A stretch of DNA of 64,000 nucleotides. Source: an uncultured Chloroflexia bacterium (GTDB lineage: Bacteria; Chloroflexota; Limnocylindria; Limnocylindrales; CSP1-4). Positions 1-64,000 of this stretch are shown one piece after another; position 1 is the first letter of the stretch; the number at the start of each line of letters is the position of its first letter. The position numbers and the translations under genes were made by a program. Location of the stretch: the NCBI GenBank assembly GCA_963720355.1, contig CAVRFH010000004.1, positions 723,361 to 787,360 on the forward strand. The letters run 5' to 3'. The notes beneath the pieces are model-generated. The model saw only the letters and a list, made by a program, of their open reading frames with translations. It had not been told where the DNA came from and did no database searches.

Positions 1-1482
1 TGGCGTGATCCGCGTCCCATCCAACAGCACCCCGATGAAGTTGTCAGGGTGCGGGTAGTCCTGGAACCAGGGGTCGATCCCTGCTGGGACCCGGTTGGCC
101 ACGGTCGTCGTGACCGAGTAATGAACGGAACCCGGCGCCAACTCGACGGCGGCCTCGATCCCCACGTCCTTCAGCTGGGCCTGGATCGTCTGGGCCATGT
201 CGGACAGGCCGGCTTGGTCGTTGCCCGTCCGGATCGTGATGTTGATGGGCAGGGGCAACCCCGACTCGGCCAGGAGTTCCTTGGCTTTCTCCGGGTCGCC
301 GGCGGCCGGATAGATGTCGGAGTCGGTCCAGCCCGCCATCGTAGGTGGAAGGATCTGATCCGTGACAGCCGCCTGAGAGGGGCCACCCAGGACGCGCTGG
401 ATGTCGCTACGACTGATCGCATAGTTGATCGCCTGGCGGACCTTGACGTTGTCCAGCGGCGGCTCCTGCGTGTTGAGCCACAGATACGTCACCGTGGCGA
501 TGGTATCGGCGAAGACGCGGCCGGCGAGCGTCGTGTCCGCCAGGGCCTGGCCTCCATCAGCCGCGGGAATGAGGTCCATGAATGTCGCAATCTGACCAGA
601 CCGGATTACCAGCGCTGACTGGGTCGGATCGATGGTCGTATCGATCGTGATCTTGTCAAGTGCGCCGCGCTCGCCGAGTACATCCGCGGCGTAGTCCGGA
701 TTGCGGACGAGGACGAGCGCCCGCTGTGGGGTAAACGACTCGACCATGTACGGGCCCGTCACGAGGATGCTGCCGTCCTCGATCGGCTCGATCGGCGTCC
801 CGCTTGGGACTGGGCAGCTGAATGGCATCGTCAGGCGCGCAAGGAACGAGGCCGGTGGATCGGTCAGCTTGAAGGTGATCGTGTCACCGGCGACCGTGAT
901 TCCGGAGACGTCGTTCGCATCGCCGGCCATGTACGCGGCAGCGCCGTCGATCGCGGTGAAGAAGCCGGCCCCGGGCGACGCCATCGCGGGGTTGAGCATC
1001 CGCTCGAAGGTGTACTTGATGTCGGCACCTGTTATCGGGGCACCACCCTTGAATTTGGCGCCGCTACGCAATGTGAACGCATAGGTCGTTCCGTCGTCCG
1101 AGATCACCGGCAGGTCGGCCAGGCCGGCCTCGATCGTTGCTCCGGCCTGTCCGGACGCATCGGGGTACCGAACCAAAGTCGTGCACGTGGCATACCCGAT
1201 CTGCCAGGTTGTCTGGAAGTACCAGAGGGCCGGCTCCAGGTGGTCGATGCCGCCCGCGGCCAGACCGACAGTCGCCTCGCCGCCCATGGTGGCCGGTCGG
1301 CGCGAGTCGTTTTCGGCCGGAGCGCTGCCGCTCGGGGCGCTGCCGCTCGGCACGCTACCGCTTGGCGCGACCGACGTCGCGGTGGGCCCGCAGCTAGCCA
1401 CGACCGCAACGAGGCTGACCAGTGCCAACCACGTCACCGACAAGCGCCGACGACTCGGGTGCCCTCTGAGAATCCCATCCAT
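1..1482 (-). CDS. ABC transporter substrate-binding lipoprotein, family 5 (DppA/OppA-like); partial, 3' end lies beyond the window
   Basis: Translating the minus strand from ATG 1482 gives MDGILRGHPSRRRLSVTWLALVSLVAVVASCGP, a lipobox, followed by SBP_bac_5-like sequence with no stop before position 1. It is missing from the ORF track because it runs off the edge. Confidence 0.8.
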   Translation of the reverse strand, partial: MDGILRGHPSRRRLSVTWLALVSLVAVVASCGPTATSVAPSGSVPSGSAPSGSAPAENDSRRPATMGGEATVGLAAGGIDHLEPALWYFQTTWQIGYATCTTLVRYPDASGQAGATIEAGLADLPVISDDGTTYAFTLRSGAKFKGGAPITGADIKYTFERMLNPAMASPGAGFFTAIDGAAAYMAGDANDVSGITVAGDTITFKLTDPPASFLARLTMPFSCPVPSGTPIEPIEDGSILVTGPYMVESFTPQRALVLVRNPDYAADVLGERGALDKITIDTTIDPTQSALVIRSGQIATFMDLIPAADGGQALADTTLAGRVFADTIATVTYLWLNTQEPPLDNVKVRQAINYAISRSDIQRVLGGPSQAAVTDQILPPTMAGWTDSDIYPAAGDPEKAKELLAESGLPLPINITIRTGNDQAGLSDMAQTIQAQLKDVGIEAAVELAPGSVHYSVTTTVANRVPAGIDPWFQDYPHPDNFIGVLLDGTRITP

Positions 1483-1524
1483 TTCCGTCCTCCATCGTTC
1501 ACGAGCCGGGCCAGCCCGACACCG

Positions 1525-2683
1525 CTATGCCGTATGCCGCACCCGTGGGTCGAATGCGGCCTGTGCCAGATCTGCAACCGTGTTGGCGAAAACCGCCATC
1601 AGCCCGGCGAGAGTGATAGCCCCCACGGTCATCGGGTAGTCGAGGTTCCGGATCGAACTCACAGCCAGAAACCCGATGCCCGGCAGGCCGAAGGCCTGTT
1701 CCACGAACAAGGCCCCTCCGAGCGTCGCGCCCACGTCGAGGCCGAGCAGGATGATGATCGCGGGCGCCACGACCGGTCCGATGTGATAGCGGACGACCCC
1801 GCTGGTCGACAAGCCCTTGGCCCTCGCGACGAGCACGTACTCCTTGTTGAGCTGCTCACGCACGAGCGCACGGATGAATCGTGCGTAGAACGCCGCGAAC
1901 CCGATCGCCAGCGCCAGCGCCGGCAGCGCGAGATGGCGCAGCCATTCCGAGGGCGACTCTCCGAACTCTCGGTAGCCCTGGATGGGAAACACGGTGACTG
2001 AGCGGCCCAGGTCGATCCCGAAGAGCATCCCTTGGCTGGGCTGGAATGCTAGGAAGTACCCGAGCATCGGCGCTACCCAGAAGACGGGCGCGGAGATCCC
2101 GACTTGGCTGAGGGTAGTGAGCAGTCGGTCAAGGCGGCTCCCGAGCCGGAGGGCCCCAACCAGCCCGAGTGGGATGGCGAGGACCATCCAGATCACGGCC
2201 GAGAGTCCCACCAGGGCAGCGGTGACACCAGCTGCCGGGATAAGGAGGTTCGAGAACTGGCTGGCGATACGCGAAGGAGTAGCCGAAGTCCCCGTGCGCG
2301 ACGCCTCCCAGGAAACGGAGGTATTGCTCGTAGATCGGCCGGTCCGTGCCAAGGATTGCCGCGACACGCGCGACCTGCTCCGGGGTCGCGGTCCGACCGG
2401 CCACGCGCTGCTCGGGCCTCGCGCCCGTAGCGGCCGACACGACGAAGAACAGGGCGTACGCGATGAATGTGACGAGCAGGATCTGGAAGACGCCGGCTGC
2501 CAGCCGACGGCTCAGGAAGCCGATCATGTCCCCCCGCCCGGCATGAGCCTCTCCCGGAATGAGTCGGTCAGGATGTTGAGCGTGAGGGTCGTGGCAACAA
2601 GGGCGAGGCCTGGGATGATGGCCACCCACGGCTGGATGCGGTACAGACCAGTCGTCACGCCATCGGCCAACATCTGACCCCAA
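1525..2683 (-). CDS. ABC transporter permease (DppB/OppB-like) with one frameshift near 2280
   Basis: The N-terminal half (ORF 2129..2683, MIGFLSRRLAAG...YRQPVLE) and the C-terminal half (ORF 1525..2367, ...FANTVADLAQAAFDPRV) are both typical DppB but sit in different frames. Confidence 0.75.
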
Positions 2684-3465
2684 CTCGGAGCCGGCGGCGG
2701 GACGCCGAGCCCGAGATAGGACAGTCCGGCCTCGGTCAAGACGTTGACCGCCACCACGCTTGTCGCATACACGATGAGGGGTGCGGCGAGCTGGGGCAGC
2801 AGGTGCCTACCCAAGACACGACGATCGGACGCGCCAGCCACGATCGCGGCGTCAATGAAAGCCTCGTTCCGAAGGCTGAGAACCGCCGAGCGCACGATGC
2901 GTGCGGGGTAGTACCACGTGAACAAGGCGATGACGACGACCACGTTGAGCAGTCCGGGGCCAAGTACGGCGGCGAGCCCGATCGCAAATAGGAGTGAGGG
3001 GAATGCCATCGCAGCCTCAGTGCCGCGCGACACGACGGAGTCAATCCGACCACGGAAGTAGCCGGCCACAAGGCCCAGCGGTACGCCGATGAGCAGCGCC
3101 ACCGAGGTGGCGGCGAAGCCGACGATCAGCGTCACGCGCGCCCCGTAGAGCAGCCGTACGAACGTGTCGCGCCCGAGCCGGTCGGTGCCAAGCACAAAGA
3201 ACGCCCCCGCGGGATCCGGCGTGCCATCAGCCAGTAGTCCGCGCGAGAGTGGTGCGAGCGGGATGCCCGCCGGGGTGAGGCCGCTGCTGAACGGCTGTTC
3301 GGGGCCGTGGCCGGTCAATGCCTCGGCGAGCGGCGCACCCACCGCCGCCAGCAAGAACACCACAACCAGCATGGAGCCGGCGACGACCGTTGACCGGTCC
3401 CTTCGTGTAGTCAGACGGCCAAACCGGAGCAAGCGCGACGTAGCGGGGGCGACCTCAGCTCGCAC
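2524..3465 (-). CDS. ABC transporter permease (DppC/OppC-like)
   Basis: 313-aa ORF with an OppC N-terminal region and the GTDRLGRD motif, 6 TM segments; overlaps dppB by about 160 nt. Confidence 0.85.
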   Translation of the reverse strand: MRAEVAPATSRLLRFGRLTTRRDRSTVVAGSMLVVVFLLAAVGAPLAEALTGHGPEQPFSSGLTPAGIPLAPLSRGLLADGTPDPAGAFFVLGTDRLGRDTFVRLLYGARVTLIVGFAATSVALLIGVPLGLVAGYFRGRIDSVVSRGTEAAMAFPSLLFAIGLAAVLGPGLLNVVVVIALFTWYYPARIVRSAVLSLRNEAFIDAAIVAGASDRRVLGRHLLPQLAAPLIVYATSVVAVNVLTEAGLSYLGLGVPPPAPSWGQMLADGVTTGLYRIQPWVAIIPGLALVATTLTLNILTDSFRERLMPGGGT

Positions 3466-3519
3466 AGCACCTTCCGAGTTCGGTGACGAGAACCCGATCT
3501 CGGTGCATTTCGCGGGCTA

Positions 3520-3533
3520 TGCAACCGATTGCA
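3520..3533. promoter_or_regulatory. Palindrome TGCAACCGATTGCA about 100 nt upstream of zur; candidate Zur/Fur-type operator
   Basis: Perfect 5-4-5 inverted repeat in the divergent dppC/zur intergenic region; a second TTGCAA element lies at 3561..3566. Confidence 0.25.
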
Positions 3534-3636
3534 CGGACCGTACCACCAGCGTCGGTGTATTGCAACGCATCCGCGATGTGCGAGCGTCGCGCCTCTCGCG
3601 CTGGACACCCCAACTGAGACTCAGTATCATCCGGCC

Positions 3637-4074
3637 GTGACCGCACCGACGACCGTCCAGACCGCGCTCGATGGCGCCGGCTACCGGCTGACCGAAGCAC
3701 GTCGTTCGATCGCGGACCTGATCGCGGCGCGGAAGGGCCATTTCACCGCCGCCGACCTCGTGGCGGACGCGCGCAAGCGGCGGCTCGGCATCGGGCGAGC
3801 GACGATCTTCCGGACCCTCGACGTCCTGGCCGACCTACATGCCGTGGAGCGACTCGACCTGCCGACCGGTGAGCACGCGTACGTGGCCTGCGAACCCGTC
3901 CACCACCACCACCACGTCGTCTGCTCGAACTGCGGCGCCAGTCGTGACGTCGATGACGCCGGCTGGCGGGCCGTCGTCGGCGAGATCGAGGAGCAGACGG
4001 GCTACCGCATCGACGACCACCGGCTCGAGCTGTTCGGGCGCTGTCCGGCATGCGAGAGAAGGGGCGTCGCCTGA
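3637..4074 (+). CDS. zur: Fur-family metalloregulator, probably Zur
   Basis: GRATIFRTL DNA-recognition helix and an HHHHHxxCxxC metal site; GTG start at 3637 assumed; its stop overlaps the start of the downstream ZIP transporter. Confidence 0.8.
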   Translation: MTAPTTVQTALDGAGYRLTEARRSIADLIAARKGHFTAADLVADARKRRLGIGRATIFRTLDVLADLHAVERLDLPTGEHAYVACEPVHHHHHVVCSNCGASRDVDDAGWRAVVGEIEEQTGYRIDDHRLELFGRCPACERRGVA

Positions 4075-4829
4075 TGCCGCTCGCCGCGCTCGCCGTGTCG
4101 TTCGGCGCGTTCGCCTCGGCGCTGGTCGGTGGCTGGCTCGCGATGCGCGCCGTTCGCTATGTCGGGGTCATCATCGCGATCGGTGCCGGCATCCGGATCG
4201 GCGCAGCGTTCTTCGATCTCATCCCCGAGTCGGTCGAGCATCTCGGGTCGATGGATCTGGCGATGGTGTGGGTCGCGCTCGGCTTCCTCGCGTTCTATGC
4301 GGTCGACAAGGTCACGTCACTGCACGTGGGTCATGAGACCGCCGCCGAGCTGGATCACGACACGGTGGCCCATCAGCACATCGGCGTCGTCGGGGCGGCC
4401 GGCATGGGCATCCACAGCTTCCTCGACGGTGTCGCCCTGGCGGCCGCGTTGGCCGTGGGCGGGGGGATCGGGGCGATCATCGCCACCGTCGTCATCGTCC
4501 ACCGCTTCAGCGACGGCATCGGCGTGGTCAGCTTCCTGCTCGCCAGTCGAGCGCCGGCCAGCACGGCGTGGCGCTGGGTGTTCCTCGTCGCGGCGGCCCC
4601 GGTCGTCGGCGTGCTGCTCGGCTCGGTGATCATGGTCCCGGACTCGGTGCTGGGCGCGGTGCTCGGGTTCTTCGCCGGCTTCTTCCTGTACGTCGGCGCG
4701 GCCGAGCTGCTGCCCGAGGCACACCGGCGGGGTGGGTCGACGACCGTGGTCGCCGCGACACTCGGCGGCGCGCTCGCGATCTACCTGTTCTCAGTCGCTG
4801 TGGGCGCGATCGGGGGCGACGTCCACTAG
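4074..4829 (+). CDS. zupT: ZIP-family zinc transporter (ZupT-like)
   Basis: 8-TM protein with the HSFLDGVA and HRFSDG motifs; start overlaps the zur stop (TGATG). Confidence 0.85.
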   Translation: MPLAALAVSFGAFASALVGGWLAMRAVRYVGVIIAIGAGIRIGAAFFDLIPESVEHLGSMDLAMVWVALGFLAFYAVDKVTSLHVGHETAAELDHDTVAHQHIGVVGAAGMGIHSFLDGVALAAALAVGGGIGAIIATVVIVHRFSDGIGVVSFLLASRAPASTAWRWVFLVAAAPVVGVLLGSVIMVPDSVLGAVLGFFAGFFLYVGAAELLPEAHRRGGSTTVVAATLGGALAIYLFSVAVGAIGGDVH

Positions 4830-4831
4830 GG

Positions 4832-5662
4832 TCACGACCCCGTGATGAACTCGCCGCCGTCGACGCTGATGATGTCGCCGTTGATGAAGCCGGTGCCCTC
4901 GCCGGACAGGGCGAGGATCGCGTCGGCGACGTCCTGTGGCGTCGTCATGCGCCCGGTCGGGTTCCGCTTCATCGTGATGTCGATCATCGTCTGCGACTCG
5001 GGGATCTTGAGCAGGGCCGGTGTCACGGTGACGCCGGCGCGGATGCAGTTGGCCGTCGCGCCCGTCCCTTGACGAGCGAGCTCCATCGCGAGCTGCCGGA
5101 CGTGCGACTCGAGCGCCGCCTTGGCCGAGGACACGACGCCGTACGACGGGACGACGCGGGTCGAGCCCTCCGAGGTCATCGCGAAGATCTTCGAGCCCAT
5201 GCCGATGAAGCCGCCGCGCCACAGGTCCTGGACCCAGTACACGAGGCTGTTGGCCATGACGTCCTGGGTCATCTCCATCTTCTTGCGATCGACCGCGCCC
5301 TTCGGGTCCTCGGAGAGGAACGGCACCAATGAGCCGAACGCGAGCGAATGCATGACGACCCGGACGTACGGGTCGCGACCCTCGGCCCGCGACCGATCGA
5401 ACCGCTCGCCGAGGGCTTGCAGCGCCGATGCCCGCTTCTCGTCGTCGGCCGCGTTCATGTTGATGTAGAGCGCCTCGGAGCCGGCCGCCTCGATGCCCGC
5501 CTTGATCTCCTCGACGTGGCCGAGGGCGGCCCGGAAGTCGAGGTGGATGCCGCAGATGTGGTAGCCGGCCTTGGCGAGGGTCAGCGCCGTCGCCTCCCCC
5601 ATACCGGACGAGGCGCCCAGGATCAGCGCCCAGCGCTCGCGGTCGTCGGTCATGTGGAGCAC
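4832..5662 (-). CDS. SDR-family oxidoreductase (enoyl-reductase-like)
   Basis: ILGASSGMGEATA Rossmann motif and SxnY...K catalytic region; intact 276-aa ORF. Confidence 0.75.
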   Translation of the reverse strand: MLHMTDDRERWALILGASSGMGEATALTLAKAGYHICGIHLDFRAALGHVEEIKAGIEAAGSEALYINMNAADDEKRASALQALGERFDRSRAEGRDPYVRVVMHSLAFGSLVPFLSEDPKGAVDRKKMEMTQDVMANSLVYWVQDLWRGGFIGMGSKIFAMTSEGSTRVVPSYGVVSSAKAALESHVRQLAMELARQGTGATANCIRAGVTVTPALLKIPESQTMIDITMKRNPTGRMTTPQDVADAILALSGEGTGFINGDIISVDGGEFITGS

Positions 5663-5749
5663 GCCTCCGGATGGTGGGTCAAGGGCGGCCCGAGTCTAGC
5701 AGCGGTCGGGACGGCCCCGACCCGGTCGCATGCAGGTCTGCACAGCGCC

Positions 5750-6975
5750 TCAGATCACCCCGCGAGCGCGCAGGCCGGCCACCTCTGCTGCATCGAAGCC
5801 CGCCTCGGCGAGGACCTCGTCGGTGTGCTCGCCAAGGGTCGGTGGGGCGTTCCGGATCGCGCCCGGCGTGGCGGCGAAGCGGATCGGGATGCCGGCCTGG
5901 CGGAGGACACCGAACGCCGGGTGCTCGACCTCGACGGACATGTCCAGCGCGCGCGCCTCCGCCGAATCGAACGCGGTCGCGATGTCGGCGATCGGGCCGT
6001 TCGGGACCTCCGCCGCGTCGAGCGCCGCGGACCAGTCCGCCGTGGGTCGGCCAGCCAGCCGCTCCGCCAGGATCGGCCGCAGCTCGGCGCGATGCTCGAC
6101 CCGGTCGCCGTTGGTGGCGAAGCGCGGGTCGACGGCCAGCGCCGGCACGGCGAGGGCCGCGCACAGGCGCGCCCACTGGCGCTCGGACCCGACAGCCACG
6201 GCGAGCTCGCCGTCGGCGGTGGTGAAGGTCTCGTACGGGACGATGTTCGGATGCGCGTTCCCGAGCCGCCCGGGGGCCGGCCGGTCACGAACGCGTTCTG
6301 GGCCTGGTTGACCAGCACGGCCAGCGTCGAGCCGAGCAGGGAGACGTCGACGCGCTGACCGGCGTCCGCCCGGCCGATGAGCGCCGCCAGGATGCCGATC
6401 GCCCCGAACAGGCCCGTCACGACATCGCTGATCGCCACGCCGACCTTGGTCGGCCGGCCACCATCCTCGTCGGCTTCGCCGGTGATCGACATCAGGCCGC
6501 CGACAGCCTGGATCACGAAGTCGTAGCCCGGCCGATCGGCGCCGGGACCCGTGGTCCCGTAGCCGCTGATCGCGAGGTGGATGAGGCGCGGGTTGAGCGC
6601 CTCGAGCGCCGCGTCGTCGAAGCCGAGACGGGCCAGCCCGCCCGGGCGCAGGTTCTCGACCAGCACGTCGGCGCCGGCCAGGAGCCGGCGCAGCACGGCC
6701 CGACCCTCGTCCGCCCGGAGGTCGAGGCGGATCGCCCGCTTGTTGCGATTGACCGACAGGAAGTAGGCGGCCGTCCTGGTGCCCGCTTCGACGGCGCCGA
6801 CCCACGGCGGACCCCAGCCACGCGTGGCATCCCCATCGGGTGGTTCGACCTTGACGATGTCGGCGCCCAGATCGCCGAGGACCATGGTCGCGTACGGCCC
6901 GGCGAGGACCGTCGAGAGGTCGATGATCCGGATCCCGGCCAGCGGTCCCCGGGCGGTGGTGGCGTCGACCGGCAT
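5750..6975 (-). CDS. CoA-transferase family III (CaiB/BaiF-like) with a frameshift in a G5 run near 6293..6297
   Basis: The N-terminal part (GIRIIDLSTVLAGPYATMVLGDLGADIVKVE...QNAFVTG) is in the frame of ORF 5755..6975, and the C-terminal part (GNAHPNIVPYETFTTADGELAVAVGSERQW...) is in the frame of ORF 5750..6805. Adding one G to the run restores VTGRPPGRLGNAHPNIVPYE. Confidence 0.75.
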
Positions 6976-7006
6976 CGCGGCGATGGTAGCGCCGCGCCGG
7001 TCGTTC

Positions 7007-7762
7007 CTACGCCGCGGCGTGCGGGTCCGCGACGATGTCCCCGGTGAAGTCCTTCACGAGCGGGCCGTTGGTCTCGGACATGGGCAGGTCGAGGGTCGCG
7101 CCCTCTTCCTCGACCGCTGCGCCGATGCGCTCGATCGCATCGCGGTTGACGATGACCGCGCCGAGCCGCTGCGACTGCTGCATCCCGCCGATCGCGTACT
7201 CGATCACGGCGTCGGTCAGCGGCACCATCGGGGTGCGGTGGCGGATGCCGGCGACCGCGTCGAGACCCGGGAACGCATGCAGATAGCCGCGCACCAGGTA
7301 TGCCCCGATCTTGATCTCGACGAAGGTCTGCCGGGTGCGGGTGCGTCGTGCCCGGTCACCGCGCGGTCCCGTCGCGTTGACGATGAACAGCTCGTCGCGC
7401 GGGACCACCACCTCCGTGACCTCGACCGCGTCGGGCCGGTCGAGTGACTGGGCCATCACGTCGACCAGCCGTAGCTCCTCGTGGTCGTTGAGCATGTCGG
7501 TCAGGCGTTCCGCCTCGAGCCGCAGCCGACCCGACAGGATGCAGTCGGCCGCGAACGCGACGAAATCGACCATGGGTTGGAGGGGGGCCTCCCCCGGCTG
7601 GCCCCCCGTGGGATCTTCGTCGCCGTCGACGCCGGGTCGGTCGAAGAAGAGTGAGAGACGTCGTCCGAGACTTTCGATCATGGGGCTGATGGTGGCGCCG
7701 GCGGTCCTGATCCACGGGTGACCCGGAAGTACCTCGCCGCGCAGGGCGTTGCGACGCGACAC
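7007..7762 (-). CDS. Hypothetical protein (start may be the internal Met at 7681)
   Basis: Intact 251-aa ORF with coding-like codon usage; no family recognised. Confidence 0.45.
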   Translation of the reverse strand: MSRRNALRGEVLPGHPWIRTAGATISPMIESLGRRLSLFFDRPGVDGDEDPTGGQPGEAPLQPMVDFVAFAADCILSGRLRLEAERLTDMLNDHEELRLVDVMAQSLDRPDAVEVTEVVVPRDELFIVNATGPRGDRARRTRTRQTFVEIKIGAYLVRGYLHAFPGLDAVAGIRHRTPMVPLTDAVIEYAIGGMQQSQRLGAVIVNRDAIERIGAAVEEEGATLDLPMSETNGPLVKDFTGDIVADPHAAA

Positions 7763-7838
7763 CGGTGCACGCGTGCACGTCCTGCTCGAGGCATGACCCG
7801 AACGTACTACCGGAGCGCGGTCGCGCTAGCATCGGCCC

Positions 7839-8786
7839 ATGAGCAGTCAACACACTCCGACCCTGATGACGGTCCACGCCCACCCCGACGACGAGTCGAT
7901 CGGGACCGGCGGCACGATGGCCAAGGCCGTCGCGGTCGGCCGGCGCGTCGTGCTCGTGACCTGCACGCGTGGCGAGATGGGCGAGATCGTGGTCAAGGAC
8001 ATGGACACGCCCGAGAACCATCGGCGCCTCGGCGAGATCCGGGCCGGCGAGCTGGAACGGGCCATGGCCGCCCTGGGCGTCACCGAGTGGGAGAACCTCG
8101 GCTACCACGACTCGGACATGATGGGTCGCGCCGGCAATCGCGACCCACGGTGCTTCTGGCTGGCCGACCTCGACGAGGCGGCGCGCCGGCTGGTCTGGAT
8201 GATCCGCCGCTACCAGCCTGACGTCGTCACGACGTACAACGACTTCGGCGGGTACGGCCACCCCGACCATATCCGCACCCACGACGTCACCGTGCGGGCC
8301 TTCCCCCGTGCCGGCGACGCGGCCTGGTACCCGGAGCAGGTCGCCCCCGAGCACGGCGGGACGGGGCCGACGTCCGACGAGGGCGGCCTGGCCCCGTGGA
8401 CCCCGTCGAAGCTGTACGAGCAGGCCATCCCGGCCTCCGTCCGGACCGCCATGGCCGAGCGGATGAAGGAGCTCGACAAGCCGAACCCGTGGGCGCCGCC
8501 GCCCGATGCGACACCCGAGCAGCTCGCGGAGTTCGAGGCGTACCAGGCGCGGATGCTCGTGCCGGACGACGCCGTCACGACCTGGGTCGACATCTCGGGC
8601 GAGCCCCTCGAGCGCAAGTGGGACGCGATGCTCGAGCACGTGACCCAGATCGCCCCCGACATGCCGTTCATGACCTTCGGACTCGACGGCTGGCGCGAGC
8701 ACTGGTCGAAGGAGGCCTACATCCTGCGCGAGTCCACGGTCGACACGGCCAAGCCCGAGGACGACCTGTTCGCCGGTCTGGTCTGA
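7839..8786 (+). CDS. PIG-L family deacetylase/amidase (mycothiol S-conjugate amidase Mca or MshB-like)
   Basis: VHAHPDDES zinc-binding motif near the N-terminus and an overall length and layout typical of Mca/MshB. Confidence 0.75.
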   Translation: MSSQHTPTLMTVHAHPDDESIGTGGTMAKAVAVGRRVVLVTCTRGEMGEIVVKDMDTPENHRRLGEIRAGELERAMAALGVTEWENLGYHDSDMMGRAGNRDPRCFWLADLDEAARRLVWMIRRYQPDVVTTYNDFGGYGHPDHIRTHDVTVRAFPRAGDAAWYPEQVAPEHGGTGPTSDEGGLAPWTPSKLYEQAIPASVRTAMAERMKELDKPNPWAPPPDATPEQLAEFEAYQARMLVPDDAVTTWVDISGEPLERKWDAMLEHVTQIAPDMPFMTFGLDGWREHWSKEAYILRESTVDTAKPEDDLFAGLV

Positions 8787-8804
8787 TCTCGACGGCAGAC
8801 CCGC

Positions 8805-10469
8805 CTAGTACGGAAGCAGCCCGCGCGACGCGTCGAAGATCGGACCCATGACCGCCCGCCCGTCGCCGGCCGGATCGAGGAAATTGGGCTGGGCCTTGTC
8901 GAGGATGATGTGCGGCCGCATGCGGACCTGGCGAAGCTCGCTGCCGTGGAACGTCAGCTCGAGCGTGATCCCTTCCATCGTCGGTTCCGACCATGTCTGG
9001 TCGAAGACGAAGTTGCCGAGCGCGTACCAGATCGGCTTGCCCTTGTAGACCTCCATCGCGGCGGCGTAGTGGGCATGGTTGCCGATGATCATGTCGGCGC
9101 CGGCGTCGATGATGTCGCGGGCCAGCTGCTGCTGGCGCTCGAACGGGTCGTACTGGTACTCGACACCCCAATGCGGGAAGACGATGACGATGTCGGCGCC
9201 GGCCTCGCGGGCCGCCTTGATGCCGGTTTCAGCCCGACGCAGCGTCAGCTGGGAGCTGCCCGGGTCGTCGCGCTCCGCGTAATAGCCCTTGGCGATCGCG
9301 TCGAACGCCAGGACCGCGACCTGCACACCCTTGGCCTCAAGGATGGCCGGGGCACGGGCCGCGGCCAGGTCCTTGCCCGCGCCCGAGTACGTCAGACCGC
9401 GCTTCTTGAGGTTCGCGATCGTCTGCAGGATGCCGTTGTCGCCGGCGTCGCCGATGTGGTTGTTGGCGATCGAGACGTAGTCGATGCCGGCGTTGACGAG
9501 CCCGTCGATCATGCCCGGGTCGGCGGTAAAGACCGTGCCGCTCGTGTGCCAGCGGAATCTGGTCGGCGCCGGGTTCTCGAAGTTGGCCAGGGCGAGATCC
9601 GCCCCGGAGATGAGCGCGCGCATGGCCCCCTTGTCGCCAGTCCGGCGGGCCGTCGGGACGCGCCAGCCGAAGCTCGAGCAGCACGTCCGGCCGGTGATCT
9701 CGGCCGTGCCACCGTCGAACGGGAAATCGACGCCGCGACCACGCACCCGCACCGTCTGGTAGACGCCCCGGTCGAACAGGATGTCGCCGCCGGCGAAGAG
9801 GGTCCAGGTGGCGGCCGGGTCGAAGGCCGCTGCGTCGGCGGCCTGGGGTAGCGACGCCCGCAGCGTCCACCCCTCCGCCGACGTGGCCCGGTCGACCCCG
9901 AACAGCGTCCGATCGCCCCAGGCGAGGGCGCGCACGGCCGGCGTGACGTCGGTCGCCCGCACGAAGGCGAGCCGGTCGCGGTTGCGAGCCATGTCGCGGG
10001 TCAGCGTCGCGGCGTCGCGCGCGAGGACGAGCCGGTCCGGGTCGGACGGCCGCTCGACGCGGAGCGCCGCCAGGATCGCGTCGGCTTCGTCGGCGACCAG
10101 CTCCAGGGCGTCGTACCGGCGGCTCGTGCCCGCGAGGACGTCGGCGACCTCCTTGCGGTTCGTCGCGTCGATCGCGGCCCGGAACTGGGTGACCGGCACG
10201 ATCGGCACGTCGGCCACGGCCGCGGTCGGCACGGCGCTTGGCGTGGGTGTCGGCGTCGGCGCGGCCGACGATGTCGGCGTCGCGCTCGCCTCGGTCGGGC
10301 TCGGCGTAGCGCCGACGCCGAGCGGTCCGGATGGGGAAGCCTGCGGCGTCGGACTGCCGCCGAAGCCGATCTCGCCACCGGTCATCGGGATCGCGAGGCC
10401 CAGCACCAGCAGGCCGGCGATGACCAGCGCGGGCAGGCGGTTCGCGGTCAGCCGCGGCATCGGGCGCAT
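8805..10469 (-). CDS. CapA-family secreted metallophosphatase (poly-gamma-glutamate CapA-like), with N-terminal TM and a Pro/Thr/Ser linker
   Basis: C-terminal calcineurin-like block (IANNHIGDAGDNG, GNHAHY, VIVFPHWGVEY); signal/TM segment plus a low-complexity linker; no capB or capC nearby. Confidence 0.75.
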   Translation of the reverse strand: MRPMPRLTANRLPALVIAGLLVLGLAIPMTGGEIGFGGSPTPQASPSGPLGVGATPSPTEASATPTSSAAPTPTPTPSAVPTAAVADVPIVPVTQFRAAIDATNRKEVADVLAGTSRRYDALELVADEADAILAALRVERPSDPDRLVLARDAATLTRDMARNRDRLAFVRATDVTPAVRALAWGDRTLFGVDRATSAEGWTLRASLPQAADAAAFDPAATWTLFAGGDILFDRGVYQTVRVRGRGVDFPFDGGTAEITGRTCCSSFGWRVPTARRTGDKGAMRALISGADLALANFENPAPTRFRWHTSGTVFTADPGMIDGLVNAGIDYVSIANNHIGDAGDNGILQTIANLKKRGLTYSGAGKDLAAARAPAILEAKGVQVAVLAFDAIAKGYYAERDDPGSSQLTLRRAETGIKAAREAGADIVIVFPHWGVEYQYDPFERQQQLARDIIDAGADMIIGNHAHYAAAMEVYKGKPIWYALGNFVFDQTWSEPTMEGITLELTFHGSELRQVRMRPHIILDKAQPNFLDPAGDGRAVMGPIFDASRGLLPY

Positions 10470-10558
10470 TCTGCCAGAGGGCGTCGGCGCACCGGTCGCG
10501 GGGCAGAGGAACGCCCCGTCCGGGCGGGCGGACGGGGCGTAGGAAGATTCGAGCGTTG

Positions 10559-10635
10559 TGGCGGACCCGACCGGATTCGAACCGGCGATCTCCAGCGTGA
10601 CAGGCTGGCATGTTGGGCCGCTACACCACGGGTCC
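10559..10635 (-). tRNA. tRNA-Asp (anticodon GTC)
   Basis: Folded by hand: acceptor GGACCCG/CGGGTCC, anticodon loop CTGTCAC, T-loop TTCGAAT, discriminator G and an encoded CCA. Confidence 0.9.
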
Positions 10636-10705
10636 AGTTGCGGCGAGGCCGGACTATAGCAGAGGCATCATGCCTTGTCAGACGTCCCGCCTATACTCGC
10701 CCTCC

Positions 10706-11854
10706 ATGCCCGACCGCCCCATCGACCTGCGCAGCGACACCGTCTCGCGACCCACCGACGCGATGCGTCGGGCCATGGCCGGGGCCGTCGTCGGCGACGA
10801 CGTCTTCGGCGACGACCCGACCGTCATCGCCCTCGAGGAGCGCGCCGCCGACCTGCTCGGCAAGGACGCCGGCCTCTTCGTGGCCACCGGGACGATGGGC
10901 AACCTCGTGTCGATGATGGCCCACCTCGCCCGCGGCCAGGAGGTCATCGCCGGCGCCGAGCACCACCTCGTCATCGACGAGGCCGCCGGACACGCGGTCG
11001 TCGTGGGCGCGAGCGCGCGCACGATCGAGGACCGTCCGGACGGGACGCTCGACCCGGCCGCCATCGACGCCGCGTTCCGGGACCCGAATGACGTCCACGA
11101 GCCGCTGTCGGGTCTCGTGACGATCGAGAACACCCACGCCCATTCGATGGGTCGTCCGCTCTCCCCGGCCTACGAGCGCGAGGTCGCCACGATCGCCCGC
11201 CGGCACGGCGTCCCGATGCACATCGATGGGGCCCGCTTCTGGAATGCCGTGGTGGCCCAGCGCGACGCCGGCGTCACCGCTCGCGACCTGGCCGGTCCGG
11301 CCGACTCGGTGACCTTCTGCCTGTCCAAGGGCCTGGGTTGCCCGATCGGTTCGGTGGTGGTCGGGTCGACGGACTTCATCGCTCGGGCGCGCCGGGCGCG
11401 CAAGCTCGTCGGCGGCGGCATGCGCCAGGTCGGTGTCCTGGCCGCGGCCGGCATGGTCGCCCTGTCGGACGGCCCCGACGGCATGATCGACCGCCTGGCC
11501 GATGACCATGCCAACGCCCGACGGCTGGCCGAGGCGCTGGCCGACATGGACGGCGTGACGAGCGCGGGTGGCATCGCCCAGCCGGCTGCGGGGCGGCTCG
11601 ATCCCGGCCGTGTCGTCACGAACTTCGTCCTCTTCAAGGTCGAGCGCGACCGCAAGGCGTTCCTCGCGGGCCTCGCAGCGCGGAACGTCCTGATGGTGGA
11701 CTATGCCCATGGTCAGGTCCGCGCGGCGACGCATCACGACGTCTCGAGCGCGGACATCGACACGGTGATCCGGGCGACGCGCGAGGTGCTCGCCGAGACG
11801 ACCCGGATCGACCCCGTCGACCGGCCATCCGAGCGGATCGCGGCGACCGCCTGA
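10706..11854 (+). CDS. ltaE: Low-specificity L-threonine aldolase
   Basis: Beta-eliminating lyase fold with DGARFWNA and [14 protein letters not shown] (PLP lysine); start placed at ATG 10706 ([11 protein letters not shown]). Confidence 0.8.
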
Positions 11855-11939
11855 CCGCCCCGCTCCGACCGCATCCGCCGGCCGGTCGCTCGCCGGCCGG
11901 GTTCGCCACGAGGAGTCGACCCGTGCCCCTTTCGCCGAC

Positions 11940-13611
11940 ATGACCGATACGACACTGCCCCGGCCCGCCTCGGCGGCCGAGCCCGGCCCGCTCGACCAGG
12001 CGTTCTACGAGCTGGTCGAGTCGCGCTTCCGCCGGCTCCTGCAGGCCGACCCGGTCGCCGCGACCTACTTCGGCATCCACGACTACGACGACCAGCTCGG
12101 CGACGGTGGTCGCGAGACGATCGTGGCCGAGGTCGCCGCCGACCGCGAGCACCTGGCCGCGGTCGAGGGTCTCGACGACGACGCGATGTCGCCACCCGTC
12201 CGCTTCGAGCGCGACCTCGAGATGCACAACGTCCGCCGCTCGATCTTCGAGATGGACGAGCTGCGCGTCTGGGAGCGCCGCTCGCTTGCGCTCGATTCGG
12301 TCGGCGACGGCCTGTTCCTGTTGTTCGTCCGCGACCATGCCCCGCTGGCCGAGCGGCTCGATGCGATCGCCGGCCGGCTCGAGGCAGTGCCGCGCTACCT
12401 GGAGGAAGCGCGGACGCGCTCGACGGAACCGCAGGTGCGGCTGTGGCAGCGGATCGAGATCCAGACGGCCGGCCAGATGCCGGCCCTGTTCGACGAGCTC
12501 GTGGCGGCCGGGGCGGGCGCGCTGGCCTCGCCGGAACAGCGCCGACTCGAGCGCGCCGCGGGCGCAGCAGCCGTGGCGGTCGAGCTGTATGCGACCTGGC
12601 TGGAGGGCACGCTCGCGACCGGCACCGATGACTGGCCGACCGGCCGTGAGCTGCACGACCGCGCGGTGAGCCTGCGCGCGTTCGATGGGCTCGATGCCGA
12701 TGCGATCCTCGAGCTCGGGCAGCAGAAGCTGGCCGAGGAACGCGACGCGCGGGCGGCCGCGGCCCGTGAGATCGACGACTCCGCCGCTGAAGCCGACGTG
12801 ATCGAGCGGGTCAAGTCCGACCATGCGGAGACCTTCGCCGGCGCCCTCGAGGGCTACCAGGCCGCGATGCGTCGAGCGCGCGAGCATCTCGTCCAGCGCG
12901 GCCTGGTCACGGTGCCAGACGACGAGCGCATCGACGTCCTCGAGACGCCCGAATACCTGCGCAACGTCATCCCGTTCGCGGCGTACTTCTCGCCGGCCGC
13001 ATTCGACCGCGACTCGAAGGGGATCTACATCGTCACGCCGTCCGTCCACGGCGATCCGAACGCGATCCGCGAGCACAATCGCGCCTCGATCAGCAACACC
13101 AGCATCCACGAGGCGTATCCGGGCCACCACCTGCAGCTCGACGTCGCCCGCCGTCACCCGTCGCTGACCCGCCTGCTGGCCGATGCGCCCGAGTTCGTCG
13201 AAGGCTGGGGGATGTACTCGGAGCTCATGATGCGCGAGCAGGGCTTCGACGACGGGCCGGAGTATCGGCTCATGCTCCACACCGATGCGATCTGGCGGGC
13301 CTGCCGGATCATCCTCGACGTCCGCCTGCACCGCGGCGAGCTGACGGTCGACGAGGGCGTCGACTTCCTCGTCGAGCAGACGCGCTTCGCGCGCGACAAC
13401 GCTCGGTCCGAGGTCGAGTGGTACACGTACCGGCCCACCTATCCCATGTCGTACCTGCTCGGTCGAACGCTGATCCTCGAGCTCCGGGCGGACGAGCAAC
13501 GCCGGCTCGGGGATCGCGTTCTCGCTGCGCGACTTCCACGACACGCTGCTGCGCAACGGGTCGCTACCGATCAGCTTCCACCGGCGGCTGCTCGCGGGCG
13601 AGGGCGTCTGA
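11940..13611 (+). CDS. DUF885-family protein (HEAYPGHH metallopeptidase-like motif) with a C-terminal frameshift near 13510
   Basis: HEAYPGHHLQ motif. After RRLG the annotated frame turns to Arg-rich junk, whereas the +1 frame reads FSLRDFHDTLLRNGSLPISFHRRLLAGEGV and stops at 13611. Confidence 0.7.
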
Positions 13612-13615
13612 GCGC

Positions 13616-14318
13616 GTGCTGGTCATCCCCTCCATCGACATCGAGGGCGGGCGCTCGCGGATCGTCTACTGGCCGGGCGCGTCGGTCGGGATCGGCGCCC
13701 CGACCGATCGACCCGACCGGATCGTTGAGCGACTCGTGCGACCAGGGGGCGAAGCTCGTCCACCTCATCGATTTCGACGGCGCCCGCGCCGGAGCGCCGG
13801 TCAACCTGGAGACGGTCGGCGCGATCGCGTCCCGCGCGGCCGTGGCCCTGCAGCTCGCGGGCGGCCTAGAATTCGAGCGAGGCGATCCAGCTGGCCTTCG
13901 CGGCCGGCGCCACCCGGGTCGTGCTGAGCACGGCCATCGCCGACCGCCCCGACGACCTGCGGGCCTGCCTGGCGGTCGCCGGGGACTGGCTGGCGGTCGG
14001 CCTCGATCCGCGCCCGGAACGGCTCGCGGCCTTCCCCTGGCGGCGCCCGCGCCCGCCCACCGTGGAGGCGCTGTTCGGTGAGCTCGTCGGCCAGGGCGTG
14101 ACCCGCTTCGTGCTGGCCCACGGCGGCACGGATCCCGACCTGGAGCGGGTGCGATCGCTGGTTCGGTCGTACGATGCCGAGATCCTCGTCGCCGGGGGCG
14201 TTCGCGACCTCGACGGTCTGCGCCGGGTGCGTGAGACCGGCGCGGCGGCCGTGATCCTCGGCGAGGCCTCCTGTCCGGAGCCATCGAGTATCCCGCCGCC
14301 CTGGAGATCGCCGCATGA
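13616..14318 (+). pseudogene. HisA/PriA-like (beta/alpha)8 isomerase split over three frames by at least three frameshifts
   Basis: Three pieces match the HisA layout in three frames: VLVIPSIDIEGG; KLVHLIDFDGARAGAPVNLETVGAIA; and VVLSTAIADRPDDL...AAVILGEA...AIEYPAALEIAA stop. One shift falls in a GGGGG run near 13745. Confidence 0.5.
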
Positions 14319-14960
14319 CCGTTCGTCGCTCGTCCCCGCTCACGCTGGTGGCCGCGTTGGCCATGTTCCTGGCGGTCGGCGCGTGCAGCGTGGCGCCCGG
14401 GGCGACCGCCGGCGTCGCCGAGCCGCCCGCTGATCCCGCGATCGCCGGGTGCCCGACCACGCAGCCCGCCGCGCTCGCGGCCGGCGAGAGGCGCGACGTG
14501 ACGATCACCACGGACCTCGGATGCGATCACCTTGGCCGTCGAGGCTGACCTCTCGCCGATCGCCGCCGGCAACTTCGTCGCGCTGGCCGACTGCGGCTTC
14601 TACGACGGCGTCATCTTCCATCGGGTCGTCCCGGGGTTCGTCATCCAGGGGTGGCGATCCGACGGGGTCCGGTCGCGGCGGGCCGGGCTACACGATCAGG
14701 GACGAGCCGGTCACGTCGCGCTACGCTCGCGGGGTCGTGGCGATGGCCCGAACGCCGGCGCCGGACTCGGTCGGCTCGCAGTTCTTCATCGTCCTCGACG
14801 ACGAGGCGCGCTCCGCGCTGGAGGATGCCAACACCTACCAGATCATCGGCACGGTGTCCGCCGGTATGGACGCCGTCGATGCGATCGCCGCGGCGGCCGA
14901 CGCCGAGCGGCCCAGTGATCCGGTCGTCATGACCGACGTAACGTGTCGACCCCGTGACCG
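14315..14960 (+). pseudogene. Cyclophilin-type peptidyl-prolyl isomerase, lipoprotein form, with at least two frameshifts
   Basis: N-terminal lipobox (LAVGACS) in one frame; [18 protein letters not shown] in a second; [12 protein letters not shown]...DPVVMTDVT in a third. Confidence 0.6.
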
Positions 14961-14983
14961 CCCCCACGAGAGGAGACCGCCCA

Positions 14984-15457
14984 TGACCCGCGCCACTATC
15001 GCCACCGAGATCGGCGACATCGAGATCGAGCTGTACGACACAGTCCGCGCCCAAGGCCGCCCAGAACTTCATCGACCTCGCGAAGAAGGGCTTCTACGAC
15101 GACGTGATCTTCCATCGCGTCATCCCCGGCTTCGTGATCCAGGGCGGCGACGGCCAATACGGCAAGAAAGCCGCCCTCAAGGAGGTCAGCGTCGGGACCG
15201 GCGGACCGGGCTACAAGTTCGAGGACGAGCCGGTCAAGGGCGAGTACGTGCGCGGTTCGCTGGCCATGGCCAACGCGGGCCCGAACACGAACGGCAGCCA
15301 GTTCTTCATCTGCACCGACGACCTAGCCGGCAAGCTGCCGAAGAACTACACGCTCTTCGGGTCGGTCACGAAGGGCCTGGACGTCGTGGATCGCATCGTG
15401 TCGGCACCGCGTAACGGTCGGGATCTGCCGAACGAGCCGGTGGCGATGACGCAGTGA
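14984..15457 (+). CDS. Cyclophilin-type peptidyl-prolyl isomerase, cytoplasmic form, with one frameshift near 15045
   Basis: MTRATIATEIGDIEIELYDT, then a shift to AAQNFIDLAKKGFYDDVIFHRVIPGFVIQGGD...GSQFFICTDD; this second frame is ORF 15104..15457. Confidence 0.7.
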
Positions 15458-16899
15458 CGATCCATCGATCGAGGGCTGACCGAGCCCGCCCGGTGGGCCG
15501 CGGCGCGCCTCGAGGCCGCGAGGATCGCATCGGCCGACCGATCGATGTCGTCCTCACGGGTGTTCCAGCCCGAGACCGAGATCCGGATCGCCGGCTCGCC
15601 GTGGAAGCTCGAGCCACCGAGCCAAGCCGTGCCATCGGCCTGGATGCGGGCGATGACATCGGCCGTGAACTCGGCGTCGCCGAAGCTCAGCAGCACCTGG
15701 TTGAGTACGACTTCGTTGATGATGCGGATGTCAGGCCGGTTGGCCAGTCGGCGGGCCATGCGCGCCGCCAGGTCGCAGCACCGTTCGACCATCTCCGCGA
15801 TCCCCGTCGCGCCGAGTGACCGGATCGCAGCGTAGATCGGGAAGCCGCGGCCGCGCCGCGACAGCTCCGGGACCCAGTCGAACGGGTCGCGTTGCTCGCC
15901 GTCGGCCAGCGGCAGGTAGGCGCGCTGAGATGGCCATCGACGCCCGATGCGCGGCGGCGTCGCGGACGAAGACCACGCCGGCGTCGTACGGCACGTTGAG
16001 CCATTTGTGGGCGTCGGTTGCCCAGGAATCGGCGCCGTCGTACCCGGCGACCAGCGGCCGCAGCCGGGGGCTGGCCGCGGCCCACAGCCCGAACGCCCCG
16101 TCGACGTGGAGCCAGGCGTTGGGGTGATCGGCGGACGGCGGCCACGATCCGCGTCGATCGGATCGGACGCGCCGGTGTTCACCTCGCCGAGCTGGGCGCA
16201 GACGATCGCCGGTCCGGACCGGCCGTCGAGGGCATCGCGCGAGGGCGTCGGGTCCATGCGGCCCTCGTCGTCGGCGGGACCGCTCGGCGCGCGCCCGCCC
16301 CAGGCCGACATAGCGCAGCGCGACGAGCAACGAGGCGTGGGCATCGGCCCCGATCGATGACCCGGATCGGTGGCGCGCCGCATGAGGCCCTGGCCTCCTC
16401 GACGTCCCAGCCGACCCGGCGCAGGACCGCGTGGCGGGCCGCCGCCAGGGCGACGAAGTTGGCCATCGTCGTCGCCGCTCGTGAAACCGACGGTCGCCTC
16501 GGCCGGGAGCCCGAGCAGCTCGACGAGCCAGCGCGCAGCGACCTCCTCGACGACGGCCGCCGCCGGTGCCGCGACATACGGTCCGACGTTCTGGTCCCAG
16601 GCCGACGTCAGCCAATCGGCAGCCAGCGCCGCCGGCACGGAGCCGCCGATGACGAACCCGAAGTAGCGCGGCCCGCTCATGGTCATGAGGCCGGGTTCAA
16701 CGCCCCGCGCGAGCTCGTCGATGACCGTCTCTGCATCGGTGCCGCGCTGCGGGAGCGGCCCGTCGAGCGCGCGTCGCAGGTCGTCGACGGTCGACGTCCG
16801 GGGCGGGTCCGACGCGACGCGCTCCGGCCGACGCCCGATACTCGACCGCGAGTCCGGCGGCGCGCCGGAGCAGGTCGGCCGTCCCCGCGTCTGGGTCAT
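15346..16899 (-). pseudogene. PLP-dependent decarboxylase (group II, DABA/aromatic-amino-acid type) with four or more frameshifts
   Basis: The N-terminus, the [12 protein letters not shown] segment, the HVDGAFG...[14 protein letters not shown]-lysine core and the C-terminus all match group II decarboxylases, but they are spread over three frames (ORFs 15346..17091, 16179..16577 and 15731..16615). Confidence 0.7.
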
Positions 16900-17041
16900 C
16901 GGCGGTCGCTTGCGTGGACTTCGGATCGGCCGCGATCTCGCCCTCCTCCGGCCCTCGCTACGCGTACTCGCACGAAGGTTAAGGAATTTACACAGACAGG
17001 TCGTGCCAAAACCCCTTGGAAATCGACCCCTTTGACGGTAC

Positions 17042-17071
17042 GATATCGGGGCTGTTAAAGTCAGCCAAAGC
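17042..17071 (+). promoter_or_regulatory. Promoter-like TTGACG-18 nt-TAAAGT inside an AT-richer island
   Basis: Hexamers at 17042..17047 and 17066..17071 sit in the only AT-rich stretch of the window (16960..17110); no plus-strand CDS lies downstream. Confidence 0.3.
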
Positions 17072-17074
17072 TGC

Positions 17075-17230
17075 CCCAGCGTCAAGGTCATGGGTAGGTA
17101 GGGTCAGGGTAGTCGGTGCAGCCGACGTGATAGATGCCTTTGGCGCGTGGCAGAAGTGTCCGTTTCGGCGGACTCCTTCACCGGGACAGCATCGAGGCGG
17201 CTCCTTCGGGGGCCGCCTCGAACTTTTCGT
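17075..17230 (+). ncRNA. Candidate small RNA of roughly 155 nt, from the promoter-like site to the terminator-like hairpin
   Basis: Bounded by the sigma70-like hexamers and the GC hairpin plus TTTT at 17194..17227; it lies between two minus-strand genes, so a plus-strand terminator has no CDS to serve. Confidence 0.3.
17194..17227 (+). terminator. Rho-independent-terminator-like hairpin on the plus strand
   Basis: GAGGCGGC(tccttcgggg)GCCGCCTC followed by aacTTTTcg; on the minus strand the hairpin is preceded by A-rich sequence and not followed by U-rich sequence. Confidence 0.4.
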
Positions 17231-17254
17231 CGATCGCCGGAGGCGGTCGCCGTC

Positions 17255-17788
17255 CTAGGCCCCGGCCACCTCGCCGCCGTAGGCCATGCCCGTCGGATGC
17301 AGCTCCTCGAGGAGTCGCACGACCGCGACGTCGATGGCCTCGCGCAGATCGGCGGAGGACGCCGGACTCGCCCAGCCGATGCCGACCCGGACGTGGTCAT
17401 GGCCCTGCAGCAGCATCTCGCACACGTCGCGGACGCGCTCCACGACGTTGATCGCCTCGATCTCGTCGGTCTCCGTCAGCATGATCCCGAAGCGCGTGCG
17501 CTCGATACGGGCGATGTGGTCGCTCGCCCGGATCTCGACGGCCAGGGCCCGCGCGATCTTCACGAACAGTCGCTCGGCGACATCGGAGCCGTCGGCACGG
17601 GCGAGGTCGTCGAAGCCGGCCATCTCGACCAGGGCGACGGTCGTCGGGCGCCGGGTCCTCTGGACCCTGGATACCTCGGACGAGACGACGCGGTCCCACA
17701 GCCGTGGGCCGTCCGTGCCGGTGAGGGGGTCGCTCCAGCCCGACGGTTCCGGCGGCAGCAATCCGACGTCGGTCCCGTCGTCCATCAT
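17255..17788 (-). CDS. GGDEF-domain protein with a degenerate active site (RTRF in place of GGDEF/GGEEF)
   Basis: WSDPLTG ... ALVEMAGFDDL ... RIERTRFGIML follows the GGDEF template, but the catalytic motif is not conserved; start taken at the MMDDG Met. Confidence 0.5.
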   Translation of the reverse strand: MMDDGTDVGLLPPEPSGWSDPLTGTDGPRLWDRVVSSEVSRVQRTRRPTTVALVEMAGFDDLARADGSDVAERLFVKIARALAVEIRASDHIARIERTRFGIMLTETDEIEAINVVERVRDVCEMLLQGHDHVRVGIGWASPASSADLREAIDVAVVRLLEELHPTGMAYGGEVAGA

Positions 17789-18087
17789 CTCGACTTCGTT
17801 GCGCTCCGGATCGTGGTGCACGCCGACTCCTGAGGAAACCTGGCGATGGCTCGCGCGGTGCGGCCTACCCGACCCACGGCTGCGCCCACGCTCATCGTCG
17901 CCGAGATGTCCGGAAAAGACTGGAACCGAGTGGTACTGATCGGGACGCCGAAGGTCCGGGGCGGCACCGATCAGGCGATGCCGTGACCGGCGCGGCCTCA
18001 CCCTCATCGTGGCGTGGCCGCGGCGCTCGCCGACCGCCTGCCAGCTGCGGTCAGCGTGGACGCCGTCGCTAGGCCGGCGAGCGATGC

Positions 18088-18438
18088 CTACTTGGACCAG
18101 TAGGGCGTGAAGAGGACCGGCACGTCGCTCCCAGCCAAGTTCGCTCTGAGCTCGTCGCTCGGTTCACCGAGCACTTCGCCGTGCACCACGGAGACCGTCG
18201 CAAGGACCGCCGCGAACAAGGGGCCGAGATTCGCGGCGTGCGCGATCGCCGATTCGGAGTCGCGGTACCGTTCGATGACCATGCATTCGGACTGATCGCC
18301 GTTGAGGTAGAGGTCGTATCCCAGCGTGCCGGGGTCCTTCGCCCGCACGATCTCCCTGGCCTCCTCGGACAGGCGGAGGTATTCCTCGCGCTTGCCCTCG
18401 TGAAACTTGAATTGGGCGATGCCCAGAAGCTCACTCAT
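18088..18438 (-). CDS. ABM/Dabb-type alpha-beta-barrel (stress-responsive, monooxygenase-like) protein
   Basis: 116-aa ORF with the small ferredoxin-like ABM pattern (ECMVIERYRDSESAIAH). Confidence 0.55.
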   Translation of the reverse strand: MSELLGIAQFKFHEGKREEYLRLSEEAREIVRAKDPGTLGYDLYLNGDQSECMVIERYRDSESAIAHAANLGPLFAAVLATVSVVHGEVLGEPSDELRANLAGSDVPVLFTPYWSK

Positions 18439-18492
18439 GGCTCAGTCCTCCAGGACTTGACGACGGACGCCGAGGTTCCGGCGTCCCGCCGA

Positions 18493-18560
18493 TATCATCG
18501 CGGTCCGCGCGCCTGGGCTCAGTGGATCGACCGTCGGCCTCGACGGATCGGTCGATCGTG
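18493..18560 (+). repeat. Degenerate copy of the tRNA-Arg 5' half plus its 8-nt upstream flank (pseudo-tRNA fragment)
   Basis: 18493..18515 matches 19600..19622 (tatcatcgcggtccgcgcgcctg) at 23/23, followed by about 45 nt at roughly 75% identity to the tRNA-Arg D and anticodon arms; the fragment cannot fold as a tRNA. Confidence 0.55.
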
Positions 18561-18590
18561 ATCGTCTCCGCCCCGGGCAAAGCCAACGCC

Positions 18591-19234
18591 TCACAGGTCC
18601 CCAGGATCGAACACCTGGTCGGCGATGGTCTGGGCGGTCCATTCGATCCACTCGGCGTGCGTCCAGCCGTAGGTGTTAACGAGCATTCGATACGGACCGA
18701 CGTCGACGCGGAACAGCAGCAGATGGGTCGCCCGCTCGGGCGTCAGGCCAGGGCGCAGCGGCGCCTTGGTCAGCAGGACATCGAGGAACGCGCGGTACCC
18801 GTCGGCACGCCACTCCTCGTGGAACGGGGCGATGTCGTCCGCGTCTCGACTTCCCTCGGCCCCTACCAGGGCCGGGACGAGCGGCGCCATCATGCGTTCC
18901 ATTTCGCCGACGCCTGAGACGAAGGCGCGCAGGGCCGTGATCAGGTCTGGGGCACGGACGGCCTCGCGATAGAAGGGCCGCTCTTCGGGGGGCCGCGAAT
19001 CCGACTCCTCCCCCATGACCACGTAGGCGACGGCGCGACTGAGAGCTCGGCCTTCGTGTGGAACACGAAATAGACCGTCTGGACGGCAACGCCAGCCCGT
19101 TCGGCCACGTCGGCCATCGTCGAGCCAGCGTAGCCCTGCTCACAGAACGCTTCGTAGGCGGCCTTCACGATCCGCCGATGCGTCACCTGCGAGCGCTCAC
19201 GGCGCGTCTGCAGCGTCTCTCTTGACCGGTCCAT
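18591..19234 (-). CDS. TetR-family transcriptional regulator with one frameshift near 19030
   Basis: The HTH region (ORF 18941..19234, AGVAVQTVYFVFHTKAEL) and the ligand-binding region (ORF 18591..19022) are in different frames; the junction reads ...HTKAEL/SRAVAYVVMGEES. Confidence 0.7.
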
Positions 19235-19484
19235 GAGCGGTCCGTTCGAGGCCCTCGGTCAGGAGCGCTTCGCGGCCCTCGGCTGGGCGCTGGTCGCGGT
19301 CTCCGCGCTCGACGTGGTCGCCGGCCTCTGGTTGTGGCAGGGTCGACGGCGGGGTCTCCGGCTGGGTCTGGCCACGATGCTGCCGGCGCTCGGGCTGGGC
19401 GCGGGGTTCGCACTGCCATTCCTGCTCGTGGGCGTTCCCATCCGAACGGTCCTTATGCTGGCCGGACGGCGCGGCCTCCGCTGA
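19233..19484 (+). CDS. Possible small 2-TM membrane protein, divergent from the TetR gene
   Basis: 83-aa ORF with two hydrophobic segments; it overlaps the TetR start codon, so the true start is uncertain. Confidence 0.3.
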   Translation: MSGPFEALGQERFAALGWALVAVSALDVVAGLWLWQGRRRGLRLGLATMLPALGLGAGFALPFLLVGVPIRTVLMLAGRRGLR

Positions 19485-19615
19485 AGCCGATGTTCCCTCG
19501 CTGCGGCTCCTGCAGCCGCCGGTCCCCGCGATCGGCCGAGCCGAGGACCTGCAACGATCGAGCGTAGAACCAGAAGTAGGTCTGGCCACGCTCGGCGGGT
19601 ATCATCGCGGTCCGC

Positions 19616-19691
19616 GCGCCTGTAGCTCAGTGGATAGAGCGTCGGCCTCCGGAGCCGAAGGTCGCAGGTTCGAATCCTGTCGGGCGCGCCA
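19616..19691 (+). tRNA. tRNA-Arg (anticodon CCG)
   Basis: Folded by hand: acceptor GCGCCTG/CGGGCGC, D-arm GCTCAGTGGATAGAGC, anticodon stem-loop TCGGC-CTCCGGA-GCCGA, T-loop TTCGAAT, encoded CCA. Confidence 0.9.
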
Positions 19692-19894
19692 TTTCAACGG
19701 TGGTCGTGGCTGTCCGGGTGGGTTCACCGCCTGTTGACGCCGATCCTCTTCGCGCTCACGTGGCCCTGCTCTGGATGTCGACTCGGATCGGCGAGCAGAT
19801 GGTCAGGCGAGCGCTGCGCTAGCGAGCGAACCGGCGGGACGAGCTTGCCGTCGTCGGTCTCGGGCACTTGCGGTCCTCGGTTCCTGCGAGTTAC

Positions 19895-19914
19895 ACTGAA
19901 CCGAATGGTTCAGT
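19895..19914 (+). promoter_or_regulatory. Perfect 8-4-8 palindrome ACTGAACCgaatGGTTCAGT overlapping the ArsR start codon; candidate autoregulatory operator
   Basis: The inverted repeat is centred on gaATGg, which is the ArsR ATG at 19905. Confidence 0.45.
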
Positions 19915-20228
19915 ATTCGAGCGCTCGGCTCGATGCCTCCTTCGCGGCGCTCTCGGACGCCACGCGACGCGGCGTTCTGGAGCAGCTCGGGCGTGCCGAC
20001 GCGTCGATCACGGACCTGGCCCAGACGTTCCACATGACCCTCACGGGCATGCGAAAGCACGTCGGCGTCCTGGAGCAAGCCGAGCTCGTCACCACGGAGA
20101 AGGTCGGGCGCGTGCGGACATGCCGGCTCGGCCCGCGCCGACTCGAAGAGGAGACGGCATGGATCGAGCGGTACCGCCAGCTCTGGGACGCACGCTTCGA
20201 TGATTGGACAAGGTCGTCGAGGAACTGA
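19905..20228 (+). CDS. ArsR/SmtB-family HTH transcriptional regulator
   Basis: LSDATRRGVLEQL...ITDLAQTFHMTLTGMRKHVGVLEQAELV is a winged HTH of the ArsR type; about 107 aa from the internal Met. Confidence 0.8.
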   Translation: MVQYSSARLDASFAALSDATRRGVLEQLGRADASITDLAQTFHMTLTGMRKHVGVLEQAELVTTEKVGRVRTCRLGPRRLEEETAWIERYRQLWDARFDDWTRSSRN

Positions 20229-20279
20229 AGCGGAAGGAGAAGGTCGATGGACGCAAGGAAGAGAGAGTGAGCCCACCCC

Positions 20280-20764
20280 ATGAAGGACCGTACGACGGTG
20301 GAACGGATGTCCGAGCGTGAGCTCGTCGTCACGCGAACGTTCGACGGCCCGGCGCGCCTCGTGTTCGAGGCGTGGACCACGCCCGAGCTGTTCAGGCAGT
20401 GGTGGGTGCCGAAGTCGATGGGGATGTCCCTGCTTTCCTGCGAGATGGATGTTCGCGTCGGGGGCAGGTACCGTTTGGAGTTCGCGCACGGGGACTCACG
20501 GGCGGCGTTCTTCGGCACGTACAAGCGAAGTCACACCGCACTCGCGACTCGTCTGGACCAATGAGGAAAGTGACGAGGGTTCCGTCACGACCGTGACCTT
20601 CGCGGAAGAAGGCGGCAAGACGTTGCTGGTCATGCACGAGCTGCTATCCCTCGAAGGAAGCTCTCGACGCCGCCGGCACCGGGGCGGCGGATGCGCTGGG
20701 AGAGACGTTCGAGCAACTGGACGAGCTTCTCGTCACCCTGGGCGCGGGCGCAGGGCGATCGTGA
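20280..20764 (+). pseudogene. AHSA1/SRPBCC-domain protein (Aha1-like, the usual ArsR partner) with two frameshifts
   Basis: ELVVTRTFDGPARLVFEAWTTPELFRQWW in frame 1, RLVWTNEESDEGSVTTVTFAEEGGKTLLVMHE in frame 2, and the tail EALDAAGTGAADALGETFEQLDELLVTLGAGAGRS stop in frame 3. Confidence 0.65.
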
Positions 20765-20999
20765 CTGCAGTCGAAGGAGCGCGTCCGACCGTGACCTGCT
20801 CGCAACGGCGGTTCCTCGGCGTCGTACACTGGCGACGGCGCGCTCCCGCGCCCGACTGCCAGACCGAGCCCCCACGCGGCGCGGCGATGCGGCGGTAAAG
20901 GGGATCCGGATCCTCGGGACGAACCGGTCGACCATCCGACCGGCCGACGACGTGGCGGTGTGGGCGCGTGCGTCGACGGCCGTGACGGAGAACTGACCG

Positions 21000-22356
21000 A
21001 TGACCACCGACAAGGCCTTCAAGCGGGTCGTGCGTGCGCGCATGGCCAAGACCGGCGAGCGATACGCCGCCGCCCGACGGACCCTGGTCGAGGGCGCCAC
21101 GGACGGACGTCACGCCGAGCCGACGGCCGACGCCGACACCCCGTCCGGCTATCGGATGCGCGGCGGCCTGCACCCGGAGACGGCCACGCTGGCCAACGTC
21201 CTGGCGAACCAGGGCGTCGTCTCGGGCCTGACGGGCGAGCCGTTGACCGAGGCCGCGATCCTCGGCATCGGCGGCGGCCTGGGTGCCGGCTACATCCTCT
21301 GGGAGTTCCAGCGCCACGGCGGGCCGGTCCTCACCCTCGGGTTCCGGAACCAGTGGCAATACCCGTCGATCCCCGGCTGGACCGGCAAGACGCTCGATCG
21401 GCTCGGCATCGAGCCCGACGTGCACGAGACCGGCGGCGCGAAGGGCGCTCGCGAGGCGCTCGATGCGCGCCTGGACGCCGGCGTGCCCGTCATCGCCTCG
21501 GTCGATCTCCAGTCGATCGGGACCTGGGGCCAGCCCGACGCGATGTCGGGGCACGACGGCCTGGTCGTCGTCGTCTTCGGACGTGACGCCGATGGCTCGT
21601 ACCTCGTGGATGATCGTGGCCGGAGCCCGTTCCGCGTGTCACCGGCCGTGATGGCCGCCGCACGCGGGCGGATCGGCTCGTTCAAGCACCGGATCGTCGG
21701 GCTGCGAACGACGCCCGGACCGATCCCGGCCGAACGGCTTCGGGCGGCGATGCGCGCGGGCCTCGAGGACCAGGTGGATCACCTGCGCTCCCCATCCGAC
21801 TCCTTCTCGCTCCCGGCCTGGCGCAAGTGGGCCCGGCTGATGACCGACGAGCGGAACGCGAAGGCGTGGCCGCGGGTCTTCGCCGACGGCCAGGGCCTGT
21901 TCGGCTCGCTGTCGGCCCTGCACGAGAGCGTCGACGGCCAGGTCGGGCCATCGGGCGGGCACCTGCGGGAGCTGTATGCCGCATCACTCGATGAAGCGGC
22001 CGTCGCCCTCGACAACCCTGCGCTCGGCGACGCGGCGCGGGCATGGCGGGGCGTCGCCGACCGATGGGAGGAGCTGGCCGACGCGGCCGTACCGCCCGAT
22101 CTCGACGGTGCCGCCGAGGCGGTCGAGGCGGTCGAGACCCTCCACGAGGCGGTGATGGCCGGCGAACCGGGACGGTCGCGTGTGAGCGCGGCCGCGGAGA
22201 CCGCGTGGGCGATCCGGGATCGCTACGCCGACGCCTTCCCCCTGCCACCGGACCGCATCGCGGCGATCCTCGAGGATCCTCGGCGACCGGATCGGCGCGA
22301 TCTACCAGGCCGAGGTCGACGCGCTCGAGGTGACCGCTCGGGCCATCGGCAGATGA
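21000..22356 (+). CDS. BtrH_N/DUF4872-like protein (peptidase-C39-like fold) with a probable 1-nt insertion near 22283
   Basis: Domain assignment is from memory of the family and is of low certainty. The annotated frame ends AAILEDPRRPDRRDLPGRGRR..., whereas the -1 frame gives the more plausible ILGDRIGAIYQAEVDALEVTARAIGR stop. Confidence 0.5.
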
Positions 22357-22447
22357 CGCCGTAGCCATGTAGGTGGTGGTTGCGCGCCCGACACCGTCGT
22401 GCGCGCCATCCCGTCCTGTGGTGCGACACGGGCGGCGACCACGCCGG

Positions 22448-23065
22448 TCAACTCCGTTCGAACGCGACCCGCACGCCGAGACCGACGAGGACCGTGCCGC
22501 TCACCCATCGGATCGCTCGGCGCGCCGCCGGCCGGCCGAGCGCACCACCGACCGCGCCCAGCATCGCCGAGTACGCCAGCAACCAGGCGAGGCCGATCAC
22601 ATCGAACAGCAGGGCGAGCTGGAGCGCCCGGATCGCCGACCCCTCGCCCGGCACGATGAACTGGGGCAGCAGCGTGATGAAGAACACGCCGAGCTTTGGA
22701 TTGAGCAGGGCGGAGATCAGGCCCTGCAGCCACGCCCGACGACCCGACAGTGCCGGCGACCCGTCCGTGACCGCGTGGGCGTCGCGCTGGCGGAGGGTCG
22801 ACAGGCCGAGATAGATCAGGTACGCGGCACCCGCGAGCTTGAGCGCAGTAAACGCAACGGACGAGGTCGCGAGAAGCGTCGCCACGCCGAGCGCGGCCGC
22901 AACGGCCCAGCCGAGGATGCCCGTACAGATTCCCAGCGACGTCGCGAACCCGGCCGACCGTCCGTGGCGGAAGACGTTCCGGGCGACGAGCGCCATGTCC
23001 GGACCAGGGACCACCACGACAGCGATGGCCACGGCGACGAATGCGAAAAGGCCCTCGGGCGCCAC
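22448..23065 (-). CDS. LysE/RhtB-family amino-acid exporter
   Basis: 205 aa, 6 TM, with the VPGPDMALV and LNPKLGVFFITLLPQF motifs. Confidence 0.85.
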   Translation of the reverse strand: MAPEGLFAFVAVAIAVVVVPGPDMALVARNVFRHGRSAGFATSLGICTGILGWAVAAALGVATLLATSSVAFTALKLAGAAYLIYLGLSTLRQRDAHAVTDGSPALSGRRAWLQGLISALLNPKLGVFFITLLPQFIVPGEGSAIRALQLALLFDVIGLAWLLAYSAMLGAVGGALGRPAARRAIRWVSGTVLVGLGVRVAFERS

Positions 23066-23072
23066 GGATCGG

Positions 23073-24197
23073 CTAGCTGACGGGGATCGCCCAGATGGCG
23101 TGCTGGCCGTCGCGCGATCCGACCGCGATCAGGCCCCGCTCGGCATCGACGAGCATCGCCGAGATCGAGGCGCCCATCGGCTCGATGGTCTTCGCCTCCC
23201 ATGCCTCGCCCGACTCCCGCCACACGGTGAGCCGGTCGGCGTCGACGCCCGCGATGACCAGCCCGTCCGAGCCCACGACGACGGCCGAGGCATATCCCTC
23301 GTCGGTCGAGAGGTTCGTCTGACCCCACGACCGACCGTCGTCGGACAGGGCGACGAAGGGGTGCTGATCGCCCGATCGCCCCGACCCGCCGACGATGGCG
23401 TATCGCCCGTCCCACGCGACGAGATCGATCGGCAGCAGCTGGTCGTCGAGGTCGTTCTCCACCGATGCCCAGCCCGGTTCGGTCGGTGTCGTCCAGAACG
23501 GACGTGGCTGACCGAGTGGCCGGTCGCCGATGGCGGCAAAGCCATCGGGCCTGTCGGCGATCGCCCCCATCGCCGTCCGTGCCCCCTCGGGTATGTCATC
23601 CGCGCGCCAGATGGTGCCGTCGGCCGATGACCAGGCCGTTGCGGTGGCGTTCGTCTCGGCATCGAGGCTGGCACCGACGGCGACCACCCTGCTGTCCGTG
23701 GCGATGACGTCATGGATCGAGGCGCCCTTGAACGTCGCGACCTCGTTCCAGATCCGACCGTCGGTCGAGTCCCAGATGAAGCCGTCCAGCACGTCCGGCA
23801 GCCCGTTGCCGACGGCGATGAGGCGACCATCGAACGCCGTGATCGCCGTCACCTGGCCGGGGGCGGCCGGGGTCTGCGCGACGGACCAGCCGTCATCGCC
23901 GAACACCAGGATCGTCGAGGCGAACGCCGGCCCGGAAAACCCGCCGGCCACGACGAGGTCGCCCTCGATCCAGAGCGTGTTGAGCGTGCCCTCGGTCGCA
24001 CCGACCGCCTCGATGTCGTTGGGAGCGGGCGATGCGGACGGGCCATCGCTGCTCGAGGGCACGGGAGCTTGCGACGTCGTCGGGCTGCCGGTCGGGGGGC
24101 TGGGCGCAATCGCGGCGGAACTGCTCGGTTGCGGACCCGCGCACCCGATCAGGAAGAGTGTGGCAACGGCGAGCGACGGCAGCCTGTGAGCGATCAC
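23073..24197 (-). CDS. Secreted lipoprotein with BNR/Asp-box-like repeats (beta-propeller)
   Basis: Lipobox LFLIGCAG; low-complexity linker; repeated S-x-D-G-x-x-W motifs (STDGRIW, SADGTIW, SDDGRSW). Confidence 0.55.
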   Translation of the reverse strand: MIAHRLPSLAVATLFLIGCAGPQPSSSAAIAPSPPTGSPTTSQAPVPSSSDGPSASPAPNDIEAVGATEGTLNTLWIEGDLVVAGGFSGPAFASTILVFGDDGWSVAQTPAAPGQVTAITAFDGRLIAVGNGLPDVLDGFIWDSTDGRIWNEVATFKGASIHDVIATDSRVVAVGASLDAETNATATAWSSADGTIWRADDIPEGARTAMGAIADRPDGFAAIGDRPLGQPRPFWTTPTEPGWASVENDLDDQLLPIDLVAWDGRYAIVGGSGRSGDQHPFVALSDDGRSWGQTNLSTDEGYASAVVVGSDGLVIAGVDADRLTVWRESGEAWEAKTIEPMGASISAMLVDAERGLIAVGSRDGQHAIWAIPVS

Positions 24198-24286
24198 CCC
24201 CTCAGGCTACGCCCCGCACGTTCGGGTTGATCCGGTCGTCCCGCGCCGTGGCGGGACCGCAGCGGACCGCGGAGGCGGGCCACGCC

Positions 24287-24718
24287 CTACGCTTCGAGCA
24301 TGTCCTTCAGGCTGCGCAGGGCGGCCTTCCAGGCCTGTTCGGACGTTTGGGCCGCGTCGTCGGACGGCAGATTCGTCTCGCTGATGGTCAGCTCCGTGCC
24401 CTCGCCCGCTTCGGCGAGCTCCCACGACACCACCTGGTAATGCTCAGGCGTATCGGGCTTGCCCGAGCCGTTGCTCCAGTGGGTGTGCACGAGCCGGCGC
24501 GGCGGCGAGAACTCGAGGATCTCTCCGCGGTCGACGTAGGGCTTGCCCTGGTATTCGCCCCGGTGGACCAGCGGGCTGCCGACCTTCCAGTCCGTCTCGG
24601 TATCCACGCCGAAGAACCAGTGCTTGATCTTCGAGGGCGTCGTGATCGCCTGCCAGACGTCCTCGATGTCGGCGTCGATGCGCGTCGCGCCGGTGACATG
24701 GTCGATCGTGGCAGCCAT
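24287..24718 (-). CDS. SRPBCC-family protein (AHSA1/polyketide-cyclase-like)
   Basis: 143-aa ORF with IEDVWQAITTPSKIKHWFF... typical of AHSA1-like proteins. Confidence 0.65.
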   Translation of the reverse strand: MAATIDHVTGATRIDADIEDVWQAITTPSKIKHWFFGVDTETDWKVGSPLVHRGEYQGKPYVDRGEILEFSPPRRLVHTHWSNGSGKPDTPEHYQVVSWELAEAGEGTELTISETNLPSDDAAQTSEQAWKAALRSLKDMLEA

Positions 24719-24749
24719 GGGCGGTCTCCTGGGTCGGGCGCTCGAGGCG

Positions 24750-24920
24750 CTACTTCGACTTCGAGTGGCCCTTCTCGTTGTGATGCTTGGTCACGGTGGC
24801 GGCCGCGATCGCCTTCGAGCGCTCCACGGAGCGCCCCTGCTTACGCTCGCTGGCCTTGATGTGCTCGTACATCCGCTGTTCCTTGTCGCTCACGCTGGGC
24901 AGGTGCTCCTTCTGGGGCAT
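24750..24920 (-). CDS. Small hydrophilic 56-aa protein, absent from the ORF track because it is under 60 aa
   Basis: MPQKEHLPSVSDKEQRMYEHIKASERKQGRSVERSKAIAAATVTKHHNEKGHSKSK, preceded by a GGAGGAGGTGA Shine-Dalgarno sequence 6 nt upstream. Confidence 0.5.
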   Translation of the reverse strand: MPQKEHLPSVSDKEQRMYEHIKASERKQGRSVERSKAIAAATVTKHHNEKGHSKSK

Positions 24921-25030
24921 CGGTCACCTCCTCCTCGGAGCGTAGGCAGCCAGGGCGAGGCGACGGCATCGCACCGCCGGGTGCGGGCCATACGGATGCG
25001 TAACGGCTCGGGCCGGCGTGCGTGCCCCCG

Positions 25031-25405
25031 TCAGGGCTCCTGGAAGCTGACCGTCCGCGCCTCGACCGCGCCTTCGGGCCGGCTCGGAAAGACGAACGTG
25101 ACGGTCACGGATCCGTCGACCGATAGCCGATCGATATCGGCGCTGACCACGACCTCCTCGCCCTCGACCATCGCGCTCGCCTCGAGCTGGACGACGACCG
25201 CCGGGCGACCACCGTCGTTGACGACCTCGGCTGGGACCACCCAGCCGGCGGCGGTCTCCATCGCCTGGTCCGATTGCAGCCGCACGACGGGCGACGGCGG
25301 GCTGTCCGGCCTCGTGAGACCGGCGACGACGAGCACGACGACGAGCACCGCCAGCGCCGCGACGCTCACGCCGAGGACGACCCACTCGAGCGGGTTGCGT
25401 CTCAT
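25031..25405 (-). CDS. Small membrane-anchored protein (TIGR02588-like)
   Basis: N-terminal TM (VVLGVSVAALAVLVVVLVVAGL) followed by a roughly 90-aa soluble domain; start overlaps the stop of the upstream membrane protein in an ATGA arrangement. Confidence 0.45.
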   Translation of the reverse strand: MRRNPLEWVVLGVSVAALAVLVVVLVVAGLTRPDSPPSPVVRLQSDQAMETAAGWVVPAEVVNDGGRPAVVVQLEASAMVEGEEVVVSADIDRLSVDGSVTVTFVFPSRPEGAVEARTVSFQEP

Positions 25406-26253
25406 CCTTTGCCCTCCGCCAGACGGCCCGCGATGAATACCCGCCCGACGGCCGCTCCGATGGCGGCGGCGATGCCGAGCACGACCACCCGCTGGACGAT
25501 CTGTACCGGTCCGACGCCGTCCATGCGCCCGAACACCCACAGCAGCGCCAGCGAGACGCCCAGGCCGATCACGTACGCGGCGATCGTCTCACCAAGCGGA
25601 TGGTCGAGCGGACCGATCTCGCCCCGCGACCGGCGTCGCATCCCTTCGGCGACGAACACGATGCCAAGGGTCAGCACCACGGTCGCCAGCATCATCGCCA
25701 GCACCAGCCACGGGCTCGCCTCGTCGGCGAGCATGACGACCTCGATCGTCGGCGCCACGTTGAGGGCGAACAGCAACGCCCCCGCCGCGGCCACGAACAG
25801 GCGACCGCTCGGCCCGAACTGGCGGTCCGCATCGGGGCCGCCGGACCCGGCATCCTCCCCGACCTGGGCGCTGGCGATCGACGCCCCGAACGCCACGGGA
25901 ATGGCCTCGAGGGCGACCATGCCGACGGCCGGAGACGGATGGCCGATATCGATGCGGCCGAGGACGAGCATGGCGATCGCGGCCGTCACGATGGCCACGC
26001 CCATCGTCTCCACGCTGTCGACAACGACCTCGGCGTGGGTACGGTCGCGTCGGAAGCCCGACAACGCGTTGAACCCGACCACGATCACGAAGGTGACGGC
26101 CAACAGGGCGAGCATCTTCCACCACGGCACGTCGGCCCCGTGATGCCACATCTCCTCGGTCATGAGCAGGGGCAGCCCGACGAGCAGGCCGCCGCTCATC
26201 GCGCGCAGCAGGTCCCGGGCGGTGTCGCGGAGCGGTTCTTCGCGCTGGGGCAT
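25402..26253 (-). CDS. Polytopic integral membrane protein (TIGR02587-like)
   Basis: 283 aa with about 7 TM; the pairing with the downstream small anchored protein resembles the TIGR02587/TIGR02588 gene pair, recalled from memory. Confidence 0.5.
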   Translation of the reverse strand: MPQREEPLRDTARDLLRAMSGGLLVGLPLLMTEEMWHHGADVPWWKMLALLAVTFVIVVGFNALSGFRRDRTHAEVVVDSVETMGVAIVTAAIAMLVLGRIDIGHPSPAVGMVALEAIPVAFGASIASAQVGEDAGSGGPDADRQFGPSGRLFVAAAGALLFALNVAPTIEVVMLADEASPWLVLAMMLATVVLTLGIVFVAEGMRRRSRGEIGPLDHPLGETIAAYVIGLGVSLALLWVFGRMDGVGPVQIVQRVVVLGIAAAIGAAVGRVFIAGRLAEGKG

Positions 26254-26327
26254 CGATCCCTCACGTCCAGCCGGTCGACGGCGCCGGTCTCGGACGCATT
26301 ATCGACGCCCGGCACGACCCGGCCGCG

Positions 26328-26882
26328 TCACCAGACGTCGCCCGGGCGCCAGTCGCAGCTGAGGGGCGCGGTCACGTCGAGGTCCGGCGACGACGGCGTC
26401 GCGAGGACCATGATGGCGCCGTCCTCGTCCGGGGTCCGCCGCTCGCCGTCCGGCGCGCGCACCGAGGTCGGGCCTTGCCAGGTGCGCCAGCCCGATCGCT
26501 CGTAGAACCGATGCCGGCCGGTGCCGAGGGCGCCGAGCTCATAGCTCGCCCGGATGTGTCCGGCGATCTCGCGCATCACCGCCGACCCGAAGCCCGCCCC
26601 CTGGTGGTTCGGCGCGGTCGCGACCGCTTCGACGTAGCCCGTCCGAAGCGGCCTGCCCGCGACGTGCAGCTCACGTGGCACGACCGATGCGTGGGCGACG
26701 ATCTCGTCGTCGACGTCGAGGACGACGTGGGTGCCGCCGATCGCATGCTCCCAATCCGCATCGGTGAAGCGCTCCTCGGGATCGTCCCAGAAGGCGGCGT
26801 CGAGCAGGACGCGGATGGCCCGGATCTCGGCGTCGGTCAGGGCCTCCGTGGCGATCGAGCGCAGACGGACGACGGGCGACAT
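26328..26882 (-). CDS. aac(2'): Aminoglycoside 2'-N-acetyltransferase, AAC(2') family (GNAT)
   Basis: 184 aa; GPTSVRAPDGERRTPDEDGAIMVL...SCDWRPGDVW closely parallels the mycobacterial AAC(2')-I C-terminus; GNAT core HQGAGFGSAVM. Confidence 0.8.
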   Translation of the reverse strand: MSPVVRLRSIATEALTDAEIRAIRVLLDAAFWDDPEERFTDADWEHAIGGTHVVLDVDDEIVAHASVVPRELHVAGRPLRTGYVEAVATAPNHQGAGFGSAVMREIAGHIRASYELGALGTGRHRFYERSGWRTWQGPTSVRAPDGERRTPDEDGAIMVLATPSSPDLDVTAPLSCDWRPGDVW

Positions 26883-28114
26883 CAGCCGATCACGTTGCGT
26901 TCGATGACGGGCCGGCCGGCCGCGATGCGCTCGAAGCCGAAGACCGTCAAGTCGATGGTCACGTAGCGGCCGTGCACGATGAGCTCGGCGATCGCCCGGC
27001 CGACGGCCGGGGCCTGCTGGATGCCGTGGCCGCTGAATCCGTTCGCGAAGAGCAGGTTCCGGATCGCGGGATGGGCCCCGATGATGGCGTTGTGATCGAA
27101 CGTGTTGACCTCGTAGTAGCCCGCCCACGCGCCGGTCAGGCGGATCGCGTCGAACGCCGGCACCCGGGCCGCGAGCGCCGGCCACAGCCGGTCGGCGAAC
27201 TGGCCGTGGTCGACCTCGAGCGGTAGCCCGCCCGGATCGCCGGTCTCGTCCGGCGCGATGCCGGCGATGAACCCGCCGCCCTCGGGCCGGAACCAGGCAC
27301 CGGAGGTGTCGATGACGAGCGGACAATCGGGTGGTCCGGAGCGGGCGTCGAAGACGAAGACCGACCGGCGGCGTGCCTCGACCGGCAGGACGACGCCGGC
27401 CATCGCCGCGACCTCGGCGGCCCATGGTCCGGCGGCATCGACCACCGTCCCGCAGGAACGTGCCGTCCCGTCGGTGAAGCCGATCGAGACGACCCGTTCG
27501 TCCGCGACATGGAGGGTGCTGACTTCGGCCGTGAGGAGGTCGGCGCCGAGGTCGAGCGCCCGCCGGCGAAGCGCCTGGACGAGAGCGTACCCGTCGAACC
27601 AGCCCTCGCCCGAACGACCGAGTGACGCGAGGGCCACCCCGTCGACCGACATCCACGGGAACCGCGCCGCCAGGGCCTCCGGCGTGAGCAACTCGACGTC
27701 CGCGCCCTCGTCGACCTGGACCGCATGGTTGGCCTCGAGGGCGTGGGCGCCGTCGGCCGTCGCCAGGTAGAGATAGCCGGCCTCATGCAGCCCGACGTCG
27801 ACGACGTCTCGCAGCCACGCGAAGGACGCCCGCGACAGCCTGATGTTCTCCGGGGTCGAGAACTGCTGCCGGATCGAGGCCGCCGAGAGGGCCGACGAGG
27901 CTCGGCGATAGGTCGGATCGCGCTCGATGAGGGTGACTCGCCCCGTGAACGCGTGATCCTCGAGCAGGTGCACCGCGACCGCGCCACCGATGGCCCCGCC
28001 ACCGACGATGACGACGTCGGCGGCAGCCGTGGACCGCGTCACGCCGGACTGGGCGCTGGCGCCTCGAGCCGGCCGCGGAGGGCCTCGCTGCCGCCGGTCT
28101 CGAGGAATCGGCAC
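26882..28114 (-). CDS. FAD-dependent oxidoreductase (DadA/ThiO/sarcosine-oxidase-beta-like)
   Basis: ADVVIVGGGAIGGAVA dinucleotide-binding motif and a DAO-type C-terminus; its stop overlaps the aac(2') start. Confidence 0.8.
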   Translation of the reverse strand: MPIPRDRRQRGPPRPARGASAQSGVTRSTAAADVVIVGGGAIGGAVAVHLLEDHAFTGRVTLIERDPTYRRASSALSAASIRQQFSTPENIRLSRASFAWLRDVVDVGLHEAGYLYLATADGAHALEANHAVQVDEGADVELLTPEALAARFPWMSVDGVALASLGRSGEGWFDGYALVQALRRRALDLGADLLTAEVSTLHVADERVVSIGFTDGTARSCGTVVDAAGPWAAEVAAMAGVVLPVEARRRSVFVFDARSGPPDCPLVIDTSGAWFRPEGGGFIAGIAPDETGDPGGLPLEVDHGQFADRLWPALAARVPAFDAIRLTGAWAGYYEVNTFDHNAIIGAHPAIRNLLFANGFSGHGIQQAPAVGRAIAELIVHGRYVTIDLTVFGFERIAAGRPVIERNVIG

Positions 28115-28803
28115 GACCAGCCCGTGTCGTCGCGCCAGACCTCGCCATCGACCTCCGCGCCGGCTTCCACCGCCCGGGCGTACTCGAGGCGGATCGTGCG
28201 CGGGATCGAAGCGATGATGTCGCTACCCCCCGCTGCGCTGATCTGCTCATCGAGCCAATCGGCGTACACCGCGTTGTTGACATGGTCCATCGGATCGAGC
28301 TCCTGGGGCCGCACTCGCCAGGTCGCCCGATGCGCCGACGCCGGCGGCGTACCCAACGCGACCCGGCCGAGCGGGAACGTCGCGGCGGGGGCGAAGAAGC
28401 GACGCTCCAGCTCGGTCGGCACGCGCGTCGGGGCGCCGCGGCCGTCGAGCAGGACCCAATCGACATGGGTCCACGCCACCGGCCGGCCGGTCGCATCGAC
28501 GAAATCGGTCCGCCGGCGCGCCCACACCCGCCGCCAGCCGATGACCTGCGTCGTGCCGACCAACGCGTCGCCGACGCGCATCGGCCCGAGCACGCCGACC
28601 TCGGCCGCCCTGGCCAGCCAGGCCAGTCCCCGCTCGCCGTACCAGGCGCGGTCGTATCCGTGCAGCGCCGAGTGGTGCCAAGCCAGATCCTGCGCGTAGC
28701 GGAGCAGGACGGACGTCCGTACCAGCCCGTCAGGCGCCGCCTCGTCGAACCGGACGCGGTACGGCGCCGAGCAGCGGTCCGGCTCGCGGAGGGACTCGGT
28801 CAT
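28039..28803 (-). CDS. Acyl-ACP/acyl-CoA thioesterase-like (double hotdog) protein
   Basis: About 254 aa from MTESLRE; two hotdog-like halves resembling acyl-ACP thioesterases; coupled by ATGA to the upstream gene. Confidence 0.6.
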   Translation of the reverse strand: MTESLREPDRCSAPYRVRFDEAAPDGLVRTSVLLRYAQDLAWHHSALHGYDRAWYGERGLAWLARAAEVGVLGPMRVGDALVGTTQVIGWRRVWARRRTDFVDATGRPVAWTHVDWVLLDGRGAPTRVPTELERRFFAPAATFPLGRVALGTPPASAHRATWRVRPQELDPMDHVNNAVYADWLDEQISAAGGSDIIASIPRTIRLEYARAVEAGAEVDGEVWRDDTGWSCRFLETGGSEALRGRLEAPAPSPA

Positions 28804-29471
28804 GCGCTGTCCGCGAGCAAATCGAGCGCCTCGAGGGCGACGATGCGGGTCGCCTGCCAAGGCGCGGTCGAACGCTGCAGCCGCACGGTGCATGAGCGTC
28901 CGGCGTCGAACACGACGAGCGCCACGTCCAGCGCCTCGTCCTCATCGACGGCATGCGACCGGGCGTCGTCGAGCTGGTGCAGGACGTCGTCGCCGATGCC
29001 GCGGGCACCCCACTTGCAGTCGTACGCCTCGGCGCCACCGTCGCGCTCGAGCGTGACGTCATAGGGGTGGATCTCGGCCGGGACGCCGTCGAACAGGATG
29101 CGCCGCTCGCGGCGGACGGCGGCATCGCCGGCCCGCCGTGCGAGGAGCCGTGCGGTGACCTCCTCGACGATCGCCCCACGGAACTGGCTGCGGACGGCTT
29201 CCCCGCGCTCGGCCACCTCGAGGGCGACCGACAGGACCGCCTGCGCGCGCGCTCGGAGCGGACCGGCTGCCGCCGGTCCCAGCATCGTCGGGAACATGGT
29301 CATCCAGACGCCCGGGTCGGTCGACTCGCCGTTCATCACCGCGCGCGCCATCACGCGCTCCTCGTGGCTGGCAGCGGCGAGCGCATCGGCGGCCCGACCG
29401 ACGAGCGGGTCTGCCTGGATGCCCGCGTACACGACCGCGCGCCCGTCGCGCGCCGCGTCCTGGAACCTCAC
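28800..29471 (-). CDS. Hypothetical protein in the aac(2') operon
   Basis: Intact 223-aa ORF; ATGA-coupled on both sides; no family recognised. Confidence 0.5.
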   Translation of the reverse strand: MRFQDAARDGRAVVYAGIQADPLVGRAADALAAASHEERVMARAVMNGESTDPGVWMTMFPTMLGPAAAGPLRARAQAVLSVALEVAERGEAVRSQFRGAIVEEVTARLLARRAGDAAVRRERRILFDGVPAEIHPYDVTLERDGGAEAYDCKWGARGIGDDVLHQLDDARSHAVDEDEALDVALVVFDAGRSCTVRLQRSTAPWQATRIVALEALDLLADSA

Positions 29472-29779
29472 GGCTCCTCCCCGAGGGCGATCAGCACGAC
29501 TTGCGGGAACGTGGACAGCCAGTCGATCGCCCGGTGCGGGTCGGCGATCCGCGCTGCCTCGCCGATCAGGGCGTCGATGGCCGTGTCACGGTCCGGGTCG
29601 AGCGCCTCGTCGGCGCGGTGGCGTTGGACATCGGCCAGGCGGTCGCGCCACGTCTCCGTGAGGTCCTGGATGTACGACCACTCGTCGTCGATCTCCTCAC
29701 CGAGCTCGGTGAGCAGGCCGTACGATGCGAGCGCCCGGTCGATGGCGGCGCCGACGGTCGTGCCGCTGCCTGGGGTCAT
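29468..29779 (-). CDS. Hypothetical protein, first gene of the operon
   Basis: Intact 103-aa ORF overlapping the next gene by 4 nt. Confidence 0.45.
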   Translation of the reverse strand: MTPGSGTTVGAAIDRALASYGLLTELGEEIDDEWSYIQDLTETWRDRLADVQRHRADEALDPDRDTAIDALIGEAARIADPHRAIDWLSTFPQVVLIALGEEP

Positions 29780-29828
29780 GGCCGAAGCCTACGCCGCGGA
29801 CGGCACCCGGAGCGGGACGATGGTGGGC

Positions 29829-30116
29829 CTAGCGCTCCCGGGCGATGGCTGCGCGCCGCGGCGGAGCGATGGCACGGCCGGTCCGACCACGCCGCTGGTC
29901 GCCACCCGGCTCACGGTTCGCGCGGCGGAGGAGCGTCTCGAGCCGCCGTCGGGCTCGCTCGTCCCATGCTCGCGAATACGCCTCGGTCGCGCTCGTCCGG
30001 AGGCGGGCGGCCTCGTCTCGGTCGCCGTCCGCCTCGAGCGAGGCGACGCGATCGAGGATCGCGCGATACAGCGCGGGCAGTTCCTCGGCCGGAGAGTTCG
30101 TCTCCATCGTCGGCAC
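29829..30116 (-). CDS. Hypothetical small protein
   Basis: 95-aa ORF, acidic and alpha-helical in character; weak support. Confidence 0.3.
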   Translation of the reverse strand: MPTMETNSPAEELPALYRAILDRVASLEADGDRDEAARLRTSATEAYSRAWDERARRRLETLLRRANREPGGDQRRGRTGRAIAPPRRAAIARER

Positions 30117-30189
30117 ACCATGGACCCCGATGGTCCGGTCGGGAATAGCCCAGCGGTCCCGCTCACGAAGCGCCGAACGGCCCAGCCGT

Positions 30190-30480
30190 TCAGTCGCCGC
30201 GATGCGCGCCGCTGCGGATCTCGAAGGACGTGAACGAGCCCGTGGGCGTCGACCAGGTCGGCACCACCCGGTCGACGAGTGCCCCGGGCGGACCGGCTTC
30301 CAGGTCGGCCAGGAACGACTCCAACGCGGCGTGCGGGCCCTCGGCGACGCAGGTCACGGACCCGTCGGCGCCGTTGGCGACCCAGCCCGTCAGGTCGAGT
30401 CGCATCGCTCGGACGAGCGCGAAGTACCGGAACCCGACCCCCTGGACGCGGCCGTGGACGGTGGCCGCCAGCCGCTCCAT
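30190..30480 (-). CDS. acyP: Acylphosphatase
   Basis: About 96 aa from MERLAATVHGRVQGVGFRYF...LTGWVANGADGSV, the acylphosphatase signature. Confidence 0.8.
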   Translation of the reverse strand: MERLAATVHGRVQGVGFRYFALVRAMRLDLTGWVANGADGSVTCVAEGPHAALESFLADLEAGPPGALVDRVVPTWSTPTGSFTSFEIRSGAHRGD

Positions 30481-30482
30481 CG

Positions 30483-31694
30483 TCAGGCCGCCAGCCGCTC
30501 CGGCCGCGGCCAGGCGAGCGCGAGGTCGTCGATGACCAGCTCCGGGGCCACGTTGGTCGCGATGAGGACCGACGCCCGACCCAGCCGCTCGAGGAACGCA
30601 CCGACCTCGGCCACGCCGAGGCGAGCGGCGAGCCCACGCGTGTCGTCGAGCACGCCGATGTCGCGGATCGACCGCTCCAGGCCGCGCTGACAGAGCGCAA
30701 GATCGCGGGCCACGTCGGTCCACAGTGCGATCAGCGCCTCGGCGGCGCGCCGCCGCTCGGTGGCCGGTGCGCGGACCGGCCCGACGTCATCGCCGGCCTC
30801 GTCCCCGTCCGCCTCGGCAGCCGGTGGGGTACCGGCCGTCGGCCGCGCGCGACCCCGCTTCGATGGGGAGCCGGGAGGCGTCTCGGCCACCGACGGTGTC
30901 GCGGGCGCCGCGACGCTGAGGACCGACGCGAGCACGGTGGCCTGTGCGGCCAGCGAACGGACCCCGGACAGGCGGTCGGCCGGCCGCGCCTCGGCAAGGT
31001 CCATCAACGAGCGGGCGATGGAATCGCGCTCACGCAGGGCATCCGGCGATCGGGCCCAGGCCAGGGCGAGACCGGGCCGGCCGCCGGCGATCCGGGCCAG
31101 CCGGGCGGCCACTGGCGGCTCGGCGATGCCCTGCTCCTCGAGGAACGCCTCGATGTCGCGAACGCCGACGGGGCCCAGGTGCAGTCGCGCGCAGCGCGAC
31201 CGGATCGTCGGCAGCAGCGGCTCCTCGGCGTCGGCGCAGAGGATGATGGTGGTGGCCGACGGTGGCTCCTCGAGCGTCTTGAGCAGCGCCGTCTGGGCGT
31301 CCTCGTTCATCCGGTGCGCATCCTCGATGACCGCGACCCGCACCGCACCTTCGACGGGGAGCAGGGCAAGGTCGGCGATCAGGTCGCGGATGCCGCGGGC
31401 CTTGGCGCCGGGGCCGCCGATGATCACCTGGCGCCCAGGGCCCTCCGGCCCGAGCCGGTGCAGGTCGGGGTGGCCGGCGTGCGCGACGAGGCGGCATGAC
31501 CGACAGGTCCCGCACGGCCGCGCCGCAGCATCATCGGCCATGCACAGCAGGCCCGCGGCAAGGTCGAGCGCGAGGGTCGCCTTGCCGGAGCCGCCCGGCC
31601 CGACGATCAGGACGGCACCAGGCGACCCGCGACGGATCAGCGAGGCGACCGCAGCGAGCGCGGCGGGGTGGCCCCGCGTCCGTGCGCCGTCCAT
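30483..31694 (-). CDS. holB: DNA polymerase III subunit delta'
   Basis: LIVGPGGSGKATLA Walker A, the CGTCRSC zinc module and an SRC sensor motif, with the overall delta-prime layout. Confidence 0.8.
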   Translation of the reverse strand: MDGARTRGHPAALAAVASLIRRGSPGAVLIVGPGGSGKATLALDLAAGLLCMADDAAARPCGTCRSCRLVAHAGHPDLHRLGPEGPGRQVIIGGPGAKARGIRDLIADLALLPVEGAVRVAVIEDAHRMNEDAQTALLKTLEEPPSATTIILCADAEEPLLPTIRSRCARLHLGPVGVRDIEAFLEEQGIAEPPVAARLARIAGGRPGLALAWARSPDALRERDSIARSLMDLAEARPADRLSGVRSLAAQATVLASVLSVAAPATPSVAETPPGSPSKRGRARPTAGTPPAAEADGDEAGDDVGPVRAPATERRRAAEALIALWTDVARDLALCQRGLERSIRDIGVLDDTRGLAARLGVAEVGAFLERLGRASVLIATNVAPELVIDDLALAWPRPERLAA

Positions 31695-31704
31695 GACCCC
31701 TCGA

Positions 31705-33637
31705 TCAGGTCGCGGGGGTCGTCCGCCGGGGGGCCCGCCGCTTGGGCGCGGCCTCGGCCTGGGCGTCGCCCGACCCGTCGCTCGCGGCGGCCGGCTCGGT
31801 CGACGACGCGTCGGTCGCCGCCTTGCGGGTGGTCCGTCGCTTCGGCGCCGGCGCAGCGTCCGGCTCGTCGGTCGCCGCCGTGGCCGCCGTCCGCGTCGTG
31901 CGTCGCTTGGGCGCCGCCGCGGACGAGGCGGACCGCGAGGTCGTCGCGGTCGTCGCCTTGCCGGCGGTGGACGATCGCGTCGAGCGCCGCTTGGCGGGTG
32001 CCGCTGCGGTCACGTGGGCGTCGGCCGATCCGCCCGTGTCGGCGGTGACCGCCTGGGACGGCGGCGCCTCCGACTCCTCGCTCGCCCGGCCCGGGACCGT
32101 CTCGGTCGGTCGGGTCGGCGGAGCCTGGGTCACCTGCGCGCGCAGCATCGCCTCGAGTTCGGGCGGCACCTCGCTCCAGGGCTCGGCCGATCCCGTCGCT
32201 CGCGTCGCGTCGCGGGCTCGGGGCTCGCGGCTCTCGTATGGCCGGCTCTCCCGCGGCCCCCCACCGCCACCACCACCGCCGGCGCCGGTCCGGCCGCTGA
32301 CGTCGGGATATCGGTTGATCCCTCCGCTTCGACCGCGGCCGAAGCGCTCGCGCTCCATCGCCGACTGGTACGCGGCACGACCGCCACGCGGACCGCCGCC
32401 ACCGCGGGCCCCTTGCCCGCGACCGGTGCCGCCGCGCGCCCCGCGACGCTGTTCGGCGATGAGGTACTCGGGGATCTCGGGCTCCTCGAAGTCCTCGTCA
32501 TCGGCGAGCGGCATCAGGTTCGCCGCCGGTCCGACCGGCGTGCCGATCTGGGAATCCCAGACCGAGCCGAAGGGCGTGGTCCGTGGGGACCGCGGAGCCG
32601 GCAGCGGCTGCTCGTCCTCCTCGTCCTCGACGTCGATGTCGACATCGACGTCCTCGGCGGGGCTGCGATCGGGTGCGCCCGGATCGGGTGCGCCCGCGAC
32701 GGGCGCCTCGTCCCGGCCGCGACCACGACCACGACCACGACCACCTCGCCGGCGGCGCCGGCGTCCGGCATCGTCCCGGGACTCGTCGGCGTCGCGCTCG
32801 GCCGCGTCGGCCGCGTCGACACCGTCCACCGGCTCGGCGTCATCGAGCGTGAACACCTCGGCGGCGGCGAGATCCGCTTCGGACAGGCCGCCACCGCGCG
32901 CCTTGGACAGGCGCTCGCCGGGCATGGGGGTGACACCCTCGGCGTTGGATCCGTTCGTCGACGCGGTCGCGGGGCGACGCCCACGGCCCCGCGAGGATGT
33001 CGCCGCGACGGGCTCCGCCTCGGTGCTCCGTCCGCGACCTCGGCCGCGCGACGTGCGTCCGCCGCGCCCGACGCCGGTGCCCTCGGTCTGCTTGTCGGGG
33101 ACCTCGGTCATCGACAGGTCGGTGTCGCCGTCCGCCACCCGACGTCCCGAGCGCGAGCCCTTCTCGACGCGCGCCAGCTGGATGATGTCGGTGAACTGGT
33201 CGGCGACCTCGATGAGGTCAGAGCTCGTGTTGCCACGGAAGCTGATGACCTCGACACGGACACCCTGCTCCTGGACCGCCCGGATGGCCGGGTGCGAAAT
33301 CGCCGTCGCCGGAGACGACGATCGCGATGTCCAGGTTGCGGGCCGTCTTCATCATGTCGACGACGAGCTCGATGTCGAGGTTCGCCTTGACCTTGCCGTC
33401 GCCGTACTTGCGGATGTCCTTGCTGACGACCTTGTAGTTGCTCCGGCGCAGGAAGTCGTGGAAGTTGCGCTGGTTCTCGTTGTCCGGGTCGAGGCCCGTG
33501 TAGGCGTACGCCCGCACGAGATCCCGGCCGGCCGAGGCCGACTTCAGCAGCGTGACGTAGTCGATGTCCACGCCGGCCGCCTTGGCCGCGTAGAAGATGT
33601 TCGCCACGTCTACGAAGACGGCGACGTTCTTGCCCAA
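31705..33637 (-). CDS. NYN-domain (LabA/DUF88-like) predicted ribonuclease fused to a roughly 480-aa disordered RGG/Asp-Glu/KRR-rich tail; one frameshift near 33300
   Basis: The N-terminus (ORF 33218..33637, VAVFVDVANIFYAAK...DIAIVVSGDGDFAP) is in one frame and continues as AIRAVQEQGVRVEVISFRGNTSSDLIEVADQF in the frame of ORF 31705..33138. The tail holds RGRGRGRG runs, poly-Gly and repeated AAPKRRTTR motifs. Confidence 0.7.
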
Positions 33638-33704
33638 CTGATACTCCTTGGGTATGTGGTTGACGCCCGGCCGGCGCGATCGCGCTGCTCGGCGGGACGG
33701 TTGA

Positions 33705-34189
33705 TCAGGTGCGGCGCGCGGTGGTTCCCACAGCGGCCACGATTCGTTGGATGCGCGGGCCGGCCGGCGTGAAACCGCGGGCCGCCCAGCGGGCGAGGGC
33801 CGTCGGGTCGTCCGGACGGGCTGCCTCCACGAGGGTGCAGCCCTTGTTGCTCGCCGAGCGGACGACCTCCTCGAGGAGGGCGTCGGTCACACGGTCCGCG
33901 TCGTGGTCGGGGTCGACGACCAGGAGATCGATGGTGCCGACGAAGCCGCCGGCACGGACCGACGGACGAAGGGCCAGGACGGCCCCGCCCACGACGTGGC
34001 GCTGGCTCTCGGCGACGAAGATGCTGGCCTGCGGCAGGTAGACCAGCTGGCGCAGGAGATCTGCGGCATCGAGCGGGCTCGCGCCACGCCGTCGACGCGG
34101 AGATCCGGATCGCTCAGGGCGACGAGACGATCGATATCGGTGACACGGGCGGCTCGGACCAGGTATTCCACGCCGAAGGTTTCGCACCT
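33705..34189 (-). CDS. GNAT-family N-acetyltransferase with one frameshift near 34085
   Basis: The N-terminal half (VEYLVRAARVTDIDRLVALSD) and the C-terminal half (LVYLPQASIFVAESQRHVVGGAVL...GFVGTIDLLVVDPDHDADRVTDALLEEV) are in different frames. Confidence 0.55.
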
Positions 34190-34563
34190 CGAAAGGACGG
34201 CGACCGTCGGCCCCTCGACCGGGACAACCGACCCGTGGTCGGCACCGTCGGGCCTGCGATCCGGCCGCCGCGCGATGAGGACGCGGCGCGGATGCGGCCG
34301 ACCGGTATTGCATTCGGGTCGCCGGTGCCTATGATACGGCATCGTTTCGGCGGTCACCTGCGCGCCGCCCGAACACGGTCCTGCGTCGCCTCCGTCACGC
34401 ACCGCGCTCGCTCCGTCGACGCCCTGGGAGGGCACCGTCGAGGGACAGCGCGTGAGGGTGGACGGTGCGTCTTCGCATCTGCCGGATCGGGTAGGGCCGG
34501 GTGCCACCGAGCGACGGACGTCCGGGAGGTTCCGGGCGATCCTGGTACCCAGGAGGAGAATGC

Positions 34564-35794
34564 ATGAGAAAGACCAAGGTCGGGGCGCTTGCCGCCGTCG
34601 CGATGCTCGCCTTTGCGGCGTGCAGCGGCGGACGGCGGCGGGACAGCGAGCAAGGGCGAGATCGAGATCTGGTCCTCGCTGCCGCGCCAGGGTTCGAGCA
34701 AGGCCCAGACCGACACGATCGTCAACGCGATCAACATGGCCATCGAGGAGAAGGCCGGCGGCAAGGCCGGCGGTTACACGATCGTCTACAAGGACGTCGA
34801 CGACTCCACGGCCGCCGCCGGCAAGTGGGACGAGGCGACCGAGATCAAGAACGCCAACGACGCCGTCGCCAACGACAAGCTCGTGGCGTACATCGGCACG
34901 TTCAACTCGGGTGCTGCCAAGCTGTCGATCCCGATCCTCTGCGGTAAGGGCATCGTGATGATCAGCCCGGCCAACACGGGCGTCGGCCTGACCAAGCCCT
35001 TCGAAGAGGGCGAGCCGGACAAGTACTACCCGAACGGCTGCAAGAAGAACTACACGCGCGTCATCCCGGACGACGACCTCCAGGGCGAACGCTGGCGCGA
35101 AGTGGGCGTCCCAGCTCGAGCGCAAGAACGTCTACATCCTCGACGACACCGAGGTCTACGGCAAGGGCATCGCCGACGTCTTCGATTCGAGGGCTGCGGA
35201 GTATGGCCTGACCGTCCTCGGCCGCGATGGCATCGACGGCAAGGCGTCCGACTACAAGGCCCTGGCCGAGAAGATCAAGGCCACCAACCCCGACCTCGTC
35301 TACTACGGCGGGATCACCCAGAACAACGCCGGCCAGCTGTGGCGCGACCTGCGCGACGCGATGCCGGACGTCAAGCTCATGGGTCCCGACGGCATCTACG
35401 AGGGCGAGTTCCTCGAGGCTGCCGCGGCAGCCGCGGAAGGCAGCTACATCACCTTCGGTGGCGTGCCGCCGGACCAGCTGACCGGCAAGGGCGCGGAGTT
35501 CGTCGACAAGTACACGGCGAAGTACCCGAACAACCCGATCGAGGGCTACACGGCCTACGGCTACGAGGCGGCGCAAGGTCGTCCTCGCGGCCATCGAGCG
35601 GGCTGCTGCCAAGAACCCGGCCGACGTCGCGGCGCTCCGAGCCCTCGTCCTCGACGAGGTCAAGGCGACGAAGGACTACGACGGCGTGCTCGGCACGTGG
35701 AGCTTCGACGCCGACGGTGACACCAGCCGCGACGACGATGTCCGGTCTGATCATCACCGGCGGCGAGTTCAAGTTCGACACCGTCATCGAGTAG
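34564..35794 (+). pseudogene. livK: Branched-chain amino-acid ABC transporter substrate-binding lipoprotein (LivK/LivJ-like) with four frameshifts
   Basis: AGGAGGAG ribosome-binding site, then MRKTKVGALAAVAMLAFAACSGG; the protein can be followed through four frame changes near 34630, 35095, 35578 and 35740 and ends ...GEFKFDTVIE stop. Confidence 0.75.
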
Positions 35795-35893
35795 CTCCCT
35801 CCTTCGGAGAGGAACAACGGCCGGCCGCTCGGCAGCGCGTCGAGCGGCCGGCCACCATCCACTGACCTCCGGCACTACCGTGAGGAGAGGGCG

Positions 35894-36829
35894 TTGGAGG
35901 AGCTGGTCAAGGCGCTGACGATCGGCCTGACGAACGGCTTGGTCATCGCGCTGATCGCGATCGGGTACACCCTCGTCTACGGCATCCTCGAACTCATCAA
36001 CTTCGCCCACGCCGACGTGTTCATGCTCGGCACGGCATTCACCTTCTTCGCCACCGAGCTCATCGTCGGCGCCCTGGGCATCCCGGCGATCGGCGCTCCT
36101 CGCGCTGCTCCTCACGTTCATGGCGCTGCCGATCGTCATGCTACTGACCGCGGGGATCAATGCCGGCATCGAACGCGTGGCCTATCGGCCCCTGCGCAAC
36201 GCCCCGCAGATCTGGCCCCGCTGATCAGCGCGATCGGGATGTCCTTCGTGCTGCAGAACATCGGCCTCGTCCTGCTCGGTCCGTCACAGAAGGCGGTCGA
36301 GCCCGTGCTTCCGCGGACCGATCTCGTCACCTTTCCGAGCGGCGCGTCGTGGTTCGGGGTCGACGAGCGTCGATGGTCCTCTCGGTCACGATCCCGCTCC
36401 TGCTCGCCCTGCGCTGGTTCGTCGGCAGGACGCGGCAGGGCAAGGCGATGCGGGCCACCGCCCAGGATCGCGAGGCGTCCGGCCTGATGGGCATCGACGT
36501 CAACCGGACGATCTCGCTGACCTTCCTCATCGCCGGCGCGCTGGCCGGTGCGGCCGGGCTGGTCGTCGCCCTGTACTACGGCCAGACGTTCTTCCAGTTC
36601 GGCTTCCAGTTCGGCCTGCTGTCATTCACGGCCGCGGTCATCGGCGGGATCGGCAACCTGACCGGGGCCACGCTCGGCGGGATCGTCATCGGCCTGATCG
36701 CCGCGATGTCGGACCGGTTCCTCGAGGCGAAGTGGACACAGCGTCATCGTCTTCTCGCTCCTGATCCTCGTCCTGGTCTTCCGGCCCGACCGGGCTCCTG
36801 GCCGAGAAGGCAGTCGGAGCGTGCCTGAC

Positions 36830-36833
<4 letters not shown>
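35894..36833 (+). pseudogene. livH: Branched-chain amino-acid ABC permease LivH with about four frameshifts
   Basis: MEELVKALTIGLTNGLVIALIAIGYTLVYG, then LivH-like pieces in alternating frames, ending ...VLVFRPDGLLAEKAVGACLT stop, which overlaps the livM ATG. Confidence 0.7.
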
Positions 36834-38214
<1,381 letters not shown>

Positions 38215-38218
<4 letters not shown>

Positions 38219-39040
38219 CGGCCGACGCCGGCCGTCGCAGCCCGAGACGGGCGGCGACCTGCTCGTCGCCAAGGGCTGCACGAAGCGGTTCGGCGGGCTG
38301 GTCGCGGTCAGCAACATCGACTTCACGATCCCGCGCGGCGTCGATCGTGAGCCTCATCGGTCCCAACGGCGCCGGCAAGACGACGTTCTTCAACATGATC
38401 ACCGGCCTGTACGTCCCGACCGAGGGCTCGATCGTGTTCGACGGCACGGAGCATCACCGGCCGCAAGCCGCACGAGGTCGTCCGTCTCGGGATCGCCCGG
38501 ACGTTCCAGAACATCCGCCTGTTCGGCAACATGACGGCCGAGGAGAACGTGCTCGTCGGCCTGCACCACCGGCTCAAGGGCCGCTGGTTCGGCGCCGATC
38601 CTGCGGCCGCCGTCGATCCGGCGCGAGGAGGAGGAGGCGCACGACCGAGGCGCATGGAGCTGCTCGAGCTGGTCGGGCCTCGAAGCGGCGCTCGCCAGAC
38701 CCTCGCCCGCAACCTGCCGTACGGCGACCAGCGGCGCCTGGAGATCGCCCGCGCGCTGGCCACGGACCCGAAGCTGCTGCTGCTCGACGAGCCGACCGCC
38801 GGCATGAACCCCGAGGAGACCCGCCGGCTGACCGACTTCGTCCGCGAGCTGCGCGACGCGACTCGGCCTGACCGTCCTCCTGATCGAGCACGACATGAAG
38901 GTGGTCATGGGCATCAGCGACCGCGTCACCGTCCTCGACCACGGCGAGAAGATCGCCGAGGGCACGCCGGCCGAGGTGCGCGCCGACCGCGGGTCATCGA
39001 GGCCTATCTCGGGCCGCGGCGCGGCTGGGGCGGGCTGACC
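38215..39040 (+). pseudogene. livG: Branched-chain amino-acid ABC ATPase LivG with multiple frameshifts
   Basis: FGGLVAVSNIDFTIPRG, SLIGPNGAGKTTFFNMITG (Walker A), LLLLDEPTAGMNPEE and [19 protein letters not shown] are found in three frames; ends are approximate. Confidence 0.7.
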
Positions 39041-39041
39041 G

Positions 39042-39757
39042 ATGGCGCTGCTCGAGCTGCGCGACGTCCACACCTACTACGGCAACATCCACGCCCTGAA
39101 GGGCATCTCGCTGACGGTCGACAGGGCGAGATCGTCACGCTCATCGGCTCCAACGGCGCCGGCAAGTCGACGACCCTCAAGACGATCAGCGGGCTGCTCC
39201 GCCCGCGCCAGGGCGAGATCCACTTCGAGGGCGAGCGGCTCGACGGGCATCCCGCCCCACGATGATCGTGGCGAAGGGCATCTGCCAGTCGCCCGAGGGG
39301 CGCCGCATCTTCCCGCGCATGACGGTCCGCGAGAACCTCGAGATGGGCGCCTTCCAGCGGACCAAGGGCGCCGACCTCGACGCCGACTTCGAGCGCGTCT
39401 TCACGCTCTTCCCGCGGCTCAAGGAGCGCGCTCCGCCAGAACGGCGGGACGCTGTCCGGCGGCGAGCAGCAGATGCTGGCGATCGGGCGCGCCCTGATGG
39501 CCCGGCCCGAAGCTGCTGCTGCTCGACGAGCCGTCGATGGGTCTCGCGCCGATCCTGGTCGAGCAGATCTTCGACATCATCAAGGACATCAACGCGGCCG
39601 GCACGACCGTGCTGCTGGTCGAGCAGAACGCGCTCATGGCGCTCGGCATCGCCGCGCGCGGCTACATCCTCCAGACCGGCGAGATCGTGCTCCAGGACTC
39701 GGCCGAACGACTGATCGTCGAACCCCGAGGTCCAGAAGGCCTACCTGGGCGGCTTGA
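39042..39757 (+). pseudogene. livF: Branched-chain amino-acid ABC ATPase LivF with about five frameshifts
   Basis: MALLELRDVHTYYGNIHALKGISLTVD, LIGSNGAGKSTTLKTISG, LSGGEQQMLAIGRALMA and ILVEQIFDIIKDINAAGTTVLLVEQNA are in different frames; the stop is lost to a 1-nt insertion near 39753. Confidence 0.7.
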
Positions 39758-40232
39758 CCCCAGCGTCGCGCCGGCGGCGCCGGTCAGGCGGACGGCGCCG
39801 GCGATGCCGGCCGACCCGCATGCGGTTGCCGCAGACGGCGGCCTCGCACCACACGCGGTTCCCGCGCGGCGACCGGTCGACGAACAGGAACCGGCAGCGG
39901 GGATTGCCGCAACGGCGCAGCCGCTCGCGGACCTCGGCCAGCGCGAGGGCCGCCGGTAACAGGTCGTCGGCGACGCCGTCCCAGCCGGTCCCCGCCGAAT
40001 GGCGCGTGCGGTCGGATCGCACCCGAAAGGCGACGGCCGCGAGCGCATCGTCGAGCTCGCGTCGCCAGCGCCCGACGTCGAGTGCCGGCTCGTCGGCCGA
40101 GCGCGCCCAGGCGACGCGCGGATGGCGACGCAGCCGGGCGAGCTGGCGCCGCGGTGGGAGGTACGGCCGGGACCGGGAGTCGTGGTCGCCGAGGAAGCTC
40201 GGCGGCGACGGCCGGGGCGTCGAGGTGGTCAT
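39741..40232 (-). CDS. CGNR zinc-finger (ABATE/DUF1470-type) putative regulator
   Basis: C-terminal CGNPRCRFLFVDRSPRGNRVWCEAAVCGNRMRVGRH is the CGNR zinc-finger signature; sits divergent to the ABC transporter. Confidence 0.6.
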   Translation of the reverse strand: MTTSTPRPSPPSFLGDHDSRSRPYLPPRRQLARLRRHPRVAWARSADEPALDVGRWRRELDDALAAVAFRVRSDRTRHSAGTGWDGVADDLLPAALALAEVRERLRRCGNPRCRFLFVDRSPRGNRVWCEAAVCGNRMRVGRHRRRRPPDRRRRRDAGVKPPR

Positions 40233-40364
40233 GGTCCGGCTCGCCCGCTCGGGCACGGCGACGATAGTGCCCGCCCGGGCCGTGGATCTGTTGGCGAGCC
40301 CCAAGGCGGCCTCGGGACCGAGGCGCCATGTAACGCCATATCCATCGACGGGTTGAGGTTACAC

Positions 40365-43300
40365 ATGCGCGCGATGAGCCGGACCGATCGTCGCGCTCGT
40401 CGCCGCCCGCCTGCGCCGACGGGGGGCCACCGCGGCGGTCTCCATGGCCGCGGTCGGTGCGGCGACGGCGCTGGTCGCCGTCGTCGTCGGGGATCGGCCT
40501 CGTCGCGGCGGACGCGCACCGTGCGCGACAGGCGCTCGGCGTCGACCGGCACCGACCGGCCGGTCGTCCGCGTCTCGCACTTCTCGGCCACGTCGACGCG
40601 ACGTCGCCGCGACCGATGGCCGGCGCCGGGTCTGCGCTCGACCGACGCTCGCGCGTTCGCCGAGCCGACCGGTGCGCGGCGTGATCGTCCGGCGAGCTCG
40701 CGACCTCGAGCCACCCGTCGTCGAGCTCGTCGTCGGCGTCGACGATGCCGGGCCGATGGATCGACGCTCATCGAGGGCCGCCTGCCGGCGCCGTGCCTCG
40801 ACGGGCGCCGCATGCGAGGCCATCCTGCTCTCCGAGGACGCGCCGCGACGCCGACTTCAGCGTCGCCCGGCCGGCGCTCGGACCTCGAGCTCACGATCGT
40901 CGGACGCGGCCGGCTCGATCGCGCCGTCCCGTTCGGCGTCCTCGACCAGCGCGGGCCCGTTCGGCGAGACCGGCCGGCGGCGGCGACTACCAGACGGGCC
41001 GGCGCCAGCCCGGCCGTCCTGCTGGTGACGGCGTCGACGCCCTGGCCGCCGAGCCCGGCCCTCGAGCGGACCGGGCGGACCTACGTCTGGACCGCGCCGC
41101 TGGTCGATCGGCGCGATCCATCCGTGGACGGCGAGGCGTTCCGCGAGCCGTGGCCGAGGCGCGACGCGCGACCTGTCGGCGCAGGACAGCGCGTTCACGA
41201 TCGCCAGCCCGATCGGCACGCATCGCCACGGAGCTCGCCCGGGCCGATGCCGCGCGCGGCCGGCTGCTGCTCATCGGCTCGCTCGGCGTCGCGATCCTGC
41301 TGGCCTTCGCCGTCTTCCTCGCCCTCGTCGTGCGCGACGACGTCGCCGCCGAGGTCGCCCGCCTGACGCGCGGTCGGTGCCGGCGCCGGCGACCGGGTCG
41401 CCTTCCTGGTCCTCGAGGCGGTCGTCCCGGCACGTCGGCGGCGGGGTCATCGGGTGGGCCGCCGGCGCGCTGCTCGTCGGCGGGCCTCGCGGCTGGGCCG
41501 GCGTCGATATCGGCGCGGTCGTGGCGCGGCGCCGTGCTCGCGCCCGGCGCGCGCTTGGCGCGGCGATCGCCGTCTGGTGGTCGTGGCCGTCGCGGTCGAC
41601 CGCCGTGCGACCGCGCCCCGGTCGGCCCGGGCGCGCCGGCTCGTCCGGTCGGCGGCGTCGTCGGCGGTGACGGCGGTCGTGCATCGCTGCGGCTGGCAGG
41701 TCGCCGCCGGCGGACCGCTCGGCGCCGACGCGCTGGCCGCGGCACTGGCCAGCCCGGTCGTCGTGCTGCTGCCGCCCGCGCTCGCCTTCCTGCTCGCGCT
41801 CGGTTCGTGATCGCCGCGCTGCCGCCGTGCTGCGCGCGCTCGCCAGCCGGCGGTCGGCGGCGCTCCGCTGCCCGGTCCGCCTGTCGCTGCTCTCGATCTC
41901 GCGCGAGCCCGGACGGCCCGCCGCGACGCTGACGCTGCTCGCGTTCAGCCTCGGCGCGATCGTCTTCGCGCACGGGCTGGTCGGCCACGCTGCAGCACGG
42001 GGATCGAGGACGCCGCCGCCTACCGCTCGGGCCTCGACCTGCGGGTCACGGAGCTCGGGACCGGGCTGTCGATCGCGCGCTCCGTCGTGCCGGTCGACCG
42101 CTACGCGACCCTCGGGCGCGGACGTCCGGGCGGTCCCCGTCTACCGCGACGCCAGCACGACGCAGCCGGGCGGCCGCGTCGAGATCGTCGGCATCGACCC
42201 CGGCGCGCTTGGCCGACCCTGCCCGGCTGGCGCGCGGACTTCTCGACGACGTCCCGTGCCGAGCTGGCCGACCGCCTGCGGTTCCGCCCCGGCCGGCGGC
42301 TGGCAGGTCGGCGGGCATCGCCTGCCCGCCGGCGAAGCGCGCCTCGACGCTCCGCTTCCGCTACAGCGGCGAGCCGCTGCGGCTCGACGCGCATCGTCGC
42401 GACCGACGGCGGCGACAGCGCGCCGGTCCCGTCGGCACGATCCACGACGGGATGACGTCCGCCGCGGCCGATCTGCCGGACGGCGCGCGTCGGCGGCACG
42501 CTGACCGCGCTCATCTTCCACAACGACCGGATCGTCGCCGGGCTCCGGGCACCAGCACGAGCGTGTTCGCGCGCGACCGTCGACCTTCGAGGGCCTCGAC
42601 GGCCTGGTCGACGACCGACCCGATCGACCTCGAGGTCTTCACGGTCGTCAGCGCGGTCATCATCCGAGCGCCGCAGGCGACCGACGGGCTGGCCTGCCGG
42701 CCATCGTCAGCCCCGATCTCGCGGCCGAGGCGCGCGGCCGACGGCCGCCTCGACCTCGCACGTCGGCAACGGCGGCTCGCTCCCGCTGCGCGTCGTCGGG
42801 CGTCGCCGACCGGGCACCGACGGTCGTCGATGCCGCGCCCGCGATTCGTCGATCGTGCCGCTCGATCCGTTCCTCGTCGCGCTCGCGTCCGCCGGTGCCC
42901 GGGTCGGGACGGCCGTCCGAGATGTGGATCGACCGTCGACCGACGAGCGCGCATCGACGAGGTCCGCGCGGCGCTGGCCGACCCGCCGTTCCGGTTCGCC
43001 CGAGGTCACCGAGCGGGCCGACCTGGTCGCCGAGCGCGCCGGCCGACCCGCTCAGCCAGGCCATCGTGTGGGCGCTGGTCGTCGCTGCCCTGGCCGGACT
43101 CGTCCTGTCCGTCGCGGGCTGCTCGTCTGGGGGCCGTGACCGACCTCCGCGACGAGCGCGGCGAGCTGGCCGACCTCGAGGCCCAGGGCGTGCCGCCCAG
43201 TCGCCCTGCGCTGGCACGCCCTGGCGCGGACGGCCTGGCTGGCGATCGGTGGGGGCGCTGGCCGGGCTCGCCGTCGGGCTGGTGCTCATGGCCGTCGTCG

Positions 43301-43490
43301 TGACCGGCGACCCTGGCCCTCGACGGCCGAGGGCACGCGCGCCGATCCCGCCGCTCGTCGTCGTCCTGCCGCTCGTGCCGATCGCCGCCATGGTCGGCGG
43401 GGTCGTGCTGCCTCGTGATCGCGATCGTGGCCTGGCTCGCTCGGCGGACGTACGGCCGGGCGACGCTTGGCGAGCGTCGTGCGCCCACGG
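40365..43490 (+). pseudogene. Large FtsX-like ABC transporter permease (two FtsX modules), heavily frameshifted
   Basis: TM and FtsX-like pieces (LLLIGSLGVAILLAFAVFLALVV, RVEIVGIDPGAL, LAGLAVGLVLMAVVVTGD, PLVVVLPLVPIAAMVGGVVL) are scattered over three frames across about 3.1 kb; boundaries are approximate. Confidence 0.5.
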
Positions 43491-43533
43491 TGGGCCGCCG
43501 CGCCGACGTGGCCTGGTCGGCCGGCCAGGAGGG

Positions 43534-45072
43534 CTCGATGGCTGACGCGATCACGGCCTCGGGGCTCATCCGCGATCCATCCGTCGGCCGGCGGTCCGGT
43601 CGCCGCGCTGCGCGGTCTCGACCTGCGCGTCGAGGTCGGCGAGGTGGCGGCGGTCGTCGGGCCGTCCGGCTCCGGCAAGTCCACGCTCCTGCGGCTCGTG
43701 GCCGGCCTCGACCGGCCGTCCGCCGGCCGTCTGGCCGTGCTCGGCCGCGACCTCGCGATCGGCCGTCGGCCGGGCAGCTCGACGCCCACCGGCGCGACCG
43801 CGTCGGCGTCGTCGAGCAGCACTACCGGCGGGCGCTGTCGCCGTACCTGCCGGTCGCGCGGGCCATCGGCCTGCCGCTGGCCCTGCGCGGCGATGGCCCA
43901 GGCCGAGCGAGACCGACCCGCGTCGCCGAGCTGCTCGAGCGGTCGGGCTGCCCGGATCGCGGCGAGCGCGCTACCGCCACCAGCTGTCCGGCGGCGAGCA
44001 GCAGCGCGTCGCCTTCGCCGTCGCGCTCGCCGCCCGCCCGGCCCTGCTCCTCGCCGACGAGCCGACCGGCGAGCTGGACGGCGCCACGGCCGAGACGATC
44101 CTCGGCGTCCTGCGCGACCTCGTCCGCGCCGAGGGGACGACCTGCCTCATCGTGACCCACGACGAGCTCGTCGAGCGGGTCGCGGACCGGGTCATCCACG
44201 TCGCCGACGGGCGGGCCGTCGCCGAGCGGGTCGGACCGCCCGGGATCGCACGCCGCGAGCGCGTCCGCGACGGCCAGGGCTGGCTGGCCCCGGCGCTGCC
44301 CGAGCCCACGTGCACCCCGTCGGCCGCGGCGGTCCGCGCCGATCGAGGCGCGACGCGGTCCTGCTCGACGCGGCCGCCCGCCACTACGGCGACGGGTGCG
44401 GCCGGGGCGCTGGGCCTGCCGCCGACGAGCGCGTCGTTCGGGCGCGGCAGGTTCCACGCGATCACCGGCCCGTCGGGCAGTGGCAAGACCACGCTCCTGC
44501 GCCTCGTCACCGGGCTCGACCGACCGACCGAGGGCCGGGTCGTCACCCTCGGCACGGACCTCGCGAGCCTCGATCGCGACGGCCTGGCCACGTTCCGGTC
44601 CGGCACGCATCGGCATCGTCGACCAGGTCCGCGACCTCGTGCCGTTCCTGTCGGCCCGCGAGAACGTGGAGCTCGGCCTGGCGATCCGCGGCCATGACGG
44701 TCCGCCGAGGCCGGGAACGCGGCCGTGGCCGCGCTCGAGCCGGTTCGGCCTGGCCGAGCACGCCGAGCGCGCGCCCGACGGCCTGTCGGCCGGCGAGCGG
44801 CTGCGGGTCGCCATGGCCCGGGCGATGGCGCCGAGCCCGAGCTCCTCGTCCTCGACGAGCCGACCGCGGCGCTCGACCGGTCCGGGGCGCGGGCCGTGGC
44901 CCGGCTGCTGGCCGGAGCTCGAGCCGAGGGACGGGTGACGATCATCGCGACGACCCACGACCCGGCCCTCATCGACGCCGCCGTCGGACCGCCTCGACCT
45001 GGCCGCCCTGCGGCGACAGCGGCCCGGCGAGCGGGCATCGACGCCGGGTGCCGAGGCTGGGCGCCTCAGCGG
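43534..45072 (+). pseudogene. ABC transporter ATP-binding protein with two tandem nucleotide-binding domains, frameshifted several times
   Basis: Two Walker A sites ([19 protein letters not shown] and [19 protein letters not shown]), two LSGGE signature motifs and two Walker B sites ([24 protein letters not shown]) spread over three frames. Confidence 0.65.
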
Positions 45073-45089
45073 TAGAGCGGCTCGCGGGT

Positions 45090-45511
45090 CATCCGCCAGA
45101 CGGCCCGCGACAGGATCGGCGAGGCCCAGGCCGGCGAGCCACAGGCCCGGGCCGTTGGTGAACACCTGGGCCGGCTCGGCGAACCGGAACACGCCCAGCG
45201 GCGAGCAGCTCGACCACCCGCCAGCGCGAACGCCGACCCAGCCGACGACGGCGAGGAGCGCGTAGGACATCCAGCGATCGATCGCCGGTCGGGCCGGTCG
45301 CCGACCGCGTAGGGCAGCGCGACGAGCAGCAGCGTCGCGACGCCCGACCAGGAAGACGAGGATGCCGCTCCCCTCGAAGGCGTTGCCCTGCAGCGGCGGG
45401 ATGCCCCGTGGCGCCGCCGAGCTGCCACCAGGGCAGCACGCAGCCGATGAGGATGACGACGCCGCCGACCGCGGCCAGCGTCCGACCCCCGCCCAGGGGC
45501 CGTCGATGCAT
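45090..45511 (-). CDS. Possible small membrane protein, frameshifted; 3' end uncertain
   Basis: [33 protein letters not shown] in one frame and hydrophobic segments ([19 protein letters not shown]) in others; weak support. Confidence 0.25.
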
Positions 45512-45513
45512 CG

Positions 45514-46144
<631 letters not shown>

Positions 46145-46289
46145 GGGGTCGCCGGTCGCCGGGTCCGGCGCCGGCCCGTCCGATCAGGCCGGCCGTCCGC
46201 GCGGCGCCCGGCGCACGGCGGCTCGAGGGCTGCGCCCGCGCGTCCGGCGGCGGTCACGGCGAGATCGACGGCGTAGGGCAGGGCGACCT

Positions 46290-46647
46290 GGCCCGACGAG
46301 CCGGACAGCGCCGTCGACCAGGGCGATGCTTGCCGTACTTGAGCATCAGCGCCCGGAAGTCGCGCGCGTAGAAGAGCTTGATGTTGATCGCCGGGATACA
46401 GCTCGCGCAGCCGGCGCAGCTTGCGGTTCTTCTTGCGCACGAGCTTCTGGCGCAGCGTCGTCATCTCGAGGTACAGGTCGAGGTCGGGCAGGTAGAAGTC
46501 GGGCGAGAAGCTCTCGACGACCGCGCCGTCGAGGTTCCACAGGATCGGGAACGTGTGCGGCTCGTACTCCCAGCGGACTGCATAGAAGTCGAGGATGCGG
46601 GCCATCTCCGCCTCGCTGGCATGGGCGAACGGGGTGCGGGGTTCCAT
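46290..46647 (-). CDS. Conserved hypothetical protein with a PD-(D/E)xK-nuclease-like motif, with one frameshift
   Basis: MEPRTPFAHASEAEMARILDFYAVRWEYEPHTFPI...DFYLPDLDLYLEMTTLRQK, then a shift to AINIKLFYARDFRALMLKYG; the family call is tentative. Confidence 0.35.
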
Positions 46648-46696
46648 CGGCCGCCAGTCTACCCGAGCGGCCGTCGACCCGACGACCCCGGGGCCC

Positions 46697-47096
46697 GTGC
46701 CGTGCGTTGCGGCCCGATACCCCCCGGGGGTATCATGGCGACCATGGCCACCACCGCCGCGACGGGCGCGCACCGCCCGCGCCGAGTCACTTCCGGCACA
46801 GCTACGCCAAGGACACGGCCCAGCTGATGCGCCGCCTGTCGCGCATGGAGGGTCAGGTCCGCGGCATCGCCCGGATGATCGAACGCGAGGAGTACTGCGT
46901 CGACATCCTCCAGCAGACCGCCGCCCTGCGCGCGGCCGTCGATTCGCTGTCGATCCTCGTCCTCGAGGACCATGTCCAGGGCTGCGTCCGGACCGCCGCC
47001 GAGCGCGGTGAGGCCGACCAGTACGTCGACGAGGTCATCGACGTCGTGCGGCGGACGCTCGGCCGACCGGTGCGCAGCACACCCCGTTCGACGTAG
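46697..47096 (+). CDS. csoR: CsoR/RcnR-family metal-sensing transcriptional repressor with a His-rich N-terminus
   Basis: HSYAKDTAQLMRRLSRMEGQVRGIARMIEREEYCVDILQQTAALRAAVDSL is the CsoR signature with its Cys; the upstream in-frame GYHGDHGHH stretch has no ATG, so a GTG start at 46697 is proposed. Confidence 0.65.
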
Positions 47097-47172
47097 GCCC
47101 GACCCCGTACCTTCGGCGCCGACGCGGGACGACTCCGGGGGATGTCGCCCGGATGCACCGGCGCGCCACGAT

Positions 47173-48678
47173 CGGGGACGCATGACCGATCCGCAGCGCG
47201 CGGCGCCCGTCGGGCAGCCGGGCGCACCACCGCACGTCGCCCCGCCGCGCCCGTTCGTCGAACGCCGGCGGGCATCCCGACGTGCCGCCGACCGCCTGGC
47301 CGACGAGGAACGCCACCTCCTGGCCGTCGCCCTCGATGTCCTCGCCTCCGACCACCCGGCGGAGGGGCGCCTCGCCGGGTTGCTCGACCTGCTCGCCGAT
47401 ACCGTCGGTGCCGAACGGGCGGCACTCGTCGCCGGCGGCGAACCGCGGCGTGCCGCCGTCGCGTCGTCGGGACCCGACGACGACGTCGCGGCGATGGGCC
47501 TCGCCACCTGGCTCGATACGTCGGCGCCGCGCAGCCGTGCGCGGCGAGTCGCCGCCGCACCGGCCCACGTGCTCGTCGCGACCCGAACCACGCGGCGACC
47601 GGCCGACCGGCGACGGACCGTGGCCGGCGGCCCGTTCTACGCCTGGTTGCCGATCCCGGCGGCGGGCGACGTCACGCTCGGGTTCTCGTTCGCCCGCCCG
47701 ACCGATGCGACGACCGTCGGCGACCGCCTCCCGCCGGCGCTCGCCAGGCACGCCGCGGTCGCCCTGGCCCTCGTCACCGAATCGATGAGCACCGAGCGCG
47801 AGCTCGTGGCGCTGCGGGCCGGGAAAGGCGAGCGCGACCGGTTCGTGTCGACCATCGCGCACGAGCTGCGCACACCGCTGACCGGCCTGTCCGGCTACCT
47901 GGACCTGATCCTCGATGGCCAGGTCGACGACGAGGCGGTCGAGCGCGAGTTCCTCGAGCGCGGGCGCTCGATCGTCGCCTCGATGGACGCCCTGGTCGGC
48001 GACCTGCTCGAGCTGTCCAAGCTCGAGTCGGGCTCGCTCGGCCTCGAGAGCGCGCCGTTCTCGGTCGCCGATGCGCTGCACGCGGTCAGCTCGGGGCTGC
48101 TGCCGATCGCCCTCCAGCGCGGCGTCCGGCTCCTCAACACGCCCCCGCCGCGCATCCGGACCGCGACGGGCGACCGTCGACGGGTCGAGCAGATCGTGAC
48201 CAACCTGGCCGGCAACGCGCTCAAGTTCGCGAGCGACGGCGGCGAGGTCGAGATGGCCGGCTGGACGGACGGCCCCATCGCGGTGATCGCGGTCCGCGAC
48301 GAGGGACCCGGGATCGGCGCCGAGGACCGCGGTCGGATCTTCGAGCGCTTCTACCGGATGGCCGACCACGAGCGGGTGACCGGCACCGGGCTCGGGCTGC
48401 CCATCTCGCGGGACCTGGCCCGGACGATGGGCGGGGAGCTCGACGTCGCCAGCATGCTCGGTGTCGGGTCCGCCTTCGTCCTCGTCCTGCCCGGCCCCGG
48501 CGCGCCCGTCGAACCCGAGGTCATCGAGAACGCGACGGCGGCCGCCCTCGAGTACGAGACCGACCGGCTCGAGGCCGTCGCGGCGATCCGCTCGGCGAAG
48601 GGTCGCCGCTCCTCGGCACGGCCCGCGCCGCAGGTGGCCCGTCCCGGGGCCACGGGGCCATCGCCGTCCGTCGGCTAG
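47173..48678 (+). CDS. Cytoplasmic sensor histidine kinase (N-terminal sensory, GAF-like, region plus HisKA and HATPase_c); no adjacent response regulator
   Basis: H-box FVSTIAHELRTPLTGL, N-box QIVTNLAGNALKF, G-boxes DEGPGIG and GTGLGLPISRDLA; no TM segments. Confidence 0.8.
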   Translation, partial: RGRMTDPQRAAPVGQPGAPPHVAPPRPFVERRRASRRAADRLADEERHLLAVALDVLASDHPAEGRLAGLLDLLADTVGAERAALVAGGEPRRAAVASSGPDDDVAAMGLATWLDTSAPRSRARRVAAAPAHVLVATRTTRRPADRRRTVAGGPFYAWLPIPAAGDVTLGFSFARPTDATTVGDRLPPALARHAAVALALVTESMSTERELVALRAGKGERDRFVSTIAHELRTPLTGLSGYLDLILDGQVDDEAVEREFLERGRSIVASMDALVGDLLELSKLESGSLGLESAPFSVADALHAVSSGLLPIALQRGVRLLNTPPPRIRTATGDRRRVEQIVTNLAGNALKFASDGGEVEMAGWTDGPIAVIAVRDEGPGIGAEDRGRIFERFYRMADHERVTGTGLGLPISRDLARTMGGELDVASMLGVGSAFVLVLPGPGAPVEPEVIENATAAALEYETDRLEAVAAIRSAKGRRSSARPAPQVARPGATGPSPSVG

Positions 48679-48939
48679 CCGACTTATCCACGGATCCACG
48701 CCGATCCGGCGAGTTGGTGGAAAACCCGGTTGACGCCGGCCGGTCGCGACTCGTACCGTGCCCATCCCGCACTAGGGCGAACCGCGAGGGTAACGAGGTC
48801 CACGAGGGGCTCGGGGAGACCCAGCCACGAACCGGATGGATCGCGGAAGACCAGACGATCGTCCGCACCTGGTGCGAGCCGAGTCGACGCCGGGAGCGGT
48901 GCCGCGCCCTGTGGTACGCAGGTCAAGGAGGCGTACCGT

Positions 48940-49720
48940 TGGATCGCAGGCGCGAGCCGCTCCCGACGCGCGTCCAGGACACGGCGGGCCTCCCGGAGTC
49001 GTTCCACGCCGAGCTTCGCCGTGGGCTCGGGGCCCTGGGCATCGACCTCCCGGCGGCCGCCCGCGATGCCATCGACGGGCACGTCCGCCTGCTGCTGGCG
49101 TGGAACGTGGCGATCAACCTGACCGCGGTGACCGAGCCGGTCGAGGTCGCCCGCCGCCATGTCGTCGATAGCCTCACCGCCGTGTCCTGGCTCCGCGCTC
49201 GCGGGGTCGATCGGGTGCTCGATGTCGGGTCCGGCGGCGGGTTCCCCGGTTTCCCGCTGGCCGCCGCGATCCCCGGCCTCGAGGTCGTCCTGCTCGAGCC
49301 GATCGCCAAGAAGGGCCGGTTCCTGACGACGGCCGTGGAGGCGGTCGGCCTCGACGCACGTGTCCGGGTGGTGATCGCCCGGGCCGAGGACCTTGCTCGA
49401 GACCCCGCCGAGCGGGGACGCTGGCCGGCCGTGACCGCCCGCGCCGTCGGATCGACCGCCGACCTGGTCGAGCTCGCCTTCCCGCTGCTCGGACGGGGCG
49501 GGTCCCTGCTCGCCTGGAAGCGCGGCTGATCTGAGCTCGGAGCTGACGGCCGCCCGACGCGCGGTCGATGCGCTGGGCGGCGGCGACATCGAGATCGAGC
49601 CGATCGACGCCCCCGGGCTGCCCGAACACTGCCTCGTCGTCGCGACCCGCGCTCCCGGTCGCGACGTCCCCGACGCGTACCCGCGAGCGCCGGCCGCCCG
49701 CGGCCGACGGTCGTGGTGAG
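48940..49720 (+). CDS. rsmG: 16S rRNA (guanine527-N7)-methyltransferase RsmG with a frameshift near 49527
   Basis: LLLAWNVAINLTAV, VLDVGSGGGFPGFPLA (SAM site) and GGSLLAWKRG, after which a TGA falls in frame; the +1 frame continues ADLSSELTAARRAVDALGGGDIEIEPIDAPGLPEHCLVVATR, which is the RsmG C-terminus. Start codon uncertain (TTG?). Confidence 0.6.
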
Positions 49721-49767
49721 CGTCGGTCGTCGGGCGGACGACCACGACTGCTACCCTCTTCGCCGAT

Positions 49768-50488
49768 GCGCATCGCCGTCCTCTCGGACATCCACAGCAA
49801 TATCGTGGCGCTCGATGCGGTCCTCCAGCACGCCGGCGCGGTCGACGCCGTGTGGCACCTGGGCGATGTCGTCGGCTATGGCCCTGACCCCGATGCCGTC
49901 GTCGGGCGCCTCATCGAGCGGAACGCGACCGGCGTCCGAGGCAACCACGATGCCGCCGCGATCGGCGGACGCGAGATCGACTGGTTCAACGAGGACGCGC
50001 GCGCGGCCGCGGAGTGGACCCGGGACACGATCTCGACGGGCACCCGCGCATGGCTGGCGGCCTTGCCGGAGCGGCGCACGGAGGCCGATGTGAGCCTGGT
50101 CCACGGCAGTCCCCGCGACCCCCTGCGCGAATACATCACGGACGCGCGTGTCGCGGGCGACAACCTCGCGCTGCTCGAGACCCCGCATGGGCTGCACGGC
50201 CACACCCACGTGCCGGTCGCCTGGGTGGCGACGGCCGACCGGGTCGGGCTCGTCCGGACGGTCGACGGCACGGCCCTCGAGCTCGGCGATGACCGCACGC
50301 TGCTCAACCCGGGCAGCGTCGGCCAGCCCCGCGATGGCGACCCGCGCGCTGGCTATCTCATCCTGGACCTCGAGCTCGGGCGGGTGTCATGGCACCGGGT
50401 CGCCTACGACGTCGGCCGGGTCCAGGCCGCCATGCGCGCCGCGGCCCTGCCGGCCCGGTTGGTGGCTCGGCTGGCGATCGGTGCATGA
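49768..50488 (+). CDS. Metallophosphoesterase (calcineurin-like, YfcE/MPP family)
   Basis: MRIAVLSDIHSN, GDVVGYG, GNHD and GHTH motifs. Confidence 0.75.
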
Positions 50489-50515
50489 GCGTGCGCGCAT
50501 GACGCGCCTTCGCCG

Positions 50516-52546
50516 GTGATCGGCGGCAGGCGGCCACTCCAGGGTCGCAAGCCGGGCGACAAGCGGCTGCGTGTCGAGCGACCGCACGCCCCGTTCTTCC
50601 GGTACACGGGCAAGGGGCAGCTGACGGCCAAGGAGGCCGCCAGCGTCCCGACGACGCCCGGGGCGCGCCTGATCGCCCGGGTCCGCGCGGTCGTCCTCGG
50701 GCGACCGCTCCACCAGGACGAGGAGCTCGGCGAGCGCCTGTCGAAGCCCAAGGCGCTGGCCATCTTCAGCTCGGATGCCATCTCGTCGTCGGCCTACGCC
50801 ACCGAGGAGATCATCCTGGCGTTCATCCTGGGCGGCGCCGCGCTCGCGGCGCTCGGCTGGTCGTTGCCGGTGGCGATCGCGATCGCGGCCCTGCTCGCCG
50901 TGGTCGCCTTCAGCTACCGCCAGGTGTGCATCGCCTACCCCACCGGCGGCGGCTCCTACTCGGTGTCGAAGGCGAACTTCGGACGGATGGCGTCGCTCGT
51001 GGCGGCCTCGGCGCTGCTCATCGACTACAACCTGACCGCAGCGGTATCGACGTCGTCTGCGGTCGAACAGATCGTATCGGCGTTCCCGGCACTCAGCGAT
51101 GTCCGCGTCTGGATCGGGATCGGCGCGCTCGGCCTCATCACCGTGGCGAACCTGCGCGGCGTGCGCGAGGCCGGCAACATCTTCGCGGTCCCGACCTACC
51201 TCTTCATGTTCAGCGCGTTCGCCATGATCGCCATCGGGGCGTATCGGATCATCGTCCTCGGCGAGCATCACGCCCCGCCTCCCGAGGTCGTGGCGGCGAC
51301 GGCCGAGGGCGCCGGAGCCGTGTCCCTCTTCCTCCTGCTCCGGGCGTTCGCATCCGGGGCCGTCGCCCTGACCGGGACCGAGGCGATCGCGACCGGGGTA
51401 CCGGCCTTCAAGCCGCCCGAGGCGCGCAACGCGGCGACGACCCTGCTGGTGATGGCCGGCGTGCTGGCCATCCTGTTCATCGGGATCACGTTCCTCGCGA
51501 CGAACTTCGCGATCTACCCGACGGATCCGACGTTGTTCGGCGAGATCGAGCACAAGACCGTGATCGCCCAGGTGGCCGAGACGGTCTTCGGCAACGGGCT
51601 CGTCTTCTACCTGTTCCAGGCCTTCACCGCGCTCCTGCTGTTCCTCGCCGCGAACACGAGCTTCGCCGCGTTCCCGCGGCTCGCCGCGGTGCTCGGCGAG
51701 GACGGCTTCTTCCCGCGCCAGTTCAGCTTCCGCGGCGACCGGCTGGCGTTCTCGACTGGCATCCTGCTGCTTGGTCTGATCGCCGCATCGCTGGTGATCA
51801 TCGCCGAAGGACGCACCCATGCCCTGATCCCGCTCTACGCGGTCGGCGTGTTCATCGACTTCACGATCAGCCAGGCCGGCATGGTCCGCCACTGGCTGCG
51901 GACGCGCGACCGGGGCTGGCGCTCTCGCCTCGTGATCAACGCGGTCGGCTGCGCGGCGACCGCGGTCGTGGCGATCGTCGTGACCAGCGTGAAGTTCCTC
52001 GATGGGGCGTGGTTCGTGGTCGTCCTCATCCCGATCCTCGTGAGCCTGATGCTGTTCATCCGGCGCGAATACGACGCGCAGGAGAAGGAGCTCCACGTGC
52101 GCGAGGATCTCGTGGTCGAGGGGCCGCACCGCGAGCAGCGCGTCGTGATCCCGGTCAACGGCATCAATCGGGCGGTCATCCAGGCCGTGAACTTCGGCCG
52201 GACGATGAGCCCCGACATCCGGGCGGTGTTCGTGACCGAGGACCCTGACGAGGGCGAGGCGCTCCGCGAACGGTGGGAGCGCCAGGTCCCCGGCGTCCCG
52301 CTCGTCATCGTCGAGTCGCCGTACCGCGCGGTCATCTCGCCGGTCCTCGCCTACCTCGACGTGCTCGACCAGGCGTGGCCACCCGACAAGGCCGCTCCGA
52401 TCACGATCGTCGTCCTGCCCGAATACGTCGCCCGCCATTGGTGGGAGCGCCTGCTCTACAACCAGACGGCGAAGCGACTCAAGGCGGCCATCCTCGGTCG
52501 CGAGCACACCGTCATCGCCGACGTGCCGTACCGCCGCGAGCAGTGA
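50516..52546 (+). CDS. APC-superfamily permease with a cytoplasmic C-terminal domain (KimA-like potassium importer family)
   Basis: N-terminal LGRPLHQDEELGERLSKPKALAIFSSDAISSSAYATEEI resembles KimA-type transporters; 12 TM plus a roughly 190-aa soluble tail; the start may be downstream of 50516. Confidence 0.6.
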   Translation: MIGGRRPLQGRKPGDKRLRVERPHAPFFRYTGKGQLTAKEAASVPTTPGARLIARVRAVVLGRPLHQDEELGERLSKPKALAIFSSDAISSSAYATEEIILAFILGGAALAALGWSLPVAIAIAALLAVVAFSYRQVCIAYPTGGGSYSVSKANFGRMASLVAASALLIDYNLTAAVSTSSAVEQIVSAFPALSDVRVWIGIGALGLITVANLRGVREAGNIFAVPTYLFMFSAFAMIAIGAYRIIVLGEHHAPPPEVVAATAEGAGAVSLFLLLRAFASGAVALTGTEAIATGVPAFKPPEARNAATTLLVMAGVLAILFIGITFLATNFAIYPTDPTLFGEIEHKTVIAQVAETVFGNGLVFYLFQAFTALLLFLAANTSFAAFPRLAAVLGEDGFFPRQFSFRGDRLAFSTGILLLGLIAASLVIIAEGRTHALIPLYAVGVFIDFTISQAGMVRHWLRTRDRGWRSRLVINAVGCAATAVVAIVVTSVKFLDGAWFVVVLIPILVSLMLFIRREYDAQEKELHVREDLVVEGPHREQRVVIPVNGINRAVIQAVNFGRTMSPDIRAVFVTEDPDEGEALRERWERQVPGVPLVIVESPYRAVISPVLAYLDVLDQAWPPDKAAPITIVVLPEYVARHWWERLLYNQTAKRLKAAILGREHTVIADVPYRREQ

Positions 52547-52589
52547 CCCGATCGGGCTCCCGAACCTCACGGTGGTATCGTGGCCATCC

Positions 52590-53048
52590 ATGTCGGACAA
52601 CCAGACCGCACCGTTCCGTCGCGCGGTCGTGGCCCTCAACGGCGGGCCGAGCGACGCGCGGATCGTCCGGCTCGTGGCCGACGCCGTCGCCCGGACCAAG
52701 GCGGAGTTGATCGCCGTCCACGTCGTCGAGATCGATTGGACCCTGCCGCTCGACGCCGATATCGCCGGGCGATCGGAGGACGTGCAGCGCGTGCTCGATT
52801 CGGCCGAGGCGATCGCCGAAAGCTTCAAGCTGACGATGGAGCCGGTGCTCCTGCAAGCCCGCGATGTCGCCGCAGCGATCGTCGACGAGGCCACCGAGCG
52901 GGGCGCCGACCTCCTGGTCGTCGGGCTCCCGTACCGGAAGCGATTCGGCGGGGAGTTCGCGATCGGCCGGACGATCCCCTACATCCTGCAGAACGCGCCG
53001 TGCGCCGTCTGGGTCGTGCGCGAGCCGATGAGTGAGGAAGCATCGTGA
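52590..53048 (+). CDS. Universal stress protein (UspA family)
   Basis: About 152 aa; AVVALNGGPSD...LIAVHVVE...GADLLVVGLPYR...PCAVWVV. Confidence 0.8.
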   Translation: MSDNQTAPFRRAVVALNGGPSDARIVRLVADAVARTKAELIAVHVVEIDWTLPLDADIAGRSEDVQRVLDSAEAIAESFKLTMEPVLLQARDVAAAIVDEATERGADLLVVGLPYRKRFGGEFAIGRTIPYILQNAPCAVWVVREPMSEEAS

Positions 53049-53608
53049 AGATCGTCATCGTCGGTTGCGGGCGCGTCGGCGCCTCCGCCGCGGAGCTGTG
53101 GGATCGGGCCGGCCACGAGGTGATCGTGCTCGACGTGTCCACGCGGGCGTTCGAGCGTCTGCCGTCGTCCTTCGGCGGTACCGCCGTGCGCGGCGATGGC
53201 ACCGATGAGGACGTGCTGCGTCGCGCGGGCATGGAGGGGGCCGACATCTTCCTGGCCCTCACCGAGGGCGACAACCGCAACGTCATGGCGGCCCAGCTCG
53301 CCGTCGAGGCCTTCGAGGTCGAGCGCGTCGTCGCCAAGATCAACGACCCCGTCCGGGCCGCGGCCTACGCCGAGCTCGGCATCGCCACCCTGTGCCGGAC
53401 CGGGCTGATGGTCGATGCCGTCACGGCCCACCTGGGCTTCCCCTCGTCGGGCCTGCCCGGCATGCTCGCCCCGAGCGGCCAGCATCCAGGCGGCGACCAT
53501 CACGACCGACCCGACGAGGACGGTGGTCCGGGTTCGGAGGCGGGCGCCGCACCCCGTGCGTCATCGGATCCCGTATCGGCCGCGCCCGGCGCGGCATCGG
53601 AGGCCTGA
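53045..53608 (+). CDS. trkA: TrkA-N (NAD-binding) potassium-uptake regulatory subunit
   Basis: MKIVIVGCGRVGASAA Rossmann motif; the start overlaps the usp stop; a disordered C-terminal tail. Confidence 0.75.
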   Translation: MKIVIVGCGRVGASAAELWDRAGHEVIVLDVSTRAFERLPSSFGGTAVRGDGTDEDVLRRAGMEGADIFLALTEGDNRNVMAAQLAVEAFEVERVVAKINDPVRAAAYAELGIATLCRTGLMVDAVTAHLGFPSSGLPGMLAPSGQHPGGDHHDRPDEDGGPGSEAGAAPRASSDPVSAAPGAASEA

Positions 53609-53610
53609 CC

Positions 53611-54291
53611 GTGTTCGTTCTCGTCGTCGGTGGTGGCAAGGTCGGCTACTACCTTGCCAAGGAGCTGCTCGACTCGGGTCACGAGGTGGCCCTCATGGAG
53701 AAGGACCCGACCCGGGCCCGACAGATCGCCGACGAGATCGGGTCGATCGTCATCCCACACGACGGCTGCGAGGGCAAGTACCTCGCCGAGGCCGGCTCGA
53801 ACCGGGCCGACGTCGTCGCGGCGGTCACCGGCGACGACGAGGACAACCTCGTCATCTGCCAGATGGCCAAGCACCATTTCGACGTGCCGCGGACCATCGC
53901 CCGAGTCAACAACCCGAAGAACGAGACGCTCTTCCGCCACCTCGGCGTCGATGAGCTGATCAGCCCGACTCGGATGATCCTCGGCTCGATCGAACAGGAC
54001 ATCCCGGTCCACGAGCTGCTCCATTTGGCGACCCTCGGCGAGGGCGAGCTCGAGCTGATCGAGGCGCACCTCCAGTCGGGCTCGCCGGCGATCGGCCGGG
54101 CGCCGCGCGACCTCGAGATCCCCGAGGGCTGTTCGCTGTTCGCGGTCATCCGGGATGGCATCGCGACGCCGCTCCGACCCGACACGATCCTGAACGAGGG
54201 CGACAAGGTCATCGCTATCGGCAAGCAGGAGTGCGAGGCCCTGCTCCACGGGCAGCTGATCGGCGATCCGGAGGCCACGACCGCCCGCTGA
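53611..54291 (+). CDS. trkA: TrkA-N plus TrkA-C potassium-uptake regulatory subunit; the pair resembles ceoB/ceoC
   Basis: GTG start; VFVLVVGGGKVGYYLAKEL Rossmann motif; C-terminal RCK_C-like region (LIEAHLQSGSPAIGRAPRDLEIPEGCSLFAVIRDG). Confidence 0.8.
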   Translation: MFVLVVGGGKVGYYLAKELLDSGHEVALMEKDPTRARQIADEIGSIVIPHDGCEGKYLAEAGSNRADVVAAVTGDDEDNLVICQMAKHHFDVPRTIARVNNPKNETLFRHLGVDELISPTRMILGSIEQDIPVHELLHLATLGEGELELIEAHLQSGSPAIGRAPRDLEIPEGCSLFAVIRDGIATPLRPDTILNEGDKVIAIGKQECEALLHGQLIGDPEATTAR

Positions 54292-54334
54292 GCCATCGGC
54301 GGCGGATCGGTCGCCACTCGGGGGGCGTAAGACT

Positions 54335-54365
54335 CTTGACAACATGATTGTCAGGGTTCTAGCAT
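54335..54365 (+). promoter_or_regulatory. Promoter (TTGACA-18 nt-TAGCAT) with an embedded 7-N7-7 inverted repeat CTTGACA-acatgat-TGTCAgG, a HAIR-like MerR/HspR-type operator
   Basis: Perfect -35 hexamer at 54336..54341 and a -10-like TAGCAT at 54360..54365; the inverted repeat matches its own reverse complement at 6 of 7 positions and has the same geometry as the HspR-associated repeat CTTGAGT-N7-ACTCAAG. Confidence 0.4.
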
Positions 54366-54405
54366 CTCCCCATGTCACCCAAGCTCCACATCGAGCCTGC
54401 GACCG

Positions 54406-54852
54406 ATGGCGAATCCTCGAACGGCACGGGGGGCGACCGCAGCCGCGGCGCCGCCGGCGCCGACCTCGACACCCGGGCCTGAGCCGGTGGCCTCGCCGCG
54501 ACCGGAGCGCGACCCGGAGCGACCCGTCTACGTTATCAGCGTGGCGGCGAGCATCGTCAGCGTCCATCCGCGCACGTTGCGGATCTACGAGGACGAGGGG
54601 CTCCTCTGCCCCGCGCGGACGCCCACCAATATCCGCCTGTACAGCGAGAACGACATCCGTCGGATCCTCTGGATCCGGCACCTCACCCGGGAGCTCGGGG
54701 TGAACCTCGCCGGCATCCGGATCCTCTTCGAACTCGAGGAGCGCCTCGGCGCACGGATCCTCGAGGCCCTCTATGCAGAAGGCACGGGCGATGCGTCGGC
54801 CATGCGGCCGACCGAACCGGTGCTCCGCGATCGATCGACGGCCGACCGATGA
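54406..54852 (+). CDS. hspR: MerR-family heat-shock repressor HspR-like
   Basis: VYVISVAASIVSVHPRTLRIYEDEGLLCPARTPTNIRLYSENDIRRILWIRHLTRELGVNLAGIRILFELEERL is a MerR HTH of the HspR type; a Pro/Ala-rich N-terminus, so the true start may be later. Confidence 0.7.
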   Translation: MANPRTARGATAAAAPPAPTSTPGPEPVASPRPERDPERPVYVISVAASIVSVHPRTLRIYEDEGLLCPARTPTNIRLYSENDIRRILWIRHLTRELGVNLAGIRILFELEERLGARILEALYAEGTGDASAMRPTEPVLRDRSTADR

Positions 54853-54929
54853 CCGACCGACCGTCCAGACCCACGTCAGCGAGGCGCCGCCGCGCCGACA
54901 TCGACACCGCACGTCAGGAGAAGCCACCG

Positions 54930-57428
54930 ATGGCAAAGCGACCGTCCAACCCGGTCGACGACACGCAGCAGAACGGGACCGCGACGGGACCCCGCGACCT
55001 GCCCCTCGTCGCACTCCGGGAGACGGTCATCTTCCCGGAGATGATCGTCCCGCTCCAGGTGGGCCGCGAGAAGAGCGTCAACGCGCTCAACGCCGCGGTC
55101 GCCGAAGGCGGACCCATCGCACTCGTCACCCAGCGTCAGGCCGAGCAGGAGGACATCAACGATCCTGCCGAGCTCTACACGATCGGCACGCTGGCCAAGA
55201 TCGCCCAGGTCGTCCAGCTCCAGGACGGCACCGTCCGTGCCATCGTCCAAGGCCAGTCGCGACTGCGCCTGCGGGCGTTCAGCCAGGCAGAACCGTATCT
55301 CCGGGCGTCCATCGAAGAGCTGCCCGACGAGACGCCGGACGGTCTCGAGGTCGAGGCGCTCATGCGCACGGTCCAGGCCCAGATCGAGCAGTACGTCGCC
55401 AACGGTGCGCCCGTGCCGCCGGAGGCGGCCGTCGCCGCGCGCAACATCAGCGAGCCCGGGCTGCTCGCCGACATGGTCGCGTACAGCCCCGACATGACCA
55501 CCGAGCAGCGCCAGGAGCTGCTCGAGACGATCGACGTCGTGGAGCGCCTCAAGCTCGTCTCGAACTTCCTGGCCCACCAGGTCGAGATCCTCGAGCTGAA
55601 GGGGCGCATCCAGTCCGAGGTCAAGTCCGAGATGGACAAGACCCAGCGCGAGTACATCCTCCGCGAGCAACTCAAGGCGATCCAGCGTGAGCTCGGCGAG
55701 GACGATCCGCAGCAGGCCGAGATCAACGAGCTGCGCGAGAAGGTCGAAGCGGCGGGCATGCCCGACGAGATCAAGGCACGGGCGATCAAGGAAGTCGACC
55801 GGATGAGCCGGATCCCGTCCGCCTCGCCCGAGGTCGGCGTCATCCGGACGTACGTGGACTGGCTGATCAGCCTGCCGTGGAACGTCGCGACGGATGACCA
55901 GCTCGACATCAAGGAAGCCGCGCGCATCCTCGACGAGGACCACTACGGGCTCGAGAAGATCAAGGAGCGCATCCTCGAGTACCTCGCGGTGCGCACGCTG
56001 GCGGACGAGATCCGCAGCCCGATCCTCGCCTTCGTCGGACCCCCCGGCGTGGGCAAGACCAGCCTGGGCAAGAGCATCGCCCGGGCGATGGGCCGCAAGT
56101 TCGTCCGGATGAGCCTCGGCGGCATCCACGACGAGGCCGAGATCCGCGGTCACCGGCGCACGTACATCGGCGCCCTGCCCGGCCGCATCATCCAGAGCAT
56201 CAAGACGGCCGGGTCGAACAACCCGGTGTTCATGCTCGACGAGGTCGACAAGATCGGGATGGACTTCCGGGGCGACCCGTCGTCCGCCCTGCTCGAGGTG
56301 CTCGACCCGGAGCAGAACAACAGCTTCCAGGACAACTACCTGGAGGTGCCGTTCGACCTGAGCAAGGCGCTGTTCATCGCGACGGCCAACCTGCTCGACC
56401 CGATCCCGGCCGCGCTGCGCGACCGGATGGAGATCGTCCAGCTGCCCGGCTATACCGAGACCGAGAAGATCGAGATCGGCAAGCGCTTCCTCATCCCCAA
56501 GCAGATGACGAACCACGGCCTCACGCCCAAGACGATCGAGATCACCGATGGGGCGATGACCGAGCTCGTGCGCTCGTACACGCACGAGGCCGGCGTCCGG
56601 AACCTCGAACGCGAGATCGCCAACGTCATGCGCAAGGTCGCCCGGCAGGTCGCCGAGGGCCGCAAGCGCAAGACCGTCGTCGACGAGAAGAAGCTGGCCG
56701 AGTTCCTCGGGCCGCAGCGCTTCGAATACGGCGAGCTCGAGGCGGAGGACCAGATCGGCTCCGCGACGGGCCTGGTGGTGACCGAGGTCGGTGGCGACGT
56801 CGTCGCCATCGAGGTGACCCGCATGGAGGGCAAGGAGGACTTCATCCTCACGGGCCAGCTGGGCGAGGTCATGCGCGAGAGCGCCCGTGCCGGTCTGTCC
56901 TGGACGCGAGCGCACGCCCGCGACCTGGGCGTCAATCGCGAGATCTTCGAGCGCAACACGCTGCACATCCACGTCCCGGCGGGAGCCATCCCCAAGGACG
57001 GGCCGTCGGCCGGGATCACGATGGCCACGGCCATCGTCAGCGCGCTCTCGGGCATCCCCGTCCGCAAGGATGTGGCGATGACCGGCGAGATCACGCTCCG
57101 TGGCCGCGTGCTGCCGATCGGCGGGCTCAAGAGCAAGATCCTGGCCGCGCACCTGTCGGGTGCCAAGACCGTGATCATCCCCAGGAAGAACGAGAAGGAC
57201 CTGCGCGATATCCCCGACGAGATCCGCAAGTCCATGAAGCTCATCCTGGTCGACACCATGGAGCAGGTCCTCGAGGCGGCCCTCCGGCGCAAGCCGAAGC
57301 CCCTCGAGGCCGAGCCCCCGAAGGTCCTCAAGGGCGGTGACCCACTCGACCCCGAGCCCGAGGCCCGGGTCCGACGGACCAACTTCCCACCTTCGGATCA
57401 GCCCCCGGTCGTCGTCGAGAGGCACTGA
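54930..57428 (+). CDS. lon: ATP-dependent Lon protease (endopeptidase La)
   Basis: LON N-domain, AAA+ module ([24 protein letters not shown]) and protease domain ([19 protein letters not shown], catalytic Ser); start placed at ATG 54930. Confidence 0.9.
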
Positions 57429-57479
57429 CCACGGGATCGCCGACTACGCCGTCGGTCCTGACCCACACGGGTAGAAACG

Positions 57480-58538
57480 ATGGAGTACCGCGACTATTAC
57501 GCCGTCCTTGGGGTTCCGAGGACCGCGTCACAGGCCGACATCAAGAAGGCGTTCCGGAAGCTCGCCCGGAAGCATCACCCTGACACCAACACGGGCGATG
57601 CCGAGGCCGAGCGGAAGTTCAAGGCCGTCAACGAGGCGAACGCCGTGTTGTCGGATCCGGACAAGCGCACGCTCTATGACCGACTGGGCAAGGATTGGGA
57701 GGCCTACGCCCGTGCCGGCGCGACCGCCGGTTCGGCGGCGGGCCGTGCAGGCGGGCCCGCCGCTGGCGGGCCGTCCGGTGGGTACGCCGGCTTCGGCGGG
57801 CCGGGCGGCGGTGTCCGGTACGAGTTCCGCACGGCCGGCGACGCCGGCGACTTCAGCGACTTCTTCCAGGCGTTCTTCGGCGGGGCATCGGAGCCCCTCG
57901 CCGGTACCGACCGCGGTCGTCGGCCCACCGGCGGCCCCACGTTCGAGGAGATTCTCGCCGGTATGGGCATCGACGCCGACGGCCGGCCGGCCGGGACGAC
58001 CCGGCAGACCAGCGCACCGGCCCGCCGCCCATCGGCGGAGGCGATCGCCGACATCACCCTCGACGAGGCGTACCACGGCACGAGCCGGCTGATCGACATC
58101 GAGGGCAAGCGCCTCGAGGTGACGATCCCCAAGGGCGCCGACACCGGGACGCGCATCCGCCTGACGGGCAAGGCGCCGGGCGGCGGCGACCTCTTCGTCG
58201 TCGTCCGCCAGGAGCCGCATCCCGTCTTCACCCGGCGCGGCGCCGATCTCGAGCGGGAGCTGCCCCTGACCCTCCGCGAGGCGCTGCTCGGCGGCGACGT
58301 CCACGTGCGAACCCCGAAGGGTCGCGTGCTGCTGACCGTCCCGGCCGGGACCCAGACGGGCCGGACCTTCCGGCTCACCGGCCAGGGCATGCCCCGCTTC
58401 AAGACCGACGGCCACGGCGACCTGTACGCCAAGGCCAAGGTCATCATCCCGACCGATCTCTCCGCGGAGGCCCGCGCCGCCGCGGACGAGCTGTTCCGGC
58501 TGGTCGACCAGCCCGATCCCCGAGCACGAGAGACCTGA
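57480..58538 (+). CDS. J-domain co-chaperone lacking the CxxCxGxG zinc finger (CbpA/DnaJ-like)
   Basis: J domain with HPD ([30 protein letters not shown]), a Gly-rich linker and DnaJ C-terminal beta domains; no Cys-rich zinc module. Confidence 0.8.
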
Positions 58539-58542
58539 ACCG

Positions 58543-61299
58543 ATGCAACTCGACCAATTCACCCAGAAGGCCCAGGAGGCCATCGTCGCCGCCCAGCAGA
58601 CCGCCCAGCGGCTGGAATCGCCGATCCTCGACGCCGAGCACCTGCTCAGCGCCCTCATCGAGCCCGACGACGGGATCCCGGCCGAGACGCTGCGACGCCT
58701 CGGGGTCGACCTCCCCGGGTTCCGCGGCGAGCTCGCGGCCGCGCTGTCGCGTCGTGCCCGGATCACGGGCGGCTCGCTCACGCTCGACCCGCGCGCCAAG
58801 GGCGTGTTCGATCGCGCCGAGGCCGAGGCGCGCCGGCTCGGCGACGAGTACGTCTCGACCGAGCACCTGCTGCTCGGGACCGCCGATGCCGGGGGCGATG
58901 CGCAGACCCTGCTCGAGGAGCACGCAGCCGGCAAGGAGGCCATCCTCCAGGCCCTCCAGAGCGTGCGTGGTGGACAGCGCGTCACGTCGCCCAACCCGGA
59001 AGGGACGTACGCCGCGCTCGAGAAGTACGGCCGCGACCTCACGACCGAGGCCCGCGCGGGCAAGCTCGATCCGGTGGTCGGCCGCGACGAGGAGATCCGG
59101 CGCGTCATCCAGGTGTTGTCGCGCCGCACGAAGAACAACCCGGTCCTCATCGGCGAGCCCGGCGTCGGCAAGACGGCGATCGCCGAGGGTCTCGCGCAGC
59201 GCATCGTGCGGGGCGACGTCCCGGAGGGCCTCAAGGGCAAGCGCGTCGTCGCACTGGACCTCGGAGCGCTGATCGCCGGCGCCAAGTTCCGTGGCGAGTT
59301 CGAGGAGCGGCTCAAGGCCGTGCTCAAGGAGATCAAGGACAGCGACGGCCAGGTCGTCCTGTTCATCGACGAGCTCCACACCGTCGTCGGGGCCGGCGCC
59401 GCAGAGGGCGCCATGGACGCGTCCAACCTGCTCAAGCCGATGCTCGCCCGCGGCGAGCTGCACACGATCGGGGCGACCACGCTCGACGAATACCGCAAGT
59501 ACATCGAGAAGGATGCCGCGCTCGAGCGTCGCTTCCAGCCGGTCCTCGTCGACCAGCCGTCGGTCGAGGAGACGATCAGCATCCTGCGCGGCCTGCGCGA
59601 GCGGTACGAGGTCCATCACGGCGTCCGGATCACCAATTCCGCCCTCGTCGCCGCGGCGACGCTCTCCGATCGCTACATCAGCGACCGGTTCCTGCCCGAC
59701 AAGGCGATCGATCTCGTCGACGAGGCGGCATCCCGGCTACGCATGGAGATCGACTCGATGCCGATCGAGATCGACGAGCTCGAGCGCCGCCGGATCCAGC
59801 TCGAGATCGAGCGCGAGGCGCTGCGCAAGGAGACCGACGAGGCGTCGAAGACCCGGCTCGAGGCCCTTGAGAAGGAGCTCGCCGACCTCGAGGAGGAGGT
59901 CGGCGGCCTGAAGCAGCGCTGGGAGGCCGAGACGTCGGCGATCGCCGCGACCCGGGCGACGCGTACCGAGCTCGAGGCGCTCGCGACGCGCATCGAGCAG
60001 GCCGAGCGCGAAGCCGACTTCGCGACGGCGGCCGAGCTGAAGTACGGGACCCAGAAGACGCTCCAGGACACGCTCGCCGAGCAGGAAGCCGCGCTCGCGG
60101 CGCTGCAGGGCCCCGGCACCCTCCTGAAGGAGGAGGTCGGCGCGGACGACATCGCGGAGATCGTCGGCGCCTGGACCGGGATCCCCGTCAGCCGCCTGAT
60201 GGAAGGCGAGACGGCGAAGCTGATCCGCATGGAGGAGCGGCTCCATGACCGCGTCGTCGGCCAGGACGAGGCCATCCAGGCCGTGTCCGACGCCGTCCGC
60301 CGGGCACGGGCCGGGCTGAAGGACCCGGGTCGCCCGATCGGCTCGTTCCTGTTCCTCGGCCCGACCGGGGTCGGCAAGACGGAGCTCGCTCGTGCGCTCG
60401 CGGAGTTCCTGTTCGACGACGAGAGCGCGATGGTCCGGATCGACATGAGCGAGTACATGGAGAAGTTCGCCGTGTCGCGCCTGCTCGGGGCGCCCCCGGG
60501 CTATGTCGGCTACGAGGAGGGCGGCCAGCTGACCGAGGCGGTCCGTCGCCGGCCATACCAGGTCGTCCTGCTCGACGAGATCGAGAAGGCCCACCCGGAC
60601 GTGTTCAACGTGCTGCTCCAGGTCCTCGACGACGGCCGCCTGACCGACGGGCAGGGCCGGACCGTCGACTTCAAGAACAGCGTCGTGATCATGACCAGCA
60701 ACATCGGCTCCGCTGCGATCGCGGCGACCGGCGCTCGCGCCGGTGACGCCGCCTACGAGGCGATGAAGCGCGACGTCACCGAGGCGCTCCGATCGCAGTT
60801 CCGTCCCGAGTTCCTGAACCGTGTCGACGAGGTCATCGTGTTCCACGCGCTGACCGATGCCGACCTGGCCGCGATCGTCGATCTCCTGCTCGCCGACCTC
60901 GATCGGCGCTTGGCGAGCCAGGACATCCAGCTCGAGCTGACGGCATCCGCGAAGGCGCTCATCGTGCGCGAGGGTACGGACCCCGCGTACGGGGCGCGAC
61001 CGCTCAAGCGGACGATCCAGCGCCTCGTCGAGAACCAGCTGGCGCGTGCCCTGGTCGCCGGCGAGTTCCGGCCCGGCGACACCGTCACGGCCGACGCCGA
61101 CCTGGGGTCGGGCACGCTGATCTTCTCGACCGAGGGGGCGACCGTCGTCGCCGAGGGCGGTCGGCGGGACGCTCGTTCGACGCCGGCCGGGGATGCCACG
61201 GTCGGGGCCGGCGCCGGCGGCCGGCGCGGTCGTTCCGGATCGCCCCTGGATCTCCCGGCGACGCGCCCCGAGCGCGACGACGGCGAGCTCGTCAACTAG
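58543..61299 (+). CDS. clpB: ATP-dependent chaperone ClpB
   Basis: Clp_N; NBD1 ([17 protein letters not shown]); a long coiled-coil middle domain; NBD2 ([18 protein letters not shown]); 918 aa, intact. Confidence 0.9.
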
Positions 61300-61316
61300 G
61301 CCCGGCCGGCCGGCGG

Positions 61317-61988
61317 ATGCGCTTCGAGGCGGCCGTCGCACGACTCGAGCCGCTGCCCGACCCGCTCCCGCCGCCGCTCGATGCGCTGCTCCCGGTCCGC
61401 CTCGACGGGCTCGACTGGCGGGCCACCCCCGTCCGCGACGAGCTGCCGGGCCGGCCGGCGGCCGTGCTCGTGCTGCTGTACCCGGACGCCGACGGCGAGG
61501 CGCGCCTCGTCCTGATCGAACGGCCGACCCGCGACGGGCAGCATCACTCTGGCGAGGTGAGCTTCCCGGGTGGCAAGGCCGAGCCCGAAGACGACGATGC
61601 CGCCGCGACCGCCCTGCGCGAGGCGGCTGAGGAGGTCGGGCTGGACGCCGACATCGCCGACGTCCGGGTGGTCGGGCGGCTCGACCGGCTGTGGATCCCG
61701 GTGAGCGATTTCGCGGTGACGCCGATCGTGGCGCTCGCCGCGCGGCGCCCGCAGATGCGGCCGGCACCCGCCGAGGTCGTGCGCATCCTCGAGCCGCCCG
61801 TCGATGCGTTCCTTCCGCACGCGCCCGTCGACATGGTCGAGCGCACGATCCGCGGCTGGGACCTGCGCTACGGCCAGTACGCGATCGACGGGTTGGCGGT
61901 GTGGGGGGCGACGGCCCGGGTGCTCAGCCAACTCGGGGCCGTCCTCGGGGCGGCCGACGCCGCACGGCCGGCGCCGTCGGGGAACTAG
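61317..61988 (+). CDS. Nudix hydrolase (CoA-pyrophosphatase NudL-like)
   Basis: Nudix box GGKAEPEDDDAAATALREAAEEVGL and the upstream LLYPD...LVLIER pattern of CoA pyrophosphatases. Confidence 0.7.
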   Translation: MRFEAAVARLEPLPDPLPPPLDALLPVRLDGLDWRATPVRDELPGRPAAVLVLLYPDADGEARLVLIERPTRDGQHHSGEVSFPGGKAEPEDDDAAATALREAAEEVGLDADIADVRVVGRLDRLWIPVSDFAVTPIVALAARRPQMRPAPAEVVRILEPPVDAFLPHAPVDMVERTIRGWDLRYGQYAIDGLAVWGATARVLSQLGAVLGAADAARPAPSGN

Positions 61989-62123
61989 CGCCACCGTCCC
62001 ACCGTCGAAGCGGCGGCCCGACGACGCACTAGTGGCGTCCCACCGGGACCTGCGGACCGCCCAGGTGGTCCGCCCAAGTGCCCGGGTGCCGGTCCCCATG
62101 GCATCCGGACGGGAGGTTGCGCG

Positions 62124-63641
62124 ATGCGCACGCCACTCCTGTCCCTGGTCGCCGTCGCCCTCGTGGCGAGCGCGTGTTCCGGGGCTCCCACGACCGGCTA
62201 CGCCGATCCGCCGCCGGACCCCGGCCACCACCGTCCCACCGCCGATCCGTGGCCCGAGGAACCTGCCCCGACCCCGTACGACGGGGTGACGTACCAGGAT
62301 CGGGGCGTCAACCCGTACGTCGACCCGGCCGAGGACCGGGTGTCCACCTTCGCCCTCGACGTCGACACCGCCTCGTACACCATCGCCCAGCGCTACATCG
62401 ACGACGGCTACCGACCGGATCCCGCCAGCGTCCGGGTCGAGGAATGGGTCAACGCGTTCGATCAGGGATACCGTCGGCCGGTCGACGGCACGTTCGCGAT
62501 CCTCGCGGACGGTGGGCCGACGCCGTTCACCGACCGCGACGAGGTCCTGCTCCGGATCGGGCTGCAGGCACGCGACATCCGCGATCGGGCCCGCGCCGAT
62601 ACCGCGCTGACGTTCGTCATCGACACGTCCGGCTCGATGGAGCGCGAGGGCCGCCTCGAGCTTGTCAAGGACGCGCTCGGGGAGCTCGTCACCGGCCTGC
62701 GGCGGGGCGACACCGTGGCCATCGTCACGTTCGGCGACGAGGGGCGGGTCGTCCTCGAGCCGACGCCGGCGACCCACACCGAGGAGATCCTCGACGTCAT
62801 CGGACGACTGCGGACGAGCGGGTCGACCAATCTCGAGCACGGCCTCCAGCTCGGCTACGAGCTGGCCCGTTCCTCGCTGACCGAGAACGGCATCGACCGG
62901 GTCGTCCTCGCATCCGACGGAGTGGCCAACGTCGGCCTGACCGACCCCGAGGGCATCCTCGAGAGCATCCGCCGCGATGCGGCCGCCGGCATCGAGCTCG
63001 TGTCGGTCGGTGTCGGGATGGGCAACTACAACGACGTCCTGCTCGAGCAGCTCGCCGACCATGGCGACGGGTTCTATGCCTACGTGAACGGACCGGACGA
63101 GGCCCGACGGCTGTTCAGCGAGGATCTCACCGGCACCCTGCAGACGGTCGCGCTCGACGCCCGCGCGCAGATCGAGTTCGACCCGGATGTCGTCGCCGCC
63201 TACCGGCTCGTCGGCTACGAGAACCGCGACGTCCCGGACCAGCAGTTCACCGACGAGGGCATCGACGCCGGCGCGATCGGCGCCGGCCACAGCGCGACGG
63301 CCCTGTACGCCATCCGCCTCGCCGAGGACGCCGGGCAGGCTCATCTCGCGACCGTCCGCCTGCGCTGGACCGACCCGGACAGCGGCCGCGTCGACGAGAT
63401 CGCCAGCGAGGTCCGGACGAACGACCTGTCCCGGCACTTCCAGGGTACCGACCCGTTCTTCCGGTTCGACGCCGTCGTCGCTTCGACCGCCGAGGTCCTT
63501 CGCGGCAGCCCGTGGGCCGGCCATCTCGCCCTCACCGACATCGCCGAGGTGGCGTACCAGGAGACCGAGGGGCTGCCGCCCACCGACGAGGTCCACGCGT
63601 TCCTCGATCTGCTCGACCGCCTCGCCCGCATGGACGGCTAG
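62124..63641 (+). CDS. von Willebrand factor A-domain lipoprotein (YfbK-like)
   Basis: Lipobox LVASACSG; VWA MIDAS motif (FVIDTSGSMEREGRLE ... T ... D); C-terminal region typical of the YfbK family. Confidence 0.75.
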   Translation: MRTPLLSLVAVALVASACSGAPTTGYADPPPDPGHHRPTADPWPEEPAPTPYDGVTYQDRGVNPYVDPAEDRVSTFALDVDTASYTIAQRYIDDGYRPDPASVRVEEWVNAFDQGYRRPVDGTFAILADGGPTPFTDRDEVLLRIGLQARDIRDRARADTALTFVIDTSGSMEREGRLELVKDALGELVTGLRRGDTVAIVTFGDEGRVVLEPTPATHTEEILDVIGRLRTSGSTNLEHGLQLGYELARSSLTENGIDRVVLASDGVANVGLTDPEGILESIRRDAAAGIELVSVGVGMGNYNDVLLEQLADHGDGFYAYVNGPDEARRLFSEDLTGTLQTVALDARAQIEFDPDVVAAYRLVGYENRDVPDQQFTDEGIDAGAIGAGHSATALYAIRLAEDAGQAHLATVRLRWTDPDSGRVDEIASEVRTNDLSRHFQGTDPFFRFDAVVASTAEVLRGSPWAGHLALTDIAEVAYQETEGLPPTDEVHAFLDLLDRLARMDG

Positions 63642-63708
63642 CGGGCTTCGTCGAAATCCACCCGCGGGCAGGGGCAGGAGGAGGCCCCGGCCCGCCGTCA
63701 CGGCCCGG

Positions 63709-64000
63709 TCAGGCCGGTTCGCCGGCCTCCGGGTCGTGACGCGTCTGGCGCCCATCCGCGACGAGCCCGCCCGTGGCGCGTTCGACCGGCCCGTCGGGCG
63801 TGCCCGGTTCGGCGATCTGACCTTCGAGGATGCCGCGGACCGCGACGTCGTCGGCGCCGGTCTGCTCGATGAGGAAGGCGCGCATCTCGGAGTGCTCGGT
63901 CCACGCGGCGTGGGGCACGTCCGCCGGCCAGAGCACGGCCTCGCCGGCCGCGACGCGCGTCCGCTCCTCGCCGACGCCGACCCAGCCGCCGCCCTCGATC
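63709..64000 (-). CDS. Cupin-domain protein, partial (5' end beyond the window)
   Basis: The reverse strand reads ...GGGWVGVGEERTRVAAGEAVLWPADVPHAAWTEHSEMRAFLIEQ..., the cupin_2 motif region; the ORF runs off the 3' edge. Confidence 0.5.
   Translation of the reverse strand, partial: IEGGGWVGVGEERTRVAAGEAVLWPADVPHAAWTEHSEMRAFLIEQTGADDVAVRGILEGQIAEPGTPDGPVERATGGLVADGRQTRHDPEAGEPA

What the first reader, a model, noticed from the sequence alone, without database searches (positions are those of the whole stretch)
16960..17240. AT-richer intergenic island with promoter-like hexamers and a plus-strand intrinsic terminator between two minus-strand genes: candidate sRNA
This is the only markedly AT-rich stretch in a 72% GC window (gaaggttaaggaatttacacagacagg...). 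TTGACG-18 nt-TAAAGT sits at 17042..17071. About 150 nt downstream there is a GC-clamp hairpin, GAGGCGGC-loop-GCCGCCTC, followed by aacTTTTcg, but only on the plus strand. On the minus strand the hairpin is preceded, not followed, by the T-run, so it is a poor terminator for the GGDEF gene. Both flanking genes (the decarboxylase pseudogene and the GGDEF gene) are on the minus strand, so a plus-strand terminator has no protein-coding gene to serve. The alternative is an 80-codon plus-strand ORF at 17016..17258 with poor codon usage.
Basis: seen in the sequence. Interest (0 to 1): 0.55.

Follow-up and report, generated by a model that had tools for sequence, protein, structure and literature searches.

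The report
New conserved structured small RNA gene
The AT-rich gap holds an independently transcribed, roughly 177-base non-coding RNA whose folded core is almost unchanged in over 100 uncultured soil and freshwater bacteria, matches no catalogued RNA family, and has no known function.

Summary
The promoter it picked is wrong.

- **The gene.** Comparison with 7 syntenic loci and at least 120 metagenome contigs shows a sharply bounded conserved block at about 16974-17228. It contains an upstream A/T-rich block, a conserved TTGGAA-17-TACGAT promoter (17016-17044), an RNA of about 177 nt (about 17051-17227) and an intrinsic terminator.
- **The fold.** The RNA forms a 5' hairpin, a three-way junction and a large invariant G-rich internal loop. 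In 98 distinct sequences, 96.4% of pair cells are paired and 19 pairs show compensatory changes. G·U pairs and UUCG/GNRA loops fix the plus strand.
- **Not coding.** The 80-codon ORF is not conserved and has no coding periodicity.
- **Not a known family.** Rfam 15 has no match. It fails the 6S, SRP and riboswitch tests that could be run here.
- **Context.** It nearly always follows a cyclophilin gene and often precedes tRNA-Arg(CCG). Downstream protein genes vary and are often convergent, and no antiterminator is present, so it is a stand-alone RNA.
- **Function.** Unknown. Most likely it binds a protein or ligand through its invariant core.

The parts
16974..16993 (+). Conserved upstream A/T-rich block GAAGGTTAAGGAATTTACAC, about -77 to -58 from the predicted start. 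Probably an UP-like or activator site of the RNA promoter.
   Evidence: The conserved block starts sharply here, and sequence upstream cannot be aligned. The block is kept in nearly all of about 100 loci, whether the upstream gene is a cyclophilin or a decarboxylase. It occurs once in the window.
17008..17021 (+). A-tract (17008-17011) followed by the -35 hexamer TTGGAA (17016-17021).
   Evidence: AAAACCCTTGG is invariant or nearly so across loci.
17039..17044 (+). -10 hexamer TACGAT, 17 nt after the -35.
   Evidence: Relatives carry TAGGAT, TACAGT, TAAAGT, TATAGT, TAGCAT or TATGCT at the same spacing. T1, A2 and T6 are kept while the 17-nt spacer varies freely.
17051..17227 (+). Predicted mature RNA, about 177 nt. 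The ends are inferred, not mapped.
   Evidence: The start is inferred 6-7 nt after the -10, at the base of hairpin P0. The end is inferred at the T-run after the terminator. The covariance model built from 98 relatives scores 211.6 bits at 17042-17237 on the plus strand, with no second copy in the window.
17050..17066 (+). P0, the 5'-terminal hairpin (GGCUG / CAGCC).
   Evidence: Relatives have GUCGC-GCAA-GCGAC, GCUGC-UUCG-GCAGC, GUUGC-GAAA-GCAGC and similar. Two pairs switch C-G/U-A and U-A/C-G in 13 sequences each.
17070..17077 (+). P1 5' strand GCUGCCCC, which pairs with 17183-17190 and closes the three-way junction.
   Evidence: 100% of cells are paired. The helix is nearly invariant, with 7 C-to-U changes that give G·U.
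17079..17087 (+). P2 5' strand GCGUCAAGG, which pairs with 17138-17146.
   Evidence: Four pairs show changes on both sides, for example C-G 75 / U-A 16 and G-C 59 / U-A 23 / A-U 2.
17088..17137 (+). Invariant core. It consists of a G-rich 24-nt strand UCAUGGGUAGGUAGGGUCAGGGUA (17088-17111), hairpin P2a GUCGGUGCAGCCGAC (17112-17126) and an 11-nt strand GUGAUAGAUGC (17127-17137).
   Evidence: The core is identical in all 8 sequences found through synteny. Outside the 20-mer used for the scan it is at least 97% conserved in 98 sequences. P2a has one compensatory pair, U-A to C-G, in 7 sequences.
17138..17146 (+). P2 3' strand CUUUGGCGC.
17149..17182 (+). P3 arm: base GGCAGAAG / CUUCACC plus a variable hairpin (17158-17173, UUCG loop).
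   Evidence: The hairpin has 4 pairs with changes on both sides, and its loop and stem length vary through indels that are not multiples of three. The base is nearly invariant.
17183..17190 (+). P1 3' strand GGGACAGC.
17192..17227 (+). Intrinsic terminator: 13-bp stem with UUCG loop (17192-17221) and T-run (17224-17227).
   Evidence: Found by the scan. Seven pairs show compensatory changes (A-U/G-C in 26 and 43 of 98 sequences). Relatives have a mean of 4.6 T in the 10 nt after the stem, and the mean hairpin energy is -26.8 kcal/mol.

Best explanation
Window ~16974-17228 is a complete, independent gene for a structured non-coding RNA on the plus strand.

**Transcription.** A sigma-A-type promoter (A/T-rich upstream block, TTGGAA, 17 nt, TACGAT) starts transcription near 17051. 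A constitutive intrinsic terminator ends it near 17227, giving an RNA of about 177 nt.

**Fold.** The RNA has a protective 5' hairpin (P0) and a tight three-way junction (P1, P2, P3). The P2 arm carries a large asymmetric internal loop (24 nt G-rich strand opposite 11 nt) capped by a short hairpin. This loop and the junction helices are essentially invariant, while the peripheral helices covary.

**What is shown.** The gene boundaries, the strand, the promoter logic, the secondary structure, the absence of coding capacity, the absence of a conserved downstream gene, and the absence of an antiterminator.

**What is inferred.** The RNA acts in trans as a folded particle whose invariant core is a binding surface for a conserved partner: a protein (an RNP or sequestering RNA) or possibly a small ligand. 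It is less likely to act as a simple base-pairing seed. Given that the gene is real, I put about 0.4 on partner binding by the folded core and about 0.25 on base-pairing.
For: - The alignment of 97 sequences is.
- **Promoter.** The -35 and the T-A-N-N-N-T -10 are conserved across a variable 17-nt spacer.
- **Structure.** 96.4% of 4908 pair cells are paired. 19 pairs and 258 cells show changes on both sides, against 81 +/- 8.6 in shuffles (0 of 500 reach the observed value) and at most 37 in slid controls.
- **Strand.** The same pairs read on the minus strand are only 90.3% paired, because of 347 G·U cells. UUCG and GNRA loops and the T-run fit the plus strand only.
- **Selection.** The neighbouring cyclophilin falls to 59% amino-acid identity while the RNA core stays 81-91% identical in nucleotides. 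Of 101 core positions outside the scanned 20-mer, 62 are at least 97% conserved.
- **Not coding.** Two frames carry invariant stops in the core. GC by codon position is 0.62/0.59/0.62, against GC3 of 0.85-0.92 in real genes nearby.
- **Not cis-regulatory.** 45 called downstream neighbours fall into 32 protein clusters, 26 of them convergent (with a crude gene caller). GGDEF lies downstream in only 10 loci. The terminator's 5' arm pairs with upstream RNA no better than shuffled arms (-13.8 against -14.9 kcal/mol). The adjacent tRNA-Arg has its own TATNNT -10.
- **Single copy.** One copy in the window.
Against: - There is no expression data, so the transcript, its ends and its abundance are all inferred.
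- The metagenome set was collected with an exact 20-mer from the core. Invariance of those 20 bases is shown independently only by the 7 syntenic loci, and the phylogenetic range is a lower bound.
- The sequences are related, so counts of compensatory cells overstate the number of independent events.
- The structure was derived from these same sequences, which favours it over the slid controls.
- P1, the P3 base and the internal loop never vary, so their pairing is predicted rather than demonstrated.
- Nothing here identifies a partner. The choice between partner binding and base-pairing rests only on the pattern of conservation.
Confidence: 0.8

Rival explanations
1. A base-pairing regulatory sRNA. 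The invariant single-stranded G-rich stretch (GGGUAGGUAGGGUCAGGGUAG) is a seed that pairs with C/U-rich sites in mRNAs, and the rest of the RNA is scaffold.
For: The gene has its own promoter and terminator and has no conserved cis target. A long invariant strand is predicted to be unpaired. Established knowledge offers a precedent: the actinobacterial 6C RNA is a highly conserved sRNA that pairs through C-rich loops.
Against: Conservation is not limited to a seed. Both strands of the internal loop, the junction helices P1 and P3 and the linkers are also invariant (62 of 101 positions outside the 20-mer). That pattern is typical of RNAs with a tertiary fold or a macromolecular partner. No target was sought or found.
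Confidence: 0.25
2. A riboswitch-like cis leader. An aptamer followed by a terminator controls read-through into the downstream gene (tRNA-Arg(CCG) in compact loci, an MFS transporter in L002 and L007).
For: The architecture of a three-way junction followed directly by a terminator resembles transcriptional riboswitches. tRNA-Arg(CCG) lies 26-88 nt downstream on the same strand in 12 loci. A co-oriented MFS gene follows in L002 and L007.
Against: - In the window and many other loci the next gene is convergent, and downstream genes fall into 32 clusters.
- The terminator sequence varies freely while the core is invariant, and there is no antiterminator pairing above the shuffled control.
- The tRNA has its own -10 element.
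- No Rfam riboswitch model matches.
Confidence: 0.07
3. A lineage-specific functional analogue of 6S RNA. This is a special case of the protein-binding reading, in which the large internal loop mimics an open promoter and sequesters RNA polymerase.
For: The RNA is of similar size (about 180 nt), is a stand-alone gene with a strong-looking promoter, and has a large asymmetric internal loop flanked by helices. From established knowledge, Rfam's 6S model is known to miss divergent lineages.
Against: - There is no 6S hit even at E <= 10.
- The 5' end forms its own covarying hairpin instead of pairing with the 3' end.
- The fold is a three-way junction rather than a rod.
- The helix beyond the loop is only 6 bp, too short for the long apical stem of 6S RNAs.
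Confidence: 0.08
4. No RNA gene at all. Instead, minus-strand features are present: the hairpin terminates the GGDEF gene, and the AT-rich part is the promoter and 5' UTR of the decarboxylase gene.
For: The hairpin lies 34 nt after the GGDEF stop codon. From established knowledge, terminators without a U-tail are reported in high-GC bacteria. The decarboxylase starts next to the AT-rich block. There is a weak minus-strand Rfam hit to Actinomyces-1 (22.9 bits).
Against: - The whole block is conserved intact in loci that have neither GGDEF downstream nor a decarboxylase upstream. A cyclophilin is the upstream neighbour in 98 loci.
- G·U pairs, tetraloops and the T-run are specific to the plus strand.
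- The Rfam hit is far below its gathering score of 39.1 and covers only the hairpin.
- The hairpin may still help end GGDEF transcripts in this genome, as a side effect.
Confidence: 0.03
5. A small protein encoded by the 80-codon ORF 17016-17258, or by a mini-ORF such as AUG GGU AGG UAG at 17090-17101.
For: The ORF exists. The three-codon mini-ORF lies in the invariant core.
Against: - Indels that are not multiples of three occur in P0 and P3.
- There is no conserved start or stop in that frame.
- The other two frames carry invariant stops.
- There is no codon-position GC bias and no Pfam match.
- Conservation follows RNA helices rather than codons.
Confidence: 0.01

Closest known systems
raiA motif RNA (Rfam RF03072) and similar orphan, highly conserved structured bacterial ncRNAs
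   Same: Roughly 200-nt multi-helix RNA with many invariant nucleotides in junctions and loops. It is followed by its own terminator, is not consistently upstream of one gene, and has no known biochemical function. This comparison rests on established knowledge of that class.
   Different: There is no sequence or structure match (no Rfam hit at E <= 10). The lineage differs (relatives of a Candidatus Limnocylindrales MAG), and so do the fold and the genomic context (after a cyclophilin gene, before tRNA-Arg).
6S RNA (RF00013)
   Same: A stand-alone gene for a stable RNA of about 180 nt with a large internal loop.
   Different: It fails the covariance model. It is a three-way junction with an independent 5' hairpin and has only a 6-bp helix beyond the loop.
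Transcriptional riboswitch aptamers (three-way-junction types such as purine or TPP)
   Same: A compact junction with invariant unpaired nucleotides and covarying peripheral helices, followed directly by a terminator.
   Different: There is no conserved downstream gene and no alternative antiterminator pairing, and the terminator drifts independently of the core.
6C RNA of Actinobacteria
   Same: A very highly conserved small RNA of high-GC bacteria with its own promoter and terminator and purine- or pyrimidine-biased single-stranded stretches. This comparison rests on established knowledge.
   Different: 6C is shorter, consists of two hairpins and has C-rich loops. This RNA is a G-rich, larger, junction-based fold with no Rfam match.

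Membership tests
Stand-alone bacterial sRNA gene (generic kind) | Own promoter, conserved in position and in consensus positions | tested here: met
   TTGGAA, a variable 17-nt spacer and TANNNT are conserved across about 100 loci.
Stand-alone bacterial sRNA gene (generic kind) | Rho-independent terminator on the same strand | tested here: met
   13-bp stem plus T-run. Seven covarying pairs. The T-run is kept in relatives.
Stand-alone bacterial sRNA gene (generic kind) | No conserved open reading frame | tested here: met
Stand-alone bacterial sRNA gene (generic kind) | A discrete transcript is detected | not testable with these tools
   No expression data are available.
6S RNA (RF00013) | Match to the family covariance model | tested here: not met
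   No hit at the gathering threshold, at E <= 10 on 16800-17400, or at E <= 1 on 14 divergent copies.
6S RNA (RF00013) | Rod-like fold: 5' and 3' ends pair in a closing stem, with a central bubble and a long apical stem | tested here: not met
   The 5' end forms its own covarying hairpin, the fold is a three-way junction, and the apical helix is only 6 bp.
6S RNA (RF00013) | Binds the RNA polymerase holoenzyme and templates pRNA | not testable with these tools
   Biochemical assay required.
Riboswitch / cis-regulatory leader | Sits in the 5' UTR of a conserved, co-oriented gene family | tested here: not met
   Downstream neighbours are heterogeneous and often convergent. In the window the next gene is convergent.
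Riboswitch / cis-regulatory leader | Expression platform with mutually exclusive terminator and antiterminator pairing | tested here: not met
   The terminator 5' arm against upstream RNA gives -13.8 kcal/mol, against -14.9 for shuffled arms, and the pairing positions are inconsistent.
Riboswitch / cis-regulatory leader | Specific ligand binding | not testable with these tools
   In-line probing or ITC required.
c-di-GMP riboswitches (considered because of the GGDEF neighbour) | Covariance-model match and association with c-di-GMP genes | tested here: not met
   No Rfam hit. GGDEF is downstream in only 10 loci and is convergent.
Actinomyces-1 RNA (RF02928) | Score at or above the gathering threshold | tested here: not met
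   22.9 bits against 39.1, on the minus strand, covering only the terminator hairpin.
SRP RNA | Match to the Rfam SRP RNA covariance models | tested here: not met
   No SRP model hit at E <= 10.
Small protein gene | Conserved reading frame and coding periodicity | tested here: not met
   No Pfam match.

The most novel reading that the evidence does not exclude
The invariant core (a 24-nt G-tract-rich strand opposite an 11-nt strand, set on a tight three-way junction) is a new RNA tertiary fold. It would serve either as the RNA subunit of an undescribed housekeeping ribonucleoprotein of the Limnocylindria-like lineage, or as a new ligand-binding or catalytic domain that acts in trans. That would be more than just another base-pairing sRNA.
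Probability: 0.2. Interest if true: 0.8.

Novelty: new member of a known kind. Interest (0 to 1): 0.6.

Why it matters
Very few bacterial non-coding RNAs combine this degree of sequence invariance with a multi-helix fold, and most that do turned out to be riboswitches, ribozymes or RNP subunits.

This one comes from an abundant but uncultured soil and freshwater lineage. It is absent from Rfam 15 and from the literature searched here, and it now has defined boundaries, a promoter, a covariation-supported structure and more than 100 representatives.

That makes it directly testable. It can be looked for in metatranscriptomes, probed with ligands and used for pull-downs. The model can also be used to chart its phylogenetic range and to find a co-occurring partner.

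It also corrects the annotation of this locus. The AT-rich gap is a gene, not spacer DNA and not an 80-aa ORF.

Tried and rejected
- **Rfam 15.** The whole window at gathering thresholds gave only two tRNAs. 16800-17400 at E <= 10 gave three chance-level minus-strand hits. Fourteen divergent copies at E <= 1 gave only tRNAs and noise.
- **Known RNA classes.** Resemblances to SRP RNA, the T-box and the c-di-GMP-II riboswitch were recalled from short sequence strings (GUCAGG...GCAGCC; GGUAGGUAG). All were rejected because no model matches and the motifs sit in different structural positions.
- **6S RNA.** Rejected on the model and on the fold.
- **G-quadruplex.** ViennaRNA with G-quadruplex energies does not place one in the minimum-energy structure. 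This does not exclude one.
- **Antiterminator.** None found.
- **Coding.** Rejected.
- **Second copies or paralogues.** None found by profile nhmmer or by the covariance model with filters off, in the window or in GGDEF loci that lack the element.
- **Mobile-element origin.** No match in viral contigs, plasmids or phages.
- **Upstream A/T block at other promoters.** It occurs only once in the window.
- **Literature.** Six searches found nothing on this RNA.
- **Organism name.** The cluster look-up gave none.
Not conserved, and it lies inside hairpin P0.

Full report
**1. Observation**

The region was read directly.
- The 100-nt window 16971-17070 has the lowest GC content of the whole 64 kb: 49% against a mean of 71.3% (sd 5.2). 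Other windows reach 54-55%.
- The consensus scan finds one sigma-70-like site, TTGACG-18-TAAAGT, at 17032-17061.
- The same scan finds a plus-strand terminator-like hairpin at 17192-17221 (13 pairs, UUCG loop) followed by ACTTTTCG. Both features exceed what shuffled sequence gives.
- The flanking genes are on the minus strand. One is a PLP-dependent decarboxylase whose Pfam match is split over two frames. The other is a GGDEF-domain gene ending at 17255.
- The 80-codon TTG ORF at 17016-17258 exists.

**2. Relatives found through synteny**

- A scan of reference genomes with the GGDEF-like protein returned one locus, from a Candidatus Limnocylindrales MAG. Its protein is 66% identical, yet the intergenic element is almost identical, including a 48-nt run without a change.
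- The protein database held more than 200 relatives of the GGDEF-like protein. Ten look-ups of their contigs gave six more loci with the element.
- In the alignment of the eight sequences, conservation begins abruptly at window 16974 and ends just after the terminator, near 17228. The flanks cannot be aligned.
- The immediate neighbours differ between loci. Upstream is either a divergent decarboxylase or a co-oriented cyclophilin. Downstream is a convergent GGDEF gene, a methyltransferase, or a co-oriented MFS transporter. The block therefore behaves as a unit of its own.

**3. Relatives in metagenomes**

- A 20-mer from the invariant core occurs once in the window and in no viral contig.
These gave 98 distinct full-length RNA sequences.
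- Caveat: these 20 bases are fixed by the way the set was collected. Their invariance is shown independently only by the syntenic loci. Everything outside the 20-mer is free to vary.

**4. Promoter**

- Across about 100 loci the pattern upstream of the RNA runs in this order:
  - a conserved A/T-rich block (GTTAAGGAATTTACAC, or related A/T-rich variants in divergent clades);
  - a variable stretch of 11-14 nt;
  - AAAAC(C/T)CTTGG;
  - a variable 17-nt spacer;
  - a hexamer that keeps only T1, A2 and T6 (TAGGAT, TACGAT, TACAGT, TAAAGT, TATAGT, TAGCAT, TATGCT and others);
  - the first helix of the RNA, 6-7 nt further on.
- This is the signature of a sigma-A/sigma-70-type promoter.
- In the window the -35 is TTGGAA (17016-17021) and the -10 is TACGAT (17039-17044), which implies a start near 17051.
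Its TAAAGT lies in the loop of hairpin P0, so a start at about 17068 would cut a covarying helix.
- The upstream block occurs only once in the window.

**5. Structure and strand**

- Single-sequence folding of the plus strand gives z = -3.2. RNAalifold on 8 and on 98 sequences suggested the helices.
- I wrote a structure with seven helices and counted it on the 98 sequences. The helices are P0, P1, P2, P2a, the P3 base, the P3 hairpin and the terminator.

| Measure | Observed | Shuffle control | Slid controls |
|---|---|---|---|
| Pair cells forming a standard pair | 96.4% | 91.2% | 30-47% |
| Pairs with changes on both sides | 19 | 13.8 | 5-11 |
| Cells with changes on both sides | 258 | 81 +/- 8.6 (0 of 500 reach the observed value) | at most 37 |

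- Covariation is strong in P0, the outer part of P2, the P3 hairpin and the terminator. It is weak, one pair, in P2a.
- P1, the P3 base and the internal loop never vary, so their pairing is predicted only.
- Limits: the sequences are related, and the structure was derived from them.
- Read on the minus strand, the same pairs are only 90.3% paired, because 347 cells are G·U. UUCG and GNRA tetraloops and the T-run after the terminator also fit the plus strand only.

**6. Strength of selection**

- The adjacent cyclophilin drops to 59% amino-acid identity to the window's copy. The RNA core stays 81-91% identical in nucleotides, with the changes concentrated in covarying helices.
- Outside the 20-mer, 62 of 101 core positions are at least 97% conserved.

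**7. Not a protein**

- Two of the three plus-strand frames have invariant stop codons inside the core.
- The loops of P0 and P3 carry indels that are not multiples of three.
- The ORF has GC of 0.62/0.59/0.62 at codon positions 1-3. Neighbouring genes have GC3 of 0.85-0.92.
- It has no Pfam match.

**8. Not a cis-regulator**

- A co-oriented cyclophilin gene ends within 150 nt upstream of the block in 98 loci. In many of these its stop codon is the TAA inside GGTTAAGG.
- tRNA-Arg(CCG) follows on the same strand at 26-88 nt in 12 loci and at 0.3-8 kb in 13 more, including the window at 19616.
- The tRNA has its own TATNNT element just upstream, so it is a separate transcription unit.
- The protein-coding genes downstream are heterogeneous: 45 called neighbours fall into 32 clusters, 26 of them convergent (with a crude gene caller). 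GGDEF is present in only 10 loci.
- The terminator sequence drifts with compensatory changes while the core stays fixed. Its 5' arm pairs with upstream RNA no better than shuffled arms do.
- The terminator is therefore constitutive, and the RNA is a stand-alone product.

**9. Comparison with known families**

- Rfam 15 gives no plus-strand match for the window region or for 14 divergent copies. The only hit near it is Actinomyces-1 on the minus strand, at 22.9 bits against a gathering score of 39.1. That hit is just the hairpin.
- The fold (an independent 5' hairpin, a three-way junction and a 6-bp apical helix) does not fit 6S RNA.
- SRP, T-box and c-di-GMP models do not match.
- There is no match in plasmids or phages, and nothing in six literature searches.
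- A covariance model built here scores 211.6 bits at 17042-17237 on the plus strand and finds no second copy.
- The closest known kind is the set of orphan, highly conserved structured bacterial ncRNAs, such as the raiA motif RNA. This RNA resembles those in type but is not a member of any such family.

**10. Mechanism**

- Shown: an independent plus-strand gene with a promoter, a structured RNA of about 177 nt and a constitutive terminator.
- Inferred: invariance extends over both strands of a 24/11-nt internal loop and over the junction helices, not just a short seed. The RNA therefore most likely works as a folded particle that binds a conserved partner, a protein or possibly a small ligand.
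- Given that the gene is real, I put this at about 0.4, base-pairing through the G-rich strand at about 0.25, a 6S-like role at about 0.08 (within the protein-binding reading), and cis control at about 0.07.
- A G-quadruplex is not predicted in the minimum-energy fold, but it is not excluded.

**11. Verdict**

- It is a new family of a known kind. It is of moderate to high interest to RNA biologists because of its unusual conservation, its abundance in environmental data and its unknown function.

Noticed in passing
window 19616-19688 (+); L015, L017, L044, L076, L082, L089, L098, L106, L115, L119, L123, L126: tRNA-Arg(CCG) is the syntenic downstream partner of the RNA. It lies 26-88 nt away in 12 loci and 0.3-8 kb away in 13 others, including the window. 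The interval between the RNA and the tRNA therefore looks like a hot spot where unrelated genes (GGDEF, ABM, methyltransferase, MFS and others) have been inserted. In the compact loci the tRNA's -10 follows the sRNA terminator so closely that its -35 must overlap the terminator.
   Followed up: partly
window 14324-16950: Three consecutive genes (two tandem cyclophilins and the decarboxylase) each change reading frame, and gene calls in several ERZ2503 loci (L007, L008, L009) are similarly fragmented. This looks more like indel errors of a long-read assembly than three pseudogenes. The window also has private single-base insertions in homopolymers of the RNA promoter and of P0 (AAAACCCC, TTAAAGT, CCAAAG).
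   Followed up: partly
window 17255-17788 (-) and proteins P0001-P0120: The neighbouring GGDEF-domain protein belongs to a family of more than 200 single-domain proteins of about 178 aa. In these the GG(D/E)EF active-site motif is replaced by (D/E)RTRF, and none of the top 120 relatives has GG[DE]EF. They are probably not active diguanylate cyclases.
   Followed up: partly
L014, L104 and many other loci, at the position equivalent to window 16974-16982: In many relatives the cyclophilin ORF ends at the TAA inside the conserved GAAGGTTAAGG block. The end of that gene and the upstream promoter element of the RNA therefore overlap, and cyclophilin transcripts would run into the RNA gene.
   Followed up: no
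window 10559-10635 (-): tRNA-Asp(GTC) on the opposite strand lies 3.4-6.9 kb upstream of the RNA in 12 loci, including the window. The wider neighbourhood (hisA, two cyclophilins, the RNA, tRNA-Arg) is therefore syntenic.
   Followed up: no
window 17070-17075 and 17149-17153: CUGCC in the P1 5' strand is complementary to GGCAG in the P3 5' strand. An alternative pairing that excludes both P1 and P3 is therefore possible. Both segments are invariant, so covariation cannot test it (seen in the sequence).
   Followed up: no
L131 37-68: This contig carries the 20-mer but not the rest of the element (11-12 bits). It is either a chance match or a fragment.
   Followed up: no

Follow-up and report, generated by a model that had tools for sequence, protein, structure and literature searches.

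Bacterial NYN proteins of the LabA/COG1432 type number in the thousands. To our knowledge, VPA0982 of Vibrio parahaemolyticus (structure 2QIP) is the only solved member of the NYN.COG1432/LabA-like cluster; it is a single-domain protein of 165 aa with unknown function. The bacterial group as a whole is listed as being of unknown function (PMC5499597; PMC11127020). LabA/LalA of Synechococcus elongatus and Slr0755, Slr1870 and Slr0650 of Synechocystis, of the same Pfam family and COG as the protein considered here, are known from circadian-output genetics or ribosome co-purification, and their action on RNA is presumed (PMC11127020; PMC12232666). By description these cyanobacterial proteins are short or carry an OST-HTH domain.

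Catalysis is better documented in other NYN proteins. In the mammalian ribonuclease MARF1 four aspartates are essential, N181 and S270 are conserved, and activity requires a separate RNA-binding module, which is built from folded domains of the RRM and LOTUS types (PMC6217404). A CRISPR-associated NYN protein of Bacteroides fragilis, prokaryotic and 2QIP-like, is a proven Mn2+-dependent, non-specific single-stranded RNA endonuclease (PMC11346440); it is a stand-alone domain in a type III CRISPR locus. Rae1/YacP of Bacillus subtilis is a housekeeping endoribonuclease of the NYN clade (PMC11127020; PMC11346440). It belongs, however, to a different Pfam family (PF05991), depends on the ribosome, has helical C-terminal extensions and is encoded in another operon. 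On its own, an NYN domain is a poor RNA binder. The default organisers of RNA decay are RNase E/G, Y or J; the scaffold of RNase E is C-terminal in E. coli and Caulobacter, and both N- and C-terminal in mycobacteria.

The locus described here encodes a nuclease domain of this known kind joined to a tail of an architecture that has not been described. By 'the window' we mean the whole 64-kb stretch of DNA that was analysed. The gene and its parts first needed are as follows.

31705..33637, minus strand: the whole NYN-plus-tail gene, 643 codons once one apparently spurious C is removed; stop codon TGA at 31707..31705
33290..33292, minus strand: frame break through one extra base, the CC of relatives being CCC here
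33184..33628, minus strand: NYN (LabA/COG1432-type, PIN-like) nuclease domain, residues 4-151, found by Pfam, the match to 2QIP, AF2 and Foldseek
33635..33649, minus strand: ribosome-binding site AAGGAG (33649..33644), 6 nt upstream of a TTG start (33637..33635)

As given, the sequence holds two minus-strand ORFs, 33637..33218 (139 aa, TTG start) and 33138..31705 (477 aa). The shorter one departs from the homologous frame past ...SGDGDFAP, and the continuation AIRAVQEQGVRVEVISFRGNTSS... is found in the frame of the longer one. Removal of one C from GCACCCGGCC (CCC = 33292..33290) yields a single ORF of 643 aa, so the two ORFs are parts of one gene, as the first-pass annotation had assumed, and not separate unrelated ORFs. 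Full-length homologues of 600-680 aa show 62-71% identity over 94-100% of the repaired query. Since the repaired protein aligns with them colinearly, the gene carries exactly one frame break. Both GC3 (0.88) and conservation at the protein level (67 aligned relatives) support the reading frame; ORF length is uninformative as evidence at 78% GC, and an 876-aa ORF on the opposite strand (30760..33390) was dismissed as a high-GC artefact.

That the N-terminus has a NYN fold had been suggested from the letters alone, and an HMM search now bears it out. Residues 4-151 match positions 1-144 of the 145-position PF01936 model (E-value 3.2e-37); the score of 128.7 bits compares with a cut-off of 24.2. 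The nearest structure by sequence is 2QIP (E 3.9e-18 over the same residues). An AF2 model of residues 1-193, built from a diverse alignment, had pLDDT >90 for residues 1-155; Foldseek matched it best to 2QIP (rmsd 2.2 A at a target-normalised TM-score of 0.85, E 2.5e-15), with the NYN domain of MARF1 in second place (E ~4e-7). The predicted fold is an alpha/beta/alpha sandwich with a parallel sheet; like 2QIP, it has no helical insert following strand 2. The motifs VDxxN, DhxhxxD and SGDGDF are common to the two proteins, which are 32% identical; VPA0982, by contrast, has neither a tail nor a link to holB.

The predicted catalytic residues are D10, D50, D88 and D111, together with N13 and S109; they occupy the same secondary-structure positions as D178, D215, D246, D272, N181 and S270 of MARF1, to which sequence identity is 13-15%. 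None of the six varies among 63 family members, and their conservation in the diverse alignment is at least 90%. Among relatives the domain is 88-99% identical versus 45-70% for holB; judged by identity, constraint on the NYN domain exceeds that on an essential protein of replication. No other domain, including OST-HTH/LOTUS and RRM, was found in a Pfam search at E-value below 0.01. Nor did Pfam report a match to PF05991 (NYN_YacP/Rae1), and the residues after D10 are VAN rather than the GYN of that family.

The tail of ~490 residues is the part for which the described NYN proteins offer no parallel: the B. fragilis protein is without tail or housekeeping context, an RGG/KRR polyampholyte tail is not described for the cyanobacterial proteins, and in MARF1 and Rae1 the appended parts are folded or helical, not disordered. 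Residues ~176-643 consist of 56% A/G/P/T/S, ~31% charged and 10% hydrophobic residues. The first-pass annotation called the tail low complexity, with RGG, acidic and KRR segments. Those segments are all there, as an (RG)n run, a poly-G run, the acidic patch DVDVDIDVEDEEDE and four (A/P)KRR repeats, but strongly conserved islands (0.80-0.95 column identity amid stretches of 0.28-0.54) make it more than simply low complexity. The conserved elements and the basic repeats are listed from the N-terminal side.

33037..33183, minus strand: family-specific conserved extension, residues 152-200 (QLARVEKGSRSGRRVA..DLSMTEVPDKQTEGT..GRGRG), 86% mean column identity, predicted to be disordered
32902..32931, minus strand: conserved short motif TPMPGERLSK, residues 236-245, 0.82 mean column identity
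32713..32763, minus strand: invariant arginine-rich motif RRRRRRGGRGRGRGRGR, residues 292-308, present in 67/67 relatives
32545..32598, minus strand: conserved short motif APRSPRTTPFGSVWDSQI, residues 347-364, 0.81 mean column identity
32443..32505, minus strand: conserved acidic motif ADDEDFEEPEIPEYLIAEQRR, residues 378-398, 0.85 mean column identity, AF2 short helix at 390-398
32290..32391, minus strand: conserved motif PRGGRAAYQSAMERERFGRGRSGGINRYPDVSGR, residues 416-449, 0.80 mean column identity, AF2 helix at 421-432
32128..32187, minus strand: conserved motif AEPWSEVPPELEAMLRAQVT, residues 484-503, 0.85 mean column identity, AF2 helix at 492-502
31717..31998, minus strand: C-terminal basic repeats, residues 547-640, four (A/P)KRR(T/S)TR copies within sequence rich in A/T/S/P

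In the extension, AF2 gave pLDDT <50 for residues 160-193; the string DLSMTEVPDK was found in 66 of 67 relatives. The invariant motif RRRRRRGG(RG)4R sits between acidic blocks whose sequence varies while their charge is conserved, with a mean net charge of -11 over the 40 residues before it and -9 over the ~45 residues after it. Across the family, K+R (15.7%) and D+E (15.1%) are balanced, and the layout of charge blocks is kept even where sequence diverges; the (A/P)KRR repeats range from 0 to 4 copies among relatives. By composition, then, the tail has the length, the arginine-rich segments and the alternating charge blocks of a disordered scaffold. Full-length AF2, which used 63 close homologues, reached a mean pLDDT of 44 and modelled even the NYN domain poorly, because that alignment was almost without diversity; the assignment of disorder therefore rests mainly on composition, and the three tail helices, of which 492-502 is the most confident (pLDDT ~75), are a weak hint. 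High-GC genomes readily yield linkers rich in A/G/P/R, and some of the tail could be neutral filler of this sort. An internal acidic motif, ...DFEEPEIPEY..., was considered as a mimic of the C-terminal tip of SSB (DDDIPF) and set aside, the motif not being terminal.

A resemblance of the tail to the scaffold of actinobacterial RNase E had also been proposed. It holds weakly: the sole NCBIfam match of the whole tail is to mycobacterial RNase E (E 3.7e-5, model positions 127-203), in the segment of the arginine motif, but that segment is compositionally biased and the score is 18.8-21.7 bits (21.7 at best) against a cut-off of 1400. When three tail segments were searched separately against NCBIfam (E up to 10), the motif-rich middle and the KRR segment had no match. 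The matched model positions fall in the N-terminal scaffold of the mycobacterial enzyme (PMC10641625).

The neighbouring genes needed here are two.

30483..31694, minus strand: holB, DNA polymerase III delta' (PF13177 E 1.4e-37, TIGR00678 E 4.6e-50)
33705..34313, minus strand: upstream gene of a GNAT-family acetyltransferase, with a frame error near 34090 and only the last ~130 codons matching relatives

We collected 315 relatives confirmed by tblastn and kept 80 loci; the order GNAT-NYN-holB-acylphosphatase is conserved in all 80, in keeping with the earlier description of a gene directly upstream of holB in a conserved neighbourhood. The kept loci come from MAGs of Chloroflexota/Limnocylindria, save two records labelled Thermomicrobiales and Methylomirabilota. 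These relatives place the gene in Chloroflexota, class Limnocylindria, and not in Actinomycetota, where the first-pass annotation had put it. Limnocylindria is an abundant uncultured class of soil and freshwater. The NYN gene is in every Limnocylindria locus recovered, and a related sister clade has the same layout with different motifs. The start of holB lies 10 nt past the NYN stop (5-15 nt in most relatives), with GAGGGG ahead of its ATG; the two genes are therefore probably co-transcribed and translationally coupled. A scan of 29.5-34.7 kb for terminators found none, and a promoter scan of the same region gave one weak promoter-like site, inside the NYN gene, by a method uninformative for this phylum.

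Upstream of the gene the leader is conserved as well. The AGGAG of the ribosome-binding site is invariant among 53 relatives, and 76 complete relative ORFs start with GTG (63), TTG (10) or ATG (3). Such weak starts hint at low abundance, but genomes of high GC often use start codons other than ATG, and the choice may carry no meaning. A further element lies between the stop codon of the GNAT gene and the ribosome-binding site.

33664..33700, minus strand: conserved GC-rich leader hairpin with covariation across relatives

Its apical part, CCG-A-GC-A/U-GCG-N3-6-CGC-GC-CGG, is invariant and its basal stem covaries. RNAalifold on the raw MAFFT alignment of leaders returned no structure because the leaders were misaligned; the hairpin was revealed by re-anchoring on the CGCGCCG core, folding each leader individually and then counting pairs. 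In this count 83% of cells were paired, as against 35-43% in slid controls, and double changes were seen in 38 cells versus 18.8 +/- 3.2 in shuffles, none of 500 shuffles reaching 38. A strict pattern of the core occurs exactly once per locus in the 39 matching fetched loci, and once in the 64-kb window where 0.03 copies are expected. Rfam, run on the whole window and on the leader, reported two tRNAs only and left the hairpin unmatched.

On balance we favour the view that the protein is a divalent-metal-dependent endoribonuclease acting on single-stranded RNA, that its tail serves to bind RNA and to dock partners, and that it is made from a housekeeping operon, perhaps under control of its leader; we consider this somewhat better than an even proposition. 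That RNA is the substrate, that the tail has these two roles and that the gene is autoregulated are things we infer. The catalytic metal would sit among D10, D50, D88 and D111, with N13 and S109 assisting. The disordered tail would bind RNA with its invariant arginine motif, its remaining RG stretches and the KRR repeats at its C-terminus; MARF1 is alike in that its NYN domain needs an appended RNA-binding region. The acidic blocks could fold back onto the arginine motif, and this might be autoinhibitory or multivalent. Partner proteins may dock at the five to six conserved short motifs, three of which are predicted to be short helices. Expression would come from the GNAT-NYN-holB-acylphosphatase operon with a weak start codon, and the leader hairpin may control the gene's own mRNA, e.g. 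via self-cleavage or self-binding.

The strongest of the other explanations goes further and makes the protein the central scaffold of RNA decay, with a polyampholyte tail that phase-separates with RNA and recruits enzymes as the C-terminal region of RNase E does in BR-bodies. In outline the two are alike, each being an endonuclease with a long disordered extension that has arginine-rich segments (RNA-binding in RNase E, presumably so here), blocks of alternating charge and conserved short motifs. The near-zero net charge of the tail is kept family-wide, several motifs are of the docking-site type, the local similarity to the mycobacterial scaffold falls in the tail, and the sister clade retains the layout with other motifs. 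The extreme conservation, in every recovered Limnocylindria locus, is what one would expect of a hub. Yet the catalytic domain is unrelated to that of RNase E, the protein has neither an S1 nor an RNase E/G domain (PF10150), and the similarity is compositional. Low abundance, as hinted at by the GTG/TTG starts, would be unusual in a scaffold, and our literature search found no paper tying NYN proteins to bacterial condensates. A search of the literature on the distribution of RNase E/Y/J in Chloroflexi returned nothing relevant. We regard a role as organiser as rather unlikely.

A DNA-directed function tied to replication, in which a PIN/FEN-like nuclease acts on flaps, primers or R-loops, or is bound to the nucleoid, with the tail holding DNA and the gene co-expressed with that of delta', is suggested by the short gap to holB in most relatives. 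Basic A/P/K/R repeats occur in DNA-binding tails, and the (A/P)KRR repeats recall them. The linkage to holB looks lineage-specific, however, and possibly incidental, because the nearest relatives beyond the class (58% identity) are not adjacent to holB, and the operon also holds the unrelated GNAT and acylphosphatase genes. The PIN-like superfamily does include DNA flap nucleases of the FEN type, but the NYN fold is without the FEN helical arch (PMC5499597), and the assayed members of the NYN clade, MARF1 and the B. fragilis protein, cut RNA (PMC6217404; PMC11346440). Action on DNA thus appears quite improbable.

It is also conceivable that the NYN fold serves for binding only and that the protein is a non-catalytic regulator or RNA-binding adaptor, a LabA-like modulator of gene expression. 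LabA itself is known from genetics alone, as a modulator of KaiC/RpaA output (PMC5499597; PMC11127020), and the LabA/NYN proteins of Synechocystis co-purify with ribosomes and with Rbp3 (PMC12232666). The strict invariance of the catalytic acidic residues in the family is hard to explain without catalysis, which makes this reading very unlikely.

The frame break could in principle be real, the locus being a true pseudogene from which only a truncated NYN fragment of 139 aa and/or a separate tail protein is made. The extra C is, after all, present in the sequence as given, and the CCC run is short. Still, the gene appears otherwise undamaged: the N-domain is 96% identical, the tail is colinear throughout and the ribosome-binding site is still there. 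Instead of relaxed constraint we see a single indel in a gene otherwise perfectly conserved. At the site of the break the relatives read GC[GAC]CC[GC]GC..., without the extra base (12 of 12 relatives aligned there), and the N-domain was a single unbroken tblastn match in 80 of 80 related loci. Moreover, at least 10 more frame breaks are scattered across 33.3-39.7 kb, the 6.4 kb upstream of the NYN gene, in conserved genes whose intact relatives are 79-94% identical; three of them are in one gene for an ABC substrate-binding protein. The extra C is therefore most likely an assembly or sequencing indel, and the gene, which the first-pass annotation took to be interrupted by a frameshift near 33300, is most likely intact in its Limnocylindria chromosome. 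Programmed frameshifting was ruled out, because the extra base is in no relative. We consider a pseudogene highly improbable; as a practical warning, this frame break and the many others in the window are best read as assembly errors and not as biology.

An anti-phage defence nuclease of the PADLOC 'NYN' type is extremely unlikely: the match to PDLC01154 ('LabA-like protein, NYN family nuclease', E 2.6e-23) is confined to the domain (positions 149-293 of the 310 in the model) and not over the full length, and the gene lies not in a variable island but in a housekeeping neighbourhood fixed in 80 loci, the rest of the 64-kb window being ordinary chromosome (Lon, a ClpB-type ATPase, transporters).

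For the favoured reading, an endoribonuclease with an RNA-binding and docking tail, the leader hairpin is a candidate natural substrate, and the motifs and charge layout of the tail, which can be mutated one by one, offer a handle on LabA/COG1432 function. One could speculate more boldly that in Limnocylindria RNA processing or decay is organised around this NYN endonuclease, instead of or beside RNase E/Y/J, with the tail as an RNase-E-like scaffold that holds RNA by the invariant arginine motif, brings in partners by its five to six short motifs and condenses with RNA, and the level of the protein self-set through the leader hairpin. We think this unlikely. If the tail is a scaffold, the RNase E design of an endonuclease plus a disordered hub arose independently on another fold. 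If the bolder proposal is true as a whole, a degradosome hub would have evolved convergently around another catalytic fold, and the role of the protein would be the first housekeeping function assigned in the bacterial LabA/COG1432 group.

The NYN gene lies on the minus strand (33637..31705) and appears in the assembly as two ORFs.

33637..33218, minus strand: ORF 1, 139 aa, TTG start, with AAGGAG 6 nt upstream
33138..31705, minus strand: ORF 2, 477 aa

Three-frame translation gave MGKNVAVFVDVAN...SGDGDFAP in ORF 1 followed by nonsense, with the true continuation, AIRAVQEQGVRVEVISFRGNTSS..., in the frame of ORF 2. Deletion of one C of GCACCCGGCC (CCC at 33292..33290) yields one 643-codon gene. 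Because the repaired protein is colinear with full-length homologues across 94-100% of its length, we conclude that the two ORFs form a single gene with a single frame break, as the first-pass annotation had proposed.

At 78% GC long ORFs arise by chance, thus the frame needed other support; it came from codon composition (GC3 0.88 versus GC2 0.61) and from conservation of the protein among 67 relatives. We rejected as a high-GC artefact an 876-aa plus-strand ORF (30760-33390) antisense to holB and the NYN gene, whose likeness to relatives mirrors conservation of the sense strand. Over the NYN domain (33200-33650) GC is 62-63% against 75-80% in the surroundings. As synteny and GC3 are native (in the domain GC2 is 0.35 and GC3 0.95), the dip reflects a globular composition rich in K/N/D/I/F/Y rather than foreign origin. 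GTG or TTG starts, seen in 73 of 76 complete relatives, may be mere high-GC usage.

A frameshift near 33300 had been reported; the break is present in the assembly, but comparison with relatives characterizes it as an indel artefact. At this position none of 12 aligned relatives has the extra base (they read GC[GAC]CC[GC]GC), and the N-domain was one unbroken tblastn match in 80/80 loci. When proteins of related loci were aligned to the window and frame changes counted on the true coding strands, at least 10 breaks were found in ~6.4 kb (~33290-39700), including the following.

~33291, minus strand: NYN gene
~34090: GNAT acetyltransferase gene
35087, 35577 and 35733: one ABC substrate-binding-protein gene, in four segments 83-92% identical to relatives
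~36370: frame break
38340, 38450 and 38856: frame breaks
~39435: frame break

Assembly errors are indicated because these neighbouring genes are so well conserved and yet so often broken. The same clustering of breaks, together with the intact relatives, makes a real pseudogene in this genome very improbable. Frameshift or pseudogene calls anywhere in the window need caution, as the assembly is indel-prone. Eight other loci (L013, L024, L049, L067, L070, L074, L078 and L080), mostly from long-read MAGs, have a tail ORF that is cut short or continues into holB, which looks like similar indel errors in the GC-rich tail; a 1095-aa protein, P0196, is an NYN-holB read-through.

A homology search produced 2355 matches; the best 120 were mostly 600-680 aa, and those named among them were Candidatus Limnocylindrales or Chloroflexota. 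Scanning one genome per species, we confirmed 315 relatives and kept 80 loci, all from Chloroflexota/Limnocylindria MAGs bar a few evidently mislabelled bins; the window is thus from Limnocylindria, and the Actinomycetota setting assumed earlier is not borne out. The order GNAT acetyltransferase-NYN-holB-acylphosphatase was observed in essentially every one of the 80 loci, so the earlier placement of the gene directly upstream of holB in a conserved neighbourhood holds. The NYN stop and the holB start are 5-15 nt apart in most relatives and 10 nt apart in the window, with GAGGGG ahead of the holB ATG.

Identity of relatives to the window proteins
NYN domain: 88-99%
holB: 45-70%
tail: 37-65%

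By these identities the NYN domain is constrained more tightly than an essential clamp-loader subunit, which is notable. The holB product (30483-31694, minus strand) carries at about residues 250-300 an internal low-complexity insert rich in A/P/G/E/D (..PATPSVAETPPGSPSKRGRARPTAGTPPAAEADGDEAGDD..), so such linkers may be common in the Limnocylindria proteome represented here. The window's only Rfam matches at gathering score were two tRNA genes (10562-10635, minus strand; 19616-19688, plus strand). Further along the plus strand are genes for a Lon protease (54483-57425) and a ClpB/ClpC-type AAA+ chaperone (58336-61296), each with ~160-170 N-terminal residues before the first Pfam domain; no RNase genes were seen near them, in an ordinary chromosomal context.

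The proposed NYN fold of the N-terminus was confirmed at profile level: PF01936 aligns to residues 4-151 (E 3.2e-37; 128.7 bits, cut-off 24.2). Among solved structures, 2QIP (VPA0982, function unknown) is closest in sequence (E 3.9e-18). An AlphaFold2 model built from a diverse alignment has pLDDT above 90 over residues 1-155, and in Foldseek its top-ranked neighbour was 2QIP (E 2.5e-15, rmsd 2.2 A, target-normalised TM-score 0.85), with the NYN domain of MARF1 next (E ~4e-7). MARF1 has been proven to cleave ssRNA in a Mg2+/Mn2+-dependent manner; it requires D178, D215, D246 and D272, and its N181 and S270 are conserved (PMC6217404). Equivalents were assigned by secondary-structure position.

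D10 and N13: end of strand 1
D50: end of strand 2
D88: start of helix 88-101
S109 and D111: after strand 4

Among 63 family members these six residues are invariant, and their conservation in the diverse alignment is 90% or more. A 2QIP-like NYN protein encoded in a CRISPR locus of Bacteroides is a Mn2+-dependent ssRNA endonuclease (PMC11346440). Given the fold, the conserved MARF1-equivalent residues and this prokaryotic precedent, prediction of an active metal-dependent nuclease is well founded; by analogy its substrate is probably RNA.

The tail had been described as low complexity, and its composition agrees (A/G/P/T/S 56%, hydrophobic 10%; K+R 67 versus D+E 69 in the window protein, 15.7% and 15.1% family-wide), as do the acidic patch, the KRR repeats and predicted disorder. 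The description misses conserved islands that alternate with variable stretches.

Conservation along the tail (mean column identity)
residues 152-200: family-specific extension, 0.86
residues 236-245: TPMPGERLSK, 0.82
residues 291-308: RRRRRRGGRGRGRGRGR, arginine motif, 0.95
residues 347-364: APRSPRTTPFGSVWDSQI, 0.81
residues 378-398: DDEDFEEPEIPEYLIAEQRR, 0.85
residues 416-449: PRGGRAAYQSAMERERFGRGRSGGINRYPDVSGR, 0.80
residues 484-503: AEPWSEVPPELEAMLRAQV, 0.85
variable stretches between islands: 0.28-0.54

The arginine motif is identical to the letter in 67/67 sequences and always flanked by acidic blocks (mean net charge -11 on the N-terminal side and -9 on the C-terminal side) whose own sequence is not conserved; the DVDVDIDVEDEEDE patch noticed earlier is one of them. 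The (A/P)KRR(T/S)TR repeats vary from 0 to 4 copies among relatives, and no other copies of the tail motifs were found within the 64-kb window. The full-length AF2 model is poor (mean pLDDT 44), with only three short helices predicted in the tail, each within a conserved island, the best at 492-502 (pLDDT ~75); in the N-terminal model, extension 156-193 is predicted disordered though conserved. Overall, the tail is predicted to be disordered, mainly from its composition, yet it is not featureless.

The suggested likeness to actinobacterial RNase E scaffolds holds only weakly. Among 18 950 NCBIfam models compared with tail segments, the sole match was mycobacterial RNase E, positions 127-203 (E 3.7e-5), within its described N-terminal scaffold domain (PMC10641625). 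As the score is small and composition-biased, we regard this as resemblance, not homology.

An exhaustive search of residues 1-193 against 1.84 billion cluster representatives gave 5458 matches (169 below 1e-30) in three tiers. The window protein's family has N-domain identity of at least 78%, with unfused members up to ~720 aa. A sister group (62-72%, 390-530 aa), whose two organism-named members are both Limnocylindria or Chloroflexota, shares the layout of R-run, acidic and KRR segments, retaining RRRRRRRGGRGRG, acidic blocks and PKRRARSTTKA-type repeats; its short motifs differ (EIGWEELDD, EREYTFEEAD..LAELG), it carries GIWQRFRSAR at the C-terminus, and it is also found near holB and an acylphosphatase gene. 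Its members include P0186 at locus L084, P0191-P0194 and P0198; at L084 the NYN and holB genes are separated by a YtxH-family gene called on the opposite strand. The third tier comprises ordinary LabA-like proteins (40-58%, 190-370 aa), many with 70-180-residue low-complexity C-terminal tails of other compositions; holB adjacency was absent in both members examined (n=2). From tails across the tiers, a disordered C-terminus seems typical of this NYN subgroup as a whole, and the very long motif-bearing form with holB linkage is, on these comparisons, specific to Limnocylindria.

Between the GNAT stop and the NYN ribosome-binding site we observed a GC-rich hairpin (33700..33664, minus strand). 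Relatives each fold to the same shape (-18 to -28 kcal/mol per 44 nt), with an invariant apex, CCG-A-GC-A/U-GCG-loop-CGC-GC-CGG, and a basal stem that varies with compensation: 83% of cells are paired versus 35-43% with the partner slid, and double-change cells number 38 versus 18.8 +/- 3.2 in shuffles, none of 500 of which reached the observed count. Each of the 39 fetched loci that match the strict core has a single copy of it, as does the 64-kb window (0.03 expected there); a related hairpin, with a CGCGCCGG core, is present in the sister clade. There is no U-tract, and leader and window searches gave no Rfam match to it. The hairpin is a candidate element for regulation in cis or for processing; by analogy with the autoregulatory rne and rnc leaders, one could hypothesize that it is an autoregulatory target.

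The best-supported reading is that the gene encodes a predicted metal-dependent endonuclease of ssRNA with a housekeeping role; its disordered tail would bind RNA and serve as a docking site for partners. A hub that resembles a degradosome or forms condensates, consistent with the charge layout, motifs and extreme conservation, is possible, though doubtful. Coupling to holB could point to a DNA or replication role, which we consider unlikely, and a non-catalytic regulator is more improbable still. An anti-phage defence nuclease, suggested by a domain-level PADLOC match, is contradicted by genomic context and can practically be set aside.

The NYN domain itself is a textbook family, labelled 'NYN domain-containing' or 'LabA/DUF88' in databases, and the bacterial COG1432 group is still of unknown function (PMC5499597; PMC11127020; PMC12232666). 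In the literature we found no description of the tail architecture, its conserved motifs or the leader hairpin. The predicted housekeeping endonuclease is not yet surprising; it should appeal to RNA-decay specialists, and recombinant protein would make the reading testable.

Follow-up and report, generated by a model that had tools for sequence, protein, structure and literature searches.

The genes hspR, lon, a DnaJ/CbpA-type gene (dnaJ-like) and clpB of an uncultured Limnocylindria (Chloroflexota) bacterium, represented by a soil genome, probably constitute one polycistronic protein-quality-control operon that is autoregulated by HspR through a variant of the HAIR operator, a reading under which we infer HspR binding, heat induction, the transcription start site and co-transcription. 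The analysis covered a 64-kb stretch of contig CAVRFH010000004.1 (hereafter the window) and a comparison set of 80 related Limnocylindria species-level genomes, with ~20 kb per locus. The four genes lie head to tail on the + strand with gaps of 77, 51 and 4 nt, as the first-pass annotation of this DNA had described, where the 77-nt gap presumes that lon starts at ATG 54930, a start backed by its conserved Shine-Dalgarno sequence (Table 1). The order trkA-(hsp20)-hspR-lon-dnaJ-like-clpB-nudix is kept in the 80 genomes, and a palindrome over the promoter is found in 79 of them, which at the level of sequence supports the earlier proposal of a compact autoregulated supra-operon with an altered operator.

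Table 1. Features of the hspR-lon-dnaJ-like-clpB locus, with positions counted from the first base of the window
Feature	Position	Strand	Basis or remarks
Putative HspR operator, CTTGACAA-N5-TTGTCAgG	54335..54355	.	Palindrome search, conservation
-35 hexamer TTGACA	54336..54341	+	Same letters as left operator half-site; invariant in relatives
-10 hexamer TAGCAT	54360..54365	+	18-nt spacer; 4 nt past palindrome
hsp20 remnant, 36 codons and stop	54372..54482	+	Alignment to hsp20 of relatives
hspR, MerR-family heat-shock repressor	54487..54852 (start revised)	+	Profile matches, homologue N-termini
Position of GC-rich stem-loop, hspR-lon spacer	54875..54899	+	Alignment of relatives; 9 of 11 pairs in window (degenerate)
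lon Shine-Dalgarno sequence AGGAGA	54916..54921	+	Conserved in every locus
lon, ATP-dependent protease La	54930..57428	+	TIGR00763, 953 bits
DnaJ-type co-chaperone	57480..58538	+	J domain, G/F-rich linker, DnaJ_C; class B, CbpA-like
clpB disaggregase	58543..61299	+	TIGR03346, 1340 bits; 4 nt past dnaJ-like stop
Nudix hydrolase, CoA pyrophosphatase-like	61317..61988	+	17 nt past clpB; in synteny

The promoter and its palindrome

The first-pass annotation placed the only strong promoter of the locus upstream of hspR, and TTGACA-18-TAGCAT is the sole match between positions 53000 and 63000 in a scan restricted to the sigma-70 consensus (shuffled sequences gave a mean of 0.3). The -35 hexamer and spacer of this site are covered by the inverted repeat CTTGACA-N7-TGTCAGG, which consequently overlaps the chaperone/protease promoter and which, when written CTTGACAA-N5-TTGTCAgG, is a 16-base palindrome with one mismatch. 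With one mismatch allowed, it has no other match in the 64 kb, and none of 100 shuffled sequences yielded any, so the 7-N7-7 repeat with HAIR geometry and a variant half-site that had been noted earlier is unique in the window. Compared with canonical HAIR (CTTGAGT-N7-ACTCAAG), the outer five bases of each arm (CTTGA/TCAAG) are retained and the inner two bases of the half-sites are CA/TG instead of GT/AC; 5 of the 14 specified bases differ and the repeat does not conform to the strict consensus. HAIR-like sites with two or fewer mismatches are absent from the window, including the regions before lon and clpB where the annotation had said that canonical elements would count against its proposal, and from 1.39 Mb of related loci. 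The putative operator is, as judged by sequence comparison, a re-specified, lineage-specific form of the actinobacterial HAIR, with the same length, spacing and outer bases and with the inner two bases symmetrically changed.

Other forms of control were considered. The HrcA/CIRCE operator, TTAGCACTC-N9-GAGTGCTAA, has no match at up to three mismatches across the 64-kb window. A MerR-type activator promoter would have a spacer of 19–20 bp with the dyad centred in it; the spacer here measures 18 nt, and the dyad, which takes in the -35 hexamer, has its centre in the 5' part of the spacer. Rfam models (ROSE, FourU etc.) gave nothing relevant at E values up to 1 in window positions 53000–63000 or in positions 5800–10800 of the related locus L001. 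Between trkA and the promoter the window shows no obvious terminator, and upstream read-through is therefore possible.

Among the related genomes the palindrome is present in one copy per ~20-kb locus, always upstream of hspR or hsp20-hspR; the single genome without it is explained by a contig that begins inside hsp20 and so lacks the promoter. Each position of the two arms and of the -10 hexamer carries ~2 bits of information, compared with 0.1–0.3 bits a few bases further out, which makes palindrome and hexamer a near-invariant island, only about 38 bp long, within otherwise unconserved intergenic DNA. The -10 hexamer stands at a fixed offset (TAGCAT in 55 of 80 sites, TAGGAT in 13). The half-sites are invariant and do not covary while the 5-nt centre is variable, as expected for a protein-binding site.

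A second copy of the palindrome lies before clpB in genome L063 and metagenome contig L111, in both of which clpB stands apart from the dnaJ-like gene (by 207 nt in L063). Each extra copy has its own -10 hexamer, with the clpB start codon 6–7 nt past it. That an uncoupled clpB gains the same operator leads us to suspect that clpB otherwise depends on the operator upstream. The variant motif is also found upstream of dnaK-dnaJ-hspR-clpB (L150), of dnaJ-like-hspR-clpB (L173) and, in an Armatimonadota genome, of dnaK-hsp20-dnaJ-hspR (L201), and the copies before clpB and dnaK in other genomes each have their own -10 hexamer. The dnaK gene of M. tuberculosis, examined as a control, has CTTGAGc-N7-ACTCAtc and no variant site. 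The motif is linked exclusively to hspR and chaperone genes, and the predicted variant operator is class-wide and common also to Armatimonadota-type HspR operons.

Gene products, start codons and the leader

The product of the annotated hspR frame (54406–54852) matches MerR_1 at 3e-17, and its top NCBIfam matches are two HspR models at 87.5 bits (E = 4e-25), a score that falls below the equivalog cut-off of 105 bits; the best non-HspR NCBIfam model reaches 36.6 bits and the TnrA model 27 bits. It shares 35% identity with M. tuberculosis HspR, including invariant HTH and GVNLAG motifs, and its homologues carry the name HspR at JGI and NCBI. The identity given to hspR in the first-pass annotation is probably right, the HspR models being the best, while the start and leader assumed there probably are not.

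Between the promoter and hspR lies a remnant of hsp20, in which the start region, with an ATG 6 nt past the -10 hexamer, is joined to the last ~34 codons, corresponding to a deletion of roughly 0.5 kb. The window promoter is 97% identical to that of the related locus L002, and from position 54382 onward the sequence aligns with the 3' end of hsp20 in L001 and L002; hsp20 is full-length in 29 relatives. The true start of hspR is most likely GTG 54487, 4 nt past the stop codon of the remnant, rather than the ATG 54406 of the database annotation, which would give 148 aa: homologous HspR proteins are mostly of 121–128 aa, and the N-terminus predicted from the GTG, V/M-ASPRPERDPERPVYVIS, agrees with that of leaderless homologues. 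HspR would then be encoded by the intact gene nearest the operator, with 152 nt between the beginning of the palindrome (54335) and the proposed start. An ATG or GTG occurs at the same offset past the -10 hexamer in 73 of 80 sites, and the start codon 6–7 nt past the hexamer is that of hspR itself in 25 relatives. The transcript of the window is probably leaderless, with a predicted start at ATG 54372.

The product of the dnaJ-like gene contains no cysteine and is not matched by the DnaJ_CXXCXGXG profile; without cysteine it is a J-protein without a zinc finger. Downstream of clpB, the Nudix gene is syntenic in all sufficiently long loci, with a median gap of 19 nt, and may be a fifth cistron of the operon; the 135-nt gap 3' of it is structured (folding z = -2.4). 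The window and the 80 related loci contain neither dnaK nor groEL.

Proposed regulation and alternative explanations

In the regulation that we propose, the single sigma-70-type promoter TTGACA-18-TAGCAT would direct a probably leaderless polycistronic mRNA comprising the hsp20 remnant, hspR, lon, the gene for the class-B J-protein, clpB and possibly the Nudix hydrolase gene. An HspR dimer would bind the palindrome CTTGACAA-N5-TTGTCAAG, of which the left arm doubles as the -35 hexamer and the right arm occupies the spacer, and because of this placement RNA polymerase would be kept off the promoter while HspR is bound. HspR would come off the DNA upon heat or protein misfolding, either because a chaperone co-repressor is lost or because the protein is intrinsically unstable, as an analogy with known systems suggests, and the whole unit would then be transcribed, the repressor included, producing negative feedback. 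Non-consensus internal promoters may also exist; the lon-dnaJ-like spacer is up to 199 nt in relatives, and clpB can gain its own promoter (L063 and L111).

The junctions bear directly on whether the genes form one unit. The lon Shine-Dalgarno sequence contains the hspR stop codon TAG in 31 genomes (gap of 8–13 nt), and in 33 of 59 measurable loci, the window counted, the dnaJ-like-clpB gap is 1–5 nt, which leaves no space for promoters at these junctions. The annotation's statement that internal terminators are lacking agrees with our scan, which gave no canonical terminator and three terminator-like matches, all within coding sequence and no more than chance would give (2.2 expected from shuffles). 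It is rather unlikely, in our judgment, that the genes are co-linear without being one transcription unit, with unseen internal promoters or hairpin processing/attenuation separating them and the palindrome controlling hspR (and hsp20) alone. Such a separation would suit the 29 relatives with a lon-dnaJ-like spacer of 110–199 nt containing a long palindromic insert (51 nt in the window), the independent operator and promoter before clpB in L063 and L111, and the limitation of the promoter scans to the sigma-70 consensus. It would also suit an 11-bp GC hairpin between hspR and lon, maintained by compensatory changes in the 23 relatives whose spacer is likewise ~77 nt long (both-side changes at 7 of 11 pairs; 85% of cells paired). 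This hairpin has no U tract after it. Its degenerate copy in the window, however, folds no better than shuffles (z = +0.72), as is true of the window spacers generally. Moreover, a second palindrome or promoter-like site is absent from the window, the short gaps described above argue for coupling, and the uncoupled clpB acquires the very same operator.

Two further explanations concern the palindrome itself. We consider it improbable that it serves as operator for some other transcription factor, with a gene elsewhere in the genome, and that HspR uses other sites, even though the palindrome departs from HAIR at 5 of 14 bases and the nearest solved relatives of the window protein are GlnR and TnrA and not a characterized HspR. 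The motif accompanies hspR in 79 genomes, hspR is the sole regulator gene common to the three operon architectures in other lineages, the 1.39 Mb around these hspR genes holds no canonical HAIR, and the length, N7 spacing and outer CTTGA/TCAAG bases are as in HAIR. The chance that the repeat acts as RNA, either as a trkA terminator hairpin or as a 5' structure, seems to us very slight. An extended hairpin is predicted for positions 54292–54371 (-35.4 kcal/mol, z = -3.3), and no other terminator is visible past trkA, but relatives do not share this extended pairing, the repeat has no U tract after it, and the arms are invariant without compensatory variation whereas the loop varies. In addition, a perfect -35 hexamer makes up the left arm, followed at a fixed distance by a conserved -10 hexamer, and elsewhere the motif stands before clpB and dnaK, each time with a -10 hexamer. 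An HspR operator controlling a single operon thus remains the reading that we prefer.

HspR specificity and comparison with known systems

The HspRs that are associated with the variant operator share VHP(R/Q)TLR and a P-x-R-x-x-x-N-x-R-L-Y wing, where the mycobacterial counterparts are MHAQTLR and GGGRRY. We know of no solved HspR structure; the nearest solved structures to the window protein are TnrA/GlnR (E = 3e-12). A broader reading, which we put forward as possible but doubtful as a whole, is that the HspR of Limnocylindria and of Armatimonadota-type lineages acquired, by co-evolution, a new DNA specificity in which the half-site is the -35 TTGACA, so that promoter and operator would be one. 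The switch in specificity would lie in recognition-helix and wing residues (HP(R/Q)TLR and NxRLY vs. HAQTLR and GGRRY). In Limnocylindria this lone element would control a leaderless transcript for the repressor, Lon, a CbpA-type J-protein and ClpB, and the feedback would be closed, without dnaK in the unit, by the J-protein, modulating HspR as happens in H. pylori, or by Lon, degrading it.

Limnocylindria are among the most abundant uncultured Chloroflexota of soil and freshwater, and to our knowledge nothing is known of the regulation of their stress response. The locus provides a concrete model, in which one operator, one repressor and one transcript serve the main disaggregation and proteolysis machinery. 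The two naturally occurring combinations of operator and repressor (TTGAGT vs. TTGACA half-sites) could be used to map how HspR reads DNA, and HspR regulons in metagenome-assembled genomes could be predicted with the consensus (A)CTCTTGACAAYRNNRTTGTCARG followed by GTTCTAGCAT. The general picture of HspR-type heat-shock control is unchanged, and the locus represents a neat version, shared across the lineage, of a circuit that is already known and not a system of a new kind.

TnrA and GlnR, the Bacillus nitrogen regulators, have a wing, PARTxxNxRL(Y/F)S, similar to that of the window HspR, and their operator, TGTNA-N7-TNACA, has the 17-bp length and N7 spacing of the core TGACA-N7-TGTCA here. 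The third base of the half-site differs, however, there is no glutamine-synthetase context, and the best-matching models are those of HspR.

In Streptomyces, HspR represses dnaK, clpB and lon through HAIR, the consensus of which is quoted in PMC6102357. The Limnocylindria locus resembles the Streptomyces and Mycobacterium systems in encoding a MerR-type HspR within an operon expected to be under its own repression, in a 21-bp 7-N7-7 palindrome over the promoter with outer CTTGA...TCAAG bases, and in targets that include clpB, lon and a J-protein. It differs in the half-site, TTGACA(A) instead of TTGAGT (a symmetric GT-to-CA change), in hspR being the first or second gene and not the last, in having lon and clpB in one unit and not at separate loci, and in a transcript that is probably leaderless; unlike dnaK-grpE-dnaJ-hspR, the unit lacks dnaK and grpE and its J-protein has no zinc finger. 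D. radiodurans HspR, whose HAIR binding sites lie at genes for chaperones and proteases (PMC6888292), is likewise from outside the Actinobacteria, but its targets are dispersed with reported HAIR-type sites, in contrast to the fused unit and altered half-site described here. In H. pylori and C. jejuni a zinc-finger-less CbpA-type DnaJ homolog is co-operonic with hspR and autoregulated from a promoter that HspR represses and that contains a HAIR-like repeat (PMC6102357). A similar J-protein is encoded in the hspR strand run of Limnocylindria, where lon intervenes, whereas cbpA comes first in the H. pylori and C. jejuni operon, which contains neither lon nor clpB. H. pylori HspR protects 70–80 bp around a degenerate HAIR, compared with the conserved stretch of only about 38 bp here, and modulation of HspR by CbpA, known only from the H. 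pylori/C. jejuni system, may perhaps occur in Limnocylindria as well.

Gene order, promoter and junctions

We consider it probable that the cluster as a whole is best explained as an HspR-autoregulated protein-quality-control operon, transcribed from one promoter that carries a variant of HAIR, the known actinobacterial HspR operator (CTTGAGT-N7-ACTCAAG). The gene termed dnaJ-like encodes a class-B, CbpA-type J-protein, assigned as lacking a zinc finger because no cysteine is present.

Features of the hspR-lon-dnaJ-like-clpB region (window coordinates)
Feature	Position	Strand	Remarks
Potassium-uptake/stress cluster	ends 54291		upstream; APC-type permease, Usp, two TrkA-domain genes
Palindrome	54335-54355		CTTGACAA-N5-TTGTCAgG
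-35 hexamer TTGACA	54336-41		18-nt spacer to -10
-10 hexamer TAGCAT	54360-65		
hsp20 remnant ORF	54372-54482		36 codons; frame different from hspR
MerR-family gene (hspR)	54406-54852	+	as annotated; best family matches two NCBIfam HspR models
lon	54930-57428	+	
dnaJ-like	57480-58538	+	J domain, G/F-rich linker, DnaJ C-terminal domain
clpB	58543-61299	+	
Nudix/CoA-pyrophosphatase-like gene	61317-61988	+	17 nt past clpB
Structured gap	61989-62123		135 nt
VWA/YfbK-like gene			downstream of Nudix gene, beyond structured gap

The first-pass annotation had placed hspR, lon, the J-domain gene and clpB behind one strong promoter with no internal terminators, and both points held: a consensus scan of 53-63 kb found exactly one sigma-70-like site (shuffles expect 0.3), and three terminator-like matches all lie within coding sequence, at chance level. 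The measured intergenic distances (77, 51, and 4 nt) also agree with those it gave. The 77-nt gap depends on lon starting at ATG 54930 and not at ATG 54849, which overlaps the hspR stop codon. The upstream start was rejected, as the downstream one is favored by a conserved Shine-Dalgarno sequence (AGGAGA, 8 nt upstream) and by the Lon alignments of relatives, every one of which begins there.

A genome-collection scan provided 80 species-level loci for comparison, all from metagenome-assembled Limnocylindria genomes. As far as contigs reach, the genes run trkA-hspR-lon-dnaJ-like-clpB-nudix in all 80, except in L078 (DASYTG010000012.1, 13104-14777), where clpB is absent from the cluster and the Nudix gene directly follows the dnaJ-like gene. 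In 31 genomes the stop codon of hspR (TAG) falls within the Shine-Dalgarno sequence of lon (gap 8-13 nt). Between dnaJ-like and clpB there are 1-5 nt in 33 of the 59 loci that could be measured, the window among them, and the median distance from clpB to nudix is 19 nt. Such tight junctions leave no room for promoters, which makes a single transcript the most economical reading for the window, and they suggest translational coupling. The rival reading is that internal promoters of non-consensus sequence may lie within the cluster.

Two wider spacers hold structured elements in relatives. The hspR-lon spacer is ~77 nt in 23 genomes, the window included, and in the relatives it contains an 11-bp GC hairpin, 7 of whose 11 pairs show compensatory changes and which has no U tract (RNAalifold returned only 3 pairs, covariation being seen once the 11-bp helix was set by hand); Rfam gave no relevant match over window 53000-63000 or L001 5800-10800. 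The window copy of this hairpin is degenerate, its folding not exceeding that of shuffles, so we do not claim an attenuator there. The lon-to-dnaJ-like spacer is bimodal: a long palindrome of ~100 nt is inserted, facing either way, in 29 genomes (L001 9491-9634, L009 12945-13084, L028 12969-13165, and 26 other loci); the window lacks the insert and retains the flanks alone. The insert is a GC-rich imperfect palindrome (core GAGCGAGCGCAC...GTGCGTGAGCGA, folding at -60 to -114 kcal/mol, no Rfam match) that also occurs at a few other places (L036 ~20225, L069 ~20164, L073 ~20222) and is like a REP or miniature-transposon-type element.

At the distal end, ClpB carries a ~65-residue C-terminal extension rich in Gly, Arg, and Ala (residues 855-918, window 61105-61299), which is outside the family model (the TIGR03346 match ends at residue 853) and is conserved in length, the tblastn alignments of relatives extending to residue 918. 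The gap after the Nudix gene contains GC-rich hairpins (-72.8 kcal/mol, z = -2.4) and is a candidate for the operon 3′ end, though it has no U tract.

A putative variant HspR operator and its distribution

The inverted repeat overlapping the promoter is real, as is its description as HAIR geometry with a variant half-site: the N7 spacing and the outer CTTGA/TCAAG are kept and the inner bases are changed. The palindrome is unique in the 64-kb window at ≤1 mismatch, with 0 matches in 100 shuffles. It differs from canonical HAIR at 5 of 14 specified positions, four of these mismatches reflecting a symmetric exchange at the two inner bases of both arms (GT to CA, AC to TG).

In 79 of the 80 loci the palindrome occurs once per ~20 kb, always upstream of hspR or hsp20-hspR; the one locus without it, L016, is on a contig whose first bases already lie within hsp20. 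The motif-aligned consensus over the relatives is (A)CTCTTGACAAYRNNRTTGTCARGGTTCTAGCAT; each position of the two arms and of the -10 hexamer carries ~2 bits, and within a few flanking bases this falls to 0.1-0.3 bits. The arms are invariant, without covariation, and the center is variable, which is the signature of a protein-binding site and not of an RNA helix. Neither the window nor the 1.39 Mb of related loci contains a canonical HAIR at ≤2 mismatches.

On sequence grounds, two observations tie the motif to a regulon and not just to this one promoter. In L063, dnaJ-like and clpB are 207 nt apart, and the spacer holds a strong hairpin and a second motif copy, CTTGACAATAATGTTGTCAAC, with its own -10 hexamer, 7 nt past which lies the clpB start codon; a metagenome contig, L111, has the same arrangement. 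The motif is also found upstream of dnaK-dnaJ-hspR-clpB (metagenome contig L150), dnaJ-like-hspR-clpB (metagenome contig L173), and dnaK-hsp20-dnaJ-hspR on an Armatimonadota chromosome (L201). The HspRs of these three operons have only 35-43% identity to window HspR in a multiple alignment; the close homologs of the latter are labeled Chloroflexota or Candidatus Limnocylindrales, and the named relatives of L150 HspR are Armatimonadota. M. tuberculosis served as a control: a CTTGAGc-N7-ACTCAtc lies 63 nt before its dnaK, and the variant site is absent.

The metagenome scan for CTTGACAA-N5-TTGTCA gave at least 120 matches, those listed being mostly chance occurrences in low-GC gut, marine or phage-like contigs; the informative ones among them were L087, L100, L111, L116, L123, L131, L150, and L173, together with L093 and L198, whose meaning is doubtful. 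No Limnocylindria dnaK or groEL promoter was among the matches listed, and tblastn with approximate sequences of E. coli DnaK, GroEL, and GroES found no match, be it in the window or in any of the 80 loci.

Two further loci were noted. An Anaerolineae locus (L203, JBHIDP010000011.1) has a hybrid operator, CTTGACA-N7-ACTTAAG, and a larger hspR unit (230-11624) of dnaK-grpE-dnaJ, three HtrA-type serine protease genes, hspR, and clpB, with a divergent small MerR gene and an hsp20 gene upstream. A metagenome contig of 41% GC (L081, 809-1319) has three copies of a repeat, 180 and 312 nt apart, each containing the perfect palindrome CTTGACAAGAGACTTGTCAA(C/G); this low-GC contig is unrelated, and the array is probably a different repeated operator or iteron-like, unconnected with hspR.

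Leader, hsp20 loss and the hspR start

An ATG or GTG lies 5-8 nt past the -10 hexamer in 73 of the 80 sites, from which we infer that the mRNA is likely leaderless. In 25 genomes this codon is the in-frame hspR start, giving an N-terminus like MASPRP(D/E)RDP..PVYVIS. In the window the corresponding ATG, 54372, instead opens the remnant ORF. By DNA alignment the promoter is 97% identical to those of the two closest relatives, which have an intact hsp20 between promoter and hspR (compare L001 5936-6640 and L002 6559-7270), and from 54382 onward the window matches the 3′-terminal part of this hsp20; the window has thus lost ~0.5 kb of the gene by deletion. What remains is an intact ORF, running from the predicted leaderless ATG into the C-terminal tail of hsp20. 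A homopolymer sequencing error (G6 run, 54426-54431) as the cause of the frame of ATG 54372 was rejected, since the ORF can be aligned to the hsp20 3′ end of the closest relatives. An hsp20 lies between trkA and hspR in 29 of 80 loci, and its loss appears to recur, as five other genomes (L015, L018, L025, L056, L079) hold partial fragments, N-terminal in 4 of 5.

The remnant stops at TGA 54480-82, and 4 nt on, GTG 54487 opens VASPRPERDPERPVYVIS, the conserved HspR N-terminus. Because this sequence follows, and because L001 has the matching stop-4 nt-GTG arrangement after its intact hsp20, GTG 54487 is the likely hspR start; in our reading the annotated ATG 54406 (148 aa) extends the gene too far upstream, into the hsp20 tail that it overlaps.

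The predicted transcription start has the sequence RTGTCC (offset +35 to +42 from the motif start in the 80 loci; window 54372-54377), which is conserved even where the hspR start lies elsewhere. In hsp20-containing genomes it opens a 17-20-codon upstream ORF ending at the hsp20 start, or an in-frame N-terminal extension of hsp20. RTGTCC may reflect a preferred transcription start, a leaderless upstream ORF that is translated, or a further HspR half-site (TGTCC being close to TGTCA).

HspR and comparison with known systems

No HspR structure was found in the PDB, where the closest solved relatives of window HspR are GlnR and TnrA. The GlnR/TnrA operator is a 17-bp TGTNA-N7-TNACA, alike in length and spacing to the TGACA-N7-TGTCA core here. 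That the regulator is itself a TnrA or GlnR, as these PDB matches might indicate, was rejected on family scores and genomic context. In protein alignments, HspRs of the variant-operator lineages share VHP(R/Q)TLR and a wing P-x-R-x-x-x-N-x-R-L-Y, whereas in mycobacterial HspR the corresponding stretches read MHAQTLR and, in the wing, GGGRRY; the link of these differences with operator type is a correlation only.

HspR is known from Streptomyces, Mycobacterium, Deinococcus, and Helicobacter (PMC6102357, PMC6888292), and by analogy a dimer of it bound at the palindrome would mask the -35 hexamer and spacer. Its release under stress would induce every gene of the unit, that of the repressor among them. 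Candidate determinants of release are DnaK as co-repressor, the co-encoded CbpA-type J-protein, Lon, or intrinsic thermolability.

A search of the literature recovered the known HspR/HAIR papers; neither this operator variant nor this operon was described in what was found. The HspR repressor, a HAIR-type palindrome, and clpB, lon, and J-protein targets are already well known. What is new is the symmetric re-specification that makes the half-site identical to the -35 hexamer, the conservation of this operator across a whole uncultured class and its presence in Armatimonadota-type operons, and the fusion of hspR, lon, a class-B J-protein gene, and clpB into what is probably one leaderless unit.
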